This document shows, one piece after another, positions 1-64,000 of a stretch of 64,000 nucleotides of DNA. The notes under the pieces are model-generated. The model saw nothing but the letters and a program-made list of their open reading frames with translations. It was not told the origin of the DNA and did no database searches. Origin of the DNA: an uncultured Gammaproteobacteria bacterium. GTDB taxonomy: Bacteria > Patescibacteriota > Patescibacteriia > Magasanikbacterales > GWA2-37-8. The position numbers were made by a program, and so were the translations under genes. Numbering within the stretch: the first letter of the stretch is position 1; each line of letters starts with the position of its first letter. The stretch is from the NCBI GenBank assembly GCA_964511375.1, contig CAZEEW010000001.1:70512-134511 (forward strand). Reading direction: 5' to 3'.

Positions 1-1
1 A

Positions 2-1912
2 CCAGATTTGAAGATAGATTTAAAAGATTCAGAAATTAAAGAATTTGATCGAGAAAAAGTTGTAAAACTTTTTCAAGAATTTGAATTTACTTCTCTTTTA
101 AAACGTCTCCCAGGTTTTGGTTCCGAATCTGCGGAAGAGAAAAAAACCAGTAAGGGAAAGAAAATTAAAAAGACAGCGGCTAATTGTGAAAATATTACAG
201 ATAAAAAAGGCCTTAAAGACTTAGCAGAGCTGATCAAGAAAGAAAATCAATTTGTCGCTAAAGTTATTTTAAACAATCCAGATGTTTTTGCGCTCGACTG
301 CGGTGGAATAGTTTTTTGGGCGGGGGGTAAAGGATTTTTTGTGCCAAAAAACCTAATGGCAGACACCAAGGATATTTTTGAAGATTCCAAAACCGAACTG
401 ATTGGTTATGATTTAAAACAACTGGTTAAAGTAATGTGTCAGTTGGGTATTAAAATTAAAAACCAACTCTTTGATATCCTGATCGCCTCGTATCTGTTAT
501 CTCCGGGTAGCCGTAATAATAGTTTAGAAAGTATTATTTTAAAAGAATTGGGCGAAGAGATTAAAAATGGTAATCAAGGTGGGTTATTTGGTGTTGAGCC
601 TTTAACTGAAGTTGAGACTTTAGAGAAGATTGGTCGCGCGGCGGAGAAGTTGCGACCAGAATTAAAGTCCATTGATGATTATGGTCTGTTTCAAAAAGTA
701 GAAATGCCACTTGTTATTGTTTTAGCTGAGATTGAGCTAAATGGTATTGCTTTAGATTTTGATCTACTAAAAAAATTATCTAAAGAAGTTGCTGAGGAAA
801 TTCTAAAACTTCAAGAGACGATTTATAAACTAGCCGGACAGGAATTTAATGTTTCTTCACCACTACAACTTCGGGAAATCTTGTTTGATAAACTATCCCT
901 ACCAACCGATGGGGTAAAAAAGGGTAAAACTGGTTTGTCTACTTCAGCCGAAGAGTTAGAAAAACTTCGCCCCCTCCACCCAATTATTTCTGAAATTGAA
1001 AACTACCGGGAAACGAGCAAGTTACAGAATACCTACATCGATGTTTTACCTGCCCTGGTTAATCCAAAAACTAATCGCTTGCACACTTCCTTTAACCAAG
1101 CCGTAACTGCCACCGGTCGTCTTTCTAGTTCTGATCCAAATTTGCAAAATATTCCTATCCGTACTGCGGCAGGTAGAAAAATTCGTGCCGCCTTTGTGGC
1201 AGAAAAGGGTAATGTCTTGGTAAGTGCCGACTATTCACAGATTGAACTAAGGATCGCGGCGTCTTTGGCCGAAGATCAGAAGATGTTAGAAATCTTTTCC
1301 AAAGACGAAGACATCCATCGGGCTACCGCAGCGGCCATTAACAATGTTCCTTTAGACAAAGTAACCAAAGACATGCGCCGGGCCGCCAAAGAGGTAAACT
1401 TCGGTGTCTTGTATGGTATGGGTGCCTATGGTTTAAGTTGGCGGGCCGACATCCCCCAGTGGCAAGCCAAGGAGTTCATAGACAAATACTTCTCAGAATT
1501 TAGTGGTGTAAAAAAATATTTAGAAAGAACCCTAGAATTCACACGGAAAGAGGGATACTGCGAGACTCTCTTTGGTCGAAGAAGATATATACCCGAACTT
1601 AATTCCCACAACTTTCAATTGCGTAATGCCGCAGAACGCATGGCAATTAACCACCCCATCCAAGGCACGGCAGCTGACTTAATGAAGATGGCCATGGTTG
1701 CGGTTCAGGAAGAGTTAAAAGAAGATAAAGAAATAAAAATGTTATTGCAGGTTCACGATGAATTGGTCTTTGAAGTTAAAAAAGGTGAGGAAGTTAAGCT
1801 CGCGAAGCGACTAAAAGAAGTTATGGAAAATGTTGCTAAACTTCGAGTACCAATTAAAGTTGAGGTTAAGTTCGGCACCAATTGGGAAGAAATGGAAGGA
1901 ATTAAAATTTAA
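2..1912 (+). CDS. polA: DNA polymerase I, C-terminal part (5' end lies off-window)
   Basis: The reading frame is open to the window edge. Family-A polymerase motifs are present: DYSQIELRI, RRAAKEVNFGVLYGM and QVHDEL. Confidence 0.93.
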   Translation, partial: PDLKIDLKDSEIKEFDREKVVKLFQEFEFTSLLKRLPGFGSESAEEKKTSKGKKIKKTAANCENITDKKGLKDLAELIKKENQFVAKVILNNPDVFALDCGGIVFWAGGKGFFVPKNLMADTKDIFEDSKTELIGYDLKQLVKVMCQLGIKIKNQLFDILIASYLLSPGSRNNSLESIILKELGEEIKNGNQGGLFGVEPLTEVETLEKIGRAAEKLRPELKSIDDYGLFQKVEMPLVIVLAEIELNGIALDFDLLKKLSKEVAEEILKLQETIYKLAGQEFNVSSPLQLREILFDKLSLPTDGVKKGKTGLSTSAEELEKLRPLHPIISEIENYRETSKLQNTYIDVLPALVNPKTNRLHTSFNQAVTATGRLSSSDPNLQNIPIRTAAGRKIRAAFVAEKGNVLVSADYSQIELRIAASLAEDQKMLEIFSKDEDIHRATAAAINNVPLDKVTKDMRRAAKEVNFGVLYGMGAYGLSWRADIPQWQAKEFIDKYFSEFSGVKKYLERTLEFTRKEGYCETLFGRRRYIPELNSHNFQLRNAAERMAINHPIQGTAADLMKMAMVAVQEELKEDKEIKMLLQVHDELVFEVKKGEEVKLAKRLKEVMENVAKLRVPIKVEVKFGTNWEEMEGIKI

Positions 1913-1920
1913 ATTTTTAT

Positions 1921-2661
1921 ATGAAAAAAATATTTGCATTAACTTTGTTAATGTTATTAATCTCCGGCTGTTCCTGGAATTACGGAAACGAAAATGGCAG
2001 CATTAAGAAAAGCAATTGGCAGCTAAAGAAAGAAGCATTAGAGTACCGGGATGTGGGTACCCGGACCGATACCGCGCTATACTATCCAGTAATGACTAAT
2101 TACGAAAAGGCTGAAACAAGCTTTAATAACGATGTAAAGAATTTAGTAGTGCAAGAACGTGATGCATTTTTGGTTGAGTTGGACGGAATAGAATTGCCAC
2201 GCGTAACTGATCCGGGTAGTTATTTTAGAGCGGATTACGAAATATTGAATAGCCAAGATTTCTTAAGTATTAAATTCGTTTTTGATACCTATGTCTCTGG
2301 TGCCGCCCACCCTAATAGTTTTACTAAAGCCTATAATTTTGATTTAATTACTGGACGACCTATAAGTTGGACAGAAATATTTAAACCCGGTTCAAATTAC
2401 TTACAAGTAGTTAGCGACAAGTCTGGCCAAAAACTTCTGGCAAAAAACAACGAAGAAGAATTCACAGACATTGTTTCAATACGAGAAGGAACAAAACCAA
2501 ACCCAGAGAATTTTAAAACTGTAAACATTGCAGATAAACGGTTGATCATAACCTTCGATGCCTACCAAGTGGCTTCATATGCAGCGGGACCACAGGTAAT
2601 TGAAATACCTTTTTCTGATTTGTATGAAATTTTGAAGGATGAATATGCGACTAAAATATAG
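1921..2661 (+). CDS. Lipoprotein, DUF3298/DUF4163-like
   Basis: Signal peptide with lipobox LISGC. The central YVSGAAHPN and C-terminal YQVASYAAGPQVIEIP segments resemble the DUF3298 family (recalled similarity, not searched). Confidence 0.6.
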   Translation: MKKIFALTLLMLLISGCSWNYGNENGSIKKSNWQLKKEALEYRDVGTRTDTALYYPVMTNYEKAETSFNNDVKNLVVQERDAFLVELDGIELPRVTDPGSYFRADYEILNSQDFLSIKFVFDTYVSGAAHPNSFTKAYNFDLITGRPISWTEIFKPGSNYLQVVSDKSGQKLLAKNNEEEFTDIVSIREGTKPNPENFKTVNIADKRLIITFDAYQVASYAAGPQVIEIPFSDLYEILKDEYATKI

Positions 2662-2691
2662 TCGTAAACAAAAAATTTGTTGTGACTGATT

Positions 2692-3660
2692 ATGATAATT
2701 TTTATCAACGGCGAAGACACCTTTAGAAGTCGGCAGTATCTGCAGGAACAGGTATATAAATTTAAACAGGCACGTGACCCGGCAGGGTACAACGTTGTTT
2801 TTGTTGATGCTCTAAAAAGTGAGCCGGGGAAAATTTTAGGCGAAATTTTGTCAGCCCCTTTTCTGGCGGAAAAGAGACTTGTTGTTGTGGAAAACCTGTT
2901 GTCTCTTAGCGACAAAGATTTCCTCGCTGCGATCATTGAGCGAGTTGAAAAAAATGATTTTCCAGAAAGCAATGTCATTATTTTTTGGCAAGGTCAAAGT
3001 AAAAGCAAGGTAAAGGAAGCCGAAATCTTGGAAAAAACTTTAGCTAAAATAAAATATAGTAAAGAATTTGTTCCACTTACCGGTCAACAATTAATAACGT
3101 GGATAAAAAGCGAACTCGCTAGCCGAGGTGGAAGCATGAGCTCACCTGCCTTGTCTTACATAACAGCAAATTTCAGTGGAGACATGTGGACATTGAATTC
3201 TTTAATTGACCAACTGATCGCTTACAAATCTGGTAAAGAAATTGAAACAAAAGACGTCAGTGAGTTTTTAGATGAAAAAGTTGATGACAATGTATTCAAC
3301 ATGGTTAATGCCATAGTGACCGGCAACAAGAAATTAGCCCTTAAGCTTCTGCAAGAACAGCGCCGTTTGGGCGAGGATGATTTTAAGTTGTTTGGACTTC
3401 TAATTTGGCAGTTTCGGGCGTTATTATCTTTACGGGATCTTTACGAAACTGATGACAGAATAACGAGCGACAATGCCGCAAAAAAAACCGGACTCAACCT
3501 CTTTGTTGTGAAGAAAAATTGGCCACTTATTAAAAATTTTAGTAGCCAAAAATTAAAAGAATTATATGACGGCTTAATCCAGATGGACTTAAAAGCAAAA
3601 ACAGGTCAAGCTGACCTGTCTCTAGCGTTGGACTTATTTGTCGGAACATTAAAAGATTAA
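2692..3660 (+). CDS. holA: DNA polymerase III delta subunit-like
   Basis: 322 aa. The N-terminus (IIFINGEDTFRSRQYL) and overall length and helical C-terminus are typical of HolA. Sits next to polA. Confidence 0.6.
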   Translation: MIIFINGEDTFRSRQYLQEQVYKFKQARDPAGYNVVFVDALKSEPGKILGEILSAPFLAEKRLVVVENLLSLSDKDFLAAIIERVEKNDFPESNVIIFWQGQSKSKVKEAEILEKTLAKIKYSKEFVPLTGQQLITWIKSELASRGGSMSSPALSYITANFSGDMWTLNSLIDQLIAYKSGKEIETKDVSEFLDEKVDDNVFNMVNAIVTGNKKLALKLLQEQRRLGEDDFKLFGLLIWQFRALLSLRDLYETDDRITSDNAAKKTGLNLFVVKKNWPLIKNFSSQKLKELYDGLIQMDLKAKTGQADLSLALDLFVGTLKD

Positions 3661-4751
3661 CGGGATGTACTTTGGAAAATAAGTTTTGCTAACTCATCAA
3701 TTTTCTCGCTAATTTCTGATGGAACTGTACCGTTGTTACTTCTGGCTACATCGTCTAGCGTCCTCGCTAAAGCGCTGTTGACTATACTTTTGGCAACGTC
3801 TAAACTCTCAGCTACACTAGGCTCTTCTTTTTTAATGCCCACTAGTTTACCTGGATCTTCACTTGCGAACCGACCGTCTCTGCCTAACTTGAAAAAAAGG
3901 CCGCTGTCTTCGTTGACAAGCAGAGTTAAACCGCCTCGTCCTTGGTGTTTTGTTGTATATAAAGCTTGGTCAGCCTCTGTTTTCGTCGCTTGGAGAGTGG
4001 GCCTCCCAGCACCCTCGGGCTCAATTAGTTTTATTCCAGCACTTAAACTAATAGTAGCCTCAATTTTACCATACTGCTCTTCATTATAGCTGCTGCGTTC
4101 CACAACCTCTCTCTTGCCAGTGGTTTTATTCTTTGTGACAACATAAGAACAAGCAGCCTCTAAAATTCTTTGTGCTACAACAATAGCCTCTTCTTTGGGC
4201 AAATCATTTAACATGATCATAAATTCATCGCCGCCGAATTTACCCGCCACATCAGTTGCTCGAATAGATTGCCCTATTTTTTTACCGATGGCTGTCAGGA
4301 CATCGTCGGTTGTTGGGTGTCCAAAACGATCATTTAACTCCTTGGTTTTATCTATGTCTAAAAAAATTAAAGCTGAAACTCTATTTTTTTCGTCCCCGTT
4401 TCGTTCCTCGAGTCTTCTTATACTAGCTTCATACTTAAGGGCAAAAGCATCACGTTGAAGTAAGCCAGTGGTGGAGTCGGTGTCGGCTTTTTCTTGTAAG
4501 CGGCGATTAATTTCGGCGTTATCTCCAACCATCTCCATGACTAAGGCAAATCTCGCCTGTATTTCTGGTGATAAAGTGTGTAGAGGTTGTCCCATAGCTT
4601 CTCTTTGCAAGAAACGCGGCAAAACACGATCTAGCAGGTCTTCTACAAATGGACGATAAGCCTCTCTCTCGTTTTTTTCCCAACGAGGTAAAATATTGTC
4701 CAAAGCCTCTTTTCGGTATGCATTGATTGGATCTAGGTGTTCTGTACCCAT
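3657..4751 (-). CDS. GGDEF-domain diguanylate cyclase
   Basis: The C-terminal half contains the literal GGDEF motif (KFGGDEFMIM) with flanking LFLDIDKTKELND-type residues. Confidence 0.8.
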   Translation of the reverse strand: MGTEHLDPINAYRKEALDNILPRWEKNEREAYRPFVEDLLDRVLPRFLQREAMGQPLHTLSPEIQARFALVMEMVGDNAEINRRLQEKADTDSTTGLLQRDAFALKYEASIRRLEERNGDEKNRVSALIFLDIDKTKELNDRFGHPTTDDVLTAIGKKIGQSIRATDVAGKFGGDEFMIMLNDLPKEEAIVVAQRILEAACSYVVTKNKTTGKREVVERSSYNEEQYGKIEATISLSAGIKLIEPEGAGRPTLQATKTEADQALYTTKHQGRGGLTLLVNEDSGLFFKLGRDGRFASEDPGKLVGIKKEEPSVAESLDVAKSIVNSALARTLDDVARSNNGTVPSEISEKIDELAKLIFQSTSR

Positions 4752-4757
4752 AATTAT

Positions 4758-4791
4758 AAAAAATTAAAAACCTCGGGTAATTCCCGAGGTT
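4758..4791 (-). terminator. Intrinsic terminator after rpsT
   Basis: Hairpin AACCTCGGG-taatt-CCCGAGGTT, followed on the minus strand by a T-run. Confidence 0.6.
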
Positions 4792-4807
4792 TATTATACT
4801 TTTTAAC

Positions 4808-5068
4808 TTACTTTTTCGCAAGGCTGTTTACAGACTTCATAAGGCGAGACAACTTGCGAGCAGCGGTGTTTTTCTTAATAACACCACGCTTTGCCGCCTT
4901 GTCTAAAGCTTTTTGGGCAGTCTGAGCAAGCTTTTTAGCATCTTCTAAACTGGTGGCCTTTTTAGTGCTTTTTATAGCATCTTTAAAAGCGTCTTTTCGA
5001 ACTTTATTCCAAGCAGTACGTTTTATCGCTTGACGTAGAGCCTTTTTAGCATTTGCTTTATTTGGCAT
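4808..5068 (-). CDS. rpsT: 30S ribosomal protein S20
   Basis: 86 aa, Lys/Ala-rich, with the N-terminus MPNKANAKKALRQAIKR typical of S20. Confidence 0.85.
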   Translation of the reverse strand: MPNKANAKKALRQAIKRTAWNKVRKDAFKDAIKSTKKATSLEDAKKLAQTAQKALDKAAKRGVIKKNTAARKLSRLMKSVNSLAKK

Positions 5069-5168
5069 AGTATATTATTTTTTGTAAATTGAGAGCAATT
5101 TTTGGACTAAGTGAGTCAAGTATACTTTAAATCTCAACAAAAGTCAATAGAATAGGCTCTTTTGGTTG

Positions 5169-7271
5169 TTAGTTTGGATTATAGACTCGGGCGCCATTGT
5201 AAGCGTTAAGATATATCGCTGACATGGCGCTGACACCCTTCTTTACTTTAATGACTGCACCGTTGTATTTGCTGGCTATTAAGGGTCCAGAATAATTGGA
5301 GTAAGCAGTCCAGTCATATGTGGTGTGGTCACTGTACATCACTCTGACCTTGCCATTATTTAGTGCTGTCACACTTAAAAAGTATCTGTTAGCCAAGCTT
5401 TTATTTTTTGGATTAAGGCTCTTAAGAACCGGGTGTAGGCCGTTTTCAGCACGTGAGTTAACCTCATCAATGATGTTATCTCCATCGTTATCTATTGTGT
5501 CGCCACTTACCTCCAATCCAACCGAGGACAAGAAGTCATCAAAGTCAAAGTTATTAGTGGTGTAGTTAGTAGTATTTGGGTTCACACAAGCATTAATAAA
5601 GACGGTTTTACTCCCCAAACCATCTCGGTCATTGTCTTGGTAAAAATTTTGTGGGCCCAGTACCAAAACATTGTTGTCATCACAGTCATTAGCGGTTGTA
5701 ACACCGTCGTTATCATAGTCGTGGTCATTAAGGTCCAGACTATTTGTAACAAGACCTGGTTGGGCAGTACACATTAGAATCGGGGCACCAAATCCGAACC
5801 CGTCGCCATCAGCATCGTTATAGAAGCTTTGTTTGCCCAGGACCGCGCTATTGCGATCATCACAGTCATCAGTTAGGCTGATGCCGTCATTATCAAAGTC
5901 ATTATCATTGTGGTCAGAGTTGTTACTAACGTAGTTGTTGGGCGAGGAACAAGTTAGTACGCCGGTGCCATAACCAAGCCCGTCACCATCGTTGTCCTGG
6001 TAATATGTTTGTTTACCACGGATGTTAGTGTTGTGGTCATCACAATCGTTTGCAGTTGTTATACCGTCATTGTCAAAATCTTGGTCGTTTAAATCAGAGT
6101 TATTAGTCACATAGTTTGCCTGGGCAGAACACATTTGTGAAGCAGCTCCGGCGCCCAAACCATCACCGTCCCCATCGTAATAGAAATTTTGTGGACCTAA
6201 AATACTGGCATTGCGGTCGTCGCAATCAAGGCTAGCAATTAAATGGTCATTGTCGTAGTCGTTGTCGGCCTCTGGCCACGCGCTGTCTAAATAGTTGGAA
6301 ACGTATCCGGGTGGAGGAGTAAGAGAGGCAGAGGTAGTGGTTAAAAGAGAACCACGACCGTCTCCGTCATTATCTCGAAAATAGGTTTGTGTAAAACCGG
6401 TGTGCCAAGTTACGGTTGGTGTGTTGTCATGAGCAACGTAAGCATTTTTTCGGTTGTTGACAGTATCGGTGATTAGGGTAAAGCCTTCTCTAGCTGAACC
6501 CGGAACATTAGAATAGGTGTTAAGTAGAGTTCCGTCTGGTTTTACCTCTGCTAATAAGTTAACACTATCATCAAACAGAATAAAAAGCGTTCCAGTATCA
6601 CGATTAAAATATAAATCAGACACATCCTTCTTGGGTAGGCTTGGGTCCATCCTCATAGTACCAAGGTGGGTAACTTGTCCGGAAGTGGTTAGATTAACAT
6701 CAAAAATGTCAATCAAGTTATCGTTGGTGGTAATTCCGTCGGTTAAGTTATATTCTCTTTGAATGCCGGTGTAAAACACACCGCCAGAAGCTGAATTTGC
6801 ATACGGGTGGAAGCCGTTTGGCACAAAAGCCAGTCCTTCTAAACCAGAATTACCAAGTCCAGAGAGCCAGGTTCCAAGGCTCCAGTTTTTAGTAATACGA
6901 GGTGAACTGGAGGGAGAAGTCCAATCAAATTCTAAAATCGCTGGAGTGTTTTCAACCCCAATATAAATATAATTGCTAGCCGGATCAACAATAGTTAAGG
7001 CCTCATAGTCTCCAGTAATCTTCCACTCCACCTTATTATCCCCATTCTTGTCCATCATGGTAACGCGGTTTTTACCGTCGCTAGTTGGGTCGCTAACGGA
7101 AAACAACCTATTGGTATGCGCATTCCAAGCTAAACCACTTGGTTCATAAGGTGCGTTTAGAGAAATAGTGTTATTACCACTAGCTGGCCAGGAAAGACTG
7201 GCACTAAAAACAAAGGACGGAAACAGCAAAACGGCTAAAGTTAAGCTAAACCAAGCAGTGATTTTTTGCAT
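5169..7271 (-). CDS. Secreted repeat protein: N-terminal beta-propeller-like region plus Asp/Cys-rich metal-binding-like repeats
   Basis: Signal peptide (LLFPSFVFSAS). The C-terminal half carries about 4 repeats of roughly 62 aa with DNDGDG and DCDD(R/H/N)N motifs. Confidence 0.7.
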   Translation of the reverse strand: MQKITAWFSLTLAVLLFPSFVFSASLSWPASGNNTISLNAPYEPSGLAWNAHTNRLFSVSDPTSDGKNRVTMMDKNGDNKVEWKITGDYEALTIVDPASNYIYIGVENTPAILEFDWTSPSSSPRITKNWSLGTWLSGLGNSGLEGLAFVPNGFHPYANSASGGVFYTGIQREYNLTDGITTNDNLIDIFDVNLTTSGQVTHLGTMRMDPSLPKKDVSDLYFNRDTGTLFILFDDSVNLLAEVKPDGTLLNTYSNVPGSAREGFTLITDTVNNRKNAYVAHDNTPTVTWHTGFTQTYFRDNDGDGRGSLLTTTSASLTPPPGYVSNYLDSAWPEADNDYDNDHLIASLDCDDRNASILGPQNFYYDGDGDGLGAGAASQMCSAQANYVTNNSDLNDQDFDNDGITTANDCDDHNTNIRGKQTYYQDNDGDGLGYGTGVLTCSSPNNYVSNNSDHNDNDFDNDGISLTDDCDDRNSAVLGKQSFYNDADGDGFGFGAPILMCTAQPGLVTNSLDLNDHDYDNDGVTTANDCDDNNVLVLGPQNFYQDNDRDGLGSKTVFINACVNPNTTNYTTNNFDFDDFLSSVGLEVSGDTIDNDGDNIIDEVNSRAENGLHPVLKSLNPKNKSLANRYFLSVTALNNGKVRVMYSDHTTYDWTAYSNYSGPLIASKYNGAVIKVKKGVSAMSAIYLNAYNGARVYNPN
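5466..6385 (-). repeat. Coding tandem repeats (YxxDxDGDGxG ... NDxDxDNDG ... DCDDxN)
   Basis: The repeats are read directly from the translation of 5169..7271. The period is about 186 bp. Confidence 0.75.
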
Positions 7272-7346
7272 AAAAAATAGTTAATAAAACGAAATACTAT
7301 ACCACAAATATACGGTTTTGTCAAGCATTTCGTTACAGTAAAAAGT

Positions 7347-8429
7347 CTACACCTCTTCCATTTGTGGTTTTTCTAAAGAGAGTGGTTCAATATTTTTTTC
7401 GCCATCCGTAATGCGCATGACGTCCTTGTCTATCTTATTGAATTCTTTGTAAGCAGAGTTATAAGTATTTACTGCTGTACCGAGATTGTTTCCGAGTTTT
7501 TTTAAATACTCGTCATAGGCCAGAAGGTGTTTCCCCAGCTCCTCGACCCGTTTCCGAATTTCTTTCGCCGACTCCTCTATCTGTAAGGCGCGTAAACCCT
7601 GCAAAACAGTTTGCAAATAGGCCAAGAAAGAAGTCGGAGAAACAATAATGACATGTTTTTCTCGGAACGCGTATTCAATTAAATCATGGGTGTTGATTTT
7701 TAAAGTTCCAACTTTATTGATTAATAAGTCGTAGTAAATTCCTTCGGCCGGAATAAACATGAAAGCAAAATCCATTGTTCTTTCCTTTGGTTTAATATAT
7801 TTGCTGGTTTCATCGATGCGGTTCTTCAAATCCTGGACAAAACTTTTTTCCAAATCTTTCTTCCGATCCGGATCTTTTTCTTCGTTTAGGCGATTATAAT
7901 TCTCTAGACTAAATTTGGAGTCGATTGGTATGACTTTGTCTTTTACAAAAACTGCGGCATCAACAATGTCTCCGTCAGTAAATTTATATTGCATGGAATA
8001 ACTTCCGGGCGGCAAAACATTTTTTAAAACATTTTCTAAATAGTATTCCCCTAAGATGCCACGATGCTTTGGGTTTTGTAAAATGTTTTCTAGATTTTCT
8101 AACTGTTCAGCAAAACCAATCACTTGTTTGTTGGTTTCGTCTAATTTAGTCAGTTTTTCGGTGACGTCGGTAATAATTTTAGTGCTATTTTGGAATTGAG
8201 ACTGGATTGTCCGGTTTAAATTAGTTTGCGTATCATTTACAACGCGATGCGTTTCAGAAATTTTTTGGTCAATTTGTCGGTTTAGCTCCTGGATCTGGTT
8301 CTGTAACATCACAAACAGGTTGTTGTCAGATTCGGATTGGGGTTTTTTAAGAGAGAGTAGTAAGAAGACAATTGCGGCGAGTCCAACGCCCAAAAGAATG
8401 ATGAGCGCAATTAGTAGTGTCTCTTGCAT
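7347..8429 (-). CDS. rmuC: DNA recombination protein RmuC
   Basis: N-terminal TM helix, long coiled coil, and a C-terminal RmuC-type nuclease region (DFAFMFIPAEGIYYDL). Confidence 0.85.
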   Translation of the reverse strand: MQETLLIALIILLGVGLAAIVFLLLSLKKPQSESDNNLFVMLQNQIQELNRQIDQKISETHRVVNDTQTNLNRTIQSQFQNSTKIITDVTEKLTKLDETNKQVIGFAEQLENLENILQNPKHRGILGEYYLENVLKNVLPPGSYSMQYKFTDGDIVDAAVFVKDKVIPIDSKFSLENYNRLNEEKDPDRKKDLEKSFVQDLKNRIDETSKYIKPKERTMDFAFMFIPAEGIYYDLLINKVGTLKINTHDLIEYAFREKHVIIVSPTSFLAYLQTVLQGLRALQIEESAKEIRKRVEELGKHLLAYDEYLKKLGNNLGTAVNTYNSAYKEFNKIDKDVMRITDGEKNIEPLSLEKPQMEEV

Positions 8430-8499
8430 AAAGAGTAAAAAAATTGATAATATAACCTGGCTTTAGTTTAGCATTATTTTACTATATTTGAAAGTTGCT

Positions 8500-9846
8500 A
8501 TGGCGGATAAATTTAAACCTGTTCCGGAGGAAATGGCCGGCATGGAACAGGAATTAACTGAACAAGAATTTCAAAAATTAGAGAGACGTCACCAGAGAGT
8601 AGCGCTCACTGCTCTGTTTGAGCGACTAGCTCTGTCTTCGCGCCACTCTGAACTAACAGGCAATTTAAAGGCTGATTTCAATGTTTTGCTCGGGTCGATG
8701 TCAAAAATTTATGGAGAAAAGATCGGTGTCCTCCGACATAAAATCTTTGCAGACAGGGAATTTTTGACGAGGATGTATCATGTATATTTGGCTCTATTAA
8801 AAGAAAAAGAGTCAATTGACAAGGTCGCCTCTGATGTTTTCCACGATCATTTTAGGGAAATTCGTCATCCACCTACGCCACATGAATGGGGTAAAAAGGT
8901 CTTCGATTTATGTACTGGCAGTGAAAACAAAGGTGGGGCCACCTTAGAATTTAAGGAGGGTTTTGCTGTGTTTGCTTTATCTGATCGTGAAGACTACGAA
9001 TATTTTTTAGAAAGCATGCGCACAAGTACAGACATAGTTGAAAGAAGTTACGGCGTTTTTATTTCTAACTTTACAATTCCCGGTTATAATGAAATGAATC
9101 TTATTGTCGTAAATGGCGGCGTTTCTAGCCTTCTAAACGACACTTCTTCATTGGTATCACATGAAAAGCAGCATTTTATTAATAGGCGGCTAGTGAGCGA
9201 TGCAAACCGCCCGATGTTTGATCGGGTTGAATCGGACTATCTTAAGGCCCGCGGCGTGTCTGGTGAGACGCTTCGCAAAAGACTGTCTGAATCGGCTCTG
9301 ATGCAGCACATTAAGAATGAGGTGTTGGCTTTTTTGCGCGATGGAACTGGTGGTAGAGAGGAGGTTCGCTGGAACGAGGAGTCTGTGCCGGTGGGGATTT
9401 ACAATTATCTTCAGGGCTCTTGCTACGCACCCTTATTCGGAATGCTACCAAAAGCGCTACGTGTTAAAACAGACGAAGCTTTGCGGGAAATTGCCGTTGA
9501 AATGAATCTGCTAAAAGGATTTACTACACTGCCTGAACGCGCAGTTTTAGCAAATCATTTAATTTCCGTGCCGCTAGTTGACATGGCCGAAGAGATTAGT
9601 AGGTTTGCTAAGTTCTATACCAAGCGACTGCGAAGGTGCAATGTTATAAGGAGTTCCGTTAGAGAATACGGTCCAAAATTTAAGGACCCTGACCTTGAAA
9701 AAGAAGCCTTTAAGACCGCTAGAGCATTTGAAAGTCACATCGTTGACCCAAGAAACGTTGAGGACATTAGAGATCAGGTTGAAGGTGTGTTTAAGAAGTA
9801 CGGTGTTGCCTTCAAAGTAAGGCAACCCCTTGATTTTTCCACGTAA
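8500..9846 (+). CDS. Hypothetical protein with HExxH motif
   Basis: Long ORF. The ATG at 8500 is preferred over the TTG at 8488. Contains HEKQH (HExxH). No family recognised. Confidence 0.6.
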   Translation: MADKFKPVPEEMAGMEQELTEQEFQKLERRHQRVALTALFERLALSSRHSELTGNLKADFNVLLGSMSKIYGEKIGVLRHKIFADREFLTRMYHVYLALLKEKESIDKVASDVFHDHFREIRHPPTPHEWGKKVFDLCTGSENKGGATLEFKEGFAVFALSDREDYEYFLESMRTSTDIVERSYGVFISNFTIPGYNEMNLIVVNGGVSSLLNDTSSLVSHEKQHFINRRLVSDANRPMFDRVESDYLKARGVSGETLRKRLSESALMQHIKNEVLAFLRDGTGGREEVRWNEESVPVGIYNYLQGSCYAPLFGMLPKALRVKTDEALREIAVEMNLLKGFTTLPERAVLANHLISVPLVDMAEEISRFAKFYTKRLRRCNVIRSSVREYGPKFKDPDLEKEAFKTARAFESHIVDPRNVEDIRDQVEGVFKKYGVAFKVRQPLDFST

Positions 9847-9872
9847 ATATAATAAAATTTGTTGGTTCAGTC

Positions 9873-9944
9873 GCCCCCATAGTTCAATGGATAGAACAGG
9901 TCCGTCCTAAGGACAAAATGTGCGTTCGATTCGTGCTGGGGGCA
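9873..9944 (+). tRNA. tRNA-Arg (anticodon CCT)
   Basis: Hand-folded cloverleaf: acceptor GCCCCCA/TGGGGGC, anticodon loop GTCCTAA, T-loop TTCGATT. No CCA is encoded. Confidence 0.85.
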
Positions 9945-9950
9945 CTATAT

Positions 9951-10021
9951 GGGCCTATGGTTCAGTGGTAGAACGCGGCATTCGCATTGCTGAGACGGCA
10001 GTTCGATTCTGCCTAGGTCCA
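9951..10021 (+). tRNA. tRNA-Ala (anticodon CGC)
   Basis: Hand-folded cloverleaf: acceptor GGGCCTA/TAGGTCC with the G3:U70 Ala identity pair, anticodon loop TTCGCAT, T-loop TTCGATT. Confidence 0.9.
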
Positions 10022-10043
10022 CAAGAAAAATGTGATAAATATC

Positions 10044-10073
10044 AAATTTGTATAGACTAGTCTATACAAATTT
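10044..10073. repeat. 30-bp perfect palindrome AAATTTGTATAGACT|AGTCTATACAAATTT
   Basis: Checked base by base. Lies between tRNA-Ala and the yhhQ-like gene. Its core recurs at 10828..10851. Confidence 0.9.
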
Positions 10074-10091
10074 TGGATTATAGGCTGGATT

Positions 10092-10742
10092 ATGTTTAAT
10101 TTAAGCACGAAAGAGTTCAAGAAAGTCATAATTGCTCTAACAATATACCTCACTTCTCTTTTTGCAGCAAACACCCTTGGTTTGAAAGTAATGCCTTTTT
10201 TGTTTGGTACGCATTTATCTGTCGCCGTGTTTTACTTTCCTTTCGTTTTCTTAATGACTGACATAATTGGTGAGATTTATGGCAAGAAGATGGCAAGGTT
10301 ATTTGTTTTGGCCGGTTTTTTAAGTACAGCCATGTTTGTAATTTACTCGTTCTTGTCCTTGGCAATGCCTTGGTCGGCGGATGGACTTTGGGCCAAAGAA
10401 GGGTATAATTTAATGTTTGGTATTTCTATAAGGATGGCTATTGCCTCCCTTCTGGCCTTTGTCATAGCGGAATATCAGGATGTTTTTTCATTCTTCTTCT
10501 TTAAAGATAAGTGGGGGCAGAGGTTTTTTTGGCTAAGATCAATGCTAAGTAATCTCTGGTCTCAGCTTTTAGATACTGTAATATTTATGCTGGTGGCCTT
10601 TGCTGGCGTATATCCACCCAGGGTTTTGGTAAGCATAATAATTACGTGGTGGTTATATAAAGTAGCAATGGGCGCCCTGTATTCTCCCTTGTTGTACATT
10701 GGTTTAATGTTGTTTCGGACAAAAGAGGCCGGAACCGATTAG
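10092..10742 (+). CDS. yhhQ: Queuosine-precursor transporter, YhhQ/VUT (DUF165) family
   Basis: 216-aa polytopic membrane protein. The segment FYFPFVFLMTDIIGEIYGKK and overall topology are typical of YhhQ. Confidence 0.75.
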   Translation: MFNLSTKEFKKVIIALTIYLTSLFAANTLGLKVMPFLFGTHLSVAVFYFPFVFLMTDIIGEIYGKKMARLFVLAGFLSTAMFVIYSFLSLAMPWSADGLWAKEGYNLMFGISIRMAIASLLAFVIAEYQDVFSFFFFKDKWGQRFFWLRSMLSNLWSQLLDTVIFMLVAFAGVYPPRVLVSIIITWWLYKVAMGALYSPLLYIGLMLFRTKEAGTD

Positions 10743-10764
10743 ATGTTTCACCTGAAACAATAAA

Positions 10765-10790
10765 TACCCCAGATCTGGGGGTATTCTTGT
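10765..10790 (+). terminator. Hairpin terminator after the yhhQ-like gene
   Basis: Palindrome CCCCAGA|TCTGGGG followed by a T-rich tail (tattcttgt). Confidence 0.55.
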
Positions 10791-10827
10791 GGATAAGTGT
10801 GTGTATAAGGCAGCCTAACTGTGGATG

Positions 10828-10851
10828 TTTGTATAGACTAGTGTATACAAA
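10828..10851. repeat. Second copy of the TTTGTATAGACTAGT(G)TATACAAA palindrome
   Basis: Matches the core of 10044..10073 at 23 of 24 positions. Lies in the convergent gap between the yhhQ-like and TrmB-like genes. Confidence 0.85.
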
Positions 10852-10938
10852 TGATCAATTTTCAGACCCAGAACCTTCCGGTTCTAACCTTTCGGAAGGT
10901 GGTTTAGTCGTATACAGATAGTGTTCAACGTGAAACAA

Positions 10939-11676
10939 CTACAGTGTTTTCCACAATACACTATGGATTAGCTTAAACGATCTAGACAGAAGCTGACTAG
11001 TAATCACTGTGGCAAATACCGGCTCTTCTAAGGTAATAAGCGCTACATTGTCCCCCCAGATCAGTATGTCAGTAGGTTGATCGTTCCCATCGCTATCTGA
11101 ATCTGGTAGAAACTTCGCATCGTATAGACTGCCCAATTGTTGCTTGTTTTCTGAATAATTTGTTTCACGTGAAATAGGGGTCAGTATGTCCCTAATAACA
11201 ACATGATTCTTCTTAAACTGACTAATCAGATAATCATATGTATCCGGCATTACCTCAGACAACCGGTGCGTAGATCCAATTGCCCAAAAGCCTTCGGCTT
11301 TAGCGCATTCGTAGTAAATATTTTTTACTTCCTCAACTCCATTGTAGAACCTAATCTTTGGCTTATTTTTGTTTGCGCCAAATAAAACTCGTAGTTCTGG
11401 CACTATCTCATTTAATGAGGCTCTTCGTTTGTCGAGAGAAAGAAGTAGTGAGTTAGGGTCATTAGCATAGTAAATCCACCTACCTCCGGTGCGCTGTTTT
11501 CTAATTAGACCACTGGCCCACAAACTCTTTAGCACGTTGTATGAATTGGTTCTTGTAATCTTGGTGCCTAAGGCCACCTCGGGTGGAGTGGCTTGACCAT
11601 GTTCCACGAGAAACAAATACACCTTAATTTCTGATTTACTCAGTCCGAATTGTAATAAATTAGCCTCGAGATTCAT
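10939..11676 (-). CDS. TrmB-family transcriptional regulator
   Basis: N-terminal winged HTH (LSKSEIKVYLFLVEHGQATPPEVALGTKITRTNSYNVLKSLWASGLI) plus a TrmB-like C-terminal domain. Confidence 0.7.
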   Translation of the reverse strand: MNLEANLLQFGLSKSEIKVYLFLVEHGQATPPEVALGTKITRTNSYNVLKSLWASGLIRKQRTGGRWIYYANDPNSLLLSLDKRRASLNEIVPELRVLFGANKNKPKIRFYNGVEEVKNIYYECAKAEGFWAIGSTHRLSEVMPDTYDYLISQFKKNHVVIRDILTPISRETNYSENKQQLGSLYDAKFLPDSDSDGNDQPTDILIWGDNVALITLEEPVFATVITSQLLSRSFKLIHSVLWKTL

Positions 11677-11762
11677 ATAATATTGTCAAAAAAAATTATA
11701 CCATTTTTATAACTATATGTAAAGAAAAATATGAAAAATATATAAAAATGATATAAATATAA

Positions 11763-11935
11763 TTGACAATAATCACATCTTCCACCAGAATACATAGTTC
11801 TGTGTGGGTTATCCAGACAGCACAAAGAGAGAGCAAGGTAGAGAAACAAATCGGCATACTCGATCGATCATTAAGATCGAGAAGTGCGGAAAGATAGATA
11901 AAACCCAGTGCTTAAATGCGCTGGTTTTTTGTTTT
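11763..11935 (+). ncRNA. Candidate small transcription unit (sRNA or leader), function unknown
   Basis: TTGACA-N17-CAGAAT promoter-like element, internal hairpin CTCGATC-N9-GATCGAG, and terminator CCAGTGC-ttaaat-GCGCTGG followed by TTTTTTGTTTTT. No convincing ORF. Confidence 0.3.
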
Positions 11936-11985
11936 TAAAAAGTAAAAAATATGGTATAATGTTCAGGAAGAAACAACCAATCTAT

Positions 11986-14274
11986 ATGCACAATGACAAG
12001 ATAAAAAAAGTTATCAATTTTCTTTCGTTCTCATTGCTTTCTCTGGCTGTATTAGTAATGCCTTTTGTCGTGGATACCAGAGTGTTTAACGCTTTTAATA
12101 TTCCTAAACAAAATTTCTTTTTAGGAATGGTCTTGCTTTTGACTTTGTTGTTTCTCGTTAAATTTGCTCTAACCAAGACCATTTCTCTCCGGTTAACATT
12201 TTTAGATAAGATACTAGGAGTGTATGTTGTTCTTCTGTTGTTATCTGGAGCCTTTTCGGTCCAAAGACTAGATAGTTTTTGGGGCAGAAATGAGTATTTC
12301 ATTACCAACATCATTTTTCTGATCGGTTTGCTGTTGTATTACTATCTGTTTGTCAACACTGTTACAACCACAAAAAAATGGCATTTAATTTACGATGCAG
12401 TGGTCGTTTCTGGTGCCTTGGTCCAAATCCCTTATCTTTTTAAGGTCATATTTAAATGGTCTTTCTTACCCTTTCTAACTGAGGGAATGTGGAATTTGGT
12501 AGCAGAAAGTAATGCCGGGTTCGGTATTTTTGTAACTATAATCTTGGTTTTATCTTTAGGACAGTTGATCAAAAAGAAAACATCATACAATCGTAATCTT
12601 TTTTACATCATCGCTACTGTCTTAAGTTTGGCTACCTTGTCTACTATTAGCTTCTCGTTAATTTGGTGGTTGGTAGTAGCTGCAGTTGGATTGCTACTTT
12701 TACTCGGAATTAATTTTTTACAAGAAGCGAGGTTGGTAACCTTGACTGGCATGTTTCTGATTTTAGTTGCCGGCATCGCCACTTTAATTTTTGGTTCACC
12801 AAAGTTTCTGAAAGCCCCGTTGCCCCAAGAAGCGTTTTTAAGTCCGAGTGCCTCTTGGCAGGTGGCAGAAAACACAATGTTTAAGAATGTTAAAAACTTT
12901 GTGTTTGGTAGTGGACCAGGTACGTTTAGTGTGGATTTCTCTGAATTCCGTGAAGCAGGGTTTAATAACGATGCTCTGGCCTGGTCAGCTCGTTTCAGTA
13001 ATCCATTTAATACCATCTTTGCTTTTGTTGCCGAGAACGGTTTGGCTTTTTCCGCGCTATTTATAATTTTGACTCTTGTAATTTTAGGGTATGTTTCCGT
13101 TTACTGGATAAAGTTGCGAGGTGGGGCGTGGCATCAGAGCTTCGGAGAAGTGGTCGGCTACCGCACGGATTTACGGCTTGAACTTTTAGTTTCATCAATC
13201 GCCTGGGTTATGTTAACCACCACACTTTTCCTACATTTTTTCAAACCAGTTCTTTGGTTCTTGTGGTGGACACTTACGGCCTTGATTATAACTGGTTTAA
13301 GCTTTTATCGTGAAAATATTGTCCGCGAGAAGAAATGGGAAATTGAAAATCGTCCTGAGCACAGCTTGTCGTTTTCTTTCGCGGTCATAATCGTTGTTGC
13401 CCTAATAATTGTGACAAGTGTTTTTGGTGCCCGAATGTATAAAGGAGAACTGGTATATGCCGCTGCTTTACGCGAATCTAAAGTCAGTGAAGCTATCCAG
13501 CAATTAAATACCGCCATTAGGTTACGCCCGAGCACTGACGTGTATTATGCAGCGTTGGCACAGGCTTATTTATCCGAAGCAGTGGAAAAAGCCAAAGAAA
13601 AAGAACCACATCGTGAGGAAGTAGCGGCATCCCTCGGAAGTGCGGTCAATTCGGCGCGCGTCGCTACTGATCTTTCTCCGAAAATGGTTGGACTTTGGGA
13701 AAATTTAGGAACCATGTATGAGAACGCTGCTGTTATGGTGCCTGAGGCCTATACTTGGAGTCTAAAAGCCTGGACCTCAGCCAAGGTTCTAGAACCGACT
13801 AATCCAGTAATTGCCTGGCGACTTGGTCGGATTAATCTCGCTCTCGGTAATAACGAAGAGGCAGCCAAAAATTTTCAAGAAGCCATCAATTTAAAAGCTG
13901 ACCTGCTTGGTGCTTATCTGGGTTTAGCAATCGCCGAAGAGCGGTTAGAAAAAACTTCTGAAGCTTTGAAGACCTATGAAACTCTCCTGACCCTGAACCC
14001 ACAAAATCCCGAGGCCCTGTTTAATTATGGTCGAGTACTGTATAACCGCAACGCCAAAGGAGATCGAAAGGCGGCTGAACAAGCTTGGCTTTTAGCGATC
14101 AAGTTACAACCTAATTATTCTAATGCACTGTACAGTCTTGCTAATTACTATGAAACAAAAGGAGACAAGTCAATGGCTTTGAAATATTATTATGAGGTGC
14201 GCGATTTGAACCCAGATAATAAAGATATTCTGAAAAAGATTAAGTCATTAGCTCCTGCGCCTGAAAAAAAATAG
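11986..14274 (+). CDS. Polytopic membrane protein, O-antigen-ligase-like, with C-terminal TPR repeats
   Basis: More than 10 predicted TM helices followed by TPR-like repeats. The start is set after the TGGTATAAT extended -10 at 11952-11960; alternative starts are 11959 and 11908. Confidence 0.7.
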   Translation: MHNDKIKKVINFLSFSLLSLAVLVMPFVVDTRVFNAFNIPKQNFFLGMVLLLTLLFLVKFALTKTISLRLTFLDKILGVYVVLLLLSGAFSVQRLDSFWGRNEYFITNIIFLIGLLLYYYLFVNTVTTTKKWHLIYDAVVVSGALVQIPYLFKVIFKWSFLPFLTEGMWNLVAESNAGFGIFVTIILVLSLGQLIKKKTSYNRNLFYIIATVLSLATLSTISFSLIWWLVVAAVGLLLLLGINFLQEARLVTLTGMFLILVAGIATLIFGSPKFLKAPLPQEAFLSPSASWQVAENTMFKNVKNFVFGSGPGTFSVDFSEFREAGFNNDALAWSARFSNPFNTIFAFVAENGLAFSALFIILTLVILGYVSVYWIKLRGGAWHQSFGEVVGYRTDLRLELLVSSIAWVMLTTTLFLHFFKPVLWFLWWTLTALIITGLSFYRENIVREKKWEIENRPEHSLSFSFAVIIVVALIIVTSVFGARMYKGELVYAAALRESKVSEAIQQLNTAIRLRPSTDVYYAALAQAYLSEAVEKAKEKEPHREEVAASLGSAVNSARVATDLSPKMVGLWENLGTMYENAAVMVPEAYTWSLKAWTSAKVLEPTNPVIAWRLGRINLALGNNEEAAKNFQEAINLKADLLGAYLGLAIAEERLEKTSEALKTYETLLTLNPQNPEALFNYGRVLYNRNAKGDRKAAEQAWLLAIKLQPNYSNALYSLANYYETKGDKSMALKYYYEVRDLNPDNKDILKKIKSLAPAPEKK

Positions 14275-14275
14275 T

Positions 14276-14926
14276 ATGGTTCTAAAGAAATTTTTATTAA
14301 TATTTTTCTTAAGCACAACAACTATTTTTTGTTTTCCGGCCATTGGCAACACCACAATGACCTCGACTAATTATACAATTGAGTCAGATGTGGTTGGTTT
14401 CGGCGGTGATATTTCTAGTAGTACTGGAGATACGTATTCATTGTATGATACCGCCGGAGACAATGCTCCAGGCACTTCGACCAGCACAACTTACACTATT
14501 AATGCTGGTTTTCGGGCGATGGATGGTGGAAGTTCTATTAGTCTCACCATTGGTAACTCCTCGCTTTCTTTTGGAACTCTTTCCGCCGCCTCTGTCTCTT
14601 CAGTTTCTACAGACGTCGATGTTACTGTTACTTCAGATACTGGCTATTCTTTATCTGTTAGTAGCCAATCGGGAAGCCTTTGGACGACATTAACTGGCTC
14701 AGTTGATGCTGGGAGTCAGGAGTTCGGTGTTTTGGTAAGTGGGACTGATCAGGCGTTTGCTGGTACTGCCGCATTAAGCAATGGTTTAGTATTAGCGAGT
14801 AACAACTCGGCTATTACGAGTGAAACACGCACTACTGCTTTAAGTTTCCAGGTAGCCATGTCTAGCGCGACCGCATCAGGGTCATACACTAAAAGCATAA
14901 CTTTAACCGCCTCGGCTAATCCATAA
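14276..14926 (+). CDS. Secreted Ser/Thr-rich beta-rich protein (weakly WxL-like)
   Basis: Signal peptide and Ser/Thr-rich composition. The C-terminus YTKSITLTASANP is reminiscent of WxL-domain ends (weak, recalled). Confidence 0.6.
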   Translation: MVLKKFLLIFFLSTTTIFCFPAIGNTTMTSTNYTIESDVVGFGGDISSSTGDTYSLYDTAGDNAPGTSTSTTYTINAGFRAMDGGSSISLTIGNSSLSFGTLSAASVSSVSTDVDVTVTSDTGYSLSVSSQSGSLWTTLTGSVDAGSQEFGVLVSGTDQAFAGTAALSNGLVLASNNSAITSETRTTALSFQVAMSSATASGSYTKSITLTASANP

Positions 14927-14928
14927 AT

Positions 14929-15795
14929 ATGAAAAGGATTGGGTTAATAATTTTATTTTGCCTTTTTTTCATACCAGCCAATACTCAGGCTGTCAGTGTG
15001 AGTCCGGTTAGAACTGTTATTACAGTTGACCCCGGAGAAAGTAATACAGTGTCGATAAAGGTGGCCAATAATACTGATGCTGAGAGGAATTATGAACTCC
15101 GCACCCTGTCTTTTTCCGAGAGCGAGCAAGGGCAAGTGATTTATGGGTATGGAGTTCAGGAAGCAGAAAAATGGCTTAAACCAAGACAAGAAAAAATTGT
15201 TTTAAAAGTCAACGAGAGTAAAACGATAGACTTTTTAGTTAAGATCCCGAGCGGTGTACCCGCCGGTTCGTACTATTTAGCTTTGGCCGCTAAAGAATTG
15301 GGAAAGGAATCAGGTAATTTAGGGGTGGGGGCAGAAGTAGCGAGTCTGCTGATCCTGCAGGTTGCCGGAGAGGTTAAAGAGGAGCTGGTTGTCAAAGAAA
15401 TTAATTCTGAACGATCTATATATTTTTCTAAGCCCTGGAAATTAGAATTAAGCTTAAAAAATTTAACCCCAGTAGAAGTACCAGTTAAGGGCCGTGTGTA
15501 TTTAAAAGATCCAATGGGTGAACTGGTTGCGGCTAAAGACCTGGCCCTCGGCCGAGATATTTTGGCTAGATCGGAGCGGAGAATTCAGACTGTACTTTGG
15601 GAAAATGCTAGTCTGGTTTTACCAGGCAAATACCGTGTTAGTATTATTATTGACTACGGAAAAACCAATGGACAAATCGCTCAAGAAGTATTTGTTTGGT
15701 ATTTTCCAATATGGTTTGTCGTTGCCGGGCCAATAGTTATAATTTTACTGGTTAGTCTTACAATTTTAAAAAAGCGAAATAAAAAGAATGCGTAA
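14929..15795 (+). CDS. Cell-surface protein, DUF916/CscA-like architecture
   Basis: Signal peptide, two Ig-like-looking segments, and a C-terminal TM helix with a basic tail (LTILKKRNKKNA). Confidence 0.65.
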   Translation: MKRIGLIILFCLFFIPANTQAVSVSPVRTVITVDPGESNTVSIKVANNTDAERNYELRTLSFSESEQGQVIYGYGVQEAEKWLKPRQEKIVLKVNESKTIDFLVKIPSGVPAGSYYLALAAKELGKESGNLGVGAEVASLLILQVAGEVKEELVVKEINSERSIYFSKPWKLELSLKNLTPVEVPVKGRVYLKDPMGELVAAKDLALGRDILARSERRIQTVLWENASLVLPGKYRVSIIIDYGKTNGQIAQEVFVWYFPIWFVVAGPIVIILLVSLTILKKRNKKNA

Positions 15796-18700
15796 GTTTT
15801 GGTTAAAACTGTTTTTAGTTTTTTTAGTTGGGAGTGGAATTCTCACCGGCCTTTTATTTTTCGCCAGTACTTCTTTAAGCCAAAGTAGTGGCATTACTTT
15901 AGATGCTACTGTTCCGTCAACCGGTGGAGGAGGTGACCCGCCCAATCCAGGCGATACCACCCCGCCGACCATCTCGAACGTTGGGTCGAGTAGTATTTCT
16001 CAAACGGGCGCTGTTGTTACTTGGACAGCGACGGATAATACTTTGTTGACTGGTTGTTCGTTTGCTTATGGAGAAAGCTATGGCAGTTCGGTGACGCCAT
16101 CTAATAACGGCAGTAATTTTACGGCGTCATTATCTGGTTTGGTAGCCAATACATTATATAATTTTCGAATCACTTGCACTGATTCAAGTAGTAACTCAGC
16201 TCAACAAACTGGTAGTTTCCAAACTTTGCCGCTCCAAGACACCACCCCGCCGGTTATTTCTAACATTCTCGCCACACCAAGCGTGCGCAGCAGTGTTATA
16301 ACCTGGGACACCAACGAGGCGGCAGATAACCAGGTAGATTTTGGGCTAACCACTAGCTATGGGCAGAGCGTTAATGACGTTAATCTTCTTTTAAGCCATA
16401 GTCTAACTTTAAACGGACTCCTACCTGGTACATTGTATAATTACCGAGTGATTAGTGCTGACGCTAGTGGTAATCGGGCTACATCAGTGAACCAAACCTT
16501 CACTACTTTGAATGATACCGTCCCACCAGCTGAGGCGAGTAATTATACTTTAACCACGACCACCAACTCGATTGTATTAAATTGGACTAATCCTGTAGAT
16601 ACGGATTTTTCAAAAGTCATTTTAGTCCGGAAGATCGGCAGTCGCTCGAATACACCAACCGACGGCACAGTAATTTACGAGGGAGCGAATAGTACGAAAA
16701 CCGATACCAATATTCAAGTAAATGTAACTTATTTTTATACACTTTTCTCTTTTGACACCTCTAATAATCGTAGCAATGGTATTTTCTTGTCAGGCAAAAT
16801 TAACCCTCCGCAGAATGTTGAAGTGTGTACTAATGGCGTTGATGACGATGGTGACAACAAGATTGACTGTGCTGATTCAGATTGTTCACTTGCCGAGAAC
16901 TGTGTGCATCGGGATGAGATTTGTAATAACGGTGTAGATGATGATCGAGACACAAAAATTGATTGCGCTGACAGTGATTGCGCGAATAACATTGCCTGTC
17001 GTGTCCCTACTCCGGAAATATGTAATAACAGTGTAGACGACGATGAAGATGGAAAAGTCGATTGTGCAGATAATGATTGTTCTCAGTCTAGTTATTGCCA
17101 ACCAGCTGCAACAGAGATTTGTAATAATGGGCAAGACGACGACAATGACGGAATGATAGATTGTGCCGATAGTAATTGCAGCGCTTTTCCAGGTTGCGCT
17201 GAATCCCCGGGCGGAAGCAGTGCATGTAATAATGGAAGAGATGATGATGGGGATGCTAAAGTGGATTACCCGAATGATCCTGGCTGCACTTCAATAGATG
17301 ATAATGATGAATATAACCCGCCAGACGAAAATGTGCCATCGTCTTTAAGACTCGAGCTGTCTTCGTTGGAATTTTTTGCCGGTTTAAGAAATATTAGTAT
17401 ACCCTGGCGCAACAAAAGTATAGCTAGCCTTGCCAACTCCCGTGCTTACTTGCGTATTAACACTAATGCCTTCACAACTCGGCCAGAAAAAGTAACTTTT
17501 TATACGGCTTCGAATAAGTATGAATTGGCCCTAAGTAATAATTATTACTTGGTTGATTTTACTTTCCCCAAAGCCGGTGTCCATGACTCCTATTTAGAGT
17601 TAAATTACGGTGCTGGCCAAAACGATTCATTATCTTTTGTTTTAAACAGTTTGCCTGCTGGTCTTGTAACCGGTGATGAGAACAAACCTTTAGCTGGCGC
17701 ACGAGTTACAATAAGTCCGCGCGGTAGTGGAAGTTCATCAGCCGAAAATTATGGCCAAAACAGTCAATTAGTAACCGACGTCAATGGTCTTTATGGTTGG
17801 GTCATGCCGGTTGGTTTTTATGAACTAAAAATTACTAAAGAAGGATATTACGAAGAAACTAAAGTACTAAAAGTAGATAATAACATTGTTAATGAAAACA
17901 TTTCCTTAGTGTTGAAACCAAAAAAACTGGAAGATGTAATCGACCCCAAAGCTGGTTTAACTGAAAACATTTCAAACGTCGCAAAAAATATTGGTCAAAA
18001 AAGTAGTGCTACTCTTAAGAGAGGTATTAAATCGGCGGAAAATGTCGTTAAAGACATTGATCGAGCAAAAGAAAATCCGGAAGTGCAGAAGGTGACTAGA
18101 GAAGTGGTTGCTCCTGGTACGACGGCTGTAGTAGCAGTTGGTGCCGTACCGTTAATTTCTTGGGGAAGCATTTGGCCGTTGCTTCGCTTTATCTTTTTGC
18201 AGCCAACCCTTCTTTTGGGAAGAAAAAAACGTCAAGCTTGGGGCGTAGTTTACAATGCGTTAAACAAATTACCACTTGATCTGGTTATCGTGCGTCTTTT
18301 AGACGCACAAACTAAAAAAGTTTTGCAAACCAAAGTTACGGATAAACAAGGTCGCTTTATTTTTTGGGCTGAGCCAGGCGAATATCTGATTGAAGCGCAG
18401 AAAGGGTCGATGAAGTTTCCTTCCGCCCTTCTTAGTGGTTATGAACAAGATGGCCGGAAAGGAGATATTTACCATGGTGAGAAAATTGTGGTATCTCAAG
18501 AAGAGGCTAATATATCACCAAATATACCGCTTGATCCGGGCGGAGTGTTAAAAACCCCAACTCGTTTAAGGTGGGAAAAATTTGGTCGCGCCGTGCAAAA
18601 TATTTTGGCCTGGTTAGGTTTAATTGTAACAGCCGCATCACTATATATCACACTGGTGTGGTATATGTGGTTCCTCCTTGTTGTGCATGTGGTATTGTTC

Positions 18701-19036
18701 CTGCTCTTTAAACGTTTGGCAGTACCACCAAAACCAAGAAATTGGGGCATGGTTGCTGACGCCGACACCAAGTCACCGCTTCGGCAGGTAGTGGCGAGGC
18801 TCTTTAGCGCTCAATTTAACAAATTAGTAGCGACTGAAGTTACTGATCGTAGAGGTCGTTACAATTTCCTGGTCGGTGATGGGGAATATTATGTTACCTA
18901 TGATAAAGCTGAATACTTGCCACACAAAACTAATGTGATAGATACAAGCAGGGAAGAAGAAAAGATATTAGCTAAAAATATTGTTTTGAAAAAGAAAGAA
19001 AATACATTATCCACAATAGAAAAAACCAGCGAATAG
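15788..19036 (+). CDS. Giant surface protein: three FN3-like domains, Cys/Asp repeats, CarboxypepD_reg-like domains and TM segments
   Basis: 1082 aa with an N-terminal signal or anchor. FN3-like units begin TTPP(T/V)ISN. There are 5-6 CNNGxDDDxDxxxDCADxDC repeats and three beta-sandwich segments ending in EGYYE- or PGEY-type motifs. Confidence 0.8.
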   Translation: MRKFWLKLFLVFLVGSGILTGLLFFASTSLSQSSGITLDATVPSTGGGGDPPNPGDTTPPTISNVGSSSISQTGAVVTWTATDNTLLTGCSFAYGESYGSSVTPSNNGSNFTASLSGLVANTLYNFRITCTDSSSNSAQQTGSFQTLPLQDTTPPVISNILATPSVRSSVITWDTNEAADNQVDFGLTTSYGQSVNDVNLLLSHSLTLNGLLPGTLYNYRVISADASGNRATSVNQTFTTLNDTVPPAEASNYTLTTTTNSIVLNWTNPVDTDFSKVILVRKIGSRSNTPTDGTVIYEGANSTKTDTNIQVNVTYFYTLFSFDTSNNRSNGIFLSGKINPPQNVEVCTNGVDDDGDNKIDCADSDCSLAENCVHRDEICNNGVDDDRDTKIDCADSDCANNIACRVPTPEICNNSVDDDEDGKVDCADNDCSQSSYCQPAATEICNNGQDDDNDGMIDCADSNCSAFPGCAESPGGSSACNNGRDDDGDAKVDYPNDPGCTSIDDNDEYNPPDENVPSSLRLELSSLEFFAGLRNISIPWRNKSIASLANSRAYLRINTNAFTTRPEKVTFYTASNKYELALSNNYYLVDFTFPKAGVHDSYLELNYGAGQNDSLSFVLNSLPAGLVTGDENKPLAGARVTISPRGSGSSSAENYGQNSQLVTDVNGLYGWVMPVGFYELKITKEGYYEETKVLKVDNNIVNENISLVLKPKKLEDVIDPKAGLTENISNVAKNIGQKSSATLKRGIKSAENVVKDIDRAKENPEVQKVTREVVAPGTTAVVAVGAVPLISWGSIWPLLRFIFLQPTLLLGRKKRQAWGVVYNALNKLPLDLVIVRLLDAQTKKVLQTKVTDKQGRFIFWAEPGEYLIEAQKGSMKFPSALLSGYEQDGRKGDIYHGEKIVVSQEEANISPNIPLDPGGVLKTPTRLRWEKFGRAVQNILAWLGLIVTAASLYITLVWYMWFLLVVHVVLFLLFKRLAVPPKPRNWGMVADADTKSPLRQVVARLFSAQFNKLVATEVTDRRGRYNFLVGDGEYYVTYDKAEYLPHKTNVIDTSREEEKILAKNIVLKKKENTLSTIEKTSE
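16826..17310 (+). repeat. Coding tandem repeats CNNG(V/Q/R)DDDxDxK(I/V)DCAD(S/N)(D/N)C
   Basis: 5-6 units of about 31-33 aa are visible in the translation. Confidence 0.8.
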
Positions 19037-19065
19037 TAGTATAATAATATAGAATAGAAGAGATT

Positions 19066-22000
19066 ATGGAAGAGTTTGCGGAAAAGTTAAAAAAACAGGG
19101 AAGAACCCTATTTTTTAGCGTACTAGGGATATTTTTTGTTATGCTAACTTTTAGCATTATTTTGCAACAAGATTCAGCTGTCGAAGCAGCGACGCCCCCT
19201 ACTATTGTTTCTTACCAAGGCAAGCTCTTGGTAGGTGGGAGTTTGGCATCGAGCACTGTTAGCATGACTTTCCGTTTATATGATGATCCAACCGCTGGGA
19301 GTGAAAAATATAATTCTGGAGCGGTAAGTGTCACTCCGCAATCCGGTTTATTTTCGGTCGAACTAGGTGGTAATGATGGTGCGGTAATTGACCCAACGAT
19401 TTTTAAGGATAATGCTGCTTTGTATTTGCAGGTTACAATTGGTGCCGAAAACCTGTCGCCTAGAAAGAGGATTACCACTGCACCTTACGCTCTAAACGCT
19501 CTTTACTTGGATGGTCGAATTGCTACAAGTACACCAACCAGCACTAGTTATGTTCCGTTGGCAGATAATTCTGGAAATTTTAATTTCAACAAAGTAACCT
19601 CCACGGAGGTATATGTGAGTGCTACGAGTTCATTTAACAATGGGACAGCCTTCTTTGTTCCATTTGATGGCACCAGTATTTTGAGCCTTGGCAATATAAC
19701 ATCAAATTCAGGGCTGCTGAGTATTTTGGGTACGACTGGAGATGCTCCCACAATTTTAATGGGAACAGGTGATGTGTACGGGGATGAATTTAATGTTTCA
19801 ATCGGTGGAGGAAATAGTCCAAGTATTGCTTTAAACTATAATTCGGTCTCGAATAATGGTTTGGAAATCGGGGCTAATGCCAGCGGCGGCTACATTGAGA
19901 GTACCCCAAGTAGTACAACTCTGAAGTTTGTTTCCAATATTGCTGCAGGGCTAGATTCATACTCTGCCTTTGAATTCAGAACAAATAATACCTTGACGGG
20001 CGGTGTAAACAAATATTTAGCCGCCTGGTACAATAATACGACAAACGTTATGGTTTTAAGTCCAGAGGGTACCCTGCTTGTTAACGCCCTTGGTGTTGCG
20101 GGTGTAGGCATTGAAACCACTGCGCTTACATCTTTCGGTACTGTCTCAGTCGGGACTGATCTTACAATAGGTGGTATAAATTATACACCCTACTTTATTG
20201 ATTCAGTTGGTACAAATGGTTATTTGTGGAAGTCAGACGGTGATGGACGTGGAACTTGGGTTTCAACTTCGAGCCTTGGTATAATAGGCGACCTTCCTCC
20301 TGGATCGACTGGCCAAGTTTTTCGTTATGGCTCTTCCTCGTGGGAAGCAACTAGTAGTTTGTTTATCGCTGATTCAGGTTTTGTTGGTATAGGAACCACA
20401 ACACCTAATTTAAAATTGACCATCGCAAATGATGGTGGTATGCAAGCAATGGGAACCTATGGTAGTGGTACGCTTCTTGCGACCAGTACAGGTTCGCAAT
20501 TTATTTGGTATCCAAGAAAGAGTTCTTTAATGGCTGGTCACATGGAAAGTTCGTACGAATATTGGTCAGATGGAATGGTGGGTAGTTACACTGCTTCGTT
20601 CGGAAGAGATAACCGTACCGGTGCTGATTATGCTTTCGCAGCAGGCAGCGGCAACAACGCTAACGGAACAGCTGCGGTTGCCATTGGATACGGTAATCAG
20701 GCAAGCGCAGAGTATAGTTCTGCCTTTGGGTCAGGGAATTTAAGCTTAGGTAATTATGGTGCAACTATAGGCCGCAGTAATCGAACTGATGGTGAATATT
20801 CCATTGCTATGGGATACACTGTGCGTGCTAGTTCAACCAGCGCTTTTGCCTGGGGATACAACTATACATTAACGACAGACTACTCACTTTCTATCGGTCG
20901 TGACGATGCAGATTTTATCTTTACGCCAGGAGAAAGCACAGCAACAAATACTGTAGCATTTTCTACTGTCACTCAATTTAATAACAACGTCGCAAGTACT
21001 ACTGGTGCCCTTGCATATATTTTGAATGCACCGAATTTTGCTTCTACGAGTCCCGATCAATACATTTTGTCCTTGCGCTCCAATAACACCCCGGTCTTTT
21101 CAGTAGCTTCCAACGGCAATGTTCATGCCTTAGGTACGTTAAGTGCATCGAGCGCAACGGTTGGTACTCCAGGAACACCCGGTGACTTGGCCGAGCGCGT
21201 GGATATTGCCATAGATGATACAGCTGAAGCTGGAGACGTATTAACTGTAGATGAAATCAGTCCAGATACTTATCGTCGCACGTCTGGCTCCTATGATGCT
21301 TCCGTTTCTGGTGTTGTGTCCACAAACCCGACGATTGTTGTTGGTAATGGTAAAACAGATTACACGGCGGTAATGGCCATGGTTGGTCGTGTACCCGTTA
21401 AAGCAAGTGCTGAAAACGGGCCAATTAATCGAGGTGATTTATTAGTTAGTGCTTCCTTACCCGGTCATGCTATGCGCTATGACCCGACCAAGGATGATAC
21501 CCGTGTAGTCGGTGTGATTGGTGTGGCTCTTGATTCGCTACCTTCCGGCAGTGGTAAAATTATGGCCCTGATCCGCACGGGCTGGGTGTATAACCGCAAT
21601 CAAAGCATCCAAGAGATTAAATCTAATTTAGAAACTTTAGCTGCGGTACAAGGCTTGAGCTTGGGTAGTAACCCGAACAATTTAGAAGTGCAGAATACTG
21701 GAGGTGCTTTAAATTACACTAGTGGAAACCTAAATCTTCAAGGGTTTGCCATTTTAAATGTGGGTCGAGTTATAGGAGTAAATGGTCGGTGGATTATTGA
21801 TGGTAATGGTCGATTAATTTCTAAAGTACAAACTTCTGAAGGTGAAAAAACTCTGTATTCTGTAAATTCATATAGCGATGAATTAATTATCTCAGGTAGT
21901 GATAAATTAACTTCCGGTGAGGCGCGAATTAATTTTGACCAAGCAACCAGAGAGATAATAAATAGTGACGAAACTTTGAAAGTAAATGTTACTTTAACTT

Positions 22001-22479
22001 CCGGTGAGGCCACGGGTATATACGTAAAAGAAAAAAATGAGCAGGGCTTTGTGGTAAAAGAAACTGGTGCTGGACAGAGTAATGCCACTTTTGATTGGGT
22101 AGTAATTGCTAAGCGTAAGCCAGTACCAACTCCCGAACCTCCAGCTGAAGTGACTAACCCGCCTCCGTCTAGCGGTAATAACACAGAAACGCCAGCGAGT
22201 TCGAATGAAAGTTCTGGTGGTAACCAAGTCAACCCACCTACCACTGATCAAGGTGCTGGTGAGACTAGTGAAGCCCCACCAAGTACTGATGCCAACGCAA
22301 GTCCAGACACAAACGACAATACTTCAGACACTGCTAGCCCTACTACAGAAACAAGTTCAACTCCGCCGCCAGCGGACCCTGTTGAAACTACCCCAGCACT
22401 AACCCAAACCACAGAAGCGCCTGTCGAGACAGGTGAAACTACTCCAGGCAATGGAGGAGAAGCATTAGCCAGCCCTTGA
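19066..22479 (+). CDS. Giant fibre/adhesin-like surface protein with N-terminal anchor and Pro/Thr/Ser-rich C-terminal tail
   Basis: 1137 aa with an N-terminal TM helix (LFFSVLGIFFVMLTFSIIL). Carries YadA-head-like repeats (aa ~520-600) and a low-complexity P/T/S/E tail. Confidence 0.8.
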   Translation: MEEFAEKLKKQGRTLFFSVLGIFFVMLTFSIILQQDSAVEAATPPTIVSYQGKLLVGGSLASSTVSMTFRLYDDPTAGSEKYNSGAVSVTPQSGLFSVELGGNDGAVIDPTIFKDNAALYLQVTIGAENLSPRKRITTAPYALNALYLDGRIATSTPTSTSYVPLADNSGNFNFNKVTSTEVYVSATSSFNNGTAFFVPFDGTSILSLGNITSNSGLLSILGTTGDAPTILMGTGDVYGDEFNVSIGGGNSPSIALNYNSVSNNGLEIGANASGGYIESTPSSTTLKFVSNIAAGLDSYSAFEFRTNNTLTGGVNKYLAAWYNNTTNVMVLSPEGTLLVNALGVAGVGIETTALTSFGTVSVGTDLTIGGINYTPYFIDSVGTNGYLWKSDGDGRGTWVSTSSLGIIGDLPPGSTGQVFRYGSSSWEATSSLFIADSGFVGIGTTTPNLKLTIANDGGMQAMGTYGSGTLLATSTGSQFIWYPRKSSLMAGHMESSYEYWSDGMVGSYTASFGRDNRTGADYAFAAGSGNNANGTAAVAIGYGNQASAEYSSAFGSGNLSLGNYGATIGRSNRTDGEYSIAMGYTVRASSTSAFAWGYNYTLTTDYSLSIGRDDADFIFTPGESTATNTVAFSTVTQFNNNVASTTGALAYILNAPNFASTSPDQYILSLRSNNTPVFSVASNGNVHALGTLSASSATVGTPGTPGDLAERVDIAIDDTAEAGDVLTVDEISPDTYRRTSGSYDASVSGVVSTNPTIVVGNGKTDYTAVMAMVGRVPVKASAENGPINRGDLLVSASLPGHAMRYDPTKDDTRVVGVIGVALDSLPSGSGKIMALIRTGWVYNRNQSIQEIKSNLETLAAVQGLSLGSNPNNLEVQNTGGALNYTSGNLNLQGFAILNVGRVIGVNGRWIIDGNGRLISKVQTSEGEKTLYSVNSYSDELIISGSDKLTSGEARINFDQATREIINSDETLKVNVTLTSGEATGIYVKEKNEQGFVVKETGAGQSNATFDWVVIAKRKPVPTPEPPAEVTNPPPSSGNNTETPASSNESSGGNQVNPPTTDQGAGETSEAPPSTDANASPDTNDNTSDTASPTTETSSTPPPADPVETTPALTQTTEAPVETGETTPGNGGEALASP

Positions 22480-22516
22480 TTTTCTTCATACTCTAGGCTA
22501 TACTATCCTGACTTAG

Positions 22517-22590
22517 GGGCCCTTAGCGTAGCTGGCTAGCGCGCTTCCATGGCATGGAAGAGGTCACGAGTTCGAATCTCGTAGGGTCCA
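22517..22590 (+). tRNA. tRNA-Ala (anticodon GGC)
   Basis: Hand-folded cloverleaf: acceptor GGGCCCT/AGGGTCC with G3:U70, anticodon loop ATGGCAT, T-arm ACGAG-TTCGAAT-CTCGT. Confidence 0.9.
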
Positions 22591-22597
22591 CAAAAAT

Positions 22598-22619
22598 CCG
22601 GCACTTTGCCGGTTTTTTT
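22598..22619 (+). terminator. Intrinsic terminator after tRNA-Ala
   Basis: Hairpin CCGGCA-ctt-TGCCGG followed by T7. Confidence 0.85.
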
Positions 22620-22658
22620 CTGGACTTTTTTTAAAATTAGTCGTAGAATACTGGCACT

Positions 22659-23183
22659 ATGACAGATTTTTATCTTATTTTACAAATAATTCTACTTATA
22701 TTAGCCTTTTCAATGGTTGTTGCTACTTTGTCACTGGCGCCTTGGGTACCGACGAGAAATAGGGATTTACAAAGGGTGTTCAGATTAAGTAATCTGTCTC
22801 CGGGAGAAGTATTTTATGATCTAGGTAGCGGGACCGGGACTACGGTTTTTGCTGCGGCCAAAATCAAAGATGTAAAAGCAAGGGGTATTGAATTGGCTCT
22901 GCCGTTGTATGTATTTTCGGTAATTAAAAAGGTACTTTTAGGTAGTAAACAAGCAAGTTTCAAATGGAAATCCTTGTTTAAGGAAGATTTATCAGAAGCC
23001 GACGTTATTTACATTTTTGGTTTACCAAACAAATTAAAAGATAAATTAGTTAATAAATTTCAAAAAGAACTGAAATCTGGTAGTCGGGTGGTAAGTTACG
23101 TTTTTCCGATCAAAGGCCTCGAGCCAGTGATCGTCGATCACCCGACCGACCAAGATCTTTCTGTTTACGTATATAAATTTTAA
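22659..23183 (+). CDS. Class I SAM-dependent methyltransferase with N-terminal TM helix
   Basis: SAM-binding motif I: VFYDLGSGTGTTVF. Confidence 0.75.
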   Translation: MTDFYLILQIILLILAFSMVVATLSLAPWVPTRNRDLQRVFRLSNLSPGEVFYDLGSGTGTTVFAAAKIKDVKARGIELALPLYVFSVIKKVLLGSKQASFKWKSLFKEDLSEADVIYIFGLPNKLKDKLVNKFQKELKSGSRVVSYVFPIKGLEPVIVDHPTDQDLSVYVYKF

Positions 23184-23187
23184 TTAT

Positions 23188-24264
23188 ATGTCATTTTCTA
23201 TTGGTATTGTTGGTCTGCCAAATGTCGGTAAATCCACCTTATTTAACGCCTTAACTAGAAGTAAACAAGCTGACGCGCAAAATTACCCCTTTTGTACTAT
23301 TGATCCCAATGTAGGAGTGGTGGAGGTTCCAGATGAACGCCTGCAAAAATTATCTGATGTCTCCAAATCATTGAAAATAGTACCAACAGTAATCGAGTTT
23401 GTAGACATTGCTGGTTTGGTTAAGGGCGCATCCGAAGGAGAAGGCTTGGGCAACAAATTTCTATCCCACATCCGTGAAGTAGACGCGATCGCTCAAGTGG
23501 TTCGTAGTTTTAGTGACTCAAATGTTATTCATGTACATAACCGCGTTGACCCGAAAGATGATGCAGATATAATTAATTTAGAATTAACTTTAGCCGACCT
23601 CCAGACTGTTTCTAAAAGATTAGAAAATACAAAGAAAGCTGCGAAGGGTACTGCGGCCAAGGAAAAAGAAAAGGAATTGGAGTTTTTGGAAAAACTCAAC
23701 TCCCATTTAGAAAAAGGTCTACCCGCCCGCCTATTAGAGATTGAAGAGGATGAAAAGCCCTTACTTAAGGAACTCCAACTTATTACCTCTAAGCCCATGC
23801 TCTATGTAGTTAACTCTGACGAAGGTAAGAGTGCACCAATTGCAGAATTGTCTGGCAGCTTAACTGAGCAGATTGCATTAAGCGCAAAGTTGGAGGCAGA
23901 GTTAGCAGATCTTTCCCCAGAAGAGGGTAGAGAATATTTAAAAAGCCTGGGTTTAGAAGAGACTGGTTTGGAAAAATTGATTAGGGCGAGTTACAAGCTC
24001 TTAAATTTAGTGACATATTTTACTTCTGGTGAACCAGAAACCCGAGCTTGGACAGTAACCGAAGGCACTAAAGCTCCACAGGCAGCTGGTGTCATCCACA
24101 CGGATTTTATTAAAGGTTTCATTAAGGCCGATGTTTCCAATTGGAAAGATTTTGTTGAGTGCGGAGGTTGGGGAAAAATAAAAGAAACCGGAAAGCTCCG
24201 GTTAGAAGGAAAAGATTATGTTGTCAAAGACGGCGATGTCTGTTATTTCCATGTTAATACTTAA
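23188..24264 (+). CDS. ychF: Redox-regulated ATPase YchF
   Basis: G1 motif [18 protein letters not shown] and a conserved TGS-like C-terminus ([10 protein letters not shown]). Confidence 0.9.
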
Positions 24265-25508
24265 GCAGTTTTTCGAGAGTATCTGAAACGCCAGATTTCT
24301 CTACCTACTTGCTGTCCTGGTCTATGATAAAGAAGAAAATCTTGGTTGTTAAACATTTGTTTCACCTCAAAACCCATTTTCATAATGGGTTTTTTAATAT
24401 CTATCGTTACCCATTGGCCTTTAACCCAAAACCGTGGGATAAGAAAAACTACCGAAGCGTTTAATTCTAGCACCCTGCTAAATGAACGAAAGGCCGCCAA
24501 GTACAATTCCTTCAGTTCGTTTAATTGTAAGTCTAATTTTTGGCGATCAATTTTGCCTCGCCAGGCAATACCCAGGTAGGGCTCAGTAACGATTCCGCCA
24601 ATTGAGTTTTTGTTTATTTTTTTTTCCAAATCATGGACGTCGGCCTGAAATACGCGTGCGGAAAATTTTTGACTAATTTCACTATTATCTTTTAACCACG
24701 CAATATTCTTTTCAGAATCAGTAACGGCCTTATCATAAAGATCAGAACCAATAACACTTTGGTAGCCTAATAATAGCGCTTCGGACAAAACTGTGCCTGA
24801 GCCACAGAAAGGATCAAGTAAGGTTTTGTCCTTTGGAGTTTGGGAAAGGTTGATCATCATCATGGCTAATTTCGGCGGCAACATTCCGCTGAAGTCGTCG
24901 CGACCAGGACGATTAAAGTCTCGCTCAGAAAATTTTTCAAAGGGCTGTACGGAAAGAGTCTTGGCTACTGAATAATCGTGACCAGACTTTTCTAAAATAA
25001 GAAATTCGATTCCTTTATCTAAAAGATCATTTTTTACAACTGACACGCTAGAGAGCTCGGTTTCCGCATCAAAAATGTAGCGAGAAGACAAATTTTTATC
25101 TGCCAACCTTTTTTTGATTTTCTTCCCCAAATCATTCAGCCAGTCTGGCGTTCCGGCCCCCTCTATTGAAGAGGGGCGGTAAAGACTTAGTCCAAAATCT
25201 TTTTTTCGTGTTTTGTCGTCACTTAAGTAATCACTAATTAACCCTATAATGTCTTCTTTGGAAGAAATTTGTTTCCCAGAAAATAATCTTTCACCAATTT
25301 TGACTGTGCCACCCAACTCATTAATTATATCTGGGCTCACATTGTCCGAAACAAGGCGTAGAATCTTGTTTTCGACCTCTAAGTTTTTTGGCTCTAAGTT
25401 TAAAGAAGCCGCGATTTCAGCGGCAGAAATATTTGGTTCACGACCTAAAACAAACCAGATCTCGCTAGGTTTTTTTTGCTGTGGAAGTTGTGCTGGTTGT
25501 TTGTTCAT
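24261..25508 (-). CDS. Putative RNA methyltransferase (UPF0020/Trm11-like)
   Basis: Motif I DPFCGSGTVLSEALLLG and a TEPYLG (D/N-P-P-Y-like) motif. Confidence 0.65.
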   Translation of the reverse strand: MNKQPAQLPQQKKPSEIWFVLGREPNISAAEIAASLNLEPKNLEVENKILRLVSDNVSPDIINELGGTVKIGERLFSGKQISSKEDIIGLISDYLSDDKTRKKDFGLSLYRPSSIEGAGTPDWLNDLGKKIKKRLADKNLSSRYIFDAETELSSVSVVKNDLLDKGIEFLILEKSGHDYSVAKTLSVQPFEKFSERDFNRPGRDDFSGMLPPKLAMMMINLSQTPKDKTLLDPFCGSGTVLSEALLLGYQSVIGSDLYDKAVTDSEKNIAWLKDNSEISQKFSARVFQADVHDLEKKINKNSIGGIVTEPYLGIAWRGKIDRQKLDLQLNELKELYLAAFRSFSRVLELNASVVFLIPRFWVKGQWVTIDIKKPIMKMGFEVKQMFNNQDFLLYHRPGQQVGREIWRFRYSRKTA

Positions 25509-25821
25509 ACATGAGAATATCCTTGTTCTGGAAAAAGTCTCTGGTAGAGGTTGGAATGTTAAATTCGCTTGTTTTAGTTAACTGGAGAGCGTTTGCCTCC
25601 TCATAAGCTGCCTGGTCGATCGCTTCACCGCCAATCTGTGAGTTCAAGGCAACGACGGCATTGGCATCGGCTAAAGTCGTATAGATATTATTGTATATAA
25701 AGTAATATGTAAAGAGGGAGGCAGTAAGAAGAACCCCCATAAGGAAGATGCTTAGTAAGCGCCAACCGGCGTACTTGCCGACTGATTTAAATTCAAGTTT
25801 TATTGGTTTATTTAGAAACAT
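25465..25821 (-). CDS. Small membrane protein, last gene of the pilus operon
   Basis: 118 aa with a single TM helix. Position suggests translational coupling to the pilO-like gene. Confidence 0.5.
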   Translation of the reverse strand: MFLNKPIKLEFKSVGKYAGWRLLSIFLMGVLLTASLFTYYFIYNNIYTTLADANAVVALNSQIGGEAIDQAAYEEANALQLTKTSEFNIPTSTRDFFQNKDILMYEQTTSTTSTAKKT

Positions 25822-26344
25822 ACAAGGAGATATCTAGAACCAGACGAACGTTGCTTTCTTTATGAGAATTGATCCCTGTCGGCATCAGGCTAAGGTTTTC
25901 TAAACGTAGAAAATATGGTAAATTTTCTAATTCATTCATGTAGAATAAGACATTTTTGTAGCTGCCATTAACAATCAAATTAAATTTTAGCGACTGTTTG
26001 TTTGGGTCATCTAAGTTGCTACTATTTATTTTTTGGTCCAACTTATGTTTTAACGCGAGGTTCTCAAGCAGCGTAATAAATTTTAGTTCCTGTCCTGTTT
26101 GATATAAATGCTGGTCTAAGTTAGCAATTTGTTCACGGACGGTTTCCACCTGGTGGACAGAGCTTTTAGATTGTAATGTCCTTTGGTAGCGTTTCTCTAA
26201 GAAATTTTTGAGAGCAGCTGTCTCTTCCTTTAAATTATTAATGTCCTGGCTGGTAGGGTAAATCACCCCAAAAATTATACCCAAAGTCAGGACCATGATG
26301 GCCACAAGTAGTAAATAAACTTTCTTTTCTTGCGTTGTACGCAT
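25808..26344 (-). CDS. pilO: Type IV pilus assembly protein PilO-like
   Basis: N-terminal TM helix plus coiled coil. Called mainly from its position after pilN. Confidence 0.5.
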   Translation of the reverse strand: MRTTQEKKVYLLLVAIMVLTLGIIFGVIYPTSQDINNLKEETAALKNFLEKRYQRTLQSKSSVHQVETVREQIANLDQHLYQTGQELKFITLLENLALKHKLDQKINSSNLDDPNKQSLKFNLIVNGSYKNVLFYMNELENLPYFLRLENLSLMPTGINSHKESNVRLVLDISLYVSK

Positions 26345-26352
26345 AGGCGTTA

Positions 26353-26895
26353 TTAAAGACTGGGCCAGCCCTGGATTTTAATTTTAAACTCAAATGGTAT
26401 ATTCTCTTTTTGCAGCAGACGAGAAATTGGGGAGGAGACATTTTCTAACCAGCTAATTTCTTTAAGCTTGTCTTGGTAATCCAACAAAGCTTGACGGGTG
26501 GTGGCTGTCCCACTTAAGGACAAAGTAGAATCAGAACGGTTAACAGCAAGACTGTTTAGGGTAATATTCTGGGGCAAGTTACTGGACAGAACTAATAATT
26601 CTGGCACAATTCTTTTAAAACCTTTTCCAGCCTCATTGAATCTTTCTAGTTTACGATTTGTCTCTCTTACCTCTTGGTTATGTGCTGTAAATTCTTGGTT
26701 AACAACGATTGCGCTTTCCGACAAAGAATTAAAATCCTCTTGAAGTGTTAGCCAGCTCCAAACTAAACTAATTCCTAAGACAGCGGCAGTAATGAGCACA
26801 ATCTCCAGCATGTTTTTGACAAAGATAAAGCGCACCAGGTGTTCTAACTTAGCTTTTTTTGGGGGAGGTAATAGATTAACGGCTTGTCGAAACAT
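26353..26895 (-). CDS. pilN: Type IV pilus assembly protein PilN-like
   Basis: VNLLPPP near the N-terminus and a single TM helix. Position after pilM. Confidence 0.6.
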   Translation of the reverse strand: MFRQAVNLLPPPKKAKLEHLVRFIFVKNMLEIVLITAAVLGISLVWSWLTLQEDFNSLSESAIVVNQEFTAHNQEVRETNRKLERFNEAGKGFKRIVPELLVLSSNLPQNITLNSLAVNRSDSTLSLSGTATTRQALLDYQDKLKEISWLENVSSPISRLLQKENIPFEFKIKIQGWPSL

Positions 26896-26896
26896 A

Positions 26897-27985
26897 TTAT
26901 TCTTTACTCAAGAAAGGATTTTGTGCTGCTCGTAGCGCCAAACCAACTACCGAAGCCAAGGAAGAATCAGTGGTGTGGTTAGCAAATTCATCCGAAAATT
27001 TAAGTGTGGGCAGGAATGGTAAAATGCTTGTTTTTACCTTTAATTTTCTACCAATCGTCTCTGGCAAATTTTTTAAAGAAGCTGAACCACCACACAGGTT
27101 AACTTCTTTTATTGGATCAGTTTCAGAAAAGTGTTCTTGGTAAAAATTAACTGCCCGGCTAACCTCGGTAATTAAATTGTCAGTTAATTTTGTGACTACC
27201 TTAAGATATTTCGGATCTAGTTTAGAGTAAGTAACCCCTCGCTCAATTTTTAAATCCTCGGCTTTTTCGTAGTCAATCTTCATTTCTTGTGCAATTGCGG
27301 TTGTAAGTAATTCACCTGAGAAGTTCAGATGAGTACTAAACTTAACGCCCTCATGATCAAAAAAGATAAGGTTAGAGCGGGTGGCGCCTAAGTCTAAAAT
27401 CGCGCTCGCTTTTTGCTCGACTTGGTTATCTGGCAACAGGGCGCGGGCGATAGACAAAACCTCGATTTCTAAAGCCAGAGGGGTTAGCCCAACACTTTCT
27501 AAGAGATAAGTATATGAGTCGGCAATAATTTTAGGTACAGCACCTACCAATACTCGCGAATGGTTGTTGTTGCTGCCTCCTAACACCTTCCAATCAATAT
27601 AAGTTTCTTCGGCTTCAAATGGTAAATGCTTTTTCGCCTGGTACAAAACATCTTCTTCAGTTACCTGATCTGGGCTAGCTTCCAACGGAATGATTTTTAA
27701 AAAAGTTTTTGGTTCTGGCAGGTCAGCTACTACCCAGGGAGATTTGATTGCTTTATAACGTCCTTCCCGTCCTAGAAGGTAGAGAATTTTTTTCCGAACC
27801 ATTTCTGGCTGTTGGATCTCTCCGTTCACTATACAACCTGGGGAGAGAGGGGCGGTGCGTAGTTCTTTAACGTAATAATAATCATGGCCCCGTAAGGATT
27901 TACGTCGTTCTAATTGCATTAATTTTATTGACAGGTCACCAATGTTTAAGCCAAAGGCGCCGCAAAAAGGATTTTGCAAAAACAT
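26897..27985 (-). CDS. pilM: Type IV pilus assembly protein PilM
   Basis: Actin-like ATPase fold signature at the N-terminus (FGLNIGDLSIKLMQL), 362 aa. Confidence 0.8.
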   Translation of the reverse strand: MFLQNPFCGAFGLNIGDLSIKLMQLERRKSLRGHDYYYVKELRTAPLSPGCIVNGEIQQPEMVRKKILYLLGREGRYKAIKSPWVVADLPEPKTFLKIIPLEASPDQVTEEDVLYQAKKHLPFEAEETYIDWKVLGGSNNNHSRVLVGAVPKIIADSYTYLLESVGLTPLALEIEVLSIARALLPDNQVEQKASAILDLGATRSNLIFFDHEGVKFSTHLNFSGELLTTAIAQEMKIDYEKAEDLKIERGVTYSKLDPKYLKVVTKLTDNLITEVSRAVNFYQEHFSETDPIKEVNLCGGSASLKNLPETIGRKLKVKTSILPFLPTLKFSDEFANHTTDSSLASVVGLALRAAQNPFLSKE

Positions 27986-27987
27986 AA

Positions 27988-29136
27988 CTAGAAACTCTGA
28001 GCTAAAGAGTACATCGGCATGATAACTGCCACCGCTATGCCAGCAACTGCCAAGCCAAGTATTAAAATAATAACTGGCTCAATAATTGTAGAAAAGTTTT
28101 TCATCGTGTTATCTACTTCATTTGAATAGTAATCAGACAATTCTTTCAACATATGTTCTACCTCACCGGACTGTTCTCCAACCATGATCATTTCCGTTAC
28201 CATTGGTGGAAACGCTTTTGGGAAGGTTGCTAAGATTTCTGACAAAGCCTCACCTTTTTTAAGTTTTTCCGAAACTTCTAACAAGTTGTTTTTGTAAACT
28301 AAATTACTTTGTACTTCTGAAGTGATGCGGACAGCATCAATAATTGGAATGGAGCTCTGCATTAGAGAAGAAAGAGTCAAAGTAAAACGAGCTAAGTTAA
28401 TTTTTTTAATGATTGGTCCGGCTAAAGGTAGGTGCAAGTTCAAAACATGCAATTTTTTTCTTAAGCTTGGCACTTTAAATAACTGAATTAGGCCAATAAT
28501 TAAAGCTACCAAGCCAATTCCAATAAAGATGCCATACTTTTGTGTGCCCTCGGTAATCGCAATTAGGATTCTTGTTGGTAAAGGCAATTCCGCATCAAAG
28601 TCATTAAACATGACCATAACTTTTGGTAAAACAAATACCACTACTTCGATCGCAATCCCTACCATGGCCACCAACACTACTGCCGGGTAAACCATGGCGC
28701 CCCGCACCCGGCTTGTAAGTTCGTGGCTTTTTTTCATTTGAGTATGGATTTGGTCTAAAGCCTCCTCCATTTTGCCGGCGGCCTCACCCGCAGCGACCAT
28801 ACTTACGTAGATAGGCGGGAAGACTTTTGGGTACAAGGCCAAGACTTCGCTTAACTGCTTGCCTTTTTCAACCCCTTCTTTAATCTCACCAATTATTTTT
28901 TTAAGTCTTTTATTCTCGATTTCTTGCCCTAAGACTTGTAAAGCGTTCACAATCGGCAAACCAGCCTTAATCATGGTCTTAAGGTGGTAAATGAACAGCA
29001 TTTTGTGCACCAAAGGAATCCGAGTCAAATGATCAGTGACCCAGGCATTTAGCTTGGATTCAAAAGAAGATAGTTGCTTTTCACTCCCTTTGTCAGTTAC
29101 TTCTTCCAAGTTGGGTGCTTTGCGTGTCGCAAACAT
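27988..29136 (-). CDS. pilC: Type IV pilus platform protein PilC (T2SS F family)
   Basis: Duplicated T2SSF domains and 3-4 TM helices. Confidence 0.85.
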   Translation of the reverse strand: MFATRKAPNLEEVTDKGSEKQLSSFESKLNAWVTDHLTRIPLVHKMLFIYHLKTMIKAGLPIVNALQVLGQEIENKRLKKIIGEIKEGVEKGKQLSEVLALYPKVFPPIYVSMVAAGEAAGKMEEALDQIHTQMKKSHELTSRVRGAMVYPAVVLVAMVGIAIEVVVFVLPKVMVMFNDFDAELPLPTRILIAITEGTQKYGIFIGIGLVALIIGLIQLFKVPSLRKKLHVLNLHLPLAGPIIKKINLARFTLTLSSLMQSSIPIIDAVRITSEVQSNLVYKNNLLEVSEKLKKGEALSEILATFPKAFPPMVTEMIMVGEQSGEVEHMLKELSDYYSNEVDNTMKNFSTIIEPVIILILGLAVAGIAVAVIMPMYSLAQSF

Positions 29137-29138
29137 AA

Positions 29139-30860
29139 CTATTCTTTAGTTACACGTAGTATTTCACTAATTGTGGTAATGCCAATTTTGGCTTTAATCA
29201 AGCCATCTTCTAACATTGTCAACATGCCGTGTTCGCGGGCATAATTTTTAATTTCCTCAGCGGTGCCACGATTGTTAATGATTTGGGTTAGTTTATCGTC
29301 GATTTCCAAAACTTCGTAAATACCTTGTCGTCCCTTATACCCAGTGTCGCCGCATCTTCGGCAGCCCGTGCCTTGGTAAAAAATCATACTGGCCAGGTTT
29401 TTTTCTTTTATCTTAATATCTCCGTATTTTGTAAATAGTTCTCCCATCTTTTTAACATCGAATATCTTCAAGAGGTCAGCAATCGCGGCTTTATCTAACT
29501 TGTATTCTTTTTTACAGTGTGGACAGATTTTTCTGACTAAACGTTGAGCAATAATAATGTTAGCGGTAAAGGCGACCAAGAAAGGCGGAACACCCATGTC
29601 TGTTAGGCGAGGTAGGGCGGTCGGTGCGTCATTTGTATGCAGTGTCGACAATACCAAGTGTCCAGTCATGGCCGAATGAATAGCGATCTCAGCAGTTTCT
29701 TCATCGCGGATTTCTCCGACCATGATAACATTCGGGTCCTGACGTAATAAGGAGCGCAAGCCTGAAGCAAAGGTAAATCCTACTTTGGGATTAATTTGGC
29801 TTTGGTTTACCCCAGCAACGCGGTACTCGATCGGGTCTTCGATGGTTGAAATGTTTACACCCGGTTGGTTTAAAATACCAAGAACAGAATACAAGGTTGT
29901 GGTTTTACCAGAACCAGTCGGACCGGTAACCAAGATCATGCCGTGCGGTTTCTTAATAGCGGATTCAACAATTTCTTTAATTTTTGGTAAAAACCCAAGC
30001 TGATCCAAAGTTAATGGTTTTGTTCCTTCATGTAGCAGGCGCATAACAATCTTTTCACCATCATATACTGGTAGAATAGACACACGAAAAGCCAACTTCT
30101 CATCCTGCACTTGTATTTTAAAGCGCCCGTCCTGTGGCACCATGTGCTCATCTAGCTTTAGATTAGCCAAAATCTTGATTCTTGCAATAATACCATTTTG
30201 AATCGCTTTTGGTAGGGTCATGACAGGTTTTAAGACGCCATCAATGCGGTAACGAATAGTCACCTCTTTTTCGCCAGGCTCCATGTGAATATCTGAAGCA
30301 TTTTCGTAAACTGCGTGCTCTAAAATACTATTCACGATATTTACTACTGGCAATTCTTCCGCTGCCTTTTTTAGGTCCTTGGCGTTTATCGTCCCAGTTG
30401 GGTCAGTAACAATTTTCAAATCATCTTCCAGCTCCGCATGATAACGGCGTAGAGCATCTTTGAGATCAGACGGTGTGGTAATAAACACGTTCGGTTCTAA
30501 TCCAGTTTTACGACGCAGGAATTCGATTGTTTGAATATCGGTCGGATCAGTCATGGCCAGTTTTAGTTCAGTCGCGTCTTTGTCAAAAGCAACAACCTGG
30601 TGAGTGCCAGCCAGAGGACCAGGAATAAGATTCAAAATTTCTTTTTTAATTTCTTTTCCTTTTAAACCAATAAATGGGAAATCCAAATACTTTCCAGCCT
30701 TTTCATAAAGCTCTTCTTCAGAAATTTCTCCTTCTGCAACCAGGGCGTCTTCCAACTCCTTATTTTGTTTTTCAGCTTTAGTAGATACCGAGCGTAAAGC
30801 CGAAGTAGAAATAAGTTTATACTTTTTAATAACTTCTTTTAGTGTGTCTGTAGGTAACAT
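29139..30860 (-). CDS. pilB: Type IV pilus assembly ATPase PilB (GspE family)
   Basis: Walker A GPTGSGKTTTLY, a tetracysteine motif (CPHC...CRRC), and a T2SSE N-terminal domain. Confidence 0.9.
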   Translation of the reverse strand: MLPTDTLKEVIKKYKLISTSALRSVSTKAEKQNKELEDALVAEGEISEEELYEKAGKYLDFPFIGLKGKEIKKEILNLIPGPLAGTHQVVAFDKDATELKLAMTDPTDIQTIEFLRRKTGLEPNVFITTPSDLKDALRRYHAELEDDLKIVTDPTGTINAKDLKKAAEELPVVNIVNSILEHAVYENASDIHMEPGEKEVTIRYRIDGVLKPVMTLPKAIQNGIIARIKILANLKLDEHMVPQDGRFKIQVQDEKLAFRVSILPVYDGEKIVMRLLHEGTKPLTLDQLGFLPKIKEIVESAIKKPHGMILVTGPTGSGKTTTLYSVLGILNQPGVNISTIEDPIEYRVAGVNQSQINPKVGFTFASGLRSLLRQDPNVIMVGEIRDEETAEIAIHSAMTGHLVLSTLHTNDAPTALPRLTDMGVPPFLVAFTANIIIAQRLVRKICPHCKKEYKLDKAAIADLLKIFDVKKMGELFTKYGDIKIKEKNLASMIFYQGTGCRRCGDTGYKGRQGIYEVLEIDDKLTQIINNRGTAEEIKNYAREHGMLTMLEDGLIKAKIGITTISEILRVTKE

Positions 30861-30933
30861 AAAAATCGCAAAATTTTTGCAATTTAATTATATCACATTA
30901 TAGAGTTATGATGAAGTAAGAAAAATATATTTG

Positions 30934-30942
30934 TGGTATACT
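30934..30942 (+). promoter_or_regulatory. Extended -10 element TGGTATACT driving island 1
   Basis: Same TGGTATA(A/C)T form as host promoters at 11952 and 40757(-). It ends 9 nt before the ATG at 30952. Confidence 0.4.
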
Positions 30943-30951
30943 CTAAGTGAG

Positions 30952-31285
30952 ATGCTGGCTCGGAGAGGAGGTGAGCGATGAGCCAGTTCAAGCGAGGTCT
31001 ACCACCCGACCTCAAAGCAATGGGTGGCCAGGTTTTCTGCCGGGAGCGGTTTGGTACAATCGTCGGTTACTCAACCGACGCCGCTCGAGGCAGACGGACT
31101 CTTCTTGTTCTCCAGGTCGTTCCTGGGTTCGGGGCGCAGGTGCTCCGGATTTCGGAGAATGACCACGATCTCTCGCGTGTGAGACTGGCGACGGCTTCGC
31201 CATGCTAGCCCCACGCGATAAGAAGGAGGCCTCGTGGCCTGCCTGATTCTCTTTGGCGCCGTTAAACACCTCGCGGCGCCCCTTC
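30952..31285 (+). other. GC-rich island 1 (foreign-composition cassette)
   Basis: Abrupt AT-to-GC switch at ATGCTGGCTCG. Contains an SD, a 76-aa ORF and G/C hairpins at 31227-31240 and 31255-31280. Confidence 0.8.
30978..31208 (+). CDS. Hypothetical 76-aa protein (island 1)
   Basis: A strong SD (GGAGAGGAGG) lies 6 nt upstream of the ATG. No family recognised. Confidence 0.55.
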   Translation: MSQFKRGLPPDLKAMGGQVFCRERFGTIVGYSTDAARGRRTLLVLQVVPGFGAQVLRISENDHDLSRVRLATASPC

Positions 31286-31288
31286 ATT

Positions 31289-31325
31289 AAAAAAAATAAT
31301 TAGCCGCCCTGATTTAAGAGCGGCT
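31289..31325 (-). terminator. Intrinsic terminator of the DNPH1-like gene
   Basis: On the minus strand: AGCCGC-N12-GCGGCT followed by a T-run (aattatttttttt). Confidence 0.7.
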
Positions 31326-31736
31326 ATTGTTAAATATTTGTTCAATCAGAACGGGTAAATTGTCTGGCGTGGCGTAAGTGAAAATCTCTACTTCCGTATT
31401 GCCCTTAATCATAGCGGATAATTTGTAGGTGTCCTTGCCTTGGTAAAGACAGACAACTCGTTTTTTTTCGTTCAAAGCCTGAGCTATTTCATATCCTACA
31501 CCCAAGCTTGGTGTGGTTACTTCAGCAATTACAACATTACTATTTAAAATGTTTTTCATTTCTCTGTCATGAATTTCCTCTTTACTTAGGTCGGTTTCCC
31601 CGTATACAGTAATATTTTCGTCAGCGACCTGAGCAGATAAAACTCGGCCGTATTTTTGTAGTTCCCCAACTATTGTTGCATATATTGGCAACATGGCCCG
31701 TCCGCCCCGTATCGAACCAGTAAAGAAGATGTTCAT
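31314..31736 (-). CDS. 2'-deoxynucleoside 5'-phosphate N-hydrolase (DNPH1/Rcl-like; nucleoside 2-deoxyribosyltransferase fold)
   Basis: FTGSIRGGR, VVIAEVTTPSLGVGYEIAQA and LSAMIKG match the recalled DNPH1 motifs FCGSIRGGR, VVVAEVTQPSLGVGYELG and LSAMIRG. Confidence 0.8.
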   Translation of the reverse strand: MNIFFTGSIRGGRAMLPIYATIVGELQKYGRVLSAQVADENITVYGETDLSKEEIHDREMKNILNSNVVIAEVTTPSLGVGYEIAQALNEKKRVVCLYQGKDTYKLSAMIKGNTEVEIFTYATPDNLPVLIEQIFNNSRS

Positions 31737-31747
31737 AAAACTTAATG

Positions 31748-32539
31748 TTAATATCTTGGCGTATTGCTTAATTCCCAGATAAATTGAAATAAATTAGATT
31801 GCATTGTAATCAGGTTTTGATCTTCCAGTAAGAGTATGATGGGTTCGCGTCCATCGTGAGTAACGTAAAGCATTTTGGAATTATAAAGGTAAATGTCTTG
31901 GGTGGCAATCTTAAGGTTGTTTGGCCCGAGACGATGCCAAGTATAGTCATTAAGCGGTTGCTTTCTTATCCATTCCAAACTAGCAGTGCTATTTTCCACT
32001 AAAATATTGAGCGGCAGACGCTTATTAAGCCTTCTGACTTCAAAATCTTCTTGCACTTCTAAGCCGGGAATTTTTGGCGTACCAATATGTTTGTAATAAT
32101 AAATTATCTTAGGGTTAGAGCGCAAGATGTCTTCTAAGGCTGATTGGTAACCATGAATACCTTGAAAGATCGATGTGTCCGGTCGTTTAGACGAAAGACG
32201 GTAAGCAGCTTTTAGTTCAGGAATAATCTCCTGGATAGTTAGAGTGGTGTTTTTGAATTCCTGCCCGCGTTTGTCTAGCAATTCATATAACCGGTCGGGG
32301 TTTTCCACAATATATTCTGTTCGCCAACCCGCCTTTTCTCGTGTAACAAGGCCGGCTTCTTGTAAATTGTTTAGAACATAATACAATATGGTACGCGGGA
32401 AAGGTGTGCGTACTTGTAGTTCTTGTACTGTGCTTTTGGGATGCGTCAATAATAAAGAGTAAAGCAGGGACTCATTCTCCCCCAGCCCTAAATTCCGCAG
32501 GGCCTCTACCACCCGACTTTTTGTTTGTTTTTTAGCCAT
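31748..32539 (-). CDS. TrmB-family transcriptional regulator (second copy)
   Basis: N-terminal winged HTH (ESLLYSLLLTHPKSTVQELQVRTPFPRTILYYVLNNLQEAGLV). Architecture is paralogous to 10939..11676. Confidence 0.7.
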   Translation of the reverse strand: MAKKQTKSRVVEALRNLGLGENESLLYSLLLTHPKSTVQELQVRTPFPRTILYYVLNNLQEAGLVTREKAGWRTEYIVENPDRLYELLDKRGQEFKNTTLTIQEIIPELKAAYRLSSKRPDTSIFQGIHGYQSALEDILRSNPKIIYYYKHIGTPKIPGLEVQEDFEVRRLNKRLPLNILVENSTASLEWIRKQPLNDYTWHRLGPNNLKIATQDIYLYNSKMLYVTHDGREPIILLLEDQNLITMQSNLFQFIWELSNTPRY

Positions 32540-32822
32540 ATGCGCTAGAATAACAGCTTTTTAATTATTTGTCAAATACATATTTACAATCTCATGCCTG
32601 GACTATTGCTAGGTATCCAAAAGTCTGCTATTATAAACGATCATCTTCAAAAAAAGAAGATGTTCAAATAATATTTACAAGCTCCTTAAAATTCGCAAAA
32701 AAGGCAAATTCAATCTGGCGAACCAACATTTTCTTTTAATTTTAGAAAAAAATGCTGGCTCGCCAGAAGGTCGTTCCTCACGGTGGGGGATGACTGGAAG
32801 GTAAGTTGGAAAGGAAAAAGAG

Positions 32823-33986
32823 ATGGAGTCGGTCCGTCTCTTGTCCTGGAGCTTCGTTCACGTGCTCCAGATGATTCTCAACCTCGCCCGGCGCGGCGGG
32901 GTCGACTTCTCCAACCCCGGTCTCCTCCGTGAGGCCCTGAACATCCGGGCCTGGGAGGCCCTCGACGAGTTGGGGCGCGACCCCAAACACTTGTGGCGGC
33001 TTACGCCGCCCCTGCACCAGGTTTACTCTCGGGCCCTGGCTTACGGAGCTGGGGACAGGTGTAGCCATAATCAGGTCTACATGGCAGCCGAACAAGCCAC
33101 CAGTCTCGCCGAGGTAGCACTCGGTGAGGTGGGGTACAGTTGGCTGTCGCGGCGTCAGGTTGCTGCTCAGCTGATCTACGCACTGGCGAATGAGATCCAG
33201 GGCGATCCGCACGCCCTGGACGCAGCCGAGCGTCAGTCCCGCTCCGAGGCCTTCCTCCGGGAGTTCTACGGGTGCGGGTGGGACGACCCCGACCCCGAGC
33301 TCCAGAAGGAAGTTGAGTACTACGAGCGCCAGCTCGGGGTGCTCTACTGCCTCAGGGCGATCGCGGTGCTCACCGAGCATCCCGAGCTCGACCTCGTCGA
33401 GCTGACCCGCCAGGGCCTCATGAAGTACGGGGTCGTGGACACCCGGGGCCGCCGGGTGTGCTACTGGTGCTCCGGTGCCCCCTGCGTCTGCGGTGGGCGG
33501 AAGGGCGGGATGAAGGCCCGCCGGCCGGAGATCACCTCCGACCTCGTCTGGGCCCGGGGACTGCCGGAGATGGACCAGCACATGGTCGTCTACGGCGTGT
33601 CTCGGAACTCGGCCATCAACGCCCTCGCGGGTGTGGTTCGCTCCCTGTCGGAGGACGGTGGGGAGTACGGATGGATCAACCTCATGTCCCGCTGTGGCGG
33701 GACGAACCGGGGAATCCAAGAGAGGCTCGGCTGCCTCTACCTCGGCAGCAGCCGGCACCCCCGCATGGCGGCCAAGAAGTTCGACGCCGAGGGCGTGCCT
33801 CTCATCGAGGGGCTCTACTCGGAGGCGGCGGACGCCGTCGTCTCCTGGCCCTGCCTCGTGACACAGGCCTTCGGTCTGCAGTTCACAAGGTCGGTCTTAC
33901 TCGGTCTCCAGCACATGGCCGATGGCGCCGGGGTCACGCTCGAGACCCCAGACGATCTGACCCGGACCATCCCGGTCCGCGAGTAG
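32823..33986 (+). CDS. Hypothetical 387-aa protein with Cys cluster CYWCSGAPCVC (island 2)
   Basis: Longest ORF of the island and G/C-dominated third positions in this frame. The other long ORFs here are off-frame or antisense shadows. No family recognised. Confidence 0.7.
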   Translation: MESVRLLSWSFVHVLQMILNLARRGGVDFSNPGLLREALNIRAWEALDELGRDPKHLWRLTPPLHQVYSRALAYGAGDRCSHNQVYMAAEQATSLAEVALGEVGYSWLSRRQVAAQLIYALANEIQGDPHALDAAERQSRSEAFLREFYGCGWDDPDPELQKEVEYYERQLGVLYCLRAIAVLTEHPELDLVELTRQGLMKYGVVDTRGRRVCYWCSGAPCVCGGRKGGMKARRPEITSDLVWARGLPEMDQHMVVYGVSRNSAINALAGVVRSLSEDGGEYGWINLMSRCGGTNRGIQERLGCLYLGSSRHPRMAAKKFDAEGVPLIEGLYSEAADAVVSWPCLVTQAFGLQFTRSVLLGLQHMADGAGVTLETPDDLTRTIPVRE

Positions 33987-34187
33987 TCGCCTCGCCGGCT
34001 GTCCTTCGGGGCGGTCGGTGGGCATGGTTTAGAGGTGGGGCGTTTCTCTTAGGGGAGACGCTTGCGCCTCCCCTATCCCAGTATTTCTTAATTCAAGGAA
34101 TGTTGAGATAGGAGGCTCGTAGACCGACGTGTTTTCGTTGGGCGCTCGGTTGAGCGCACGGCGAAACACCAAACAGAGGGAGGACAA

Positions 34188-34547
34188 ATGGTCCACAAGG
34201 ATCTCAGAATCGAGCTGGTGCTCGGCGGCGTCACTTTTATCATCGTTGGCTTCCTCGAGGCAGGCGAGGAAGTGATCACCGGTGATGAAATGAAGCGTCG
34301 GCTGGCGGCCCGCTCCTTGCGGCTCATCCACGGGGCGGATTTCGAGCACTTCTCTCGCTACCGCGAGGATTTGCCGAAAGAACTCCGACCTCACCTACTG
34401 GCCACAGACCAGTGTGCTCCAGAGTGCCAGAAAGAGACGACCGTCTTCGAGTTCTTCGAAGATGTGGAAGTGTGGCACTCGTTCTGGCACAACCTTTGCG
34501 GCCCGACATGGGGCCACAACGTCTTGGCGGTGTGCTGTTGTGTGTAG
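34188..34547 (+). CDS. Hypothetical 119-aa protein ending in CCCV (island 2)
   Basis: Strong SD AGAGGGAGGACAA-ATG and GC-rich codons. No family recognised. Confidence 0.6.
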   Translation: MVHKDLRIELVLGGVTFIIVGFLEAGEEVITGDEMKRRLAARSLRLIHGADFEHFSRYREDLPKELRPHLLATDQCAPECQKETTVFEFFEDVEVWHSFWHNLCGPTWGHNVLAVCCCV

Positions 34548-34555
34548 GAGGGAGC

Positions 34556-34585
34556 GGTGCCGGCGGGGGACCCCCCGCCGGCACC
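34556..34585 (+). terminator. G/C hairpin closing island 2
   Basis: GGTGCCGGCGGGGG-a-CCCCCGCCGGCACC. The T-run begins only 9 nt later, so this is not a canonical intrinsic terminator. Confidence 0.55.
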
Positions 34586-34691
34586 CGTAGTCCCTTTTAA
34601 TTTAAATCACTAGCGTTGTTTTATTATAACTTACCTCTTGATGTACTAAATAATTATTTGTGATATACTTCATTTATTCTAATTCTTAATT

Positions 34692-35315
34692 ATGACCCCC
34701 AACAAAATACAGGAGATCATCACGTTTTTAAATCGTGCTAATGAGCTAAAAGCTGTACCACGGTTCAGTGCTTCTTTAAAAGAAGGTGGAGATACAGTTG
34801 CCGAGCATTCTTGGCGACTAGCTCTCATGACATTTATCATCGCCCAAGAATGTAATTTAGATATCAATCTTGAGAAGGCTTTAGTTTTTTCGCTTTTGCA
34901 CGACTTGGCTGAAGCCAAAACCGGAGATATCGACGGGTATTTGGTCGCCACTCAAAAAGTATCTCTGAAAGATAAAGAAGCGGCTGAAGAAAATGCCATG
35001 CATGAAATGACCGATGATCTTTCCTTTGGTGAATGGATTTACCATATTTGGGAGGAATATGAAAAACAAGAGATAATTGAAGCTAAATTGGTTAAAGCTC
35101 TCGATAAAATTGAAGCCTACTTGCATATTATGGATACAGGCGTAGAGGCTTATATACCAACAGAGTTTCATGCCGACTATGCAGATAAAGCTGTGGCTGC
35201 TTTCGACGCCGCTACTTCTCATTTCCCCGAGCTTAAGGACTTATTAGAAGCTGTAAAAATCGCTTTAAGGGAAAAACTTGAGGCCCGAGGAGTTAGTTGG
35301 GAGAGCAAAGTCTAA
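34692..35315 (+). CDS. HD-domain phosphohydrolase (YfbR-like 5'-deoxynucleotidase)
   Basis: HSWRLALM ... LLHDLAEAKTGDI, the HD motif pattern of the YfbR family. Confidence 0.8.
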   Translation: MTPNKIQEIITFLNRANELKAVPRFSASLKEGGDTVAEHSWRLALMTFIIAQECNLDINLEKALVFSLLHDLAEAKTGDIDGYLVATQKVSLKDKEAAEENAMHEMTDDLSFGEWIYHIWEEYEKQEIIEAKLVKALDKIEAYLHIMDTGVEAYIPTEFHADYADKAVAAFDAATSHFPELKDLLEAVKIALREKLEARGVSWESKV

Positions 35316-35325
35316 ATATAATTTT

Positions 35326-35901
35326 ATGGCAAATTCGGAAATAGAAATCAAAGTTAATATTGAAAACATGGATAATTTAACAAAGTTTTTAGAAGAAAAT
35401 GCCATGTTTAAATTGTCCACCCGTCAGATTGATGAATACTTTAATGCCCCAGATAGAGATTTTTTGGCTATCCGTCCGGTTACTGAATGGTTGCGTCTTC
35501 GGCAGACCAGAGAGGCGGTTCTGATAACTTACAAAAAGGCGCACTATACTACGGAGGGGAAGCTGAATTTCCGTGACGAGTTTGAAACTATAGTTGGTGA
35601 CATCGATCAAGCCAGAAAAATTCTTTTGTCTCTTGGTTATACTCCATTGGTTACAGTTAACAAAGTTCGCAAAATCTGGCGTTACCAGGAGTATGAAGTA
35701 GCCCTAGATGAAGTACAGGGATTAGGGATATTTGTAGAAATTGAGTATAAAGGTGAAGACCCAAGCAACCCAAAGTTAATCACTGACCAAATGATTGAGT
35801 TTTTACGGAAAGTTGATTGTGGAGAGATCAAACGGCACCACTCTGGTTACCCTTACATTATGCTTCTTCCTAGTGAGGCGCGTTACGATGTTATAACATA
35901 A
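35326..35901 (+). CDS. CYTH-domain protein (class IV adenylate cyclase/triphosphate tunnel enzyme)
   Basis: N-terminal EIEIKVNI (ExExK) motif and about 190 aa. The ATG at 35326 is preferred over the TTG at 35278, which overlaps the upstream gene. Confidence 0.8.
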   Translation: MANSEIEIKVNIENMDNLTKFLEENAMFKLSTRQIDEYFNAPDRDFLAIRPVTEWLRLRQTREAVLITYKKAHYTTEGKLNFRDEFETIVGDIDQARKILLSLGYTPLVTVNKVRKIWRYQEYEVALDEVQGLGIFVEIEYKGEDPSNPKLITDQMIEFLRKVDCGEIKRHHSGYPYIMLLPSEARYDVIT

Positions 35902-35913
35902 GTTTAGTAAACA

Positions 35914-35938
35914 AAATCCCGGCTATTAGCCGGGATTT
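35914..35938. terminator. Bidirectional terminator between CYTH and SOD genes
   Basis: AAATCCCGGCT-att-AGCCGGGATTT, flanked by A- and T-runs. Confidence 0.85.
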
Positions 35939-35942
35939 AAGT

Positions 35943-36524
35943 TTAAAATAACTTTAGTACTTTCCACCAGTTTTCTATATAATCTTGCCTTCGGTTTTGG
36001 TATTTTAGGTAATAGGCATGTTCCCAGAGGTCGAGTCCTATAATGGGTGTGTGGCCAAGGGAAAGAGGTGAATCCTGATTAGGCAAAGAATACATTTTTA
36101 ATTTGTCATTTTCGTCACGCACCAACCAACTCCAACCGCTGCCGAAATGAGCAAGAGAAAGTTTGTTAAACTCTTCCTTAAAATTGTCCAAAGAACCCCA
36201 AGTCTCTTCAATTTTTTTAACTAACATTTCGTCAGTTTGCTTTTCTGGCCCCATGATGAGCCAATACAGGTTGTGATTAACAAACCCACCGCCATTATTT
36301 CTTATCTTCACTCGATCTCCCTCATCGACAGAAACATTTTTAATATCTGTGAGTATTTCTTCCGCCGTTTTTTCTGTTAGTTCTGAATATTTATTAACAA
36401 GTTCTTGGAAATTATCTAAATACTTTTGATGGTGCTTGGTATAATGTACCTCCATAGTTTTAGCATCAATGTACGGCTCAAGCGCATTATAACTATATGG
36501 TAATAGTACTAAAGAGTGTTGCAT
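35943..36524 (-). CDS. sodA: Fe/Mn superoxide dismutase
   Basis: HYTKHHQKYL and DLWEHAYYLKYQNRR signatures. The metal specificity is not determinable here. Confidence 0.92.
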   Translation of the reverse strand: MQHSLVLLPYSYNALEPYIDAKTMEVHYTKHHQKYLDNFQELVNKYSELTEKTAEEILTDIKNVSVDEGDRVKIRNNGGGFVNHNLYWLIMGPEKQTDEMLVKKIEETWGSLDNFKEEFNKLSLAHFGSGWSWLVRDENDKLKMYSLPNQDSPLSLGHTPIIGLDLWEHAYYLKYQNRRQDYIENWWKVLKLF

Positions 36525-36611
36525 AAATGTATTCTTAGTAAATTTTAAATAGTATACATATTTAGTATGAATCTATCATAATGCAAAAGTGAAGCGAAGT
36601 CAAATATGTTT

Positions 36612-36645
36612 GTCATAAAGAAAACCCACGCTCTTAGCGTGGGTT
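36612..36645 (-). terminator. Intrinsic terminator after recA
   Basis: AACCCACGC-N6-GCGTGGGTT followed on the minus strand by TTTTCTTT. Confidence 0.85.
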
Positions 36646-36650
36646 AAAGT

Positions 36651-37739
36651 CTATTCTTCAGGAGGTAAGGGTACTTCTTCGTCGGTTGGTTCACCTGGGT
36701 TTCCTTCCTCTTCCTCTGGCGCCTCACCTCGTTCAACCACTTCCCATACCTTATCTCTGATTTCGTTTAATAGTTTTGGGTTATCCTTTAAATATTTTTT
36801 AGCAGTCTCGCGGCCAACACCTAATTTTTCTTCGCGGTAGTTATATGAATTTCCTTTTTTGTCTATTACTTTGTAAGTAACAGCGGTGTCTAATAAATCG
36901 CCCGACAATGAAATACCTTCATTGTACATGATATCAAATTCTGTTGTGCGGAATGGGGGCGCTACTTTGTTCTTTACTACTTTAATTTTTACGCGATTAC
37001 CAATTACTTTGTCACCCTGTTTAATCTGAGCAGCCCGGCGGATTTCAATGCGGATAGACGAATAGAATTTTAAAGCTACACCACCAGTTGTAGTTTCTGG
37101 GTTGCCAAAATATACGCCGATCTTCATACGAGTCTGGTTAATGAAGATCAAGACGGTTTTGGACTTACTAATAATCGCAGTCAGTTTACGGAGAGCCTGA
37201 CTCATGAGGCGAGCCTGTAAACCCATCTGCGCCTCGCCCATTTCTCCTTCAATTTCCGCCTTTGGCACCAGGGCCGCAACGGAGTCCACAACTACAACGT
37301 CAACAGCATTAGAGCGCACCAAAGTTTCTACGATTTCTAATGCCTGTTCACCGGTATCTGGCTGAGAAATTAAAAGTTCGTCAACCTTAATACCAATTTT
37401 ACGTGCATAATCTGGGTCAAAAGCGTGTTCGGCATCGACAAAAGCCGCAATGCCACCACGTTTTTGCACTTCCGCTACAACGTGCTGTGCTAAAGTTGTT
37501 TTACCACTAGCTTCTGGTCCATACACTTCAATAATACGACCACGTGGTACGCCTTTAACGCCAAGTGCTATGTCCAGGGACATGCAGCCAGTAGGTATTG
37601 ATTCTACCTGCATTGAAGCCTTGGCTTCGCCAAAAGTCATAATTGCCCCATCACCAAAGCGGCTCTTGATCTGCTCGATCGCGCTTTCGGCTGCTTTCAG
37701 CTTGTTCTTTACCTCCTCGTTAACTGATCCTTTAGCCAT
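36651..37739 (-). CDS. recA: Recombinase RecA
   Basis: Walker [12 protein letters not shown] and full-length RecA similarity, with an acidic C-terminal tail. Confidence 0.97.
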
Positions 37740-37764
37740 ACTAGAATAAAATTAAATACTTTTA

Positions 37765-38469
37765 TTAATTTGGTAATACGCTTATCTTTTCACCAGCGAC
37801 TGCTCCTGGCCTCGCAACGACGTGACGGGTCACAGTAGTGGTTTTGCCGTGCTTCTTTTTTACGGAAACAATAATTGTGTTAACACCGTTTTGTAAATCT
37901 AAATGTGTTTCAAATCTCCCCGCATCATTTACCCGAACCTCCTGTCCGTTAATTGTTAAAGCTGTTTCCTTTTCTGTCTCCCCTTGGATGAACGCAGAAA
38001 GCGTATTCGCGATCATACCTTCTTCTGGCGAGTAAAGAACCAGCTCGGGTGGCTCAATTACCCCTTTAACTTGCCAAGCTAGGTAGCCAAGGAAGATAAA
38101 AATAAAAACCCCAGCGACAACATAACGGAGTGTTAAAGAGAAGAAGTTAAAGCGAGAATTACGAATAGTTTGGTGTGGATGGATAGTTCGGATGTCTTTT
38201 AGACCACCTTCATTCTTAAAATCTCTGGTCAAAGATTTCGGATCAAGCCCAACCGCTTTAGCATAACCTTTAATATATGCTAGTCGGTAGGCAACGGCCT
38301 GAGGTAGACGATGGTACTCACAATCCTCAATCATCAGCAAGTGATTCTTGGCGATTAAAGAATTGCGTGAGATATTATCCAAATCCAAACCAATGCGAAT
38401 TCGAGCTTCTTTTAACTCTTCGCCAACGCGCTTTGTTTTCGCTATCTTTTTGTAGCAAAACATTGTCAT
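37765..38469 (-). CDS. HTH-domain membrane protein (RodZ-like)
   Basis: N-terminal XRE-type HTH, a central TM helix and an extracytoplasmic beta-rich C-terminus. Confidence 0.55.
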   Translation of the reverse strand: MTMFCYKKIAKTKRVGEELKEARIRIGLDLDNISRNSLIAKNHLLMIEDCEYHRLPQAVAYRLAYIKGYAKAVGLDPKSLTRDFKNEGGLKDIRTIHPHQTIRNSRFNFFSLTLRYVVAGVFIFIFLGYLAWQVKGVIEPPELVLYSPEEGMIANTLSAFIQGETEKETALTINGQEVRVNDAGRFETHLDLQNGVNTIIVSVKKKHGKTTTVTRHVVARPGAVAGEKISVLPN

Positions 38470-38472
38470 AAT

Positions 38473-40737
38473 CTACTCTTTAAACACTGTTCCGCCAGCG
38501 TCCATAGTTTGTTCATCCTCGCTCAGCTCTCCTTCTGGTTCTGGCATTAGGTGTTCACTGAAAACTTCTCTAGGTTTAGCGCCATCAGCAGGTCCTACTA
38601 TACCAGCTTCCTCTAATTCGTCAAGCAGTCTGGCCGCCCGGGCATAGCCCACTTTCATGCGGCGTTGTAATAACGAAGCACTGGCTTTGCCAGACTCCAT
38701 AACCACTCGCTTTGCTTCGTCAAAAAGCGGATCTTGGTCGTCACTTCCACCGCCAAACATATTCATCGTTCCGCCAGAAACCCCGCCGCCCTTACTAACA
38801 ATTGATTCGTTGTAATTTGGTTCAGCGTTCCCCTTCAGGAATTCAACAATCCGCTTCATTTCCTCTTCAGAAACATAGGCACCCTGGATACGTTTTGGTT
38901 TGGAGAGTTCAGCTGTTAAGAACAACATGTCGCCTCGTCCTAAAAGTTTCTCTGCACCAGGACAATCTAAGATGGTACGGGAATCGATAAGCGAAGCAAC
39001 CGAGAAAGCAATGCGAGCTGGGATGTTTGCTTTCATAAGACCGGTAATAACTTCCACACTTGGGCGTTGGGTAGCGACAATTAAGTGAATACCAACTGCC
39101 CGGGCCATCTGGGCAATGCGGATGATGCCAGCTTCCACTTCACTGGCAGCCATGGCCATAAGATCAGCGAGCTCATCAATAACGAAAACAATGTAAGGCA
39201 TTTTTTCAGTGGCTGTCTTGTTGTAAGATTGGATGTCGCGTTTTCCTGCTTGAGCGAGAACATCAAAACGGCGTTCCATTTCACCAATTGTCCATTTCAA
39301 AGCATTTACAGTTTTACTTGGGTCAGTGATAACTGGAGTCAAAAGGTGCGGAATGCCGTTATACAAAGTTAATTCGACTCTTTTTGGATCAACCATAATA
39401 AGCCGTAAGGTTTCTGGTGTGTTTTGGTATAGCAAGCTTAACAAAATGGTATTAATACAAACTGTTTTACCAGAACCAGTTGTACCAGCAATGAGTAGAT
39501 GTGGCATTTTAGCTAATTTTCCAAACCAGACTTTGCCAGCTACATCCTTACCTAACGCGATTTGCAAGCTGTCGTCACGTTCTTTAAATTCCGGGGCTTC
39601 TAACAACTCACGCAAAGTAACCATGGCCACTTTTTGGTTGGGGACCTCAATACCAACCAAAGATTGACCAGGAATTGGCGCCTCAATACGAATAGGGTGA
39701 GCAGCCATAGCCAAAGCCAGATCGTTACTTAAAGCTAAGATGCGAGTCAGTTTAATACCTTTGGCTGGCTTTAGTGAATATTGTGTAACAGTCGGACCAA
39801 CACGGACTTCGCCCATGTCTACCTCAATACCAAAGTTTTGCAAGGTATCTTTAATCACCTCGGCATTGCTTTTAATATCACCTGATGATGGTTTGCTTTT
39901 CGAAGTAAAGAGCAGGTTTGTGTCAGGTAAGGCAAAAGAACTGTAATCTGGTAGTGGTAGTTCTTCAATTTCTTCCTTATTAGTTGTTTCCTCGGTTTCT
40001 TCATCTGCTTCAGCCGAATTGCGTTCTAAGGATTTGCGTTCAAAAGCGCGTTTTTCTTCCTCTTCTTCTAGATTAACAGTTTCCCACTCTTCTTCGTTTT
40101 CTTCGCTCGGTGTTTCTTGGTAATCCCCCTTAATTTTGAATTCAACCTTCTTCTCTTTTTTGAATGAACCGAAGAAGTTTAGTAATTGTTGACCAATAAA
40201 ACCCATCATTAAGAAAAATTTCTTGTTTAAAAGCACTAACTGAGCTAAGGAAGTGTTGAAAAGGAAAATGACAGAAACAAGTAAAAGAGCGATAAAAATT
40301 ACTAGACTACCCCAATAACCGAGATAGGTACCAAGCGGCCAAGCCAACGCCAGGCCAAACAAACCACCGCCATAGCCTTGCATGGCTAGGCTAACCATTT
40401 CCTCAACTGGTTTTTGGATATGGACAAGACCATTAAAGCTTAAAAAGAAAAGTAAAGAGCCAAAAAAGTGGGTTGGCCGGTATTCGTAGCTTAAGTCTTT
40501 AATAATTAAACCAGCCACAATGGCTAGAATGATCGGGAAAACGTACCTAACTTGACCAAAGACAATAGCCAGCAAGGAGTCAATAAAGTGGCCAGCAATA
40601 CCAGCCAGATTAAAGAAACTAAGAATGGACAGGCCGGCTATGACGAAGAGGAAAATAGATAAAAGACCCCTGCCAATTTCAGGGTTCAGATTAATTCGCT
40701 CATGCAAAGGTGGCCGTCCGCGACGTGGTCGTGACAT
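38473..40737 (-). CDS. ftsK: DNA translocase FtsK/SpoIIIE
   Basis: N-terminal TM helices, an acidic linker, Walker A GTTGSGKTVCIN and a gamma-domain-like C-terminus. The start is set at 40737 because TGGTATAAT (40757-40765, minus) lies inside the longer ORF. Confidence 0.93.
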   Translation of the reverse strand: MSRPRRGRPPLHERINLNPEIGRGLLSIFLFVIAGLSILSFFNLAGIAGHFIDSLLAIVFGQVRYVFPIILAIVAGLIIKDLSYEYRPTHFFGSLLFFLSFNGLVHIQKPVEEMVSLAMQGYGGGLFGLALAWPLGTYLGYWGSLVIFIALLLVSVIFLFNTSLAQLVLLNKKFFLMMGFIGQQLLNFFGSFKKEKKVEFKIKGDYQETPSEENEEEWETVNLEEEEEKRAFERKSLERNSAEADEETEETTNKEEIEELPLPDYSSFALPDTNLLFTSKSKPSSGDIKSNAEVIKDTLQNFGIEVDMGEVRVGPTVTQYSLKPAKGIKLTRILALSNDLALAMAAHPIRIEAPIPGQSLVGIEVPNQKVAMVTLRELLEAPEFKERDDSLQIALGKDVAGKVWFGKLAKMPHLLIAGTTGSGKTVCINTILLSLLYQNTPETLRLIMVDPKRVELTLYNGIPHLLTPVITDPSKTVNALKWTIGEMERRFDVLAQAGKRDIQSYNKTATEKMPYIVFVIDELADLMAMAASEVEAGIIRIAQMARAVGIHLIVATQRPSVEVITGLMKANIPARIAFSVASLIDSRTILDCPGAEKLLGRGDMLFLTAELSKPKRIQGAYVSEEEMKRIVEFLKGNAEPNYNESIVSKGGGVSGGTMNMFGGGSDDQDPLFDEAKRVVMESGKASASLLQRRMKVGYARAARLLDELEEAGIVGPADGAKPREVFSEHLMPEPEGELSEDEQTMDAGGTVFKE

Positions 40738-40756
40738 AATTATTTTTGTTACGAAT

Positions 40757-40765
40757 ATTATACCA
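40757..40765 (-). promoter_or_regulatory. Extended -10 TGGTATAAT for ftsK
   Basis: Reverse complement of attatacca, about 20 nt upstream of the ATG at 40737. Confidence 0.45.
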
Positions 40766-40853
40766 CAGAGGAGAAAAGCGAACAAATAACGTGGGGCTTG
40801 GTCTTGCTAAAACAAGCGAACTCAGGTATACTGACTGGTCAGGAATATGGAAT

Positions 40854-41318
40854 ATGACACTGCCTTATTACAAACAAGAGACAAATTATACCTGTGGACC
40901 AGCTAGTTTGCGAATGGTCATGGCTTATTTGGGTTATAGCTATGAAGAGTCGGAACTTCGAAAAATGCTAAAGACTACCAAGGTTTGGGGTACTTTGCAC
41001 AAAAATATAGTTAAGGCTGCTGAAAAACATAAACTCAGTTACGTTGTTAAGCGAAATACCAGTATCGAGGAATTAAAAAAGTCGTTGAAAAAGAAAAAGG
41101 TCGCCATTGTCTGTTATATGATTCCGCAAGGTAATATTTATCACTATGCAGTGGTTCGGAAAATCGGTTCTAAATACATTTATCTTCATGACCCTTATCT
41201 CGGGCCAGACTGCAAATATCTAATTGAGGATTTTATAGAAGTTTGGAAAAGTGACCCTAAGCACGAGGGGGATGAAAGATGGTTTTTCGCCATTGAAACA
41301 AAAGGTCATATAAATTAA
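40854..41318 (+). CDS. Papain-like cysteine peptidase, C39-like (stand-alone)
   Basis: QETNYTCGPASLRM (catalytic Cys context) and HYAVV (His). The ATG at 40854 is preferred over 40746, which overlaps ftsK. Confidence 0.65.
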   Translation: MTLPYYKQETNYTCGPASLRMVMAYLGYSYEESELRKMLKTTKVWGTLHKNIVKAAEKHKLSYVVKRNTSIEELKKSLKKKKVAIVCYMIPQGNIYHYAVVRKIGSKYIYLHDPYLGPDCKYLIEDFIEVWKSDPKHEGDERWFFAIETKGHIN

Positions 41319-41350
41319 AACCGCTCTGTAAGCTACACAGGCGGTTTTTT
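41319..41350 (+). terminator. Intrinsic terminator
   Basis: Imperfect hairpin AACCGCTCTGT...ACAGGCGGTT followed by T6. Confidence 0.65.
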
Positions 41351-41413
41351 AGTTGTCTTGACCAGTATACATGTTGAGGCTATTATTAATTAATAAAATA
41401 ATTAAATAAGATT

Positions 41414-41833
41414 ATGCGTATAGGTATAATTGGGTCAATGCAGTTTACGGAAAAGATGTTAGAAGTAAGGGAGGCTTTAGTTGATTTAGGACACGATGCT
41501 TACGTGACAAGTTATGCCGTGGGTTTTGTTGGTAAAACAGACGAAGAAAAAGAAGTTTTAAAAATTGAACAGAAGATGGACAAAAACGAAGATGTAATCA
41601 AGGAATATTGGGACCTGATGCAAGGTGGCGATGTGGTTTTGGTTTTAAATTTGGATAAACACGGTATAAAAAATTACGTGGGAGGAAACACGCTTATGGA
41701 AATAGGGTTTGCGCACGTGCTCGGACAAAAAATATTTATGTGGAATCCTATTCCTGAACAGCCGTACTGTAAACACGAGATCGAGTCGGCTCATCCGACA
41801 ATTATTAATGGCGATTTATCTTTAATAAAATAA
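41414..41833 (+). CDS. Nucleoside 2-deoxyribosyltransferase-like protein
   Basis: N-terminal IGIIGSM and GGNTLMEIGFAHVLGQKIF (GT-x-x-E-x-G-type motif). The assignment is by recalled family pattern. Confidence 0.5.
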   Translation: MRIGIIGSMQFTEKMLEVREALVDLGHDAYVTSYAVGFVGKTDEEKEVLKIEQKMDKNEDVIKEYWDLMQGGDVVLVLNLDKHGIKNYVGGNTLMEIGFAHVLGQKIFMWNPIPEQPYCKHEIESAHPTIINGDLSLIK

Positions 41834-41834
41834 T

Positions 41835-42320
41835 ATGGAGATAATGGATATTGTAGACGGTAAAGACGAAGTCGTGGGTCAAGTAGATAAGGAAGACGTT
41901 TACAAAAAATTATTATGCCATCGTATAGTTCATGTACTAATTTTTAATGATGAGGGAAAAATGGCGCTGCAACTTCGCCACCCTAATCTTTCTTTTGCCC
42001 CAAATCATTGGTCGACCACAGTCGGTGGTCATGTCCAAAGTGGTGAAAGCTATGAAGAAGCGGCGAAACGTGAAATGATGGAAGAGATCGGGATTGAATT
42101 ACCGTTAGAATATTTTTCTAAAGATTTTTACCAAGTACCAGGGAGACCAGATAAATTTTTTGTTAGTTATAAAGCAAAATATGAGGGGCCTTTCCAACTG
42201 GAGGAAGGAGCAGTAGTAAAAGTTGACTATTTCACCATCGATCAAATTAAGAGCATGATTGATCAAGGTGAAAAATTTCATCCTGAACTTTTGTATCTTC
42301 TCAAGAAATACTTTTTGTAA
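41835..42320 (+). CDS. Nudix hydrolase
   Basis: Nudix box GGHVQSGESYEEAAKREMMEEIGI. Confidence 0.8.
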   Translation: MEIMDIVDGKDEVVGQVDKEDVYKKLLCHRIVHVLIFNDEGKMALQLRHPNLSFAPNHWSTTVGGHVQSGESYEEAAKREMMEEIGIELPLEYFSKDFYQVPGRPDKFFVSYKAKYEGPFQLEEGAVVKVDYFTIDQIKSMIDQGEKFHPELLYLLKKYFL

Positions 42321-42324
42321 AAAT

Positions 42325-42352
42325 AAACCCTCGACATAATCGAGGGTTTTTC
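42325..42352 (+). terminator. Intrinsic terminator
   Basis: AAACCCTCGA-cataa-TCGAGGGTTT followed by a T-run. Confidence 0.85.
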
Positions 42353-42630
42353 TTTCCACTAAGCTGCGTAAAGAGTTGCATGTTTTAATCACGAGTCGAA
42401 TCTAAAAAACTTCGACTATAAACAAAATAATGTTTACAGAGGAGAGAGAATTGCTTTTTATAATCCGATCCGGTTGAGACATCAACTCCACCGCAGCTCA
42501 TTGGAAAGAAAGTGAGAATATTGTAAAGTCAAATACACCTAGTGTCAAGTGTGGATAGGTATATAGGTAGGTTGTTGTTGAAAACAGATTAAGGTATACT
42601 ATATTTTGTCTATTATTTAAATTTCGGAAT

Positions 42631-43908
42631 ATGGCTGAAAGAAGTCGGGAAGTAAAAAAATATGACCGTTCGTTTTTTGATGAGCAAATCCTCAAAGCTA
42701 ATGAGGTGAGTCTTTTAGAATTATTAAGACGCGGCAACCCTGAACAAGGAGTTTTCGGTGCAGACATAGAAATGATAGAGAGAGCTATTTATGATAAGGA
42801 ATTTCGTAAAAAATTGGTGGGGCTAAACATAAAAGTAGGTTCTGATTTTGTGCCCTTATCAACCGCCAGTCGAGAGCAATTAAAAGAAGCAAAGCTTGCT
42901 CGAGTGGGGCTTTTACTAAATAAATTAGTAGAAATTGATTTAGAGAATTTGGTTTTTTTACCACCAGAAGAGCAACAGTTTTTGATCGGCTTAAAACAGA
43001 GAGCGATAAAAGGAGAAAAAATTTTGGTGAGAGAAATTATGGATTTTTTTCAAATGCACCAGCTTAATCACGAAAAAATGTCTGAAACCCAGCAACAAAG
43101 AATAGAAAAACATGCCGAGGTATTTAGTTCGCTAAGCCAAAAATTTTTGGAGCACATTGGAATGGATAGTGAAAGAGCTGCAGAAATTGTTAGTAGACTG
43201 AAAAGAGTAAGGCTGCAAGTTAAAGATCGATTAAGCTTGTTGGCTTATACACCACCAGGGAGAAAATTAGAAGAGGCCATGAATGTGGGCGGAAATTTCG
43301 ATCCTGTCCTACAAATAATATCTATTTTTCCACCCAAGTACTCGGGTTCGAGAGAGGATGCTTACGTTGGGATGGCTGTGCCTCATGAATTTTTTCACAG
43401 CGCTTCTGGTATAGCTATTAAAGAAGGACCGCTCACTTCTAGCGAAGATGGCATTAGAATCATGAAAGCTGGGATGGGTTTTGCGCTTGGCAACGGCAGA
43501 ATGTTATCGGGGCTTAATGAAGGATATACACAAATTTTAACCAAAAAATATCTGGAGTTTTTGCAAATTGAAAGACCGGAAAGCTTGACGGCAGAAGACG
43601 TTCAAGCTTCTGCCCGGATCGCTGATGATGTTTATCCAGAGGAAGCTAAATTGGTAAGAAAAATTATTGAGGCTTTAGATTTAAGAGACCCTAGTTGTGG
43701 CGCTTTTGAATTGTTTCGCAACGCTTATTTTGAAGATCTACAGACTTCTGCATCTAAGTCTGGATTTCCTGCTACTCAAGAATTAAATCGTACTTTGTAT
43801 AAGTTTTTTGGGAGGGGCTTCTTGCTCGCGATTGAAAAAATGCTCCGGAAAGGGGATATTTCCCGAGCATTGGATTTTATAGAAAGCAAATCTTCTGGAG
43901 CTGTCTAG
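42631..43908 (+). CDS. Hypothetical protein with HExxH motif
   Basis: 425-aa ORF containing VPHEFFHSASG. No family recognised. Confidence 0.6.
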   Translation: MAERSREVKKYDRSFFDEQILKANEVSLLELLRRGNPEQGVFGADIEMIERAIYDKEFRKKLVGLNIKVGSDFVPLSTASREQLKEAKLARVGLLLNKLVEIDLENLVFLPPEEQQFLIGLKQRAIKGEKILVREIMDFFQMHQLNHEKMSETQQQRIEKHAEVFSSLSQKFLEHIGMDSERAAEIVSRLKRVRLQVKDRLSLLAYTPPGRKLEEAMNVGGNFDPVLQIISIFPPKYSGSREDAYVGMAVPHEFFHSASGIAIKEGPLTSSEDGIRIMKAGMGFALGNGRMLSGLNEGYTQILTKKYLEFLQIERPESLTAEDVQASARIADDVYPEEAKLVRKIIEALDLRDPSCGAFELFRNAYFEDLQTSASKSGFPATQELNRTLYKFFGRGFLLAIEKMLRKGDISRALDFIESKSSGAV

Positions 43909-43958
43909 TTTGATTAAATGAGAATTTTTGTTCCAGTCACTTATCCACTGTTTTCAGG

Positions 43959-43987
43959 TTGACAAATCACTTGACTTTTTGTATTAT
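43959..43987 (+). promoter_or_regulatory. Sigma70-type promoter TTGACA-N17-TATTAT upstream of rpoB
   Basis: Spacing counted by hand. Implies a leader of about 260 nt before the rpoB ATG. Confidence 0.5.
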
Positions 43988-44252
43988 TCTAGTACTTTGA
44001 AAACCATAGGCGTAAACAACCATTTTTTGGCTAAATATAGCTAAAAGTTCGGTTGCGTCCAACCTCGCTTAGCGCAAGGTTTTACAAACATCGAGAATAA
44101 ATAGATGCGTACCTTGCTTTTTTTGGCTCAACTGTAAGAAAAATTGATTAAGCCCAATGCACCAGCGGCCTTTTTTGGTTTGTGGCTTTTGCCTGCTTTT
44201 TTAACAAAAAATAACCTTTTTTAAACTAAAATAACTTTAAAACGCTAAGCTT

Positions 44253-47200
44253 ATGTCCATCTACAAGCACAAGCCAGTTTCTTCTGCCCCTCGTCGTTTC
44301 TTCAACGGCCGAGAGGGTGTTATGCCGTTACCAGACCTAATTGAGCTCCAAAAGGACTCCTATGGTTGGTTTTTAAAGTTCGGTGTTAAAGAGCTTTTTG
44401 AAGAGGTTTCCCCAATCACAGACTTTACCGGTCGGGACCTTGAGTTATATCTCGAAGATTATTATTTAGATGAGCCTCGTTTTGATGAGGTGGTCTGTCG
44501 TACTCGTAACATCACTTTCGAAGCCCCGCTTCGTATTACTGCTCGCTTGGTAAACAAAAGGACTGGTCAGTCTAAGTCACAAGAAATTTATTTGGGTGAA
44601 ATCCCGGTCATGACTAACCGTGGTACTTTCATTGTTAATGGTATTGAACGTGTCGTAGTTTCTCAGCTGATTCGTAGCGCCGGTGCTTTCTTTACGGCGG
44701 AAAATGTTCGTGGTCGTCGATTCTATGGCGCGAAGATCATCCCAAACCGCGGTGCTTGGATCGAAGTGGAAACTGACATGAACAATGTGCTTTGGGTAAA
44801 AGTAGATCGCAAACGTAAAGTTGCCGCCACTTCTATTCTCCGGGCTTTTGGCTATGAGAACGATGACGAGATTAAGAAATTGTTCGAGGATGTTAATACT
44901 AACCCACACATCGATTACGTCGATGCCACGATTAAGAAAGATTTAGCCAAGAACCGCGATGAAGGTTTAATTGAAGTTTACAAAAGAATTCGTCCTGGTG
45001 ATTTAGCCACTGCTGACAACGCTAAGAGTTTAATCGAAGCCATGTTCTTTAACTTCGAGCGCTATGATCTTGGTCGCGTTGGTGTTTACAAATTCAATAC
45101 CAAGTTTGATCTCGGTTATACCGAAGGAGATTTTGATCAAAAAGATAATCGTGTTTTAAGTCCAGAAAAATTATTACTAGTTTTAAAAGAAGTTGTTCGC
45201 TTAAACGTTACTCAAGAAGAACCAGATGATGTTGATCACTTAGGTAACCGCCGTGTTCGATCAGTTGGTGAATTAGTACAAAACAGATTTCGTATCGGTT
45301 TAGCTAGAATGGAACGTATCATCAAAGATCGCATGAGTACTTATGATGTTGAGCAACTAAGTCCAAATAAACTTATCAACGCTCGTCCAGTGACTTCAGC
45401 CATCCGTGAATTTTTCATGAGTTCACAGTTGTCTCAGTTCATGGACCAAACCAATCCATTGTCTGAACTTGAGCATAAACGTCGTTTGTCCGCTCTTGGT
45501 CCAGGTGGTTTGTCTCGTGATCGCGCTGGCTTCGAAGTTCGTGACGTGCACACTACTCATTATGGTCGTATCTGTCCGATTGCTACTCCGGAAGGTCCAA
45601 ACATTGGTTTGGTTAACCATCTTTCAAGTTACGCTCGTATTAACGAATTTGGTTTTATTGAAACACCATACCGCAAAGTTTTACGTGAAGTAGAAAACGA
45701 TCCGAAACTTCTAGTGGGAGAAATTTTACGTGGTGATATTGAGGGTCTCAAAGATGGTACCAAGATTACTGAAGACGTTGCTAAAAAATTAGCAAAATCC
45801 AGTTTAAAACGTATTCCAGTAAAACCACGTTTAACAAATGAAATTGTTTATTTAAATTCCTTTAAGGAGGAGAAGGTCGTAACTGCCGCCGCCTCGACAA
45901 AAGTTGATGCTGACGGTTATTTTGTTGACGAAATGATTGCGGCTCGTGTTAACGGTAAGGCTGGTGTTGGCAGAAGTGAAGATGTTGAATATATTGACGT
46001 TGCCCCACACCAGATTGTGAGTATCGCAACAGCTTGTATTCCTTTCCTTGAACATGATGATGCGACTCGTGCTCTCATGGGTACAAACATGCAACGTCAG
46101 GCTGTTCCCTGTATTAATCCAGAACCACCATTGGTTGGTACTGGTGTTGAACGTGAAGCGGCTTTGTATACTGGCCACATTGTTGTCGCAGATGCTGATG
46201 GCGATATCACAGAAATGGATGGTAGTAAGATTGTCTTGACTACCAAGAAAGGTGAAAAGTTTACTTACAATTTAAATAAATTCGTTCGCTCTAACTCTTC
46301 AACCTGTATCAACCAACATCCTTGTGTGAATGTAGGTGACAAGGTGAAGAAGGGCGATGTTTTATCCGATGGTCCATCTGTCCGCGATGGTGAAATGGCT
46401 CTCGGAAGAAATGTTTTGGTTGGTTACATGGTCTGGGATGGTTTTAACTACGAAGACGCGGTTATCATTTCTGAACGCGTTGTGCAAAAAGATGCTTACA
46501 CTTCAATCCACATTGAAGACTACACCATTGATGTTCGTGAAACCAAACTTGGTCCAGAAGTTGTGACTTCTGACATTCCAAATGTTAGTGAAGAAAAATT
46601 AAAGAACCTAGATAGTGAAGGTATTGTACGTATTGGTGCAGAAGTAAAATCTGGCGATATCTTAGTTGGTAAGATTACACCAAAGGGTGAAACTGAACTA
46701 AGCGCGGAAGAAAGATTGCTTCGTGCCATCTTCGGTGAGAAAGCTCGTGACGTTCGTGACTCTTCTTTGTATCTTGAACATGGTGAGCATGGTAAAGTGA
46801 TTGGTATCCAAATCTTCTCTGCTGAAGCTGGTGACAAACTTGAACCAGGTGTTATTAAACAAGTTCAGGTTACAGTGGCTGACATGAGAAAAGTACAGGT
46901 TGGTGATAAAATGTCTGGTCGCCATGGTAACAAAGGTGTGATCTCCAAAGTCGTTCCGGTCGCTGACATGCCATTTATGGAAGATGGTACTCCATTAGAT
47001 ATTATTTTGTCCCCGCTTGGTGTTATCTCACGTATGAACTTGGGTCAGTTACTTGAAAACCACCTAGGTTTGGCGGCTAATGCTTTAGGCTACAAGGTTG
47101 CTACTCCAGTATTAGACGGCATGACCGAAGAACAAATTAAAGCCGAATTAAAGAAAGCTGGCTTGCCAGAAGGTGGCCAGGTTACTTTGTGTGATGGCCG

Positions 47201-47678
47201 TACTGGTGAACCTTTTGATAACCCCGTTACTATCGGTTACAACTACATGTTGAAGTTGAACCACATGGTTGAAGACAAGATCCACCAACGTTCTATTGGC
47301 CCTTACAGTTTGATCACTCAACAGCCATTGGGCGGTAAAGCACAATTCGGTGGTCAGAGATTTGGTGAAATGGAAGTTTGGGCTTTGGAAGCATATGGTG
47401 CTGCCCATACTTTACAAGAAATGTTAACCATTAAGTCCGATGATGTTCCCGGTCGCTCTAAAGCTTATGAAGCGATCATTAAGGGTGAGCAAGTATCTCG
47501 TGTTAACATCCCTGAATCATTTAACGTTTTGGTCCGCGAACTTAAAGGTCTGGGCCTGGACGTCGAGTTATTAAGCCGTAGTGAATCTGGTCAGTATTTG
47601 CCTACTGAAGAAGTAAAGCGTGAAAAGGCAGAGACTGAAGAAGCGGCTCCGGTCGAAGCGCCGGTTCAAGCCGAGTAA
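44253..47678 (+). CDS. rpoB: RNA polymerase beta subunit
   Basis: Full-length similarity; signature segments include NMQRQAVP and GRHGNKGV. Confidence 0.98.
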   Translation: MSIYKHKPVSSAPRRFFNGREGVMPLPDLIELQKDSYGWFLKFGVKELFEEVSPITDFTGRDLELYLEDYYLDEPRFDEVVCRTRNITFEAPLRITARLVNKRTGQSKSQEIYLGEIPVMTNRGTFIVNGIERVVVSQLIRSAGAFFTAENVRGRRFYGAKIIPNRGAWIEVETDMNNVLWVKVDRKRKVAATSILRAFGYENDDEIKKLFEDVNTNPHIDYVDATIKKDLAKNRDEGLIEVYKRIRPGDLATADNAKSLIEAMFFNFERYDLGRVGVYKFNTKFDLGYTEGDFDQKDNRVLSPEKLLLVLKEVVRLNVTQEEPDDVDHLGNRRVRSVGELVQNRFRIGLARMERIIKDRMSTYDVEQLSPNKLINARPVTSAIREFFMSSQLSQFMDQTNPLSELEHKRRLSALGPGGLSRDRAGFEVRDVHTTHYGRICPIATPEGPNIGLVNHLSSYARINEFGFIETPYRKVLREVENDPKLLVGEILRGDIEGLKDGTKITEDVAKKLAKSSLKRIPVKPRLTNEIVYLNSFKEEKVVTAAASTKVDADGYFVDEMIAARVNGKAGVGRSEDVEYIDVAPHQIVSIATACIPFLEHDDATRALMGTNMQRQAVPCINPEPPLVGTGVEREAALYTGHIVVADADGDITEMDGSKIVLTTKKGEKFTYNLNKFVRSNSSTCINQHPCVNVGDKVKKGDVLSDGPSVRDGEMALGRNVLVGYMVWDGFNYEDAVIISERVVQKDAYTSIHIEDYTIDVRETKLGPEVVTSDIPNVSEEKLKNLDSEGIVRIGAEVKSGDILVGKITPKGETELSAEERLLRAIFGEKARDVRDSSLYLEHGEHGKVIGIQIFSAEAGDKLEPGVIKQVQVTVADMRKVQVGDKMSGRHGNKGVISKVVPVADMPFMEDGTPLDIILSPLGVISRMNLGQLLENHLGLAANALGYKVATPVLDGMTEEQIKAELKKAGLPEGGQVTLCDGRTGEPFDNPVTIGYNYMLKLNHMVEDKIHQRSIGPYSLITQQPLGGKAQFGGQRFGEMEVWALEAYGAAHTLQEMLTIKSDDVPGRSKAYEAIIKGEQVSRVNIPESFNVLVRELKGLGLDVELLSRSESGQYLPTEEVKREKAETEEAAPVEAPVQAE

Positions 47679-47703
47679 CGGCCTTAATTCACCTTAAATA
47701 GTC

Positions 47704-50700
47704 ATGAAAAATATGTCACGCGATTCACTCCATTCAATTGACTTCGATGCCATTCGTCTTAGGCTGGCCTCTCCTGACATTATCCGCAATTGGTCATACG
47801 GTGAAGTAAACAAACCAGAAACCATTAACTACCGCACCCAGAAACCTGAGAAGGGTGGTTTGTTTGCCGAAGAAATTTTTGGTCCGACCAAAGACTGGGA
47901 ATGTTATTGTGGAAAGTATAAAAAGATTAGATATAAAGGTATTGTCTGCGACAAGTGTGGTGTAGAAGTTACTCACTCCTTAGTTCGCCGAGAACGCATG
48001 GGTCACATCGAACTGGCTGCTCCAGTCTCCCACATTTGGTTCTTACGTTCAGTCCCATCCAAAGTTGGTTTGGTTTTAGACCTTTCGGCTCAGGCTTTGG
48101 AAAAAGTTATTTACTTCGCTTCATTTGTAATAACTCAAGTCGATGAAGAAGGTAAGAAATTAGCTTCTGATCAATTACGTCAAGAATATAAGTCCAAACG
48201 CAAACAGATCGAACGTGAATTAGAACAAGCCATTCAAAAGTTGAATGATGAAAAAGCTGGGAAATCTGCTTTGGACAACGCCCAACAAGAAGCTGAGCGC
48301 AAATTAAAATCTCTAGAAAATGATTTCCAACAAGCTGACAAGGAACTAAAGGAAATCCAAGTGATGAAGATTGTTTCCGAAAATCGTTACCAGGAACTTT
48401 CTTTGCGCTATGGTCATTTATTTGAAGCTTCAATTGGTGCCGAAGCCGTCCGCAACTTACTCGAGCGCATTGATCTTGAAGAAACTATTAAACGTCTAAC
48501 TGAGGAACAACAAACTGCAAAAGGTGCAAAACGTGAAAGAATCATCCGCCGTAAGAAACTACTTAAGAGTTTGTTCATGACTGGTATCCGCCCAGAATGG
48601 ATGATCATGTTAAATATCCCGGTTATCCCACCAGACTTACGTCCAATGGTTGCTCTTGATGGTGGTCGTTTTGCAACCAGTGACTTAAATGATTTGTATC
48701 GTCGTGTTATTAACCGCAACAATCGTTTACGTCGTTTGAATGAATTGGATGCTCCGGAAGTTATCTGTCGCAACGAGAAAAGAATGCTGCAAGAAGCGGT
48801 TGATGCTTTGATCGACAATAGTGCTCGCCACTCAAAGACCGTCACTGCTTCCACTGGTCAAAAGAGACAATTGCGTTCTTTGGCCGACATCTTAAAAGGT
48901 AAACAAGGTCGTTTCCGCCAGAATCTTTTAGGTAAACGTGTTGATTATTCTGGTCGTTCGGTAATCGTCGTTGGCCCAACCCTAAATATTGATGAATGTG
49001 GTTTGCCAAAACGCATGGCTCTCGAATTATTCAAGCCATTCATTATTAGTGAGATTATTAAACGTGAATTAGCTCACAACGTTCGTAGTGCTAGCCGCTT
49101 TATTGAATCGGAGCGTGATGAGGTTTGGGATATTTTGGAAGAATTAACCAAAACCACTCGCGTGCTTTTGAACCGTGCGCCAACCCTACACCGCTTAGGT
49201 ATCCAGGCTTTCCACCCTCGTTTAATCGAAGGTAAAGCTATCCAATTACATCCCTTGGTTTGTACGGCTTTCAACGCTGACTTCGACGGTGACCAGATGG
49301 CTGTACATTTGCCTTTGACTTTAGAAGCCCGCGCTGAAGCCGATAATCTTATGGCTGCAGAAAAGAATCTTTTGAAGCCAGCGACTGGCCAACCAGTTAT
49401 TACTCCTAAGCAAGACATTGCACTTGGTTGTTTCTACCTGACTCACCACAAGACCGATGATACGGCTGAAGTTAAGAAGTTCTTCTATTCACCAAAGGAA
49501 GCCTTGCTTGCTTACAAGAGCCGCGTTGTTACTTTGCACGAACGCATTAAAGTTCGTATTTCTGAAGGTTTAGAACGACACGGCAAGAGCGAACCATTCT
49601 TGCTTGAGACTTCCATGGGTCGTCTTATCTTCAACGAAGTTGTTCCCGAAGGCTTACCATATTACAACGAAACAATTAACGTTAAAAAATTAGCCATGAT
49701 CATCCGGCTTTCTCTTGAAATGAATGGCCAAGAACGTACCGCTCATTTCTTGGATGATTTAAAGAACATGGGCTATAAGTATGTCACCAAGTCTGGTTAC
49801 TCACTTGGTATGAACAACTTCCCACGTATTGATGAAAAGCCAGCGATCTTAAAAGAAAGCGATGCTCGTGTACAAGAAGTAGAAGAACAATTCCAAGAAG
49901 GTTTGTTAACTCAAGCTGAACGTCGTGCCAAGATTTTAGAAATCTGGACTGAAGCTAAAGAAAAGATTTTGGCCAATAACCAAGCAACCTTGGATAAAAA
50001 CGGTCCAGTATTCGCCATGATTGATTCTGGTGCTCGTGGTACTTGGGGTCAGCTTGGTCAGGTTATTGGTATGAAAGGTTTGGTGGTGTCTCCTTCCGGC
50101 GATATTATCGAGCTTCCGGTTAAAGGTAACTTTAAAGAAGGTTTCGATGTACTTGAATTCTTCATCTCCTCCCACGGTACTCGTAAGGGTTTGTCCGATA
50201 CCGCTTTACGTACTGCTAACGCTGGTTACTTAACCCGTCGTTTAGTAGATGTTTCTCAAGATGTCGTAGTCTTAGAAGACGATTGTGGTGATGATATCGG
50301 TGAAACCTTTACTGAAGCTCAGTCTAAAGAAATGGGTGAGAAATTGGCTGACCGTGTCTGGGGTCGTTATGTCTTAGCGGATGTTAAGACAAACGATGGT
50401 AAGGTCATTGTTAAGGCCGGTGAAGCCATTGATGACAAAGCGGCTCGCGAAATTGAAAAGAGCGGTGTTACCTCAGTGCATGTTCGTAGCGTCTTACAAT
50501 GTCATTTGCCAAAAGGTGTTTGCCGCAAGTGTTATGGCTTTGATCTCGCCCACAACGCTCCAGCTAACATTGGTGTGGCCGTTGGTGTAATCGCTGCTCA
50601 GTCTATCGGTGAACCGGGTACTCAGCTTACACTTCGCACCTTCCACACTGGTGGTGTCATGGGTGGAGATATTACCCAAGGTTTGCCCCGCGTAGAAGAA

Positions 50701-51591
50701 CTATTTGAATGTCGTGCACCAAAGCACCAAGCTGTCTTGGCTGAAGTTGAAGGAACTGTCGAAATTGATGATGCTGACGGTAAGGTTATTACTTCCGCCT
50801 CTGGCAAGAAGATCTTTGAAGGCCGCCGTGGTCAAAAAATCATCCGCATTAAGTTTGAGGGTATGGAAGAAATGAAACTCAAATTTACTGAGGAAGACGA
50901 AGTGGAAGTAAAAGATGGTGATACAGTAAATAAAGATCAGGTTCTCATGGTTCGTGGTGGATCTGGTGAAGAAATTAAAGCTAAATACGGTGGTACTGTT
51001 AAAGTTAACAAGAACACTATTATTTTAACCTACGAAGGTCCAAAGGTTCGTGAATACATCGTCCCATTGGGTTACAAAGTCACTGTTCAAGACGGACAAA
51101 AGGTAGAAAAAGGTGACCGCCTAACTGATGGTAGTATTAACCTCCAAGACCTCTTTGATCTTAAGGGTCGCCCAGCGGTGCAAAGATACGTTTTGGAAGA
51201 AGTACAAAACATCTACTCTTCTCAAGGCCAGAAGGTTAATGATAAGCACGTAGAAATCATTATCCGCCAGATGTTTAGCCGTGTCTATGTTGAAGATGCT
51301 GGTGACACAGATTTATTACCAGGTGAAGTAGTAGAGAAAGCCCAGTTAGAGATTTCTAACCGTATGGCTAAGAAAGACGGCGGTAAGACTGCTACCTGCC
51401 GCGAACTCTTACTCGGTGTTTCTCGTGTTGCTCTTTCCACCCAGAGTTTCTTGTCTTCTGCTTCCTTCCAGGAAACAGCGAAAGTTCTTATTAACACCGC
51501 TATCACTGGTAAGATTGACTATCTTGAAGGTCTTAAAGAAAATGTTATTATCGGTCGTCTTATCCCAGCTGGTACTGGTTTCAAAGGTTAA
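47704..51591 (+). CDS. rpoC: RNA polymerase beta' subunit
   Basis: Zinc finger CYCGKYKKIRYKGIVCDKCG, catalytic NADFDGDQM, and full-length similarity. Confidence 0.98.
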   Translation: MKNMSRDSLHSIDFDAIRLRLASPDIIRNWSYGEVNKPETINYRTQKPEKGGLFAEEIFGPTKDWECYCGKYKKIRYKGIVCDKCGVEVTHSLVRRERMGHIELAAPVSHIWFLRSVPSKVGLVLDLSAQALEKVIYFASFVITQVDEEGKKLASDQLRQEYKSKRKQIERELEQAIQKLNDEKAGKSALDNAQQEAERKLKSLENDFQQADKELKEIQVMKIVSENRYQELSLRYGHLFEASIGAEAVRNLLERIDLEETIKRLTEEQQTAKGAKRERIIRRKKLLKSLFMTGIRPEWMIMLNIPVIPPDLRPMVALDGGRFATSDLNDLYRRVINRNNRLRRLNELDAPEVICRNEKRMLQEAVDALIDNSARHSKTVTASTGQKRQLRSLADILKGKQGRFRQNLLGKRVDYSGRSVIVVGPTLNIDECGLPKRMALELFKPFIISEIIKRELAHNVRSASRFIESERDEVWDILEELTKTTRVLLNRAPTLHRLGIQAFHPRLIEGKAIQLHPLVCTAFNADFDGDQMAVHLPLTLEARAEADNLMAAEKNLLKPATGQPVITPKQDIALGCFYLTHHKTDDTAEVKKFFYSPKEALLAYKSRVVTLHERIKVRISEGLERHGKSEPFLLETSMGRLIFNEVVPEGLPYYNETINVKKLAMIIRLSLEMNGQERTAHFLDDLKNMGYKYVTKSGYSLGMNNFPRIDEKPAILKESDARVQEVEEQFQEGLLTQAERRAKILEIWTEAKEKILANNQATLDKNGPVFAMIDSGARGTWGQLGQVIGMKGLVVSPSGDIIELPVKGNFKEGFDVLEFFISSHGTRKGLSDTALRTANAGYLTRRLVDVSQDVVVLEDDCGDDIGETFTEAQSKEMGEKLADRVWGRYVLADVKTNDGKVIVKAGEAIDDKAAREIEKSGVTSVHVRSVLQCHLPKGVCRKCYGFDLAHNAPANIGVAVGVIAAQSIGEPGTQLTLRTFHTGGVMGGDITQGLPRVEELFECRAPKHQAVLAEVEGTVEIDDADGKVITSASGKKIFEGRRGQKIIRIKFEGMEEMKLKFTEEDEVEVKDGDTVNKDQVLMVRGGSGEEIKAKYGGTVKVNKNTIILTYEGPKVREYIVPLGYKVTVQDGQKVEKGDRLTDGSINLQDLFDLKGRPAVQRYVLEEVQNIYSSQGQKVNDKHVEIIIRQMFSRVYVEDAGDTDLLPGEVVEKAQLEISNRMAKKDGGKTATCRELLLGVSRVALSTQSFLSSASFQETAKVLINTAITGKIDYLEGLKENVIIGRLIPAGTGFKG

Positions 51592-51602
51592 TAAAATATT
51601 TA

Positions 51603-51632
51603 AAGAGCCCCATAACTGGGGCTCTTGTTTTT
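51603..51632 (+). terminator. Intrinsic terminator after rpoC
   Basis: AAGAGCCCC-ataact-GGGGCTCTT followed by gTTTTT. Confidence 0.9.
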
Positions 51633-51659
51633 GGCTAAAATTTGAGATAGAATAACAAT

Positions 51660-51694
51660 ATAAAACAAAAATCCTACACTTTAAAGTATAGGAT
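51660..51694 (-). terminator. AT-rich intrinsic terminator downstream of the island 3 gene
   Basis: On the minus strand: ATCCTATAC-tttaaa-GTGTAGGAT followed by TTTTTGTTTT. Confidence 0.6.
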
Positions 51695-51751
51695 CTTATG
51701 TATTCCATTTAGCTTCTCTGTAGTCTTTAGCTAACAAGTGTTTGCTAGTTA

Positions 51752-52066
51752 AGGGCCGGGACAGAGAAGCTGTCCGCGGGTTAAAGAGTATGGGAACAGC
51801 TAGGTGGTTCGTCGATCACCGCCTTCGCTGTAGAACAGCGAGGGTAGCGATTGAGAAGAACACACCTCCCACAACCGTCACGCGCTTAGGTTCGCGCGCA
51901 AGATCGTGGAACAAGCCGTCCCCGGTAAGGTCACCGCTCGCGCAGGCCAGGAGTCCGCAGATGATGCTTGCGAACACGGCTCCAGCCACGAGAGCGAGGA
52001 CTAGCCGAACGATCGCTTGATCACACTGCTGGGTCATTTGACCCCTCCATGCCCCCGCAGGGGCAA
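51752..52066 (-). other. GC-rich island 3 (foreign-composition cassette)
   Basis: Abrupt composition switch on both sides. Hairpin GCCCC-tgcg-GGGGC lies upstream of the SD, and GGACAG-N5-CTGTCC lies downstream of the stop. Confidence 0.8.
51816..52037 (-). CDS. Hypothetical 73-aa two-TM membrane protein (island 3)
   Basis: SD GGAGGGGTCAA-ATG at the internal Met of the 91-aa ORF. Two hydrophobic helices (IVRLVLALVAGAVFASIICGLLA; VTVVGGVFFSIATLAVL). Confidence 0.6.
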   Translation of the reverse strand: MTQQCDQAIVRLVLALVAGAVFASIICGLLACASGDLTGDGLFHDLAREPKRVTVVGGVFFSIATLAVLQRRR

Positions 52067-52081
52067 GTTGGAATAGACAAG

Positions 52082-52110
52082 ATTTAATCACGAAAATGAG
52101 TTATAGTCAA
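52082..52110 (-). promoter_or_regulatory. TTGACT-N17-TTAAAT promoter-like element reading into island 3
   Basis: Counted on the minus strand. Lies in the AT-rich gap shared with the divergent gene at 52121. Confidence 0.4.
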
Positions 52111-52120
52111 TCACATTTTT

Positions 52121-53986
52121 ATGTATAACCGCACCAAAATTATAGTCGTAACTTCCCTAATTTTAGCTATATTTGCAGGAATTCTAGGATATTTTTATGG
52201 GCCAAAAATATCCACAGATGGCAGCGTTTTTAACAGTACTGTTGAGGCTCAAAATGATAATCCCAACACCTCAACACCGGTCGTAGGTAAAAACCATAAT
52301 CCCTATGTAAACGATTCTCGTTTGTATGATGAATTTTTTGACTACGCCAAAAAGCCTAATGCCATTAGTGATAAAATTGTCTCTGGTGTTATCCCACATC
52401 ATCTTGTCGCTGGTCACTATGTAGCTGGATTTTTCGATTCTGTACAGAACACCGATCCTGAAGTAGTAGTATTGGTTGGGCCTAATCATGGGCAGCGTGG
52501 CAATGACAATTTTGTATCCAGCTACTTAAATTGGAACACACCATATGGTGAATTAAAGACAGATGCTAAATTGGTTGGTAAATTGGAAAAAGAAGGACTG
52601 GTTAAGATTAAGCCGGAAATAATGGAGGGAGAACATAGTATTAGTTCGCTCGTACCGTTTATCAGAAAAAACTGGAAAAACACTAAAATAGTGCCAGTCA
52701 TTGTTAAAAACAACGCCACAACTTCAGAATTAGATCGATTGGTGGAGTGGATTAAAAATGAAGTAGGAGATAAGGGATTGCTTTTAACTAGTGTAGACTT
52801 TTCACACTACCTGCAAAAAGATTCGGCAGATTTTCATGATGAGTTGTCCTTAGCAGTTTTAAGATCAGGCGACTTATCTCGGGTTCGTAAGTTGGAAGTA
52901 GATAGCCCTAATAGTTTGTACTTATTACTGAAGTACAATGAACAAATGGGTGCGAAAAAGTTTGAATTTTTTTCTCATACTAATAGTGCGGACATTTTAG
53001 AAAATCCGTCCTTGCTGGAAACCACTTCTCACGTCATTGCCGGATTTAATAGAGGTGAAGCGGCAGATAAGGCTATTACAATGCAATTTTTTGGCGACAT
53101 GATGCTAGAACGCAATGTTGCTAAGGTCATGGGCGTAAAAGGACTAGATTATCTTTTTGACAAATTAAAGGCCCAAGAAAACCGCTTCTTCTATGGCATG
53201 GACTTATTAGTTGCCAACCTCGAAGGTCCGTTTGCGCCAAGTAGAGTCCCCACCACTAAGTCCATCGCTTTTCGTTTTGATCCAAAACTCGCTTCGCAAT
53301 TGTCTAAGTATGGTTTCAGCGGATTCAATATCGCCAACAACCATACCGTGGATATGGGCTGGGCGAATGTGGATTACACCAAAAAGATTTTAAAACAAAA
53401 TAATTTAAAATATTTTGGTGATCAATTACGTGAAGGGAAAGAGTATTCTTGGATTGCGGGAGAAGAAATGGGCTTACCAGAAAAAGTTGCTTTTATCGGT
53501 GTTAATAACACCGACCACGCCTTGAAGATGGCAAAGGTTAGAGAAGCGATTGAGGAAGCAAAAAAGCAGGCTAGATACATAGTTGTTAACGTCCATTGGG
53601 GAGTAGAATACCAGCGAAACTCCAGAAAGGCTGAACAAGATTTAGCGCATTGGTTTGTGGACCAAGGAGTCGATGCGGTGATTGGTCATCATCCCCATGT
53701 GATTCAAGAAATGGAAGTGTATAAAGGTGCACCAATTTTTTATTCACTTGGCAATTTCATCTTTGACCAATATTTTTCAACGGAAACACAAGAAGGTATA
53801 AGCGTTGGATTAACTTTTAGCGACGGTAAGGTGAACGACGTGTATGTCTTCCCTTTCTACGGCACGAAATCCCAGGTTCAGTTAATGACCGGTAGTCGTA
53901 AAACAAAGTTTTTTGACTGGTGGAATAAAAATAGTCGGTTGGGAGGAGAGAAATTTGAAAATGGTAAAATAACTTTAAGTGAATAA
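52121..53986 (+). CDS. Fusion protein: Memo-like (AmmeMemoRadiSam system protein B) N-domain plus CapA/PGA_cap metallophosphatase C-domain
   Basis: N-terminal TM helix. GVIPHHLVAGHY, VLVGPNHG and DFSHY are Memo-like; ANNHTVDMG, HWGVEY and GHHPHVIQE...YSLGNFIFDQ are CapA-like. Confidence 0.8.
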   Translation: MYNRTKIIVVTSLILAIFAGILGYFYGPKISTDGSVFNSTVEAQNDNPNTSTPVVGKNHNPYVNDSRLYDEFFDYAKKPNAISDKIVSGVIPHHLVAGHYVAGFFDSVQNTDPEVVVLVGPNHGQRGNDNFVSSYLNWNTPYGELKTDAKLVGKLEKEGLVKIKPEIMEGEHSISSLVPFIRKNWKNTKIVPVIVKNNATTSELDRLVEWIKNEVGDKGLLLTSVDFSHYLQKDSADFHDELSLAVLRSGDLSRVRKLEVDSPNSLYLLLKYNEQMGAKKFEFFSHTNSADILENPSLLETTSHVIAGFNRGEAADKAITMQFFGDMMLERNVAKVMGVKGLDYLFDKLKAQENRFFYGMDLLVANLEGPFAPSRVPTTKSIAFRFDPKLASQLSKYGFSGFNIANNHTVDMGWANVDYTKKILKQNNLKYFGDQLREGKEYSWIAGEEMGLPEKVAFIGVNNTDHALKMAKVREAIEEAKKQARYIVVNVHWGVEYQRNSRKAEQDLAHWFVDQGVDAVIGHHPHVIQEMEVYKGAPIFYSLGNFIFDQYFSTETQEGISVGLTFSDGKVNDVYVFPFYGTKSQVQLMTGSRKTKFFDWWNKNSRLGGEKFENGKITLSE

Positions 53987-54000
53987 CTATTAAGTTTTGT

Positions 54001-54729
54001 ATGTCAGGACATTCCAAATGGCACAATATTCAAGGACGGAAAGGTAAACAAGATGCGAAGCGTAGCAACCTATTTACTAAATTTGCTAAAGGCATTACGG
54101 TCGCGGCCCAATCTGGTGGAGGAGACCCTGAAATGAATTTCTCTTTACGCATTGCAATTGAAAAGGCTAAGGCTGTCGGTATGCCCAAAGATAATATCGA
54201 GCGGGCTATCAAACGCGGCACTGGTGAATTAAATGATGGCGTAAAAGTAGAAACAGTAATATATGAGGGATATGGACCGGGCGGTGTGGCCATACTTCTA
54301 AAAGCTTTAACTGACAATAAGAATCGAACTGTTTCAGATGTTAAACATTTGCTTTCTGAACATGGTGGCTCAATGGCTGGGCCGGGAAGCGTACTTTGGA
54401 TGTTTGAGCAGTGGGGATTAATTACTATCAGCAGATCCAGCATTACCAAAAGTCGTGATGAATTTGAATTAGAGTTAATCGAAGCTGGGGCTGAGGATAT
54501 TGCCGACGTGGAGGAAGATAAAGTTGAAATTAAAACCAAAGTAGAAAATTTACAAAAAGTTTTAGCTGCTCTTAAGACCTCTGGTATTGAACCAGAACAA
54601 TCCGGATTAGTGTGGTTGGCTAAAGACGAAGTAGATGTGACACCAGAGAATGCCGAGAAGCTGGCCGATCTCTTCGCCGAACTAGAAGACAATGATGATA
54701 TCGAAGATTATTACACCAACGCTAAATAG
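54001..54729 (+). CDS. yebC: YebC/PmpR-family transcriptional regulator
   Basis: N-terminus MSGHSKWHNIQGRKGKQDAKR and full-length family similarity. Confidence 0.9.
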   Translation: MSGHSKWHNIQGRKGKQDAKRSNLFTKFAKGITVAAQSGGGDPEMNFSLRIAIEKAKAVGMPKDNIERAIKRGTGELNDGVKVETVIYEGYGPGGVAILLKALTDNKNRTVSDVKHLLSEHGGSMAGPGSVLWMFEQWGLITISRSSITKSRDEFELELIEAGAEDIADVEEDKVEIKTKVENLQKVLAALKTSGIEPEQSGLVWLAKDEVDVTPENAEKLADLFAELEDNDDIEDYYTNAK

Positions 54730-54730
54730 C

Positions 54731-55255
54731 ATGAAAGCACTACTCGAAAAAAAGACAAGAATAATTGGTATTGACCCCGGTTTTGGTCGGGTTGGTTATG
54801 GCGTAATAGAGAAGGTAGGGAGGAGAGATTGGCAAGTAGTGGATTATGGTTGCATTGAAACCGCTAAGGGGAAAAAGTTTGTCGATCGCTTAACAGAAAT
54901 ATTTGACGAGCTAAATGTTTTAGTTAAAAAATACAAACCAGAAAGAATGGCGGTTGAAAAGCTATTCTTTTTTCGTAATGTAACAACCGCAATTGAAGTC
55001 GGGCAGGCCCGAGGGGTAATATTACTTACCGCTGTTCAGAATGGACTGGAGGTAGACGAATTTACGCCGCTTCAGGTAAAGCAAGCCATTACTGGCTACG
55101 GTAAAGCAGAGAAGCCGCAGATGCAGAAAATGGTAGCTATGATATTAGGTATCAAGGAAAAAATAAAATCCGATGATGCGGCCGACGCCCTGGCGATTGC
55201 TTTGTGTGCCGGACAGAGTCTGTGGATGAATAAACTAAAAGGAGTAAAACCGTGA
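54731..55255 (+). CDS. ruvC: Holliday junction resolvase RuvC
   Basis: IIGIDPGFGRVGYGVIE and a C-terminal DAADALAIALC. The ATG at 54731 directly follows the yebC stop. Confidence 0.9.
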   Translation: MKALLEKKTRIIGIDPGFGRVGYGVIEKVGRRDWQVVDYGCIETAKGKKFVDRLTEIFDELNVLVKKYKPERMAVEKLFFFRNVTTAIEVGQARGVILLTAVQNGLEVDEFTPLQVKQAITGYGKAEKPQMQKMVAMILGIKEKIKSDDAADALAIALCAGQSLWMNKLKGVKP

Positions 55256-55262
55256 AGCACGG

Positions 55263-55291
55263 TTGACAATTTGTCTAATTTTAGCTAAAAT
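55263..55291 (+). promoter_or_regulatory. Sigma70-type promoter TTGACA-N17-TAAAAT upstream of island 4
   Basis: Consensus -35 and 17-nt spacer counted by hand, about 60 nt before the GC switch. Confidence 0.55.
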
Positions 55292-55349
55292 CACATTCAT
55301 ACATTGGACGTGATTTGTTTTTTAATAGCGAAAATTGCTGTTAAAAAAC

Positions 55350-55988
55350 ATGTCTCGTCCAGGGCGGACGGGAGTAAACCCGCAACGGGAGAGTTCAGAT
55401 GAAGAGCCTGGTGTCGTGTTTCGTGCTGGTCGCCCTGTTCCTCAACCTGTTCGGCTGCATCGAAGCGGCCGAGTTCAACCACTCCGACGCGACGACCGTG
55501 TCGGAGGACGTGGCTAGCGTCCAAGACGTCTCCTTGCCAGAGGAGAACGACATCGCCATCAAGATTCCCCGGGCGGAGTGCCCGGAGGCAACAGCCGGAC
55601 CATACACGGTCCGAGTTGTGATCGACGCCACGACCTGGGTCAGGATCTCGTCCGAGGTAGAGCGTGTCTTCCTCAGCCGGGAGCTCGATGCAGATCGGAT
55701 GGACACGGCCGAAATTCGCGTCGAGTCCGCCGGGTGCGATTTCCAGTTCGCCATCAGCAACAACTCCACGGAGGTCGCGCACGTCTCTGTGGAAGCCCCG
55801 ACAGGGGTTTCCATCACCATCCGGTACGCCCGTGGCGGATCCGAGACCGTTCCCGCGAACGGTTTCAAGCAGGCGATCGTCTACACGGTCGGTAATGTGA
55901 AGTACTACTTCCATTACCAGCCGCCGGGCTGAGCACCAAGGGCGGCAAGTCGCCGCCCGCGAGGCTGCCGCATCGTACTGGCCCTCGT
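55350..55988 (+). other. GC-rich island 4 (foreign-composition cassette)
   Basis: The composition switch falls exactly at an ATG (55350). Contains a lipoprotein ORF, with hairpin GGGCGGC-N5-GCCGCCC (55940-55958) after the stop. Confidence 0.8.
55399..55932 (+). CDS. Hypothetical lipoprotein, 177 aa (island 4)
   Basis: Signal peptide with lipobox LFGC, very high G/C at third positions, and SD-like GGGAGAG 7 nt upstream. Confidence 0.7.
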   Translation: MKSLVSCFVLVALFLNLFGCIEAAEFNHSDATTVSEDVASVQDVSLPEENDIAIKIPRAECPEATAGPYTVRVVIDATTWVRISSEVERVFLSRELDADRMDTAEIRVESAGCDFQFAISNNSTEVAHVSVEAPTGVSITIRYARGGSETVPANGFKQAIVYTVGNVKYYFHYQPPG

Positions 55989-56052
55989 ATTCATTATTAA
56001 TCCTTTGGGGTTGGTAATGAGTACTTACTTCCAGTACGCTTGCGAATAAAAA

Positions 56053-56084
56053 TAAAGGACTTCCCAATCGGGGAGTCCTTTTGA
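56053..56084 (+). terminator. Intrinsic terminator after island 4
   Basis: AAAGGACT(T)CCC-aatcg-GGGAGTCCTTT followed by TTTTGACTTTT. Confidence 0.7.
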
Positions 56085-56122
56085 CTTTTCACACATAATT
56101 ATGCTAAAATTTGCTAAATATT

Positions 56123-56587
56123 ATGAAAAAAACCGATAGAAAATTTGTAATAGTGTTACCGAATATTCGCAGCTGCCATAATGTAGGTGCTGTTTTTCGT
56201 ACTGCCGATGGCGCCGGGGTAGATAAAATCTATCTCACTGGCTATACGCCAGACCCATCTCACCCTAAAATGGCGAAAGTGTCGCTTGGTGCAGAAAAGT
56301 CTGTGCCCTGGGAAAAACACTATCAAACAGCCAGGGTTTTAAAGCAATTAAAGGCCGAAGGATACAAAATAGTTGCCTTGGAGAAAACTAGTAAAAGTGT
56401 TAATATGTATTCATGGAAACCAGACTTCCCCCTTGCTTTGATCGTTGGAAATGAAGTAACTGGTGTCACACCAAATATCTTGAAATACTGTGATGAAATC
56501 ATTCATTTACCAATGAATGGCATTAAAGAGAGTCTGAATGTCAGTATCGCAAGCGGTATCGCCATCTATTACATTGCTAATAACTAA
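56123..56587 (+). CDS. SpoU/TrmH-family RNA 2'-O-methyltransferase
   Basis: Motifs NVGAVFRTADGAG, LIVGNEVTGV and LNVSIASGIAIY. Confidence 0.85.
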   Translation: MKKTDRKFVIVLPNIRSCHNVGAVFRTADGAGVDKIYLTGYTPDPSHPKMAKVSLGAEKSVPWEKHYQTARVLKQLKAEGYKIVALEKTSKSVNMYSWKPDFPLALIVGNEVTGVTPNILKYCDEIIHLPMNGIKESLNVSIASGIAIYYIANN

Positions 56588-56590
56588 ATT

Positions 56591-57316
56591 ATGCAATCCA
56601 CTATCTCACTTTTTCGTCACCTTTACGAAAAACTTCCTCCCTTATTTCCGGAAGAAACAAAGACCAAGATTAAACACGCCCTGGATCATTTAGAAAATGA
56701 TCCGACCGTTAGTTTAAGTGAAATTGAGGACACGATGGTGATGTTTGGTTATGAGGTGTGGCCTTGGAATCAGGCTTATCGTGAATTCTTGGCTTTAGCC
56801 GAAGGCGAAGTTGGCGAACATTTTTTACTACCCAGACTGAGCCAGGAGCTACAAACAAAATACGAAGATTATAAAGGATATGGAATGTCGCTTCGGGATT
56901 TGCATTCAGGGAATCCAGCTGAGTATTTCACGTCCGAAGAGCGAGTTGAACTCGCTACTGCCCTCGTAGATTTGCAGAATGATTTAAGAAAATATTTAGA
57001 GCACAAGATAATTAGCGAATACCAGACTAAATATTTATCTCGCGTTCAGGAATTTACTAGATTATTAGATGAGATGAGAGCCAGGATTCAAGACTTACGT
57101 AGTTTGGCAGATTCAGAACAAGATCACCCAACACTAGCTGACGAAATTCGACAGCAAATCAAAGCCTTTGAGCATGGACTATGCTTGCTCGGCCCAGAAC
57201 TACGTTATGACGCTGTTCTTGGTTCACCGGAATATTTTCATGGTCGCAAGTCCGAGCTAAACCGCATGCGAGGTATTCATGAAAGTCTGGAAATAGATTT
57301 TTATAACGAAGATTAA
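56591..57316 (+). CDS. Hypothetical protein
   Basis: 241-aa helical-looking ORF, tightly packed with its neighbours. No family recognised. Confidence 0.6.
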   Translation: MQSTISLFRHLYEKLPPLFPEETKTKIKHALDHLENDPTVSLSEIEDTMVMFGYEVWPWNQAYREFLALAEGEVGEHFLLPRLSQELQTKYEDYKGYGMSLRDLHSGNPAEYFTSEERVELATALVDLQNDLRKYLEHKIISEYQTKYLSRVQEFTRLLDEMRARIQDLRSLADSEQDHPTLADEIRQQIKAFEHGLCLLGPELRYDAVLGSPEYFHGRKSELNRMRGIHESLEIDFYNED

Positions 57317-57324
57317 TAAATTTT

Positions 57325-57762
57325 ATGGAAGAGAAGAGAGTTGGGGTGGGATTTGGTGTAATGTTATTAAAAGGAAACAAGATATTATTAGGCAAACGAC
57401 ACGAAGATCCGGTAAAGGCCAGTAGCTTATTGAATGGTGCCGGGACTTGGACCATGCCAGGGGGTAAATTGAAGTTTGGGGAAACATTTGAACAAGGATC
57501 AAAAAGAGAAGTATTAGAGGAAACCGGTATTGAATTAAACAGCGCCAAAGTAATCGCCGTTAATAATGATATTGTTGATTCCGCCCACTTTGTTACTGTC
57601 GGAGTTATGTCCAATGACTTTGTTGGTGAGCCCCAAGTTTTAGAGCCAGAACAAATTACTGAGTGGGATTGGTTTGAATTAGATAATCTACCTTCACCGT
57701 TATATTTTCCGAGTGCCAAGATTTTAGAAAATTATAAAGAAAACAAGTTCTATATCCCTTAG
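57325..57762 (+). CDS. Nudix hydrolase
   Basis: Nudix box GGKLKFGETFEQGSKREVLEETGI. Confidence 0.8.
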   Translation: MEEKRVGVGFGVMLLKGNKILLGKRHEDPVKASSLLNGAGTWTMPGGKLKFGETFEQGSKREVLEETGIELNSAKVIAVNNDIVDSAHFVTVGVMSNDFVGEPQVLEPEQITEWDWFELDNLPSPLYFPSAKILENYKENKFYIP

Positions 57763-57772
57763 ATATTAAAAT

Positions 57773-58189
57773 ATGGAAAGCCAACGACCAAAAGTAGGAG
57801 TAGGAGTCTTTGTTTTTAAAGATGGAAAAATTCTCTTTGGCCAGAGAAAAAATACCGGGCATGGAGTCGGAACATGGAGTTTGCCCGGTGGTCACCTGGA
57901 GTTTAATGAGGAAGTAGAAAAATGCGCAGAGAGAGAGGTGATGGAGGAGGCGGGTATTAAGATAAAAAATGTGCGTCTGGGTCCCTATACTAATGATATT
58001 TTTACAAATGACAACAAGCATTACATAACATTATTTGTAATGTCGGACTACGATTCGGGCGAGGTAACTAACATGGAGCCAGAGAAACTCGAAGAATGGC
58101 GGTGGGTAGAGTGGAACGACCTGCCAGAACCTCTGTTTTCACCAATAGTTAGCTTTATGAATTCTGGTTATAGCCCGTTCATGAACTAA
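57773..58189 (+). CDS. Nudix hydrolase (paralog of the preceding gene)
   Basis: Nudix box GGHLEFNEEVEKCAEREVMEEAGI. Confidence 0.85.
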   Translation: MESQRPKVGVGVFVFKDGKILFGQRKNTGHGVGTWSLPGGHLEFNEEVEKCAEREVMEEAGIKIKNVRLGPYTNDIFTNDNKHYITLFVMSDYDSGEVTNMEPEKLEEWRWVEWNDLPEPLFSPIVSFMNSGYSPFMN

Positions 58190-58200
58190 AAAGCTTAAAA

Positions 58201-58226
58201 AACTGACCATTAAGGTCAGTTTTTTG
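58201..58226. terminator. Bidirectional terminator
   Basis: AACTGACC-attaa-GGTCAGTT flanked by A6 and T5, between convergent genes. Confidence 0.8.
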
Positions 58227-58232
58227 TTTCTA

Positions 58233-59216
58233 TTAAATTCTTTTTGGTCTTACGTGGTTATATCTCTTCAACATTCTTTTAATTCCGTTTTCGTCCAAAA
58301 GACCAAAATGCGGACCGTGTTTTTGAATTACCCCCGAGCTATTAGCGATACCCCACATTAAGGCGGTATACATATTCTCGCCTTTAATTCTGGCCGCCAG
58401 ATAACCAGCAGAAAAAGCATCTCCGGCACCAGTTTTGGCTATAACCTTCACCGGCAGGCTTTCCATGTGCCAACCCTCATCTTCCTCTAGTGCAAAGACA
58501 CCATTAGCACCATCGGTAATCACAACTTCTTTGGCACCAAACATCATAAGTTGGTGCATAATTGAAGTAAGATTTTTTTCTTTCTCAAGAGTAGTATTTA
58601 GGAGCATTTCCGCCTCCTCGAGGTTGAGTATAAGAATATCTGCTCTCGCCAGTGCCTCTAGTAATTTTTTGGGAGCATATTTTAATTGGAAAGAGCCAGG
58701 GTTGATCGCGAGACGAACTGTTGGGTGTTTGCTTAAGTATTTCAGTAAACCATCCTGGATTTTTTCATAGCCATCAGATAACCCAGTGTAATAAATCCAG
58801 TTACTTGGTGGGATCTCTTTTGGCCAGACATATTTTCTCTTTTGGTGGTAAGAAAGGATCGTGCGTTCACCCTGGAAGTTAATAACCGTCGAGTATCTGG
58901 TCAAGGCTTTGTCATCGATGGTAACAAGAGTTGTATCAACTCCGGCCGCGTTTAATTCTTGAGTTACAAATTCACCATTAGGGTCGTTCCCGATGCTGGC
59001 AATAATGGCAGTGTTTAAGGCTAATTCAATTGCGCCTCGAGCGACGTTGGCCGCATTACCTCCGAGCGACTGGAAACTACCTTTAATTGGCACTTTACCA
59101 GCATAGTTAAAGCAAAGTTTTTTATGATCATGAAGTATGGCACATTCAGCGCTGGATTCATCAACGATGAGGTGGGTGTCAACTAAGACGTCACCAATGG
59201 TTATTAGCTTAAACAT
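58233..59216 (-). CDS. PfkB-family carbohydrate/nucleoside kinase
   Basis: The C-terminal GAGDAFSAGYL motif and the N-terminal GGNAANVA-type motif. Confidence 0.8.
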   Translation of the reverse strand: MFKLITIGDVLVDTHLIVDESSAECAILHDHKKLCFNYAGKVPIKGSFQSLGGNAANVARGAIELALNTAIIASIGNDPNGEFVTQELNAAGVDTTLVTIDDKALTRYSTVINFQGERTILSYHQKRKYVWPKEIPPSNWIYYTGLSDGYEKIQDGLLKYLSKHPTVRLAINPGSFQLKYAPKKLLEALARADILILNLEEAEMLLNTTLEKEKNLTSIMHQLMMFGAKEVVITDGANGVFALEEDEGWHMESLPVKVIAKTGAGDAFSAGYLAARIKGENMYTALMWGIANSSGVIQKHGPHFGLLDENGIKRMLKRYNHVRPKRI

Positions 59217-59222
59217 ATCTGT

Positions 59223-59546
59223 CTAGTTAGATTTACCACTAGGATTTTTGTAGCTCTCCACGTCCTTCAGGTTGTGTCCGTGTTTGCCTAAAATAATTTC
59301 CACCATTTCAATGAAACTACCGAGAGTAAAACCAGCCATGGCAATCGAAAATACCTTGTTACCCACCCAGAGGGCGTATATAAATAAACAGGCGCCCGCC
59401 ACAACAAATACAGCGTCTTGGCGACGCTCTGTTTCCAAAAACACCCCATAAGTTAATAAAATAGCCCCAAGACCAGCAACTACGTTCATAAGGATTGTAG
59501 TTAGCGGCCAAGGTAGGGTAGAGAAAATCTCTGGTAGTGGCGGCAT
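59223..59546 (-). CDS. Small 3-TM membrane protein
   Basis: 107 aa, paralogous to 59557..59790 (LLTYGVFLETERRQDAVFV against LLITYGIFVKKEIRQDIVFA). Confidence 0.55.
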   Translation of the reverse strand: MPPLPEIFSTLPWPLTTILMNVVAGLGAILLTYGVFLETERRQDAVFVVAGACLFIYALWVGNKVFSIAMAGFTLGSFIEMVEIILGKHGHNLKDVESYKNPSGKSN

Positions 59547-59556
59547 ATGTTTTAAG

Positions 59557-59790
59557 TTAAGAAGTAACTTTTTTATTTCGTAATTTAAATATTTCGTAGA
59601 GACTAGCGAGAGTAAAAATTATTTGCAAAGGTATGAAGATTGGATCGCGCAAGTACGAGCTGTATGCTAAGAGAAATATCCCGCCTAAAGCAAAAACAAT
59701 ATCTTGTCGTATCTCTTTTTTAACAAAAATACCGTAAGTAATGAGCAAAACTCCAATTACTCCAGAAGTTTTCGCTAAGATTTCTAGCAT
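59557..59790 (-). CDS. Small 3-TM membrane protein (tandem paralog)
   Basis: 77 aa with three hydrophobic helices. Confidence 0.55.
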   Translation of the reverse strand: MLEILAKTSGVIGVLLITYGIFVKKEIRQDIVFALGGIFLLAYSSYLRDPIFIPLQIIFTLASLYEIFKLRNKKVTS

Positions 59791-59791
59791 A

Positions 59792-60754
59792 TTAATTTTC
59801 TGTCCAACGGTTTATGTATTCAATGGCAGCAAGAGCAGCCGTAATACCTTGTCCAGCAGAAATGCCGATCTGTTTGTAAGGGATGTTGGTGACGTCACCA
59901 GCCGCAAATATTCCAGGGCAACTGGTTCGGCATTTTTGATCAACTATGATTTGGCCGTTTGCATCTTTCTCAACACAATCGGCGATGTCTGAATTCGGTG
60001 TTTGACCAATGTGGATCATAACCCCATCAAGGTTTAAGGTATTTTCCTTGCCTTGTTCATCTAAATATTTCAACCCCGTTACTTTATCTGGCCCAATTAT
60101 TTCAGCTGTTTTTACTGAGTAAAGAATCTCAATTTTTGGATTAGCTTTAATTTTATCCACTAAAATAGTTTCACCCTTAGGGAAGCCACCATTAAATTCC
60201 TTTTGGTTCGGATATTTACTTAGTACATATACCTTGCTCGCGAGTTCGCCCATCATAAGGGCAGATTCGAGAGCGGCATTACCTGAACCAATCGTTGCCG
60301 TTACCTTATTTCGGAAAAGAGGACCATCACAGACTGTACAGTAGGTAAGACCTTTGTGAAGTAATTCCTGCTCACCTGGCACCTTTAGGTGACGAGGTTT
60401 AATGCCGGTGGCAATAATTACTCCCTTAGCTTGGTAAACATCTTCCTTGCCATCAGCTTTTTTGACGTGAACGTTGTGGTGATTCATTTCTGGAACAATT
60501 TTGTAGACCCAGGTGCCTTCTTCTAAATCTACTTCTGGATAGCTCTTGGCATGTTCAATAAATTTATTAGCCAATTCATAACCCTGAATTTCAATAATAC
60601 CTGGCCAGTTGTTAACAATGCCAGATAAGGCAACTTCTCCGCCCAAACGGTCAGAGATTAGTTTAATTTTTAGTCTGCGTCTTGCCGCATACACTGCGGC
60701 AGCTGGTCCAGCCGCTGCCCCTCCGATGATAATAAGATCAAACATAACAAACAA
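59792..60754 (-). CDS. trxB: Thioredoxin-disulfide reductase
   Basis: FAD motif IIGGAAAGPAAA, redox-active CTVCDG and NADPH motif GSGNAALE. Confidence 0.92.
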   Translation of the reverse strand: MFVMFDLIIIGGAAAGPAAAVYAARRRLKIKLISDRLGGEVALSGIVNNWPGIIEIQGYELANKFIEHAKSYPEVDLEEGTWVYKIVPEMNHHNVHVKKADGKEDVYQAKGVIIATGIKPRHLKVPGEQELLHKGLTYCTVCDGPLFRNKVTATIGSGNAALESALMMGELASKVYVLSKYPNQKEFNGGFPKGETILVDKIKANPKIEILYSVKTAEIIGPDKVTGLKYLDEQGKENTLNLDGVMIHIGQTPNSDIADCVEKDANGQIIVDQKCRTSCPGIFAAGDVTNIPYKQIGISAGQGITAALAAIEYINRWTEN

Positions 60755-60756
60755 GT

Positions 60757-61410
60757 TTACAAATTGGTTAATTGTGAATAAGCTGCTTGAATATTTTCCG
60801 CCCCCATTAAGGCACTACCAACATAGGCAATATCTACACTCCAAGAACGGATCAGATCGATATTTTCTGGCTTTACCCCACCATCAATAGCTAGAACAGG
60901 GGAGTCGGTACCAAGACTGCTTTTTAAGTCTTTAATCTTGTTGCCAACAAAATCTAAAAAGTCTCCACCTTGTTTTCCGGGGTAAACGGTCATGAATAAA
61001 ATTAAGTCAATTATACCACAGAACGGTTGGATTTTCGACCAAGCCGTGTCTGGGTTAATTGCTATTCCGACTTCATGTCCCAGTTCCCTAATTTTAGCTA
61101 TCACTTCCGCTGGGTCGTCGAGAGATTCAATGTGAAAGATTATTCTTTTTAAACCGTGGACATTTGACCAAGATTTAATCTCTTCTAGTGGGTTATTAAC
61201 CATGAGATGCAATTCTAAGCCAAAAGGTAAGTTAAGGTGGTTAACTTCCTCTCTCTCAGGAAACGACTGGTTATTTACAAAAACTCCGTCCATAATGTCT
61301 AGTTGAACATAGGACGGATTCAGTAGTTTAACTTTCTCAGTCTGTATTTTGAATTTTGAAAAACTGTCTACCAAAATGGCCGGAACAATTTGCATAGTTT
61401 TAAGCTTCAA
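60757..61410 (-). CDS. rpe: Ribulose-phosphate 3-epimerase
   Basis: QLDIMDGVFVNN and the overall TIM-barrel family pattern. Confidence 0.9.
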   Translation of the reverse strand: MKLKTMQIVPAILVDSFSKFKIQTEKVKLLNPSYVQLDIMDGVFVNNQSFPEREEVNHLNLPFGLELHLMVNNPLEEIKSWSNVHGLKRIIFHIESLDDPAEVIAKIRELGHEVGIAINPDTAWSKIQPFCGIIDLILFMTVYPGKQGGDFLDFVGNKIKDLKSSLGTDSPVLAIDGGVKPENIDLIRSWSVDIAYVGSALMGAENIQAAYSQLTNL

Positions 61411-61846
61411 TTTGGCTAATCTTATCTAATCTTCTCTGGTATTTCGGGTCATCAGTTCTAAATTCTGTTTCTAGGAATTTTTTAGTGATTGCTGCAGCAT
61501 GATCATTAGAAATTATCCTGGCTGCTAAACATAATACATTCAAGTCATCGTCGCGTCGCCCTAGCTCAACCCCTTCAATGCTGTAACCAATACTAGCGCG
61601 GACTCCTTTAAACTTATTAGCTGCAACACACACACCGTGTCCGCTACCGCAAAGTAAAAGGCCCAGTGATCCCTTATCTTTTTGTACTGCCTCAGCAACT
61701 TTTTTAGCGTAATCTACATAATCATCATTCTCATCGTACTTATCTCCACCGAGATCAGTCACGTCTTTTTTGAGTTGGGTCTTAAGATAGGTGGTGAGAT
61801 ATTTCTTCATGTCGAAACCTCGGTGATCTGAGGCAATGTATATCAT
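61400..61846 (-). CDS. rpiB: Ribose-5-phosphate isomerase B
   Basis: IASDHRGFDMKKYL and LLCGSGHGVCVAANKFKGVRA. Confidence 0.9.
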   Translation of the reverse strand: MIYIASDHRGFDMKKYLTTYLKTQLKKDVTDLGGDKYDENDDYVDYAKKVAEAVQKDKGSLGLLLCGSGHGVCVAANKFKGVRASIGYSIEGVELGRRDDDLNVLCLAARIISNDHAAAITKKFLETEFRTDDPKYQRRLDKISQIEA

Positions 61847-61899
61847 AGAATATGGCTTAAATACCTCTGTATTATATAGTTTTGTAAATGGTTTGGCAA

Positions 61900-61925
61900 A
61901 TAGAAAAGCCCTGTTTTTCAGGGCT
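61900..61925 (-). terminator. Intrinsic terminator after livF
   Basis: AGCCCTG-N5-CAGGGCT followed on the minus strand by TTTTCTATTT. Confidence 0.75.
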
Positions 61926-62669
61926 CTAAATTTTTCCTATAAACACTTTCTCCAGTACGCCCGACGATATAATTTTTTGAGGTGCTCCTTCTGTCACCAC
62001 CGTGCCTTTGTCCAATACATAAGCTCGATCAACGATCTGCAGAAGGGACTTAATGTTGTGTTCAACGACCAAGATAGCAGTTTTATGCCTTAAATTTATC
62101 TCCTTTATAGTGTGAAACACCTCTTTAACTAGTTTGGGGGAAAGTCCAAGTGATGGTTCATCTAGCAACAATACCTTGGGAGCGATCATAAGACCTCTCG
62201 CCAGAGCTAACATCTGTTGTTGTCCGCCAGAAAGGGTCCCAGATTTAGATTTTAACTTTGGCTTAAGGCTAGGAAAAATTTCTATTGCTTCTTGCAGCCG
62301 GCGTTTTAGTTCCTCTTTGTTCTTTACAGCAAATCCACCCATCTCGAGATTTTCCCTTACAGTCAGGTGGGTGAAAACCCGTCGTCCCTGAGGAACAAAA
62401 GCAATACCCAGATCAGCCATTTCATAGGAAACAGGTGTGACTGATTTATCGTGCCAGAGAATTTTACCAGACTCAATCGGTGCTAGGCCGAAAATTGCTT
62501 TGAGGATCGTCGATTTGCCTGCCCCGTTAGGTCCCATCAGGGCGACAATTTCTCCTTCGTCAATTTCAATAGTGGCACCATCAAGTGCCTTTACACCTCC
62601 ATAGTGAACATGAATATCTTTAGCTTGTAAAAGCAGGTCTTTCATATTACTCACCAAGATAGGCTTCAA
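61926..62669 (-). CDS. livF: Branched-chain amino acid ABC transporter ATP-binding protein (LivF-like)
   Basis: Walker A GPNGAGKST, signature LSGGQQQ and Walker B LLLDEP. Confidence 0.85.
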   Translation of the reverse strand: MKPILVSNMKDLLLQAKDIHVHYGGVKALDGATIEIDEGEIVALMGPNGAGKSTILKAIFGLAPIESGKILWHDKSVTPVSYEMADLGIAFVPQGRRVFTHLTVRENLEMGGFAVKNKEELKRRLQEAIEIFPSLKPKLKSKSGTLSGGQQQMLALARGLMIAPKVLLLDEPSLGLSPKLVKEVFHTIKEINLRHKTAILVVEHNIKSLLQIVDRAYVLDKGTVVTEGAPQKIISSGVLEKVFIGKI

Positions 62670-63378
62670 TTACTTTTTTATCTTCCAAAACTTTATCTGG
62701 CTTTCCAAACGCGAGTAATGCTCCACTATCTAAAACTACTACTTCATCACAAAGTTCGCGGATAAGGTCCATACTGTGCTCAATTAGAATAATGGTTTTA
62801 CCGCTTTGTCTAAGTTCTTGCAGAATTTTGATGACAATCTTACGCATCTCGGGAAAAAGACCAGCAAAAGGTTCGTCGAATAGATATATTTCCGAATTCA
62901 TGGCTAAAGCACGTCCAATTTCTAATAGTTTCCTCTGACCATAAGAGAGGTTAACTGCAAGTTCGTGGCATTTTTCTTTAAGACTAAGTTTTTCTAAAAT
63001 TTCATGAGTTTTATCTAAGTGATACTTACTGTGTCGTTCAAATAAGGCACTAAAGATATTCCTTTCGGTTAGGACAACAAGCAAATTATCTTCCACTGTC
63101 ATTTGATTAAACAATCTTACTTCTTGGAAAGTGCGGGTAATTGAATATATCTGATTATCTATGGGGTTAATGTTCTTTTTACTAATACCGTTAATCACTA
63201 TTAACCCTGAATCGGGGTGAAATAAGCCGCTTAAAATGTTTACGAGAGTAGATTTACCTGATCCGTTTGGTCCAATTAGGCCTGTAATTTGTCCTTTTTT
63301 AAATGCTAAATCCAGGTTGTCGATGGCTCGAACACCATTAAATTTTTTAACTAAACTTTTTGTCGAGACCACTACCAT
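62647..63378 (-). CDS. livG: Branched-chain amino acid ABC transporter ATP-binding protein (LivG-like)
   Basis: Walker A GPNGSGKST, signature LSYGQRK and Walker B YLFDEP. The start at 63378 directly follows the livM stop. Confidence 0.85.
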   Translation of the reverse strand: MVVVSTKSLVKKFNGVRAIDNLDLAFKKGQITGLIGPNGSGKSTLVNILSGLFHPDSGLIVINGISKKNINPIDNQIYSITRTFQEVRLFNQMTVEDNLLVVLTERNIFSALFERHSKYHLDKTHEILEKLSLKEKCHELAVNLSYGQRKLLEIGRALAMNSEIYLFDEPFAGLFPEMRKIVIKILQELRQSGKTIILIEHSMDLIRELCDEVVVLDSGALLAFGKPDKVLEDKKVIEAYLGE

Positions 63379-63379
63379 A

Positions 63380-64000
63380 CTACAATTTATATTCACCCAT
63401 TATACCTTGAGGACGGAAGAGCATGAGTAAAATTAAGATTACCCCATAAATTACCTGTCGCATTTGTGCCGCGATATCATTCGGTAGACCAAGGAAACGT
63501 AGTGCTTCAGGCAACAGCACTAAAATTAAAGCACCAACAATCGAGCCTCTTAGGTTGGCAAGCCCGCCAAGGATTATAATGGCAAGGATAAAAATAGATT
63601 CATCGATTGTAAAGGTAGAAGGGTCAATGAAAGTAATGTAGCTTGCGATTAATGAGCCTGCAATCGAGGCGAACATTGCTCCGATTACAAAGATTGCCAG
63701 CTTATAAACACTAACGTTATACCCAAATATTTTGATCGCCCCCTCATCTTCTCGAATGGCCTTTAGGACTCTTCCAAAAGAAGAATGAATCAAAGAACGA
63801 GATAAATAATACACGATAATAAGAAGGACTAATGCTAAGATAAGAAACATCCAGTTTTCAGTAAAATTTAAACCCAATATATTTGGTCGGTAAATGCCTG
63901 GAATACCAAGTGGCCCGCGGGTTAATTCTTGCCAGTTTAACATAATACTGTAGACGATGATGTTAAAACCCAAGGAGGCGAGTGCGTAGTAGTCTTCTTT
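63380..64000 (-). CDS. livM: Branched-chain amino acid ABC transporter permease (LivM-like), 5' end off-window
   Basis: Polytopic membrane protein. The frame stays open to the window edge. Confidence 0.8.
   Translation of the reverse strand, partial: KEDYYALASLGFNIIVYSIMLNWQELTRGPLGIPGIYRPNILGLNFTENWMFLILALVLLIIVYYLSRSLIHSSFGRVLKAIREDEGAIKIFGYNVSVYKLAIFVIGAMFASIAGSLIASYITFIDPSTFTIDESIFILAIIILGGLANLRGSIVGALILVLLPEALRFLGLPNDIAAQMRQVIYGVILILLMLFRPQGIMGEYKL

Follow-up and report, generated by a model that had tools for sequence, protein, structure and literature searches.

Why should a genome of 0.42 GC carry an island of 0.62 GC amid its housekeeping genes, and does such a deviant composition mean that the DNA arrived recently? 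The question is raised by a short segment of the window, the 64-kb stretch of DNA analysed here (64,000 nucleotides). GC content jumps from ~0.40 to 0.62 at 55350-55985, and 200-nt intervals over 55400-55999 have a GC of 0.60-0.63 against ~0.36-0.45 on either side. Both compositional borders are sharp, one near 55350 and the other near 55985. A sequence-only reading of this DNA had placed the first switch exactly at an ATG at 55350; the switch does lie near this position, but the ATG is not a conserved start, relatives having AAG there.

A GC-rich island between ruvC and spoU

The island sits in a neighbourhood of rpoBC, PGA_cap/Memo, yebC, ruvC, spoU and NUDIX genes. The promoter, leader, ORF, GC hairpin and terminator that the sequence-only reading had described were all recovered at the same coordinates (Table 1). 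That reading had also raised the question of whether ruvC directly adjoins the SpoU gene in related genomes. Such is the case in three more distant relatives (L007, L013 and L017), in which ruvC abuts or overlaps spoU; in L017 the empty site lies on a 963-kb contig with an otherwise identical gene order. The ~870-bp unit is therefore an insertion. It is present and alignable in the window, in L002, in L003/L014/L019 and in L004, and the corresponding GC-rich cores of the relatives have a GC of 0.585 (L002), 0.637 (L003) and ~0.58 (L004). The content of the slot varies, L012 having a different small ORF there.

A Logan contig (SRR5011273) is 100% identical to window positions 54459-61077, and other alleles turn up again in JGI, ENA and NCBI assemblies. 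An assembly artefact or chimera was rejected, as the same junctions are found in independent assemblies from several projects.

Table 1. Coordinates of the features of the ruvC-spoU island, as positions in the window.
Feature	Coordinates	Strand	Remarks
Whole inserted unit, ruvC stop to spoU start	55256..56122	.	~870 bp; empty slot in L007, L013, L017
Predicted sigma-70-type promoter, TTGACA-17-TAAAAT	55263..55291	+	11/12 consensus positions
Antisense ORF, 256 aa	55297..56067	-	By-product of composition
Predicted 5' leader, ~101 nt	55298..55398	+	Start inferred from -10 box
Long leader hairpin	55304..55362	+	~6 nt from predicted 5' end; spans AT-to-GC switch
GC-rich core	55350..55985	.	636 bp, ~0.62 GC
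Shine-Dalgarno GGGAGAG	55387..55393	+	5 nt upstream of ATG; read from sequence
Predicted prolipoprotein gene, 177 aa	55399..55932	+	Stop included; homologues P0001, P0002; purifying selection on frame
Signal peptide and lipobox L-F-G-C	55399..55458	+	Cys20 codon 55456-55458
7-bp GC hairpin right after stop codon	55940..55958	+	55940-55946 pairs with 55952-55958
Long imperfect 3'-UTR hairpin	55969..56044	+	Conserved; spans GC-to-AT switch
Predicted intrinsic terminator	56054..56090	+	12-bp stem 56054-56081, then T-run
Predicted replacement promoter for spoU, TTGACT-18-TAAAAT with TG extension	56081..56110	+	Inside insertion; 10/12 consensus positions

The coding frame

Two overlapping frames could represent the gene of the island. 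The antisense ORF was called as a gene on the Logan contig, and an exact-sequence look-up of the plus-strand ORF returned no record because the antisense ORF had been called in its place. The antisense frame is open in all four alleles as well. It is codon-aligned with the sense frame, so that a stop in it would need a sense TTA, CTA or TCA codon, and none is present; it is open only for want of these codons, which at an A3 of ~0.06 is to be expected. The substitutions decide between the two frames. Across the domain core, the two closest alleles differ by 12 synonymous changes and 1 non-synonymous change when read in the plus frame, against 1 and 12, respectively, in the antisense frame, and pN/pS reaches 1.3-2.6 in the antisense frame where it is 0-0.04 in the sense frame. 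Searches of Pfam and PHROGs gave no family match to the antisense ORF. The plus frame is the real gene, and the minus-strand frame, which the sequence-only reading had allowed for as the possibly conserved one, is excluded by this pattern. Despite the automatic gene call and the open frame, it is extremely improbable that the minus-strand ORF is the gene after all or that the island is a chimera.

The product is a new orphan family

The plus-strand ORF has GC1/GC2/GC3 of 0.58/0.44/0.82, against a GC3 of 0.35-0.40 in genes nearby. The amino acid composition is also GC-shifted, Lys making up 2.0% of the protein vs 7.8%. The signal peptide recognised in the sequence-only reading (MKSLVSCFVLVALFLNLFGC) is present, with the Cys and the L-x-G-C box invariant in all alleles. 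The N-terminus (MKSLVSCFVLVALFLNLF) combines K2 with a 15-residue hydrophobic stretch, a layout shared by all alleles, and L17, G19 and C20 are invariant in the four. With a PROSITE PS51257-like rule, [LVI][ASTVI][GAS]C, the L002, L003 and L004 alleles pass and the window allele misses at N16 only; its lipobox is slightly atypical, with F18 at -2 and N16 at -4. Neither Lgt nor LspA was found among the ~20 window ORFs scanned against Pfam. Three Cys residues and a C-terminal YxFH motif are retained in every allele.

In agreement with the earlier statement that no family could be recognised, none was found in Pfam, NCBIfam, PHROGs or PADLOC, the last three returning no significant match to the lipoprotein, and the best hit of a PDB sequence search had E >= 0.16. 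The best Pfam score was to DUF6694 (PF20404; residues 9-51, E = 0.0029, 18.4 bits vs a gathering score of 24.3). Membership was rejected, the score being below the cut-off and the match being confined to the low-information N-terminus formed by the signal peptide and tether. AlphaFold2 models were poor (pLDDT of 56 from the single sequence and 47 from a 3-sequence alignment) and with the better of the two Foldseek retrieved nothing from the PDB at E <= 0.001, with TM <= 0.28; we therefore claim no fold for the lipoprotein. The protein constitutes a new orphan family.

Distribution and inheritance of the cassette

A word-indexed homology search with the single protein gave no match, and an exhaustive search was needed. 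Exhaustive phmmer against 1.84 billion representative proteins retrieved two proteins homologous over the full length, P0001 (E 1e-20) and P0002 (E 6e-17), both encoded between RuvC and SpoU. A genome scan added a third in the same slot of L004, and the cluster member P0124 likewise lies there. A profile search of 5.8 billion proteins (clusters) yielded nothing further, and no copy was found by a pattern scan of IMG/VR, by tblastn against GenBank phages or in a plasmid set. Matches in a scan of GTDB species genomes were exclusively to Patescibacteria-type loci at the ruvC-spoU slot. In total four distinct alleles are known, two of them close to each other; single-sequence or shallow-profile searches such as these can overlook very divergent members. 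In the collections searched, the protein family is confined to the ruvC-spoU slot of one narrow Patescibacteria clade.

Within this clade, the cassette is carried by all sampled genomes whose RuvC is at least 84% identical to that of the window, and it is missing only from examined relatives with a RuvC identity of 78% or less. Promoter, leader and 3' UTR can be aligned across all carriers, and in carrier genomes synonymous change in the flanking genes has reached saturation (dS of at least 1.5). Since slot and UTRs are orthologous and the flanks are synonymously saturated, the cassette was inherited from a common ancestor. No mobility genes, att sites or terminal repeats were found at the island borders, where the neighbours are YebC, RuvC, SpoU and NUDIX, and the island is single-copy in the 64-kb window (21-mers with up to 3 mismatches; blastn of the island against the window). 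Sequence comparison points to an old, inherited cassette and not to a recent import. The suggestion of a foreign gene, understood as a recognisable or recent import, finds no support in view of the orthologous UTRs and of the lack of any copy outside the clade in the collections searched. The related idea of mimicry is likewise unsupported, nothing similar having been found in any other organism.

Predicted RNA elements of the transcript

Promoter-like sites are more frequent in the region than in shuffled sequences (3 observed vs 1.1 expected). The -35 box of the island promoter is invariant in the relatives, and the -10 box is TACAAT in L002-L004. Across carriers, conservation is higher in both UTRs than in the CDS. 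The leader, better conserved than the CDS among carriers, folds more stably than 200 of 200 shuffles (z = -5.0), and the AU-rich core stem of its hairpin is almost invariant in the four loci, leaving little covariation to be counted. The pairings proposed in the sequence-only reading, GTCC...GGAC and CCCG...CGGG, were borne out in part: GTCC...GGAC and CCC...GGG occur in the consensus fold of four relatives, but the minimum-energy fold of the window alone differs, its hairpin being extended over 55304-55362 with use of the same CTCGTCC. In the consensus fold the GGG of the Shine-Dalgarno sequence, which is GGGAGG in L002-L004, is paired with an upstream CCC.

The entire 3' UTR folds at z = -8.3. 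The stem of the GC hairpin behind the stop codon is invariant among carriers and its loop is variable, while the long 3'-UTR hairpin has a mean column identity of 90% and a few compensatory pairs. A covariance model of the latter matched solely its own locus when run over 141 kb, and Rfam searches at gathering and permissive thresholds gave no family for it and only chance-level matches in the island. Elsewhere in the window, Rfam matched three tRNAs, all outside the island. The terminator is kept in relatives, with compensatory changes. The structure of the UTRs is backed by folding energy and not by covariation, their stems being nearly invariant. As for the downstream gene, spoU lies right behind ruvC without a spacer in relatives with an empty site, and its predicted replacement promoter is conserved in L002-L004.

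Sequence divergence, selection and possible allele exchange

The lipoprotein differs far more between genomes than do its neighbours, with identities of 37/33/40% vs 84-97% for RuvC, 85-92% for SpoU and 75-97% for a neighbouring protein of 241 aa. Between L002 and L003, dN of the lipoprotein is 0.48 against 0.013-0.04 in the flanks, and omega is ~0.5 against ~0.03. For the two closest alleles, codons 49-80 and 96-171 have a pN/pS of 0-0.04 and codons 1-48 and 81-95 one of 1.2-2.0, although the values above 1, with 5-12 changes per segment, are not significant alone. The folded core is under purifying selection, and replacements gather in the signal peptide, in the tether and in one loop (codons 81-95). 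Hypermutation, prompted by the 33-40% protein identity, is a needless assumption, as an omega of ~0.5 at a roughly normal synonymous rate suffices for most of the divergence. Diversifying selection is unproven: at an omega of ~0.5 and a flank dS of 0.5-0.8, ordinary mutation with weak constraint explains most of the divergence.

An omega of ~0.5, the lack of a recognisable domain and UTRs that are better conserved than the CDS would also be compatible with an ordinary lineage-specific orphan of little function, drifting under relaxed constraint, its GC resulting from selection on RNA structure or from an unrecognised non-coding role. This interpretation is distinctly unlikely in view of the 12 synonymous changes against 1 non-synonymous change that separate the two closest alleles in their domain core and of the retention of frame, signal peptide, three Cys and C-terminal YxFH across saturated divergence. 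A drifting gene would, moreover, lose its GC3 as well.

Alleles and flanks do not share one genealogy. Between L002 and L004, allele dS (0.17) is lower than flank dS (0.44-0.50), whereas between L002 and L003 it is higher (~1.0 against 0.53-0.79); the three comparisons involving ruvC of L004 were left out. L003 and L014 have an identical allele, yet 16 sites differ in the last 155 bp of their ruvC genes. The history of the alleles is decoupled from that of the flanks.

Persistence of the GC-rich composition

All homologues are GC-rich, with a GC3 of 0.77-0.89. The sequence-only reading had considered that homologues of host-like GC throughout the lineage would mark the gene as native; homologues do run through the lineage, yet all of them are high-GC. 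At four-fold sites in shared codon boxes, 38-58% of positions differ between diverged alleles, with many C/G swaps. Under F81 decay toward the host third-position composition, a GC3 of 0.44-0.53 would be expected at the divergence of the flanks. Synonymous sites have thus largely turned over while GC3 has stayed at ~0.8, and the composition must therefore be maintained by something. We infer that the GC-richness is actively maintained and is no mere leftover of a recent transfer. Selection on the transcript might be responsible, or else some local process that favours GC. Long-tract GC-biased gene conversion is argued against by the adjoining ruvC and spoU ends, which have no island-specific GC3 gradient, that is, no spill-over beyond the level of empty-site relatives.

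These observations also bear on the view held in the sequence-only reading, that of a recent horizontal acquisition from a high-GC donor which has not yet ameliorated. It would account for the sharp compositional jump, for a GC3 of 0.82 and for the absence of the island from more distant relatives, and horizontal transfer and genomic islands are reported to be common in Patescibacteria (PMC12455944). We nevertheless regard it as quite improbable. Shared ancestry contradicts it, the UTRs being orthologous in lineages with a flank dS of at least 1.5; alleles are only 33-40% identical with four-fold sites near saturation, and after such a time GC3 should have fallen to the 0.44-0.53 given above. 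The borders are devoid of mobility genes and repeats, and no donor homologue was found in any set searched.

A variant of the import hypothesis supposes that the family evolves at high GC elsewhere and that alleles are repeatedly replaced from this unseen GC-rich pool, for instance in the host organism or a phage, by way of the conserved GC-rich leader and 3' hairpin. Such traffic would account for a GC3 that persists as well as for alleles decoupled from their flanks, recombination could be anchored in two conserved stretches of high GC (55350-55398 and 55933-55985), and the amino acid make-up is GC-shifted too (see Lys above). It is still unlikely, as every copy found occupies the ruvC-spoU slot of a Patescibacteria-type contig, and no outside copy was found in the 1.84 billion representative proteins, the 5.8 billion clusters, IMG/VR, GenBank phages or plasmids, sets from which very divergent members can escape.

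Three other GC-rich islands occur in the window (A, 30950-31290; B, 32750-34595; C, 51745-52065), and relatives L004, L007 and L018 have GC-rich islands after rpoC. We raise as a doubtful, speculative idea that the cassette, islands A-C and the post-rpoC islands form an undescribed class of small single-gene insertions encoding orphan proteins, some secreted or membrane-bound, in which a locus-specific process keeps GC far above the equilibrium of the genome. If the class is real, transcript composition may be under strong selection (e.g., to resist AU-directed RNases), or repair or conversion may be locally biased toward GC. Literature searches on Patescibacteria, covering islands and lipoproteins that are GC-rich or hypervariable, turned up no account of the phenomenon.

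Relation to known systems

Phage morons, as described by Hendrix and colleagues, are autonomous promoter-gene-terminator units of atypical composition inserted between genes that are adjacent in relatives, and some encode small lipoproteins, such as T5 Llp and the Cor exclusion proteins. The cassette resembles them in having its own predicted promoter and terminator, an atypical composition, one small lipoprotein ORF and a location between genes that adjoin each other in L007, L013 and L017. Unlike morons, it resides in a bacterial chromosome amid housekeeping genes and not in a prophage, and it is GC-richer than its genome. In sequence it is not similar to any PHROG family or phage record.

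Among bacterial loci, Borrelia ospC and dbpA are reported to encode host-interacting lipoproteins whose hypervariability has been shaped by recombination and selection (PMC11389397). The common points are a predicted surface lipoprotein, deeply divergent alleles in close genomes, conserved flanks and decoupled genealogies. The cassette differs in lacking homology to these loci, in occupying a single chromosomal slot of a monoderm-type ultra-small bacterium and in being strongly GC-shifted, and it is known from only four alleles. What it shares with the horizontally acquired genomic islands of Patescibacteria (PMC12455944) is a deviant composition and insertion into a streamlined genome. Unlike them, it is shorter than 0.9 kb, has one gene and neither mobility genes nor an identifiable donor, and is shared by descent clade-wide with no sign of amelioration.

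Diversity-generating retroelements (DGRs) are reported to be common in CPR bacteria (10.1101/2020.04.01.020958), and like their targets the cassette encodes, in a CPR genome, a putative surface protein that diversifies fast. Its variation, however, spans the protein and is not confined to a C-terminal variable repeat. A DGR was rejected on three further grounds: the 64-kb window contains neither a template repeat nor a second copy of any part of the island, close alleles differ without adenine specificity (19 AT-to-GC vs 18 GC-to-AT), and no reverse transcriptase was found among the neighbouring ORFs scanned. Integron cassettes likewise combine a short ORF with a long imperfect hairpin (attC) downstream of it, and here too the slot content is variable (L012), but the lipoprotein cassette has its own promoter and is a single copy outside any array. 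An integron was rejected, since by inspection the hairpin at 55969-56044 lacks RYYYAAC/GTTRRRY core sites and since no integrase was found among the ORFs scanned.

A probable moron-like unit and its possible role

We think it probable that the common ancestor of one narrow Patescibacteria clade gained, at its ruvC-spoU junction, an autonomous, moron-like single-gene transcription unit, which its descendants have kept by inheritance. The parts of this unit would be the near-consensus promoter, the structured leader of ~100 nt, a strong Shine-Dalgarno sequence, the 177-aa ORF, three 3' hairpins, the last of which is the terminator, and a new promoter for spoU. As predicted from the sequence, the product would be exported by Sec and lipidated at Cys20, and an acidic disordered tether of ~30 residues would hold it on the outer face of the membrane. 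This tether would carry a beta-rich domain of ~125 residues, probably locked by a C61-C113 disulfide. The 5'-proximal and 3' hairpins may stabilise the mRNA and thereby lead to high expression. Exposed segments may diversify under pressure from surface encounters, e.g., with a host cell or a phage, and homologous recombination, with the conserved UTRs and flanks as anchors, may carry alleles from strain to strain.

Compositional oddity is usually read as a sign of recent transfer; here it appears old and stable, and simple amelioration would not lead one to expect that, in a genome of ~42% GC, GC3 stays at ~0.8 while synonymous change nears saturation. There is a consequence for annotation as well: gene callers trained on a low-GC genome choose the antisense ORF, with the result that public protein sets in part lack such genes or have them wrong. 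Hardly any surface protein has been characterised in Patescibacteria, which live attached to other cells. The cassette is a clean candidate for study, a clade-specific predicted surface lipoprotein apparently built for strong expression, whose putatively exposed segments change fast while its regulatory RNA parts stay.

Architecture and coding frame of the ruvC-spoU cassette

The window has a mean GC of 0.42, is bacterial in look and carries rpoB/rpoC, a PGA_cap/Memo gene, yebC, ruvC, a SpoU-type methyltransferase gene (spoU), NUDIX genes, recA and type IV pilus genes; the nearest public homologues of its RuvC bear the source labels Patescibacteria or Candidatus Magasanikbacteria. The ruvC-spoU spacer contains a GC-rich cassette for which a sequence-only reading had listed a promoter, a leader, an ORF, a GC hairpin and a terminator. 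All were found in the window and the observation as a whole was confirmed; we add a long imperfect hairpin that was not listed. Third-position GC (GC3) is 0.35-0.40 in the neighbouring genes versus 0.82 in the ORF. The entire 3' UTR of the cassette folds much more stably than shuffled sequence (z = -8.3), and its 3' hairpin is single-copy and matches no Rfam family.

Features of the ruvC-spoU spacer (window coordinates)
Feature	Position	Strand	Remarks
ruvC-spoU spacer	ruvC stop 55255 to spoU start 56123		867 bp
Promoter TTGACA-17-TAAAAT	55263-55291		11/12 consensus positions
Leader, ~100 nt	upstream of ATG 55399		GGGAGAG 5 nt ahead of ATG
Leader long hairpin	55304-55362		starts ~6 nt from predicted 5' end; z = -5.0
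GC-rich core	55350-55985		0.60-0.63 GC, sharp borders
ORF, 177 aa	55399-55932	+	GC1/2/3 = 0.58/0.44/0.82
GC hairpin, 7 bp	55940-55958
Long imperfect hairpin	55969-56044		between GC hairpin and terminator
Terminator	56054-56081
Second promoter TTGACT-18-TAAAAT	56081-56110		overlaps terminator tail, points toward spoU

The cassette is real DNA: the Logan assembly of SRR5011273 matches window positions 54459-61077 at 100% identity. The public gene call on that Logan contig (L001 839-1609, window 55297-56067, minus strand) chose a 256-aa antisense ORF; consequently, the plus-strand product is absent from the protein collection, which probably also explains why a word-indexed homology search with it returned no match. 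The antisense ORF lies in the codon-aligned frame and owes its openness in all alleles solely to the lack of TTA, CTA and TCA codons in their sense frame, as expected at an A3 of ~0.06. Whether the minus-strand ORF might be the conserved frame had been raised as a doubt. In the domain core of the closest allele pair, from the related loci L002 and L004, the sense frame shows 12 synonymous and 1 non-synonymous differences, while the same changes read antisense give 1 and 12; the plus frame is therefore the gene.

A new orphan family in a narrow clade

Searched exhaustively with phmmer, 1.84 billion representative proteins yielded exactly two matches, both full length: P0001 (171 aa, E 1.3e-20) and P0002 (181 aa, E 5.6e-17). 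The signal peptide, the L-x-G-C box, cysteines C61 and C113 and a C-terminal VG..Y.FH motif are kept in the alignment. Both genes lie between RuvC and SpoU, on NCBI contig DATDYA010000008.1, labelled Patescibacteria group bacterium (locus L002), and on a JGI contig (L003). The P0002 allele also occupies the ruvC-spoU slot in a second JGI sample (L014) and an ENA assembly (L019). A third locus, L004, came from scanning GTDB with one genome per species; its gene order matches that of the window (rpoC, PGA_cap, yebC, ruvC, X, spoU). Its contig, CAZRZQ010000038.1, is labelled 'uncultured Gammaproteobacteria bacterium', yet has a Patescibacteria-type gene order and ~90% nucleotide identity to L002; this MAG is probably mis-binned. 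A four-allele profile found no further members among 5.8 billion protein clusters, no cassette copy was found in IMG/VR, GenBank phages or PLSDB plasmids, and the lipoprotein matched no known protein family. The cassette is moron-like, and the lipoprotein represents a new orphan family confined to a narrow Patescibacteria clade.

An old insertion

The cassette is present in all genomes whose RuvC is at least 84% identical to that of the window; relatives that differ at the junction have RuvC identities of 70-77%. The ruvC-spoU adjacency that the sequence-only reading proposed to look for in related genomes is seen in three empty-site relatives, L007, L013 and L017 (a 963-kb contig with gene order otherwise identical to the window), where ruvC abuts or overlaps spoU and no spacer intervenes. 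In L012 (RuvC 77% identical) the slot at 4511-4853 holds a different, cytoplasmic-looking 69-aa ORF (GC 0.49) with its own terminator, so that this junction has been used more than once; in L008 and L018 a pseudouridine synthase gene follows ruvC. Carriers can be aligned base for base over the promoter, leader, 3' hairpins, terminator and spoU promoter; most simply, the cassette was inserted once, in the ancestor they share. The cassette terminator would sever spoU from upstream transcription in carriers, with a conserved spoU promoter inside the insertion. The earlier interpretation is supported in part, for an orphan lipoprotein-type gene but not for a recent foreign import, given the alignable untranslated regions and a GC3 retained at large flank divergence; the cassette is old.

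Evolution of the alleles

The lipoprotein is fast-evolving: identities among carriers are 37, 33 and 40%, against 84-97% for RuvC, 85-92% for SpoU and 75-97% for a 241-aa flanking protein. Between L002 and L003, nucleotide identity in 100-nt windows drops from 0.85-0.95 to 0.38-0.62 in the CDS and rises again in the 3' UTR. Flank dS is 0.53-0.79 and dN 0.013-0.04, versus a dN of 0.48 and a dS of ~1.0 (omega ~0.5) in the lipoprotein. Weak average constraint therefore explains most of the divergence, and hypermutation is not needed, as the synonymous rate is roughly ordinary. Constraint is uneven along the protein: between L002 and L004, codons 49-80 and 96-171 have a pN/pS of 0-0.04, while the signal peptide and codons 81-95 each reach 1.2 and the tether (codons 21-48) reaches 2.0, all on small counts.

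The history of the alleles is decoupled from that of their flanks, allele dS being lower than flank dS between L002 and L004 (0.17 versus 0.44-0.50) and higher between L002 and L003. Additionally, L003 and L014 carry identical lipoprotein alleles, although the final 155 bp of their ruvC genes (L003 867-1022) contain 16 differences, suggestive of a recombination breakpoint next to the cassette. Homologous allele exchange between strains would be a natural explanation for both patterns.

Persistent GC-richness

All alleles have a GC of 0.585-0.65 and a GC3 of 0.77-0.89 on contigs of 0.42-0.45 GC; the high GC content is stable over the history of the cassette. Flank dS between the window and the L002 group is at least 1.5. 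A simple F81 decay toward host third-position composition predicts a GC3 of 0.44-0.53 after 0.75-1.3 substitutions per site, and still only 0.47-0.59 from a starting GC3 of 1.0. Synonymous sites are not frozen, since 38-58% of four-fold sites in shared codon boxes differ between diverged alleles, with many C/G swaps. Amino-acid use is shifted too (Lys 2.0% versus 7.8%). GC-richness is therefore either upheld at the locus itself or replenished from elsewhere, but the protein, cluster, IMG/VR, GenBank phage and PLSDB searches revealed no visible source for such replenishment. Long-tract biased conversion is not supported, as GC3 in the ruvC and spoU ends next to the cassette rises no further than in empty-site relatives.

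Other GC-rich islands

Islands A (30950-31290, ~0.57 GC) and B (32750-34595, 0.60-0.70 GC) are surrounded by housekeeping genes and have no mobility gene close by; they share an initial 11-mer, ATGCTGGCTCG, that coincides exactly with the AT-to-GC switch (30952, 32752). In island A, ATGCTGGCTCG forms a CTGGCTC/GAGCCAG hairpin around the Shine-Dalgarno sequence and ATG (30978) of a 76-aa ORF. Island B encodes ORFs of 387 aa (32823-33986, GC3 0.86) and 119 aa (34188-34547, GC3 0.74) without Pfam, PHROG, phage or plasmid match, apart from a weak JetD-like PADLOC match of the former (E 0.002), and ends in a perfect 14-bp GC hairpin (34556-34585). A GC-rich island just after rpoC occurs in the window (51745-52065), L004 (1351-1650), L007 (1611-2010) and L018 (1531-2210), with non-alignable contents, and is absent from L017. 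That of the window holds a 72-aa membrane ORF (52034-51816, minus strand); that of L007 has no clear ORF and no Rfam match. Beside this island, the window and L004 have the hairpin AGCTTCTCTGT...ACAGAGAAGCT in common. A mild GC rise (~0.51) at 22100-22480, the 3' end of a 1137-aa ORF (19066-22479), is due to a Pro/Thr/Ala-rich low-complexity tail and not to an island. The tRNA genes at 9873-10022 and 22517-22591, Arg(CCT), Ala(CGC) and Ala(GGC), decode GC-rich codons.

Predicted product and relation to known systems

The product looks like a prolipoprotein, with predicted cleavage at Cys20 and an acidic, probably disordered tether of ~30 residues that would display a predicted beta-rich domain of ~125 residues on the membrane's outer face. 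A disulfide probably links the two conserved cysteines. Secondary-structure calls from two low-confidence models both gave an all-beta domain; a Foldseek search of the PDB with the better model gave no match at E of 0.001 or better. The near-consensus promoter, 5'-proximal hairpin, strong Shine-Dalgarno sequence and stacked 3' hairpins fit a predicted stable, well-expressed mRNA. A conserved core, fast-changing segments predicted to be exposed and putative allele exchange would fit pressure exerted on a surface protein by a partner cell or phage.

In architecture, the closest known thing is the phage moron, which likewise has a promoter and a terminator of its own, a deviant composition and a position between genes that adjoin in relatives, but the cassette is not in a prophage. 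Its evolutionary behaviour resembles that of recombining surface-lipoprotein loci. Membership tests placed it with neither recent islands, DGR targets nor integron cassettes. Horizontal transfer in Patescibacteria has been reported in general terms (PMC12455944); literature searches on GC-rich or hypervariable islands or lipoproteins in this group turned up no account of small, persistently GC-rich orphan cassettes.

GC-rich genes within low-GC genomes may be systematically mis-called, an antisense ORF being taken instead. As a gene it is nothing unusual; what stands out is its maintained composition, and comparable GC-rich islands are present elsewhere in this genome and in relatives.
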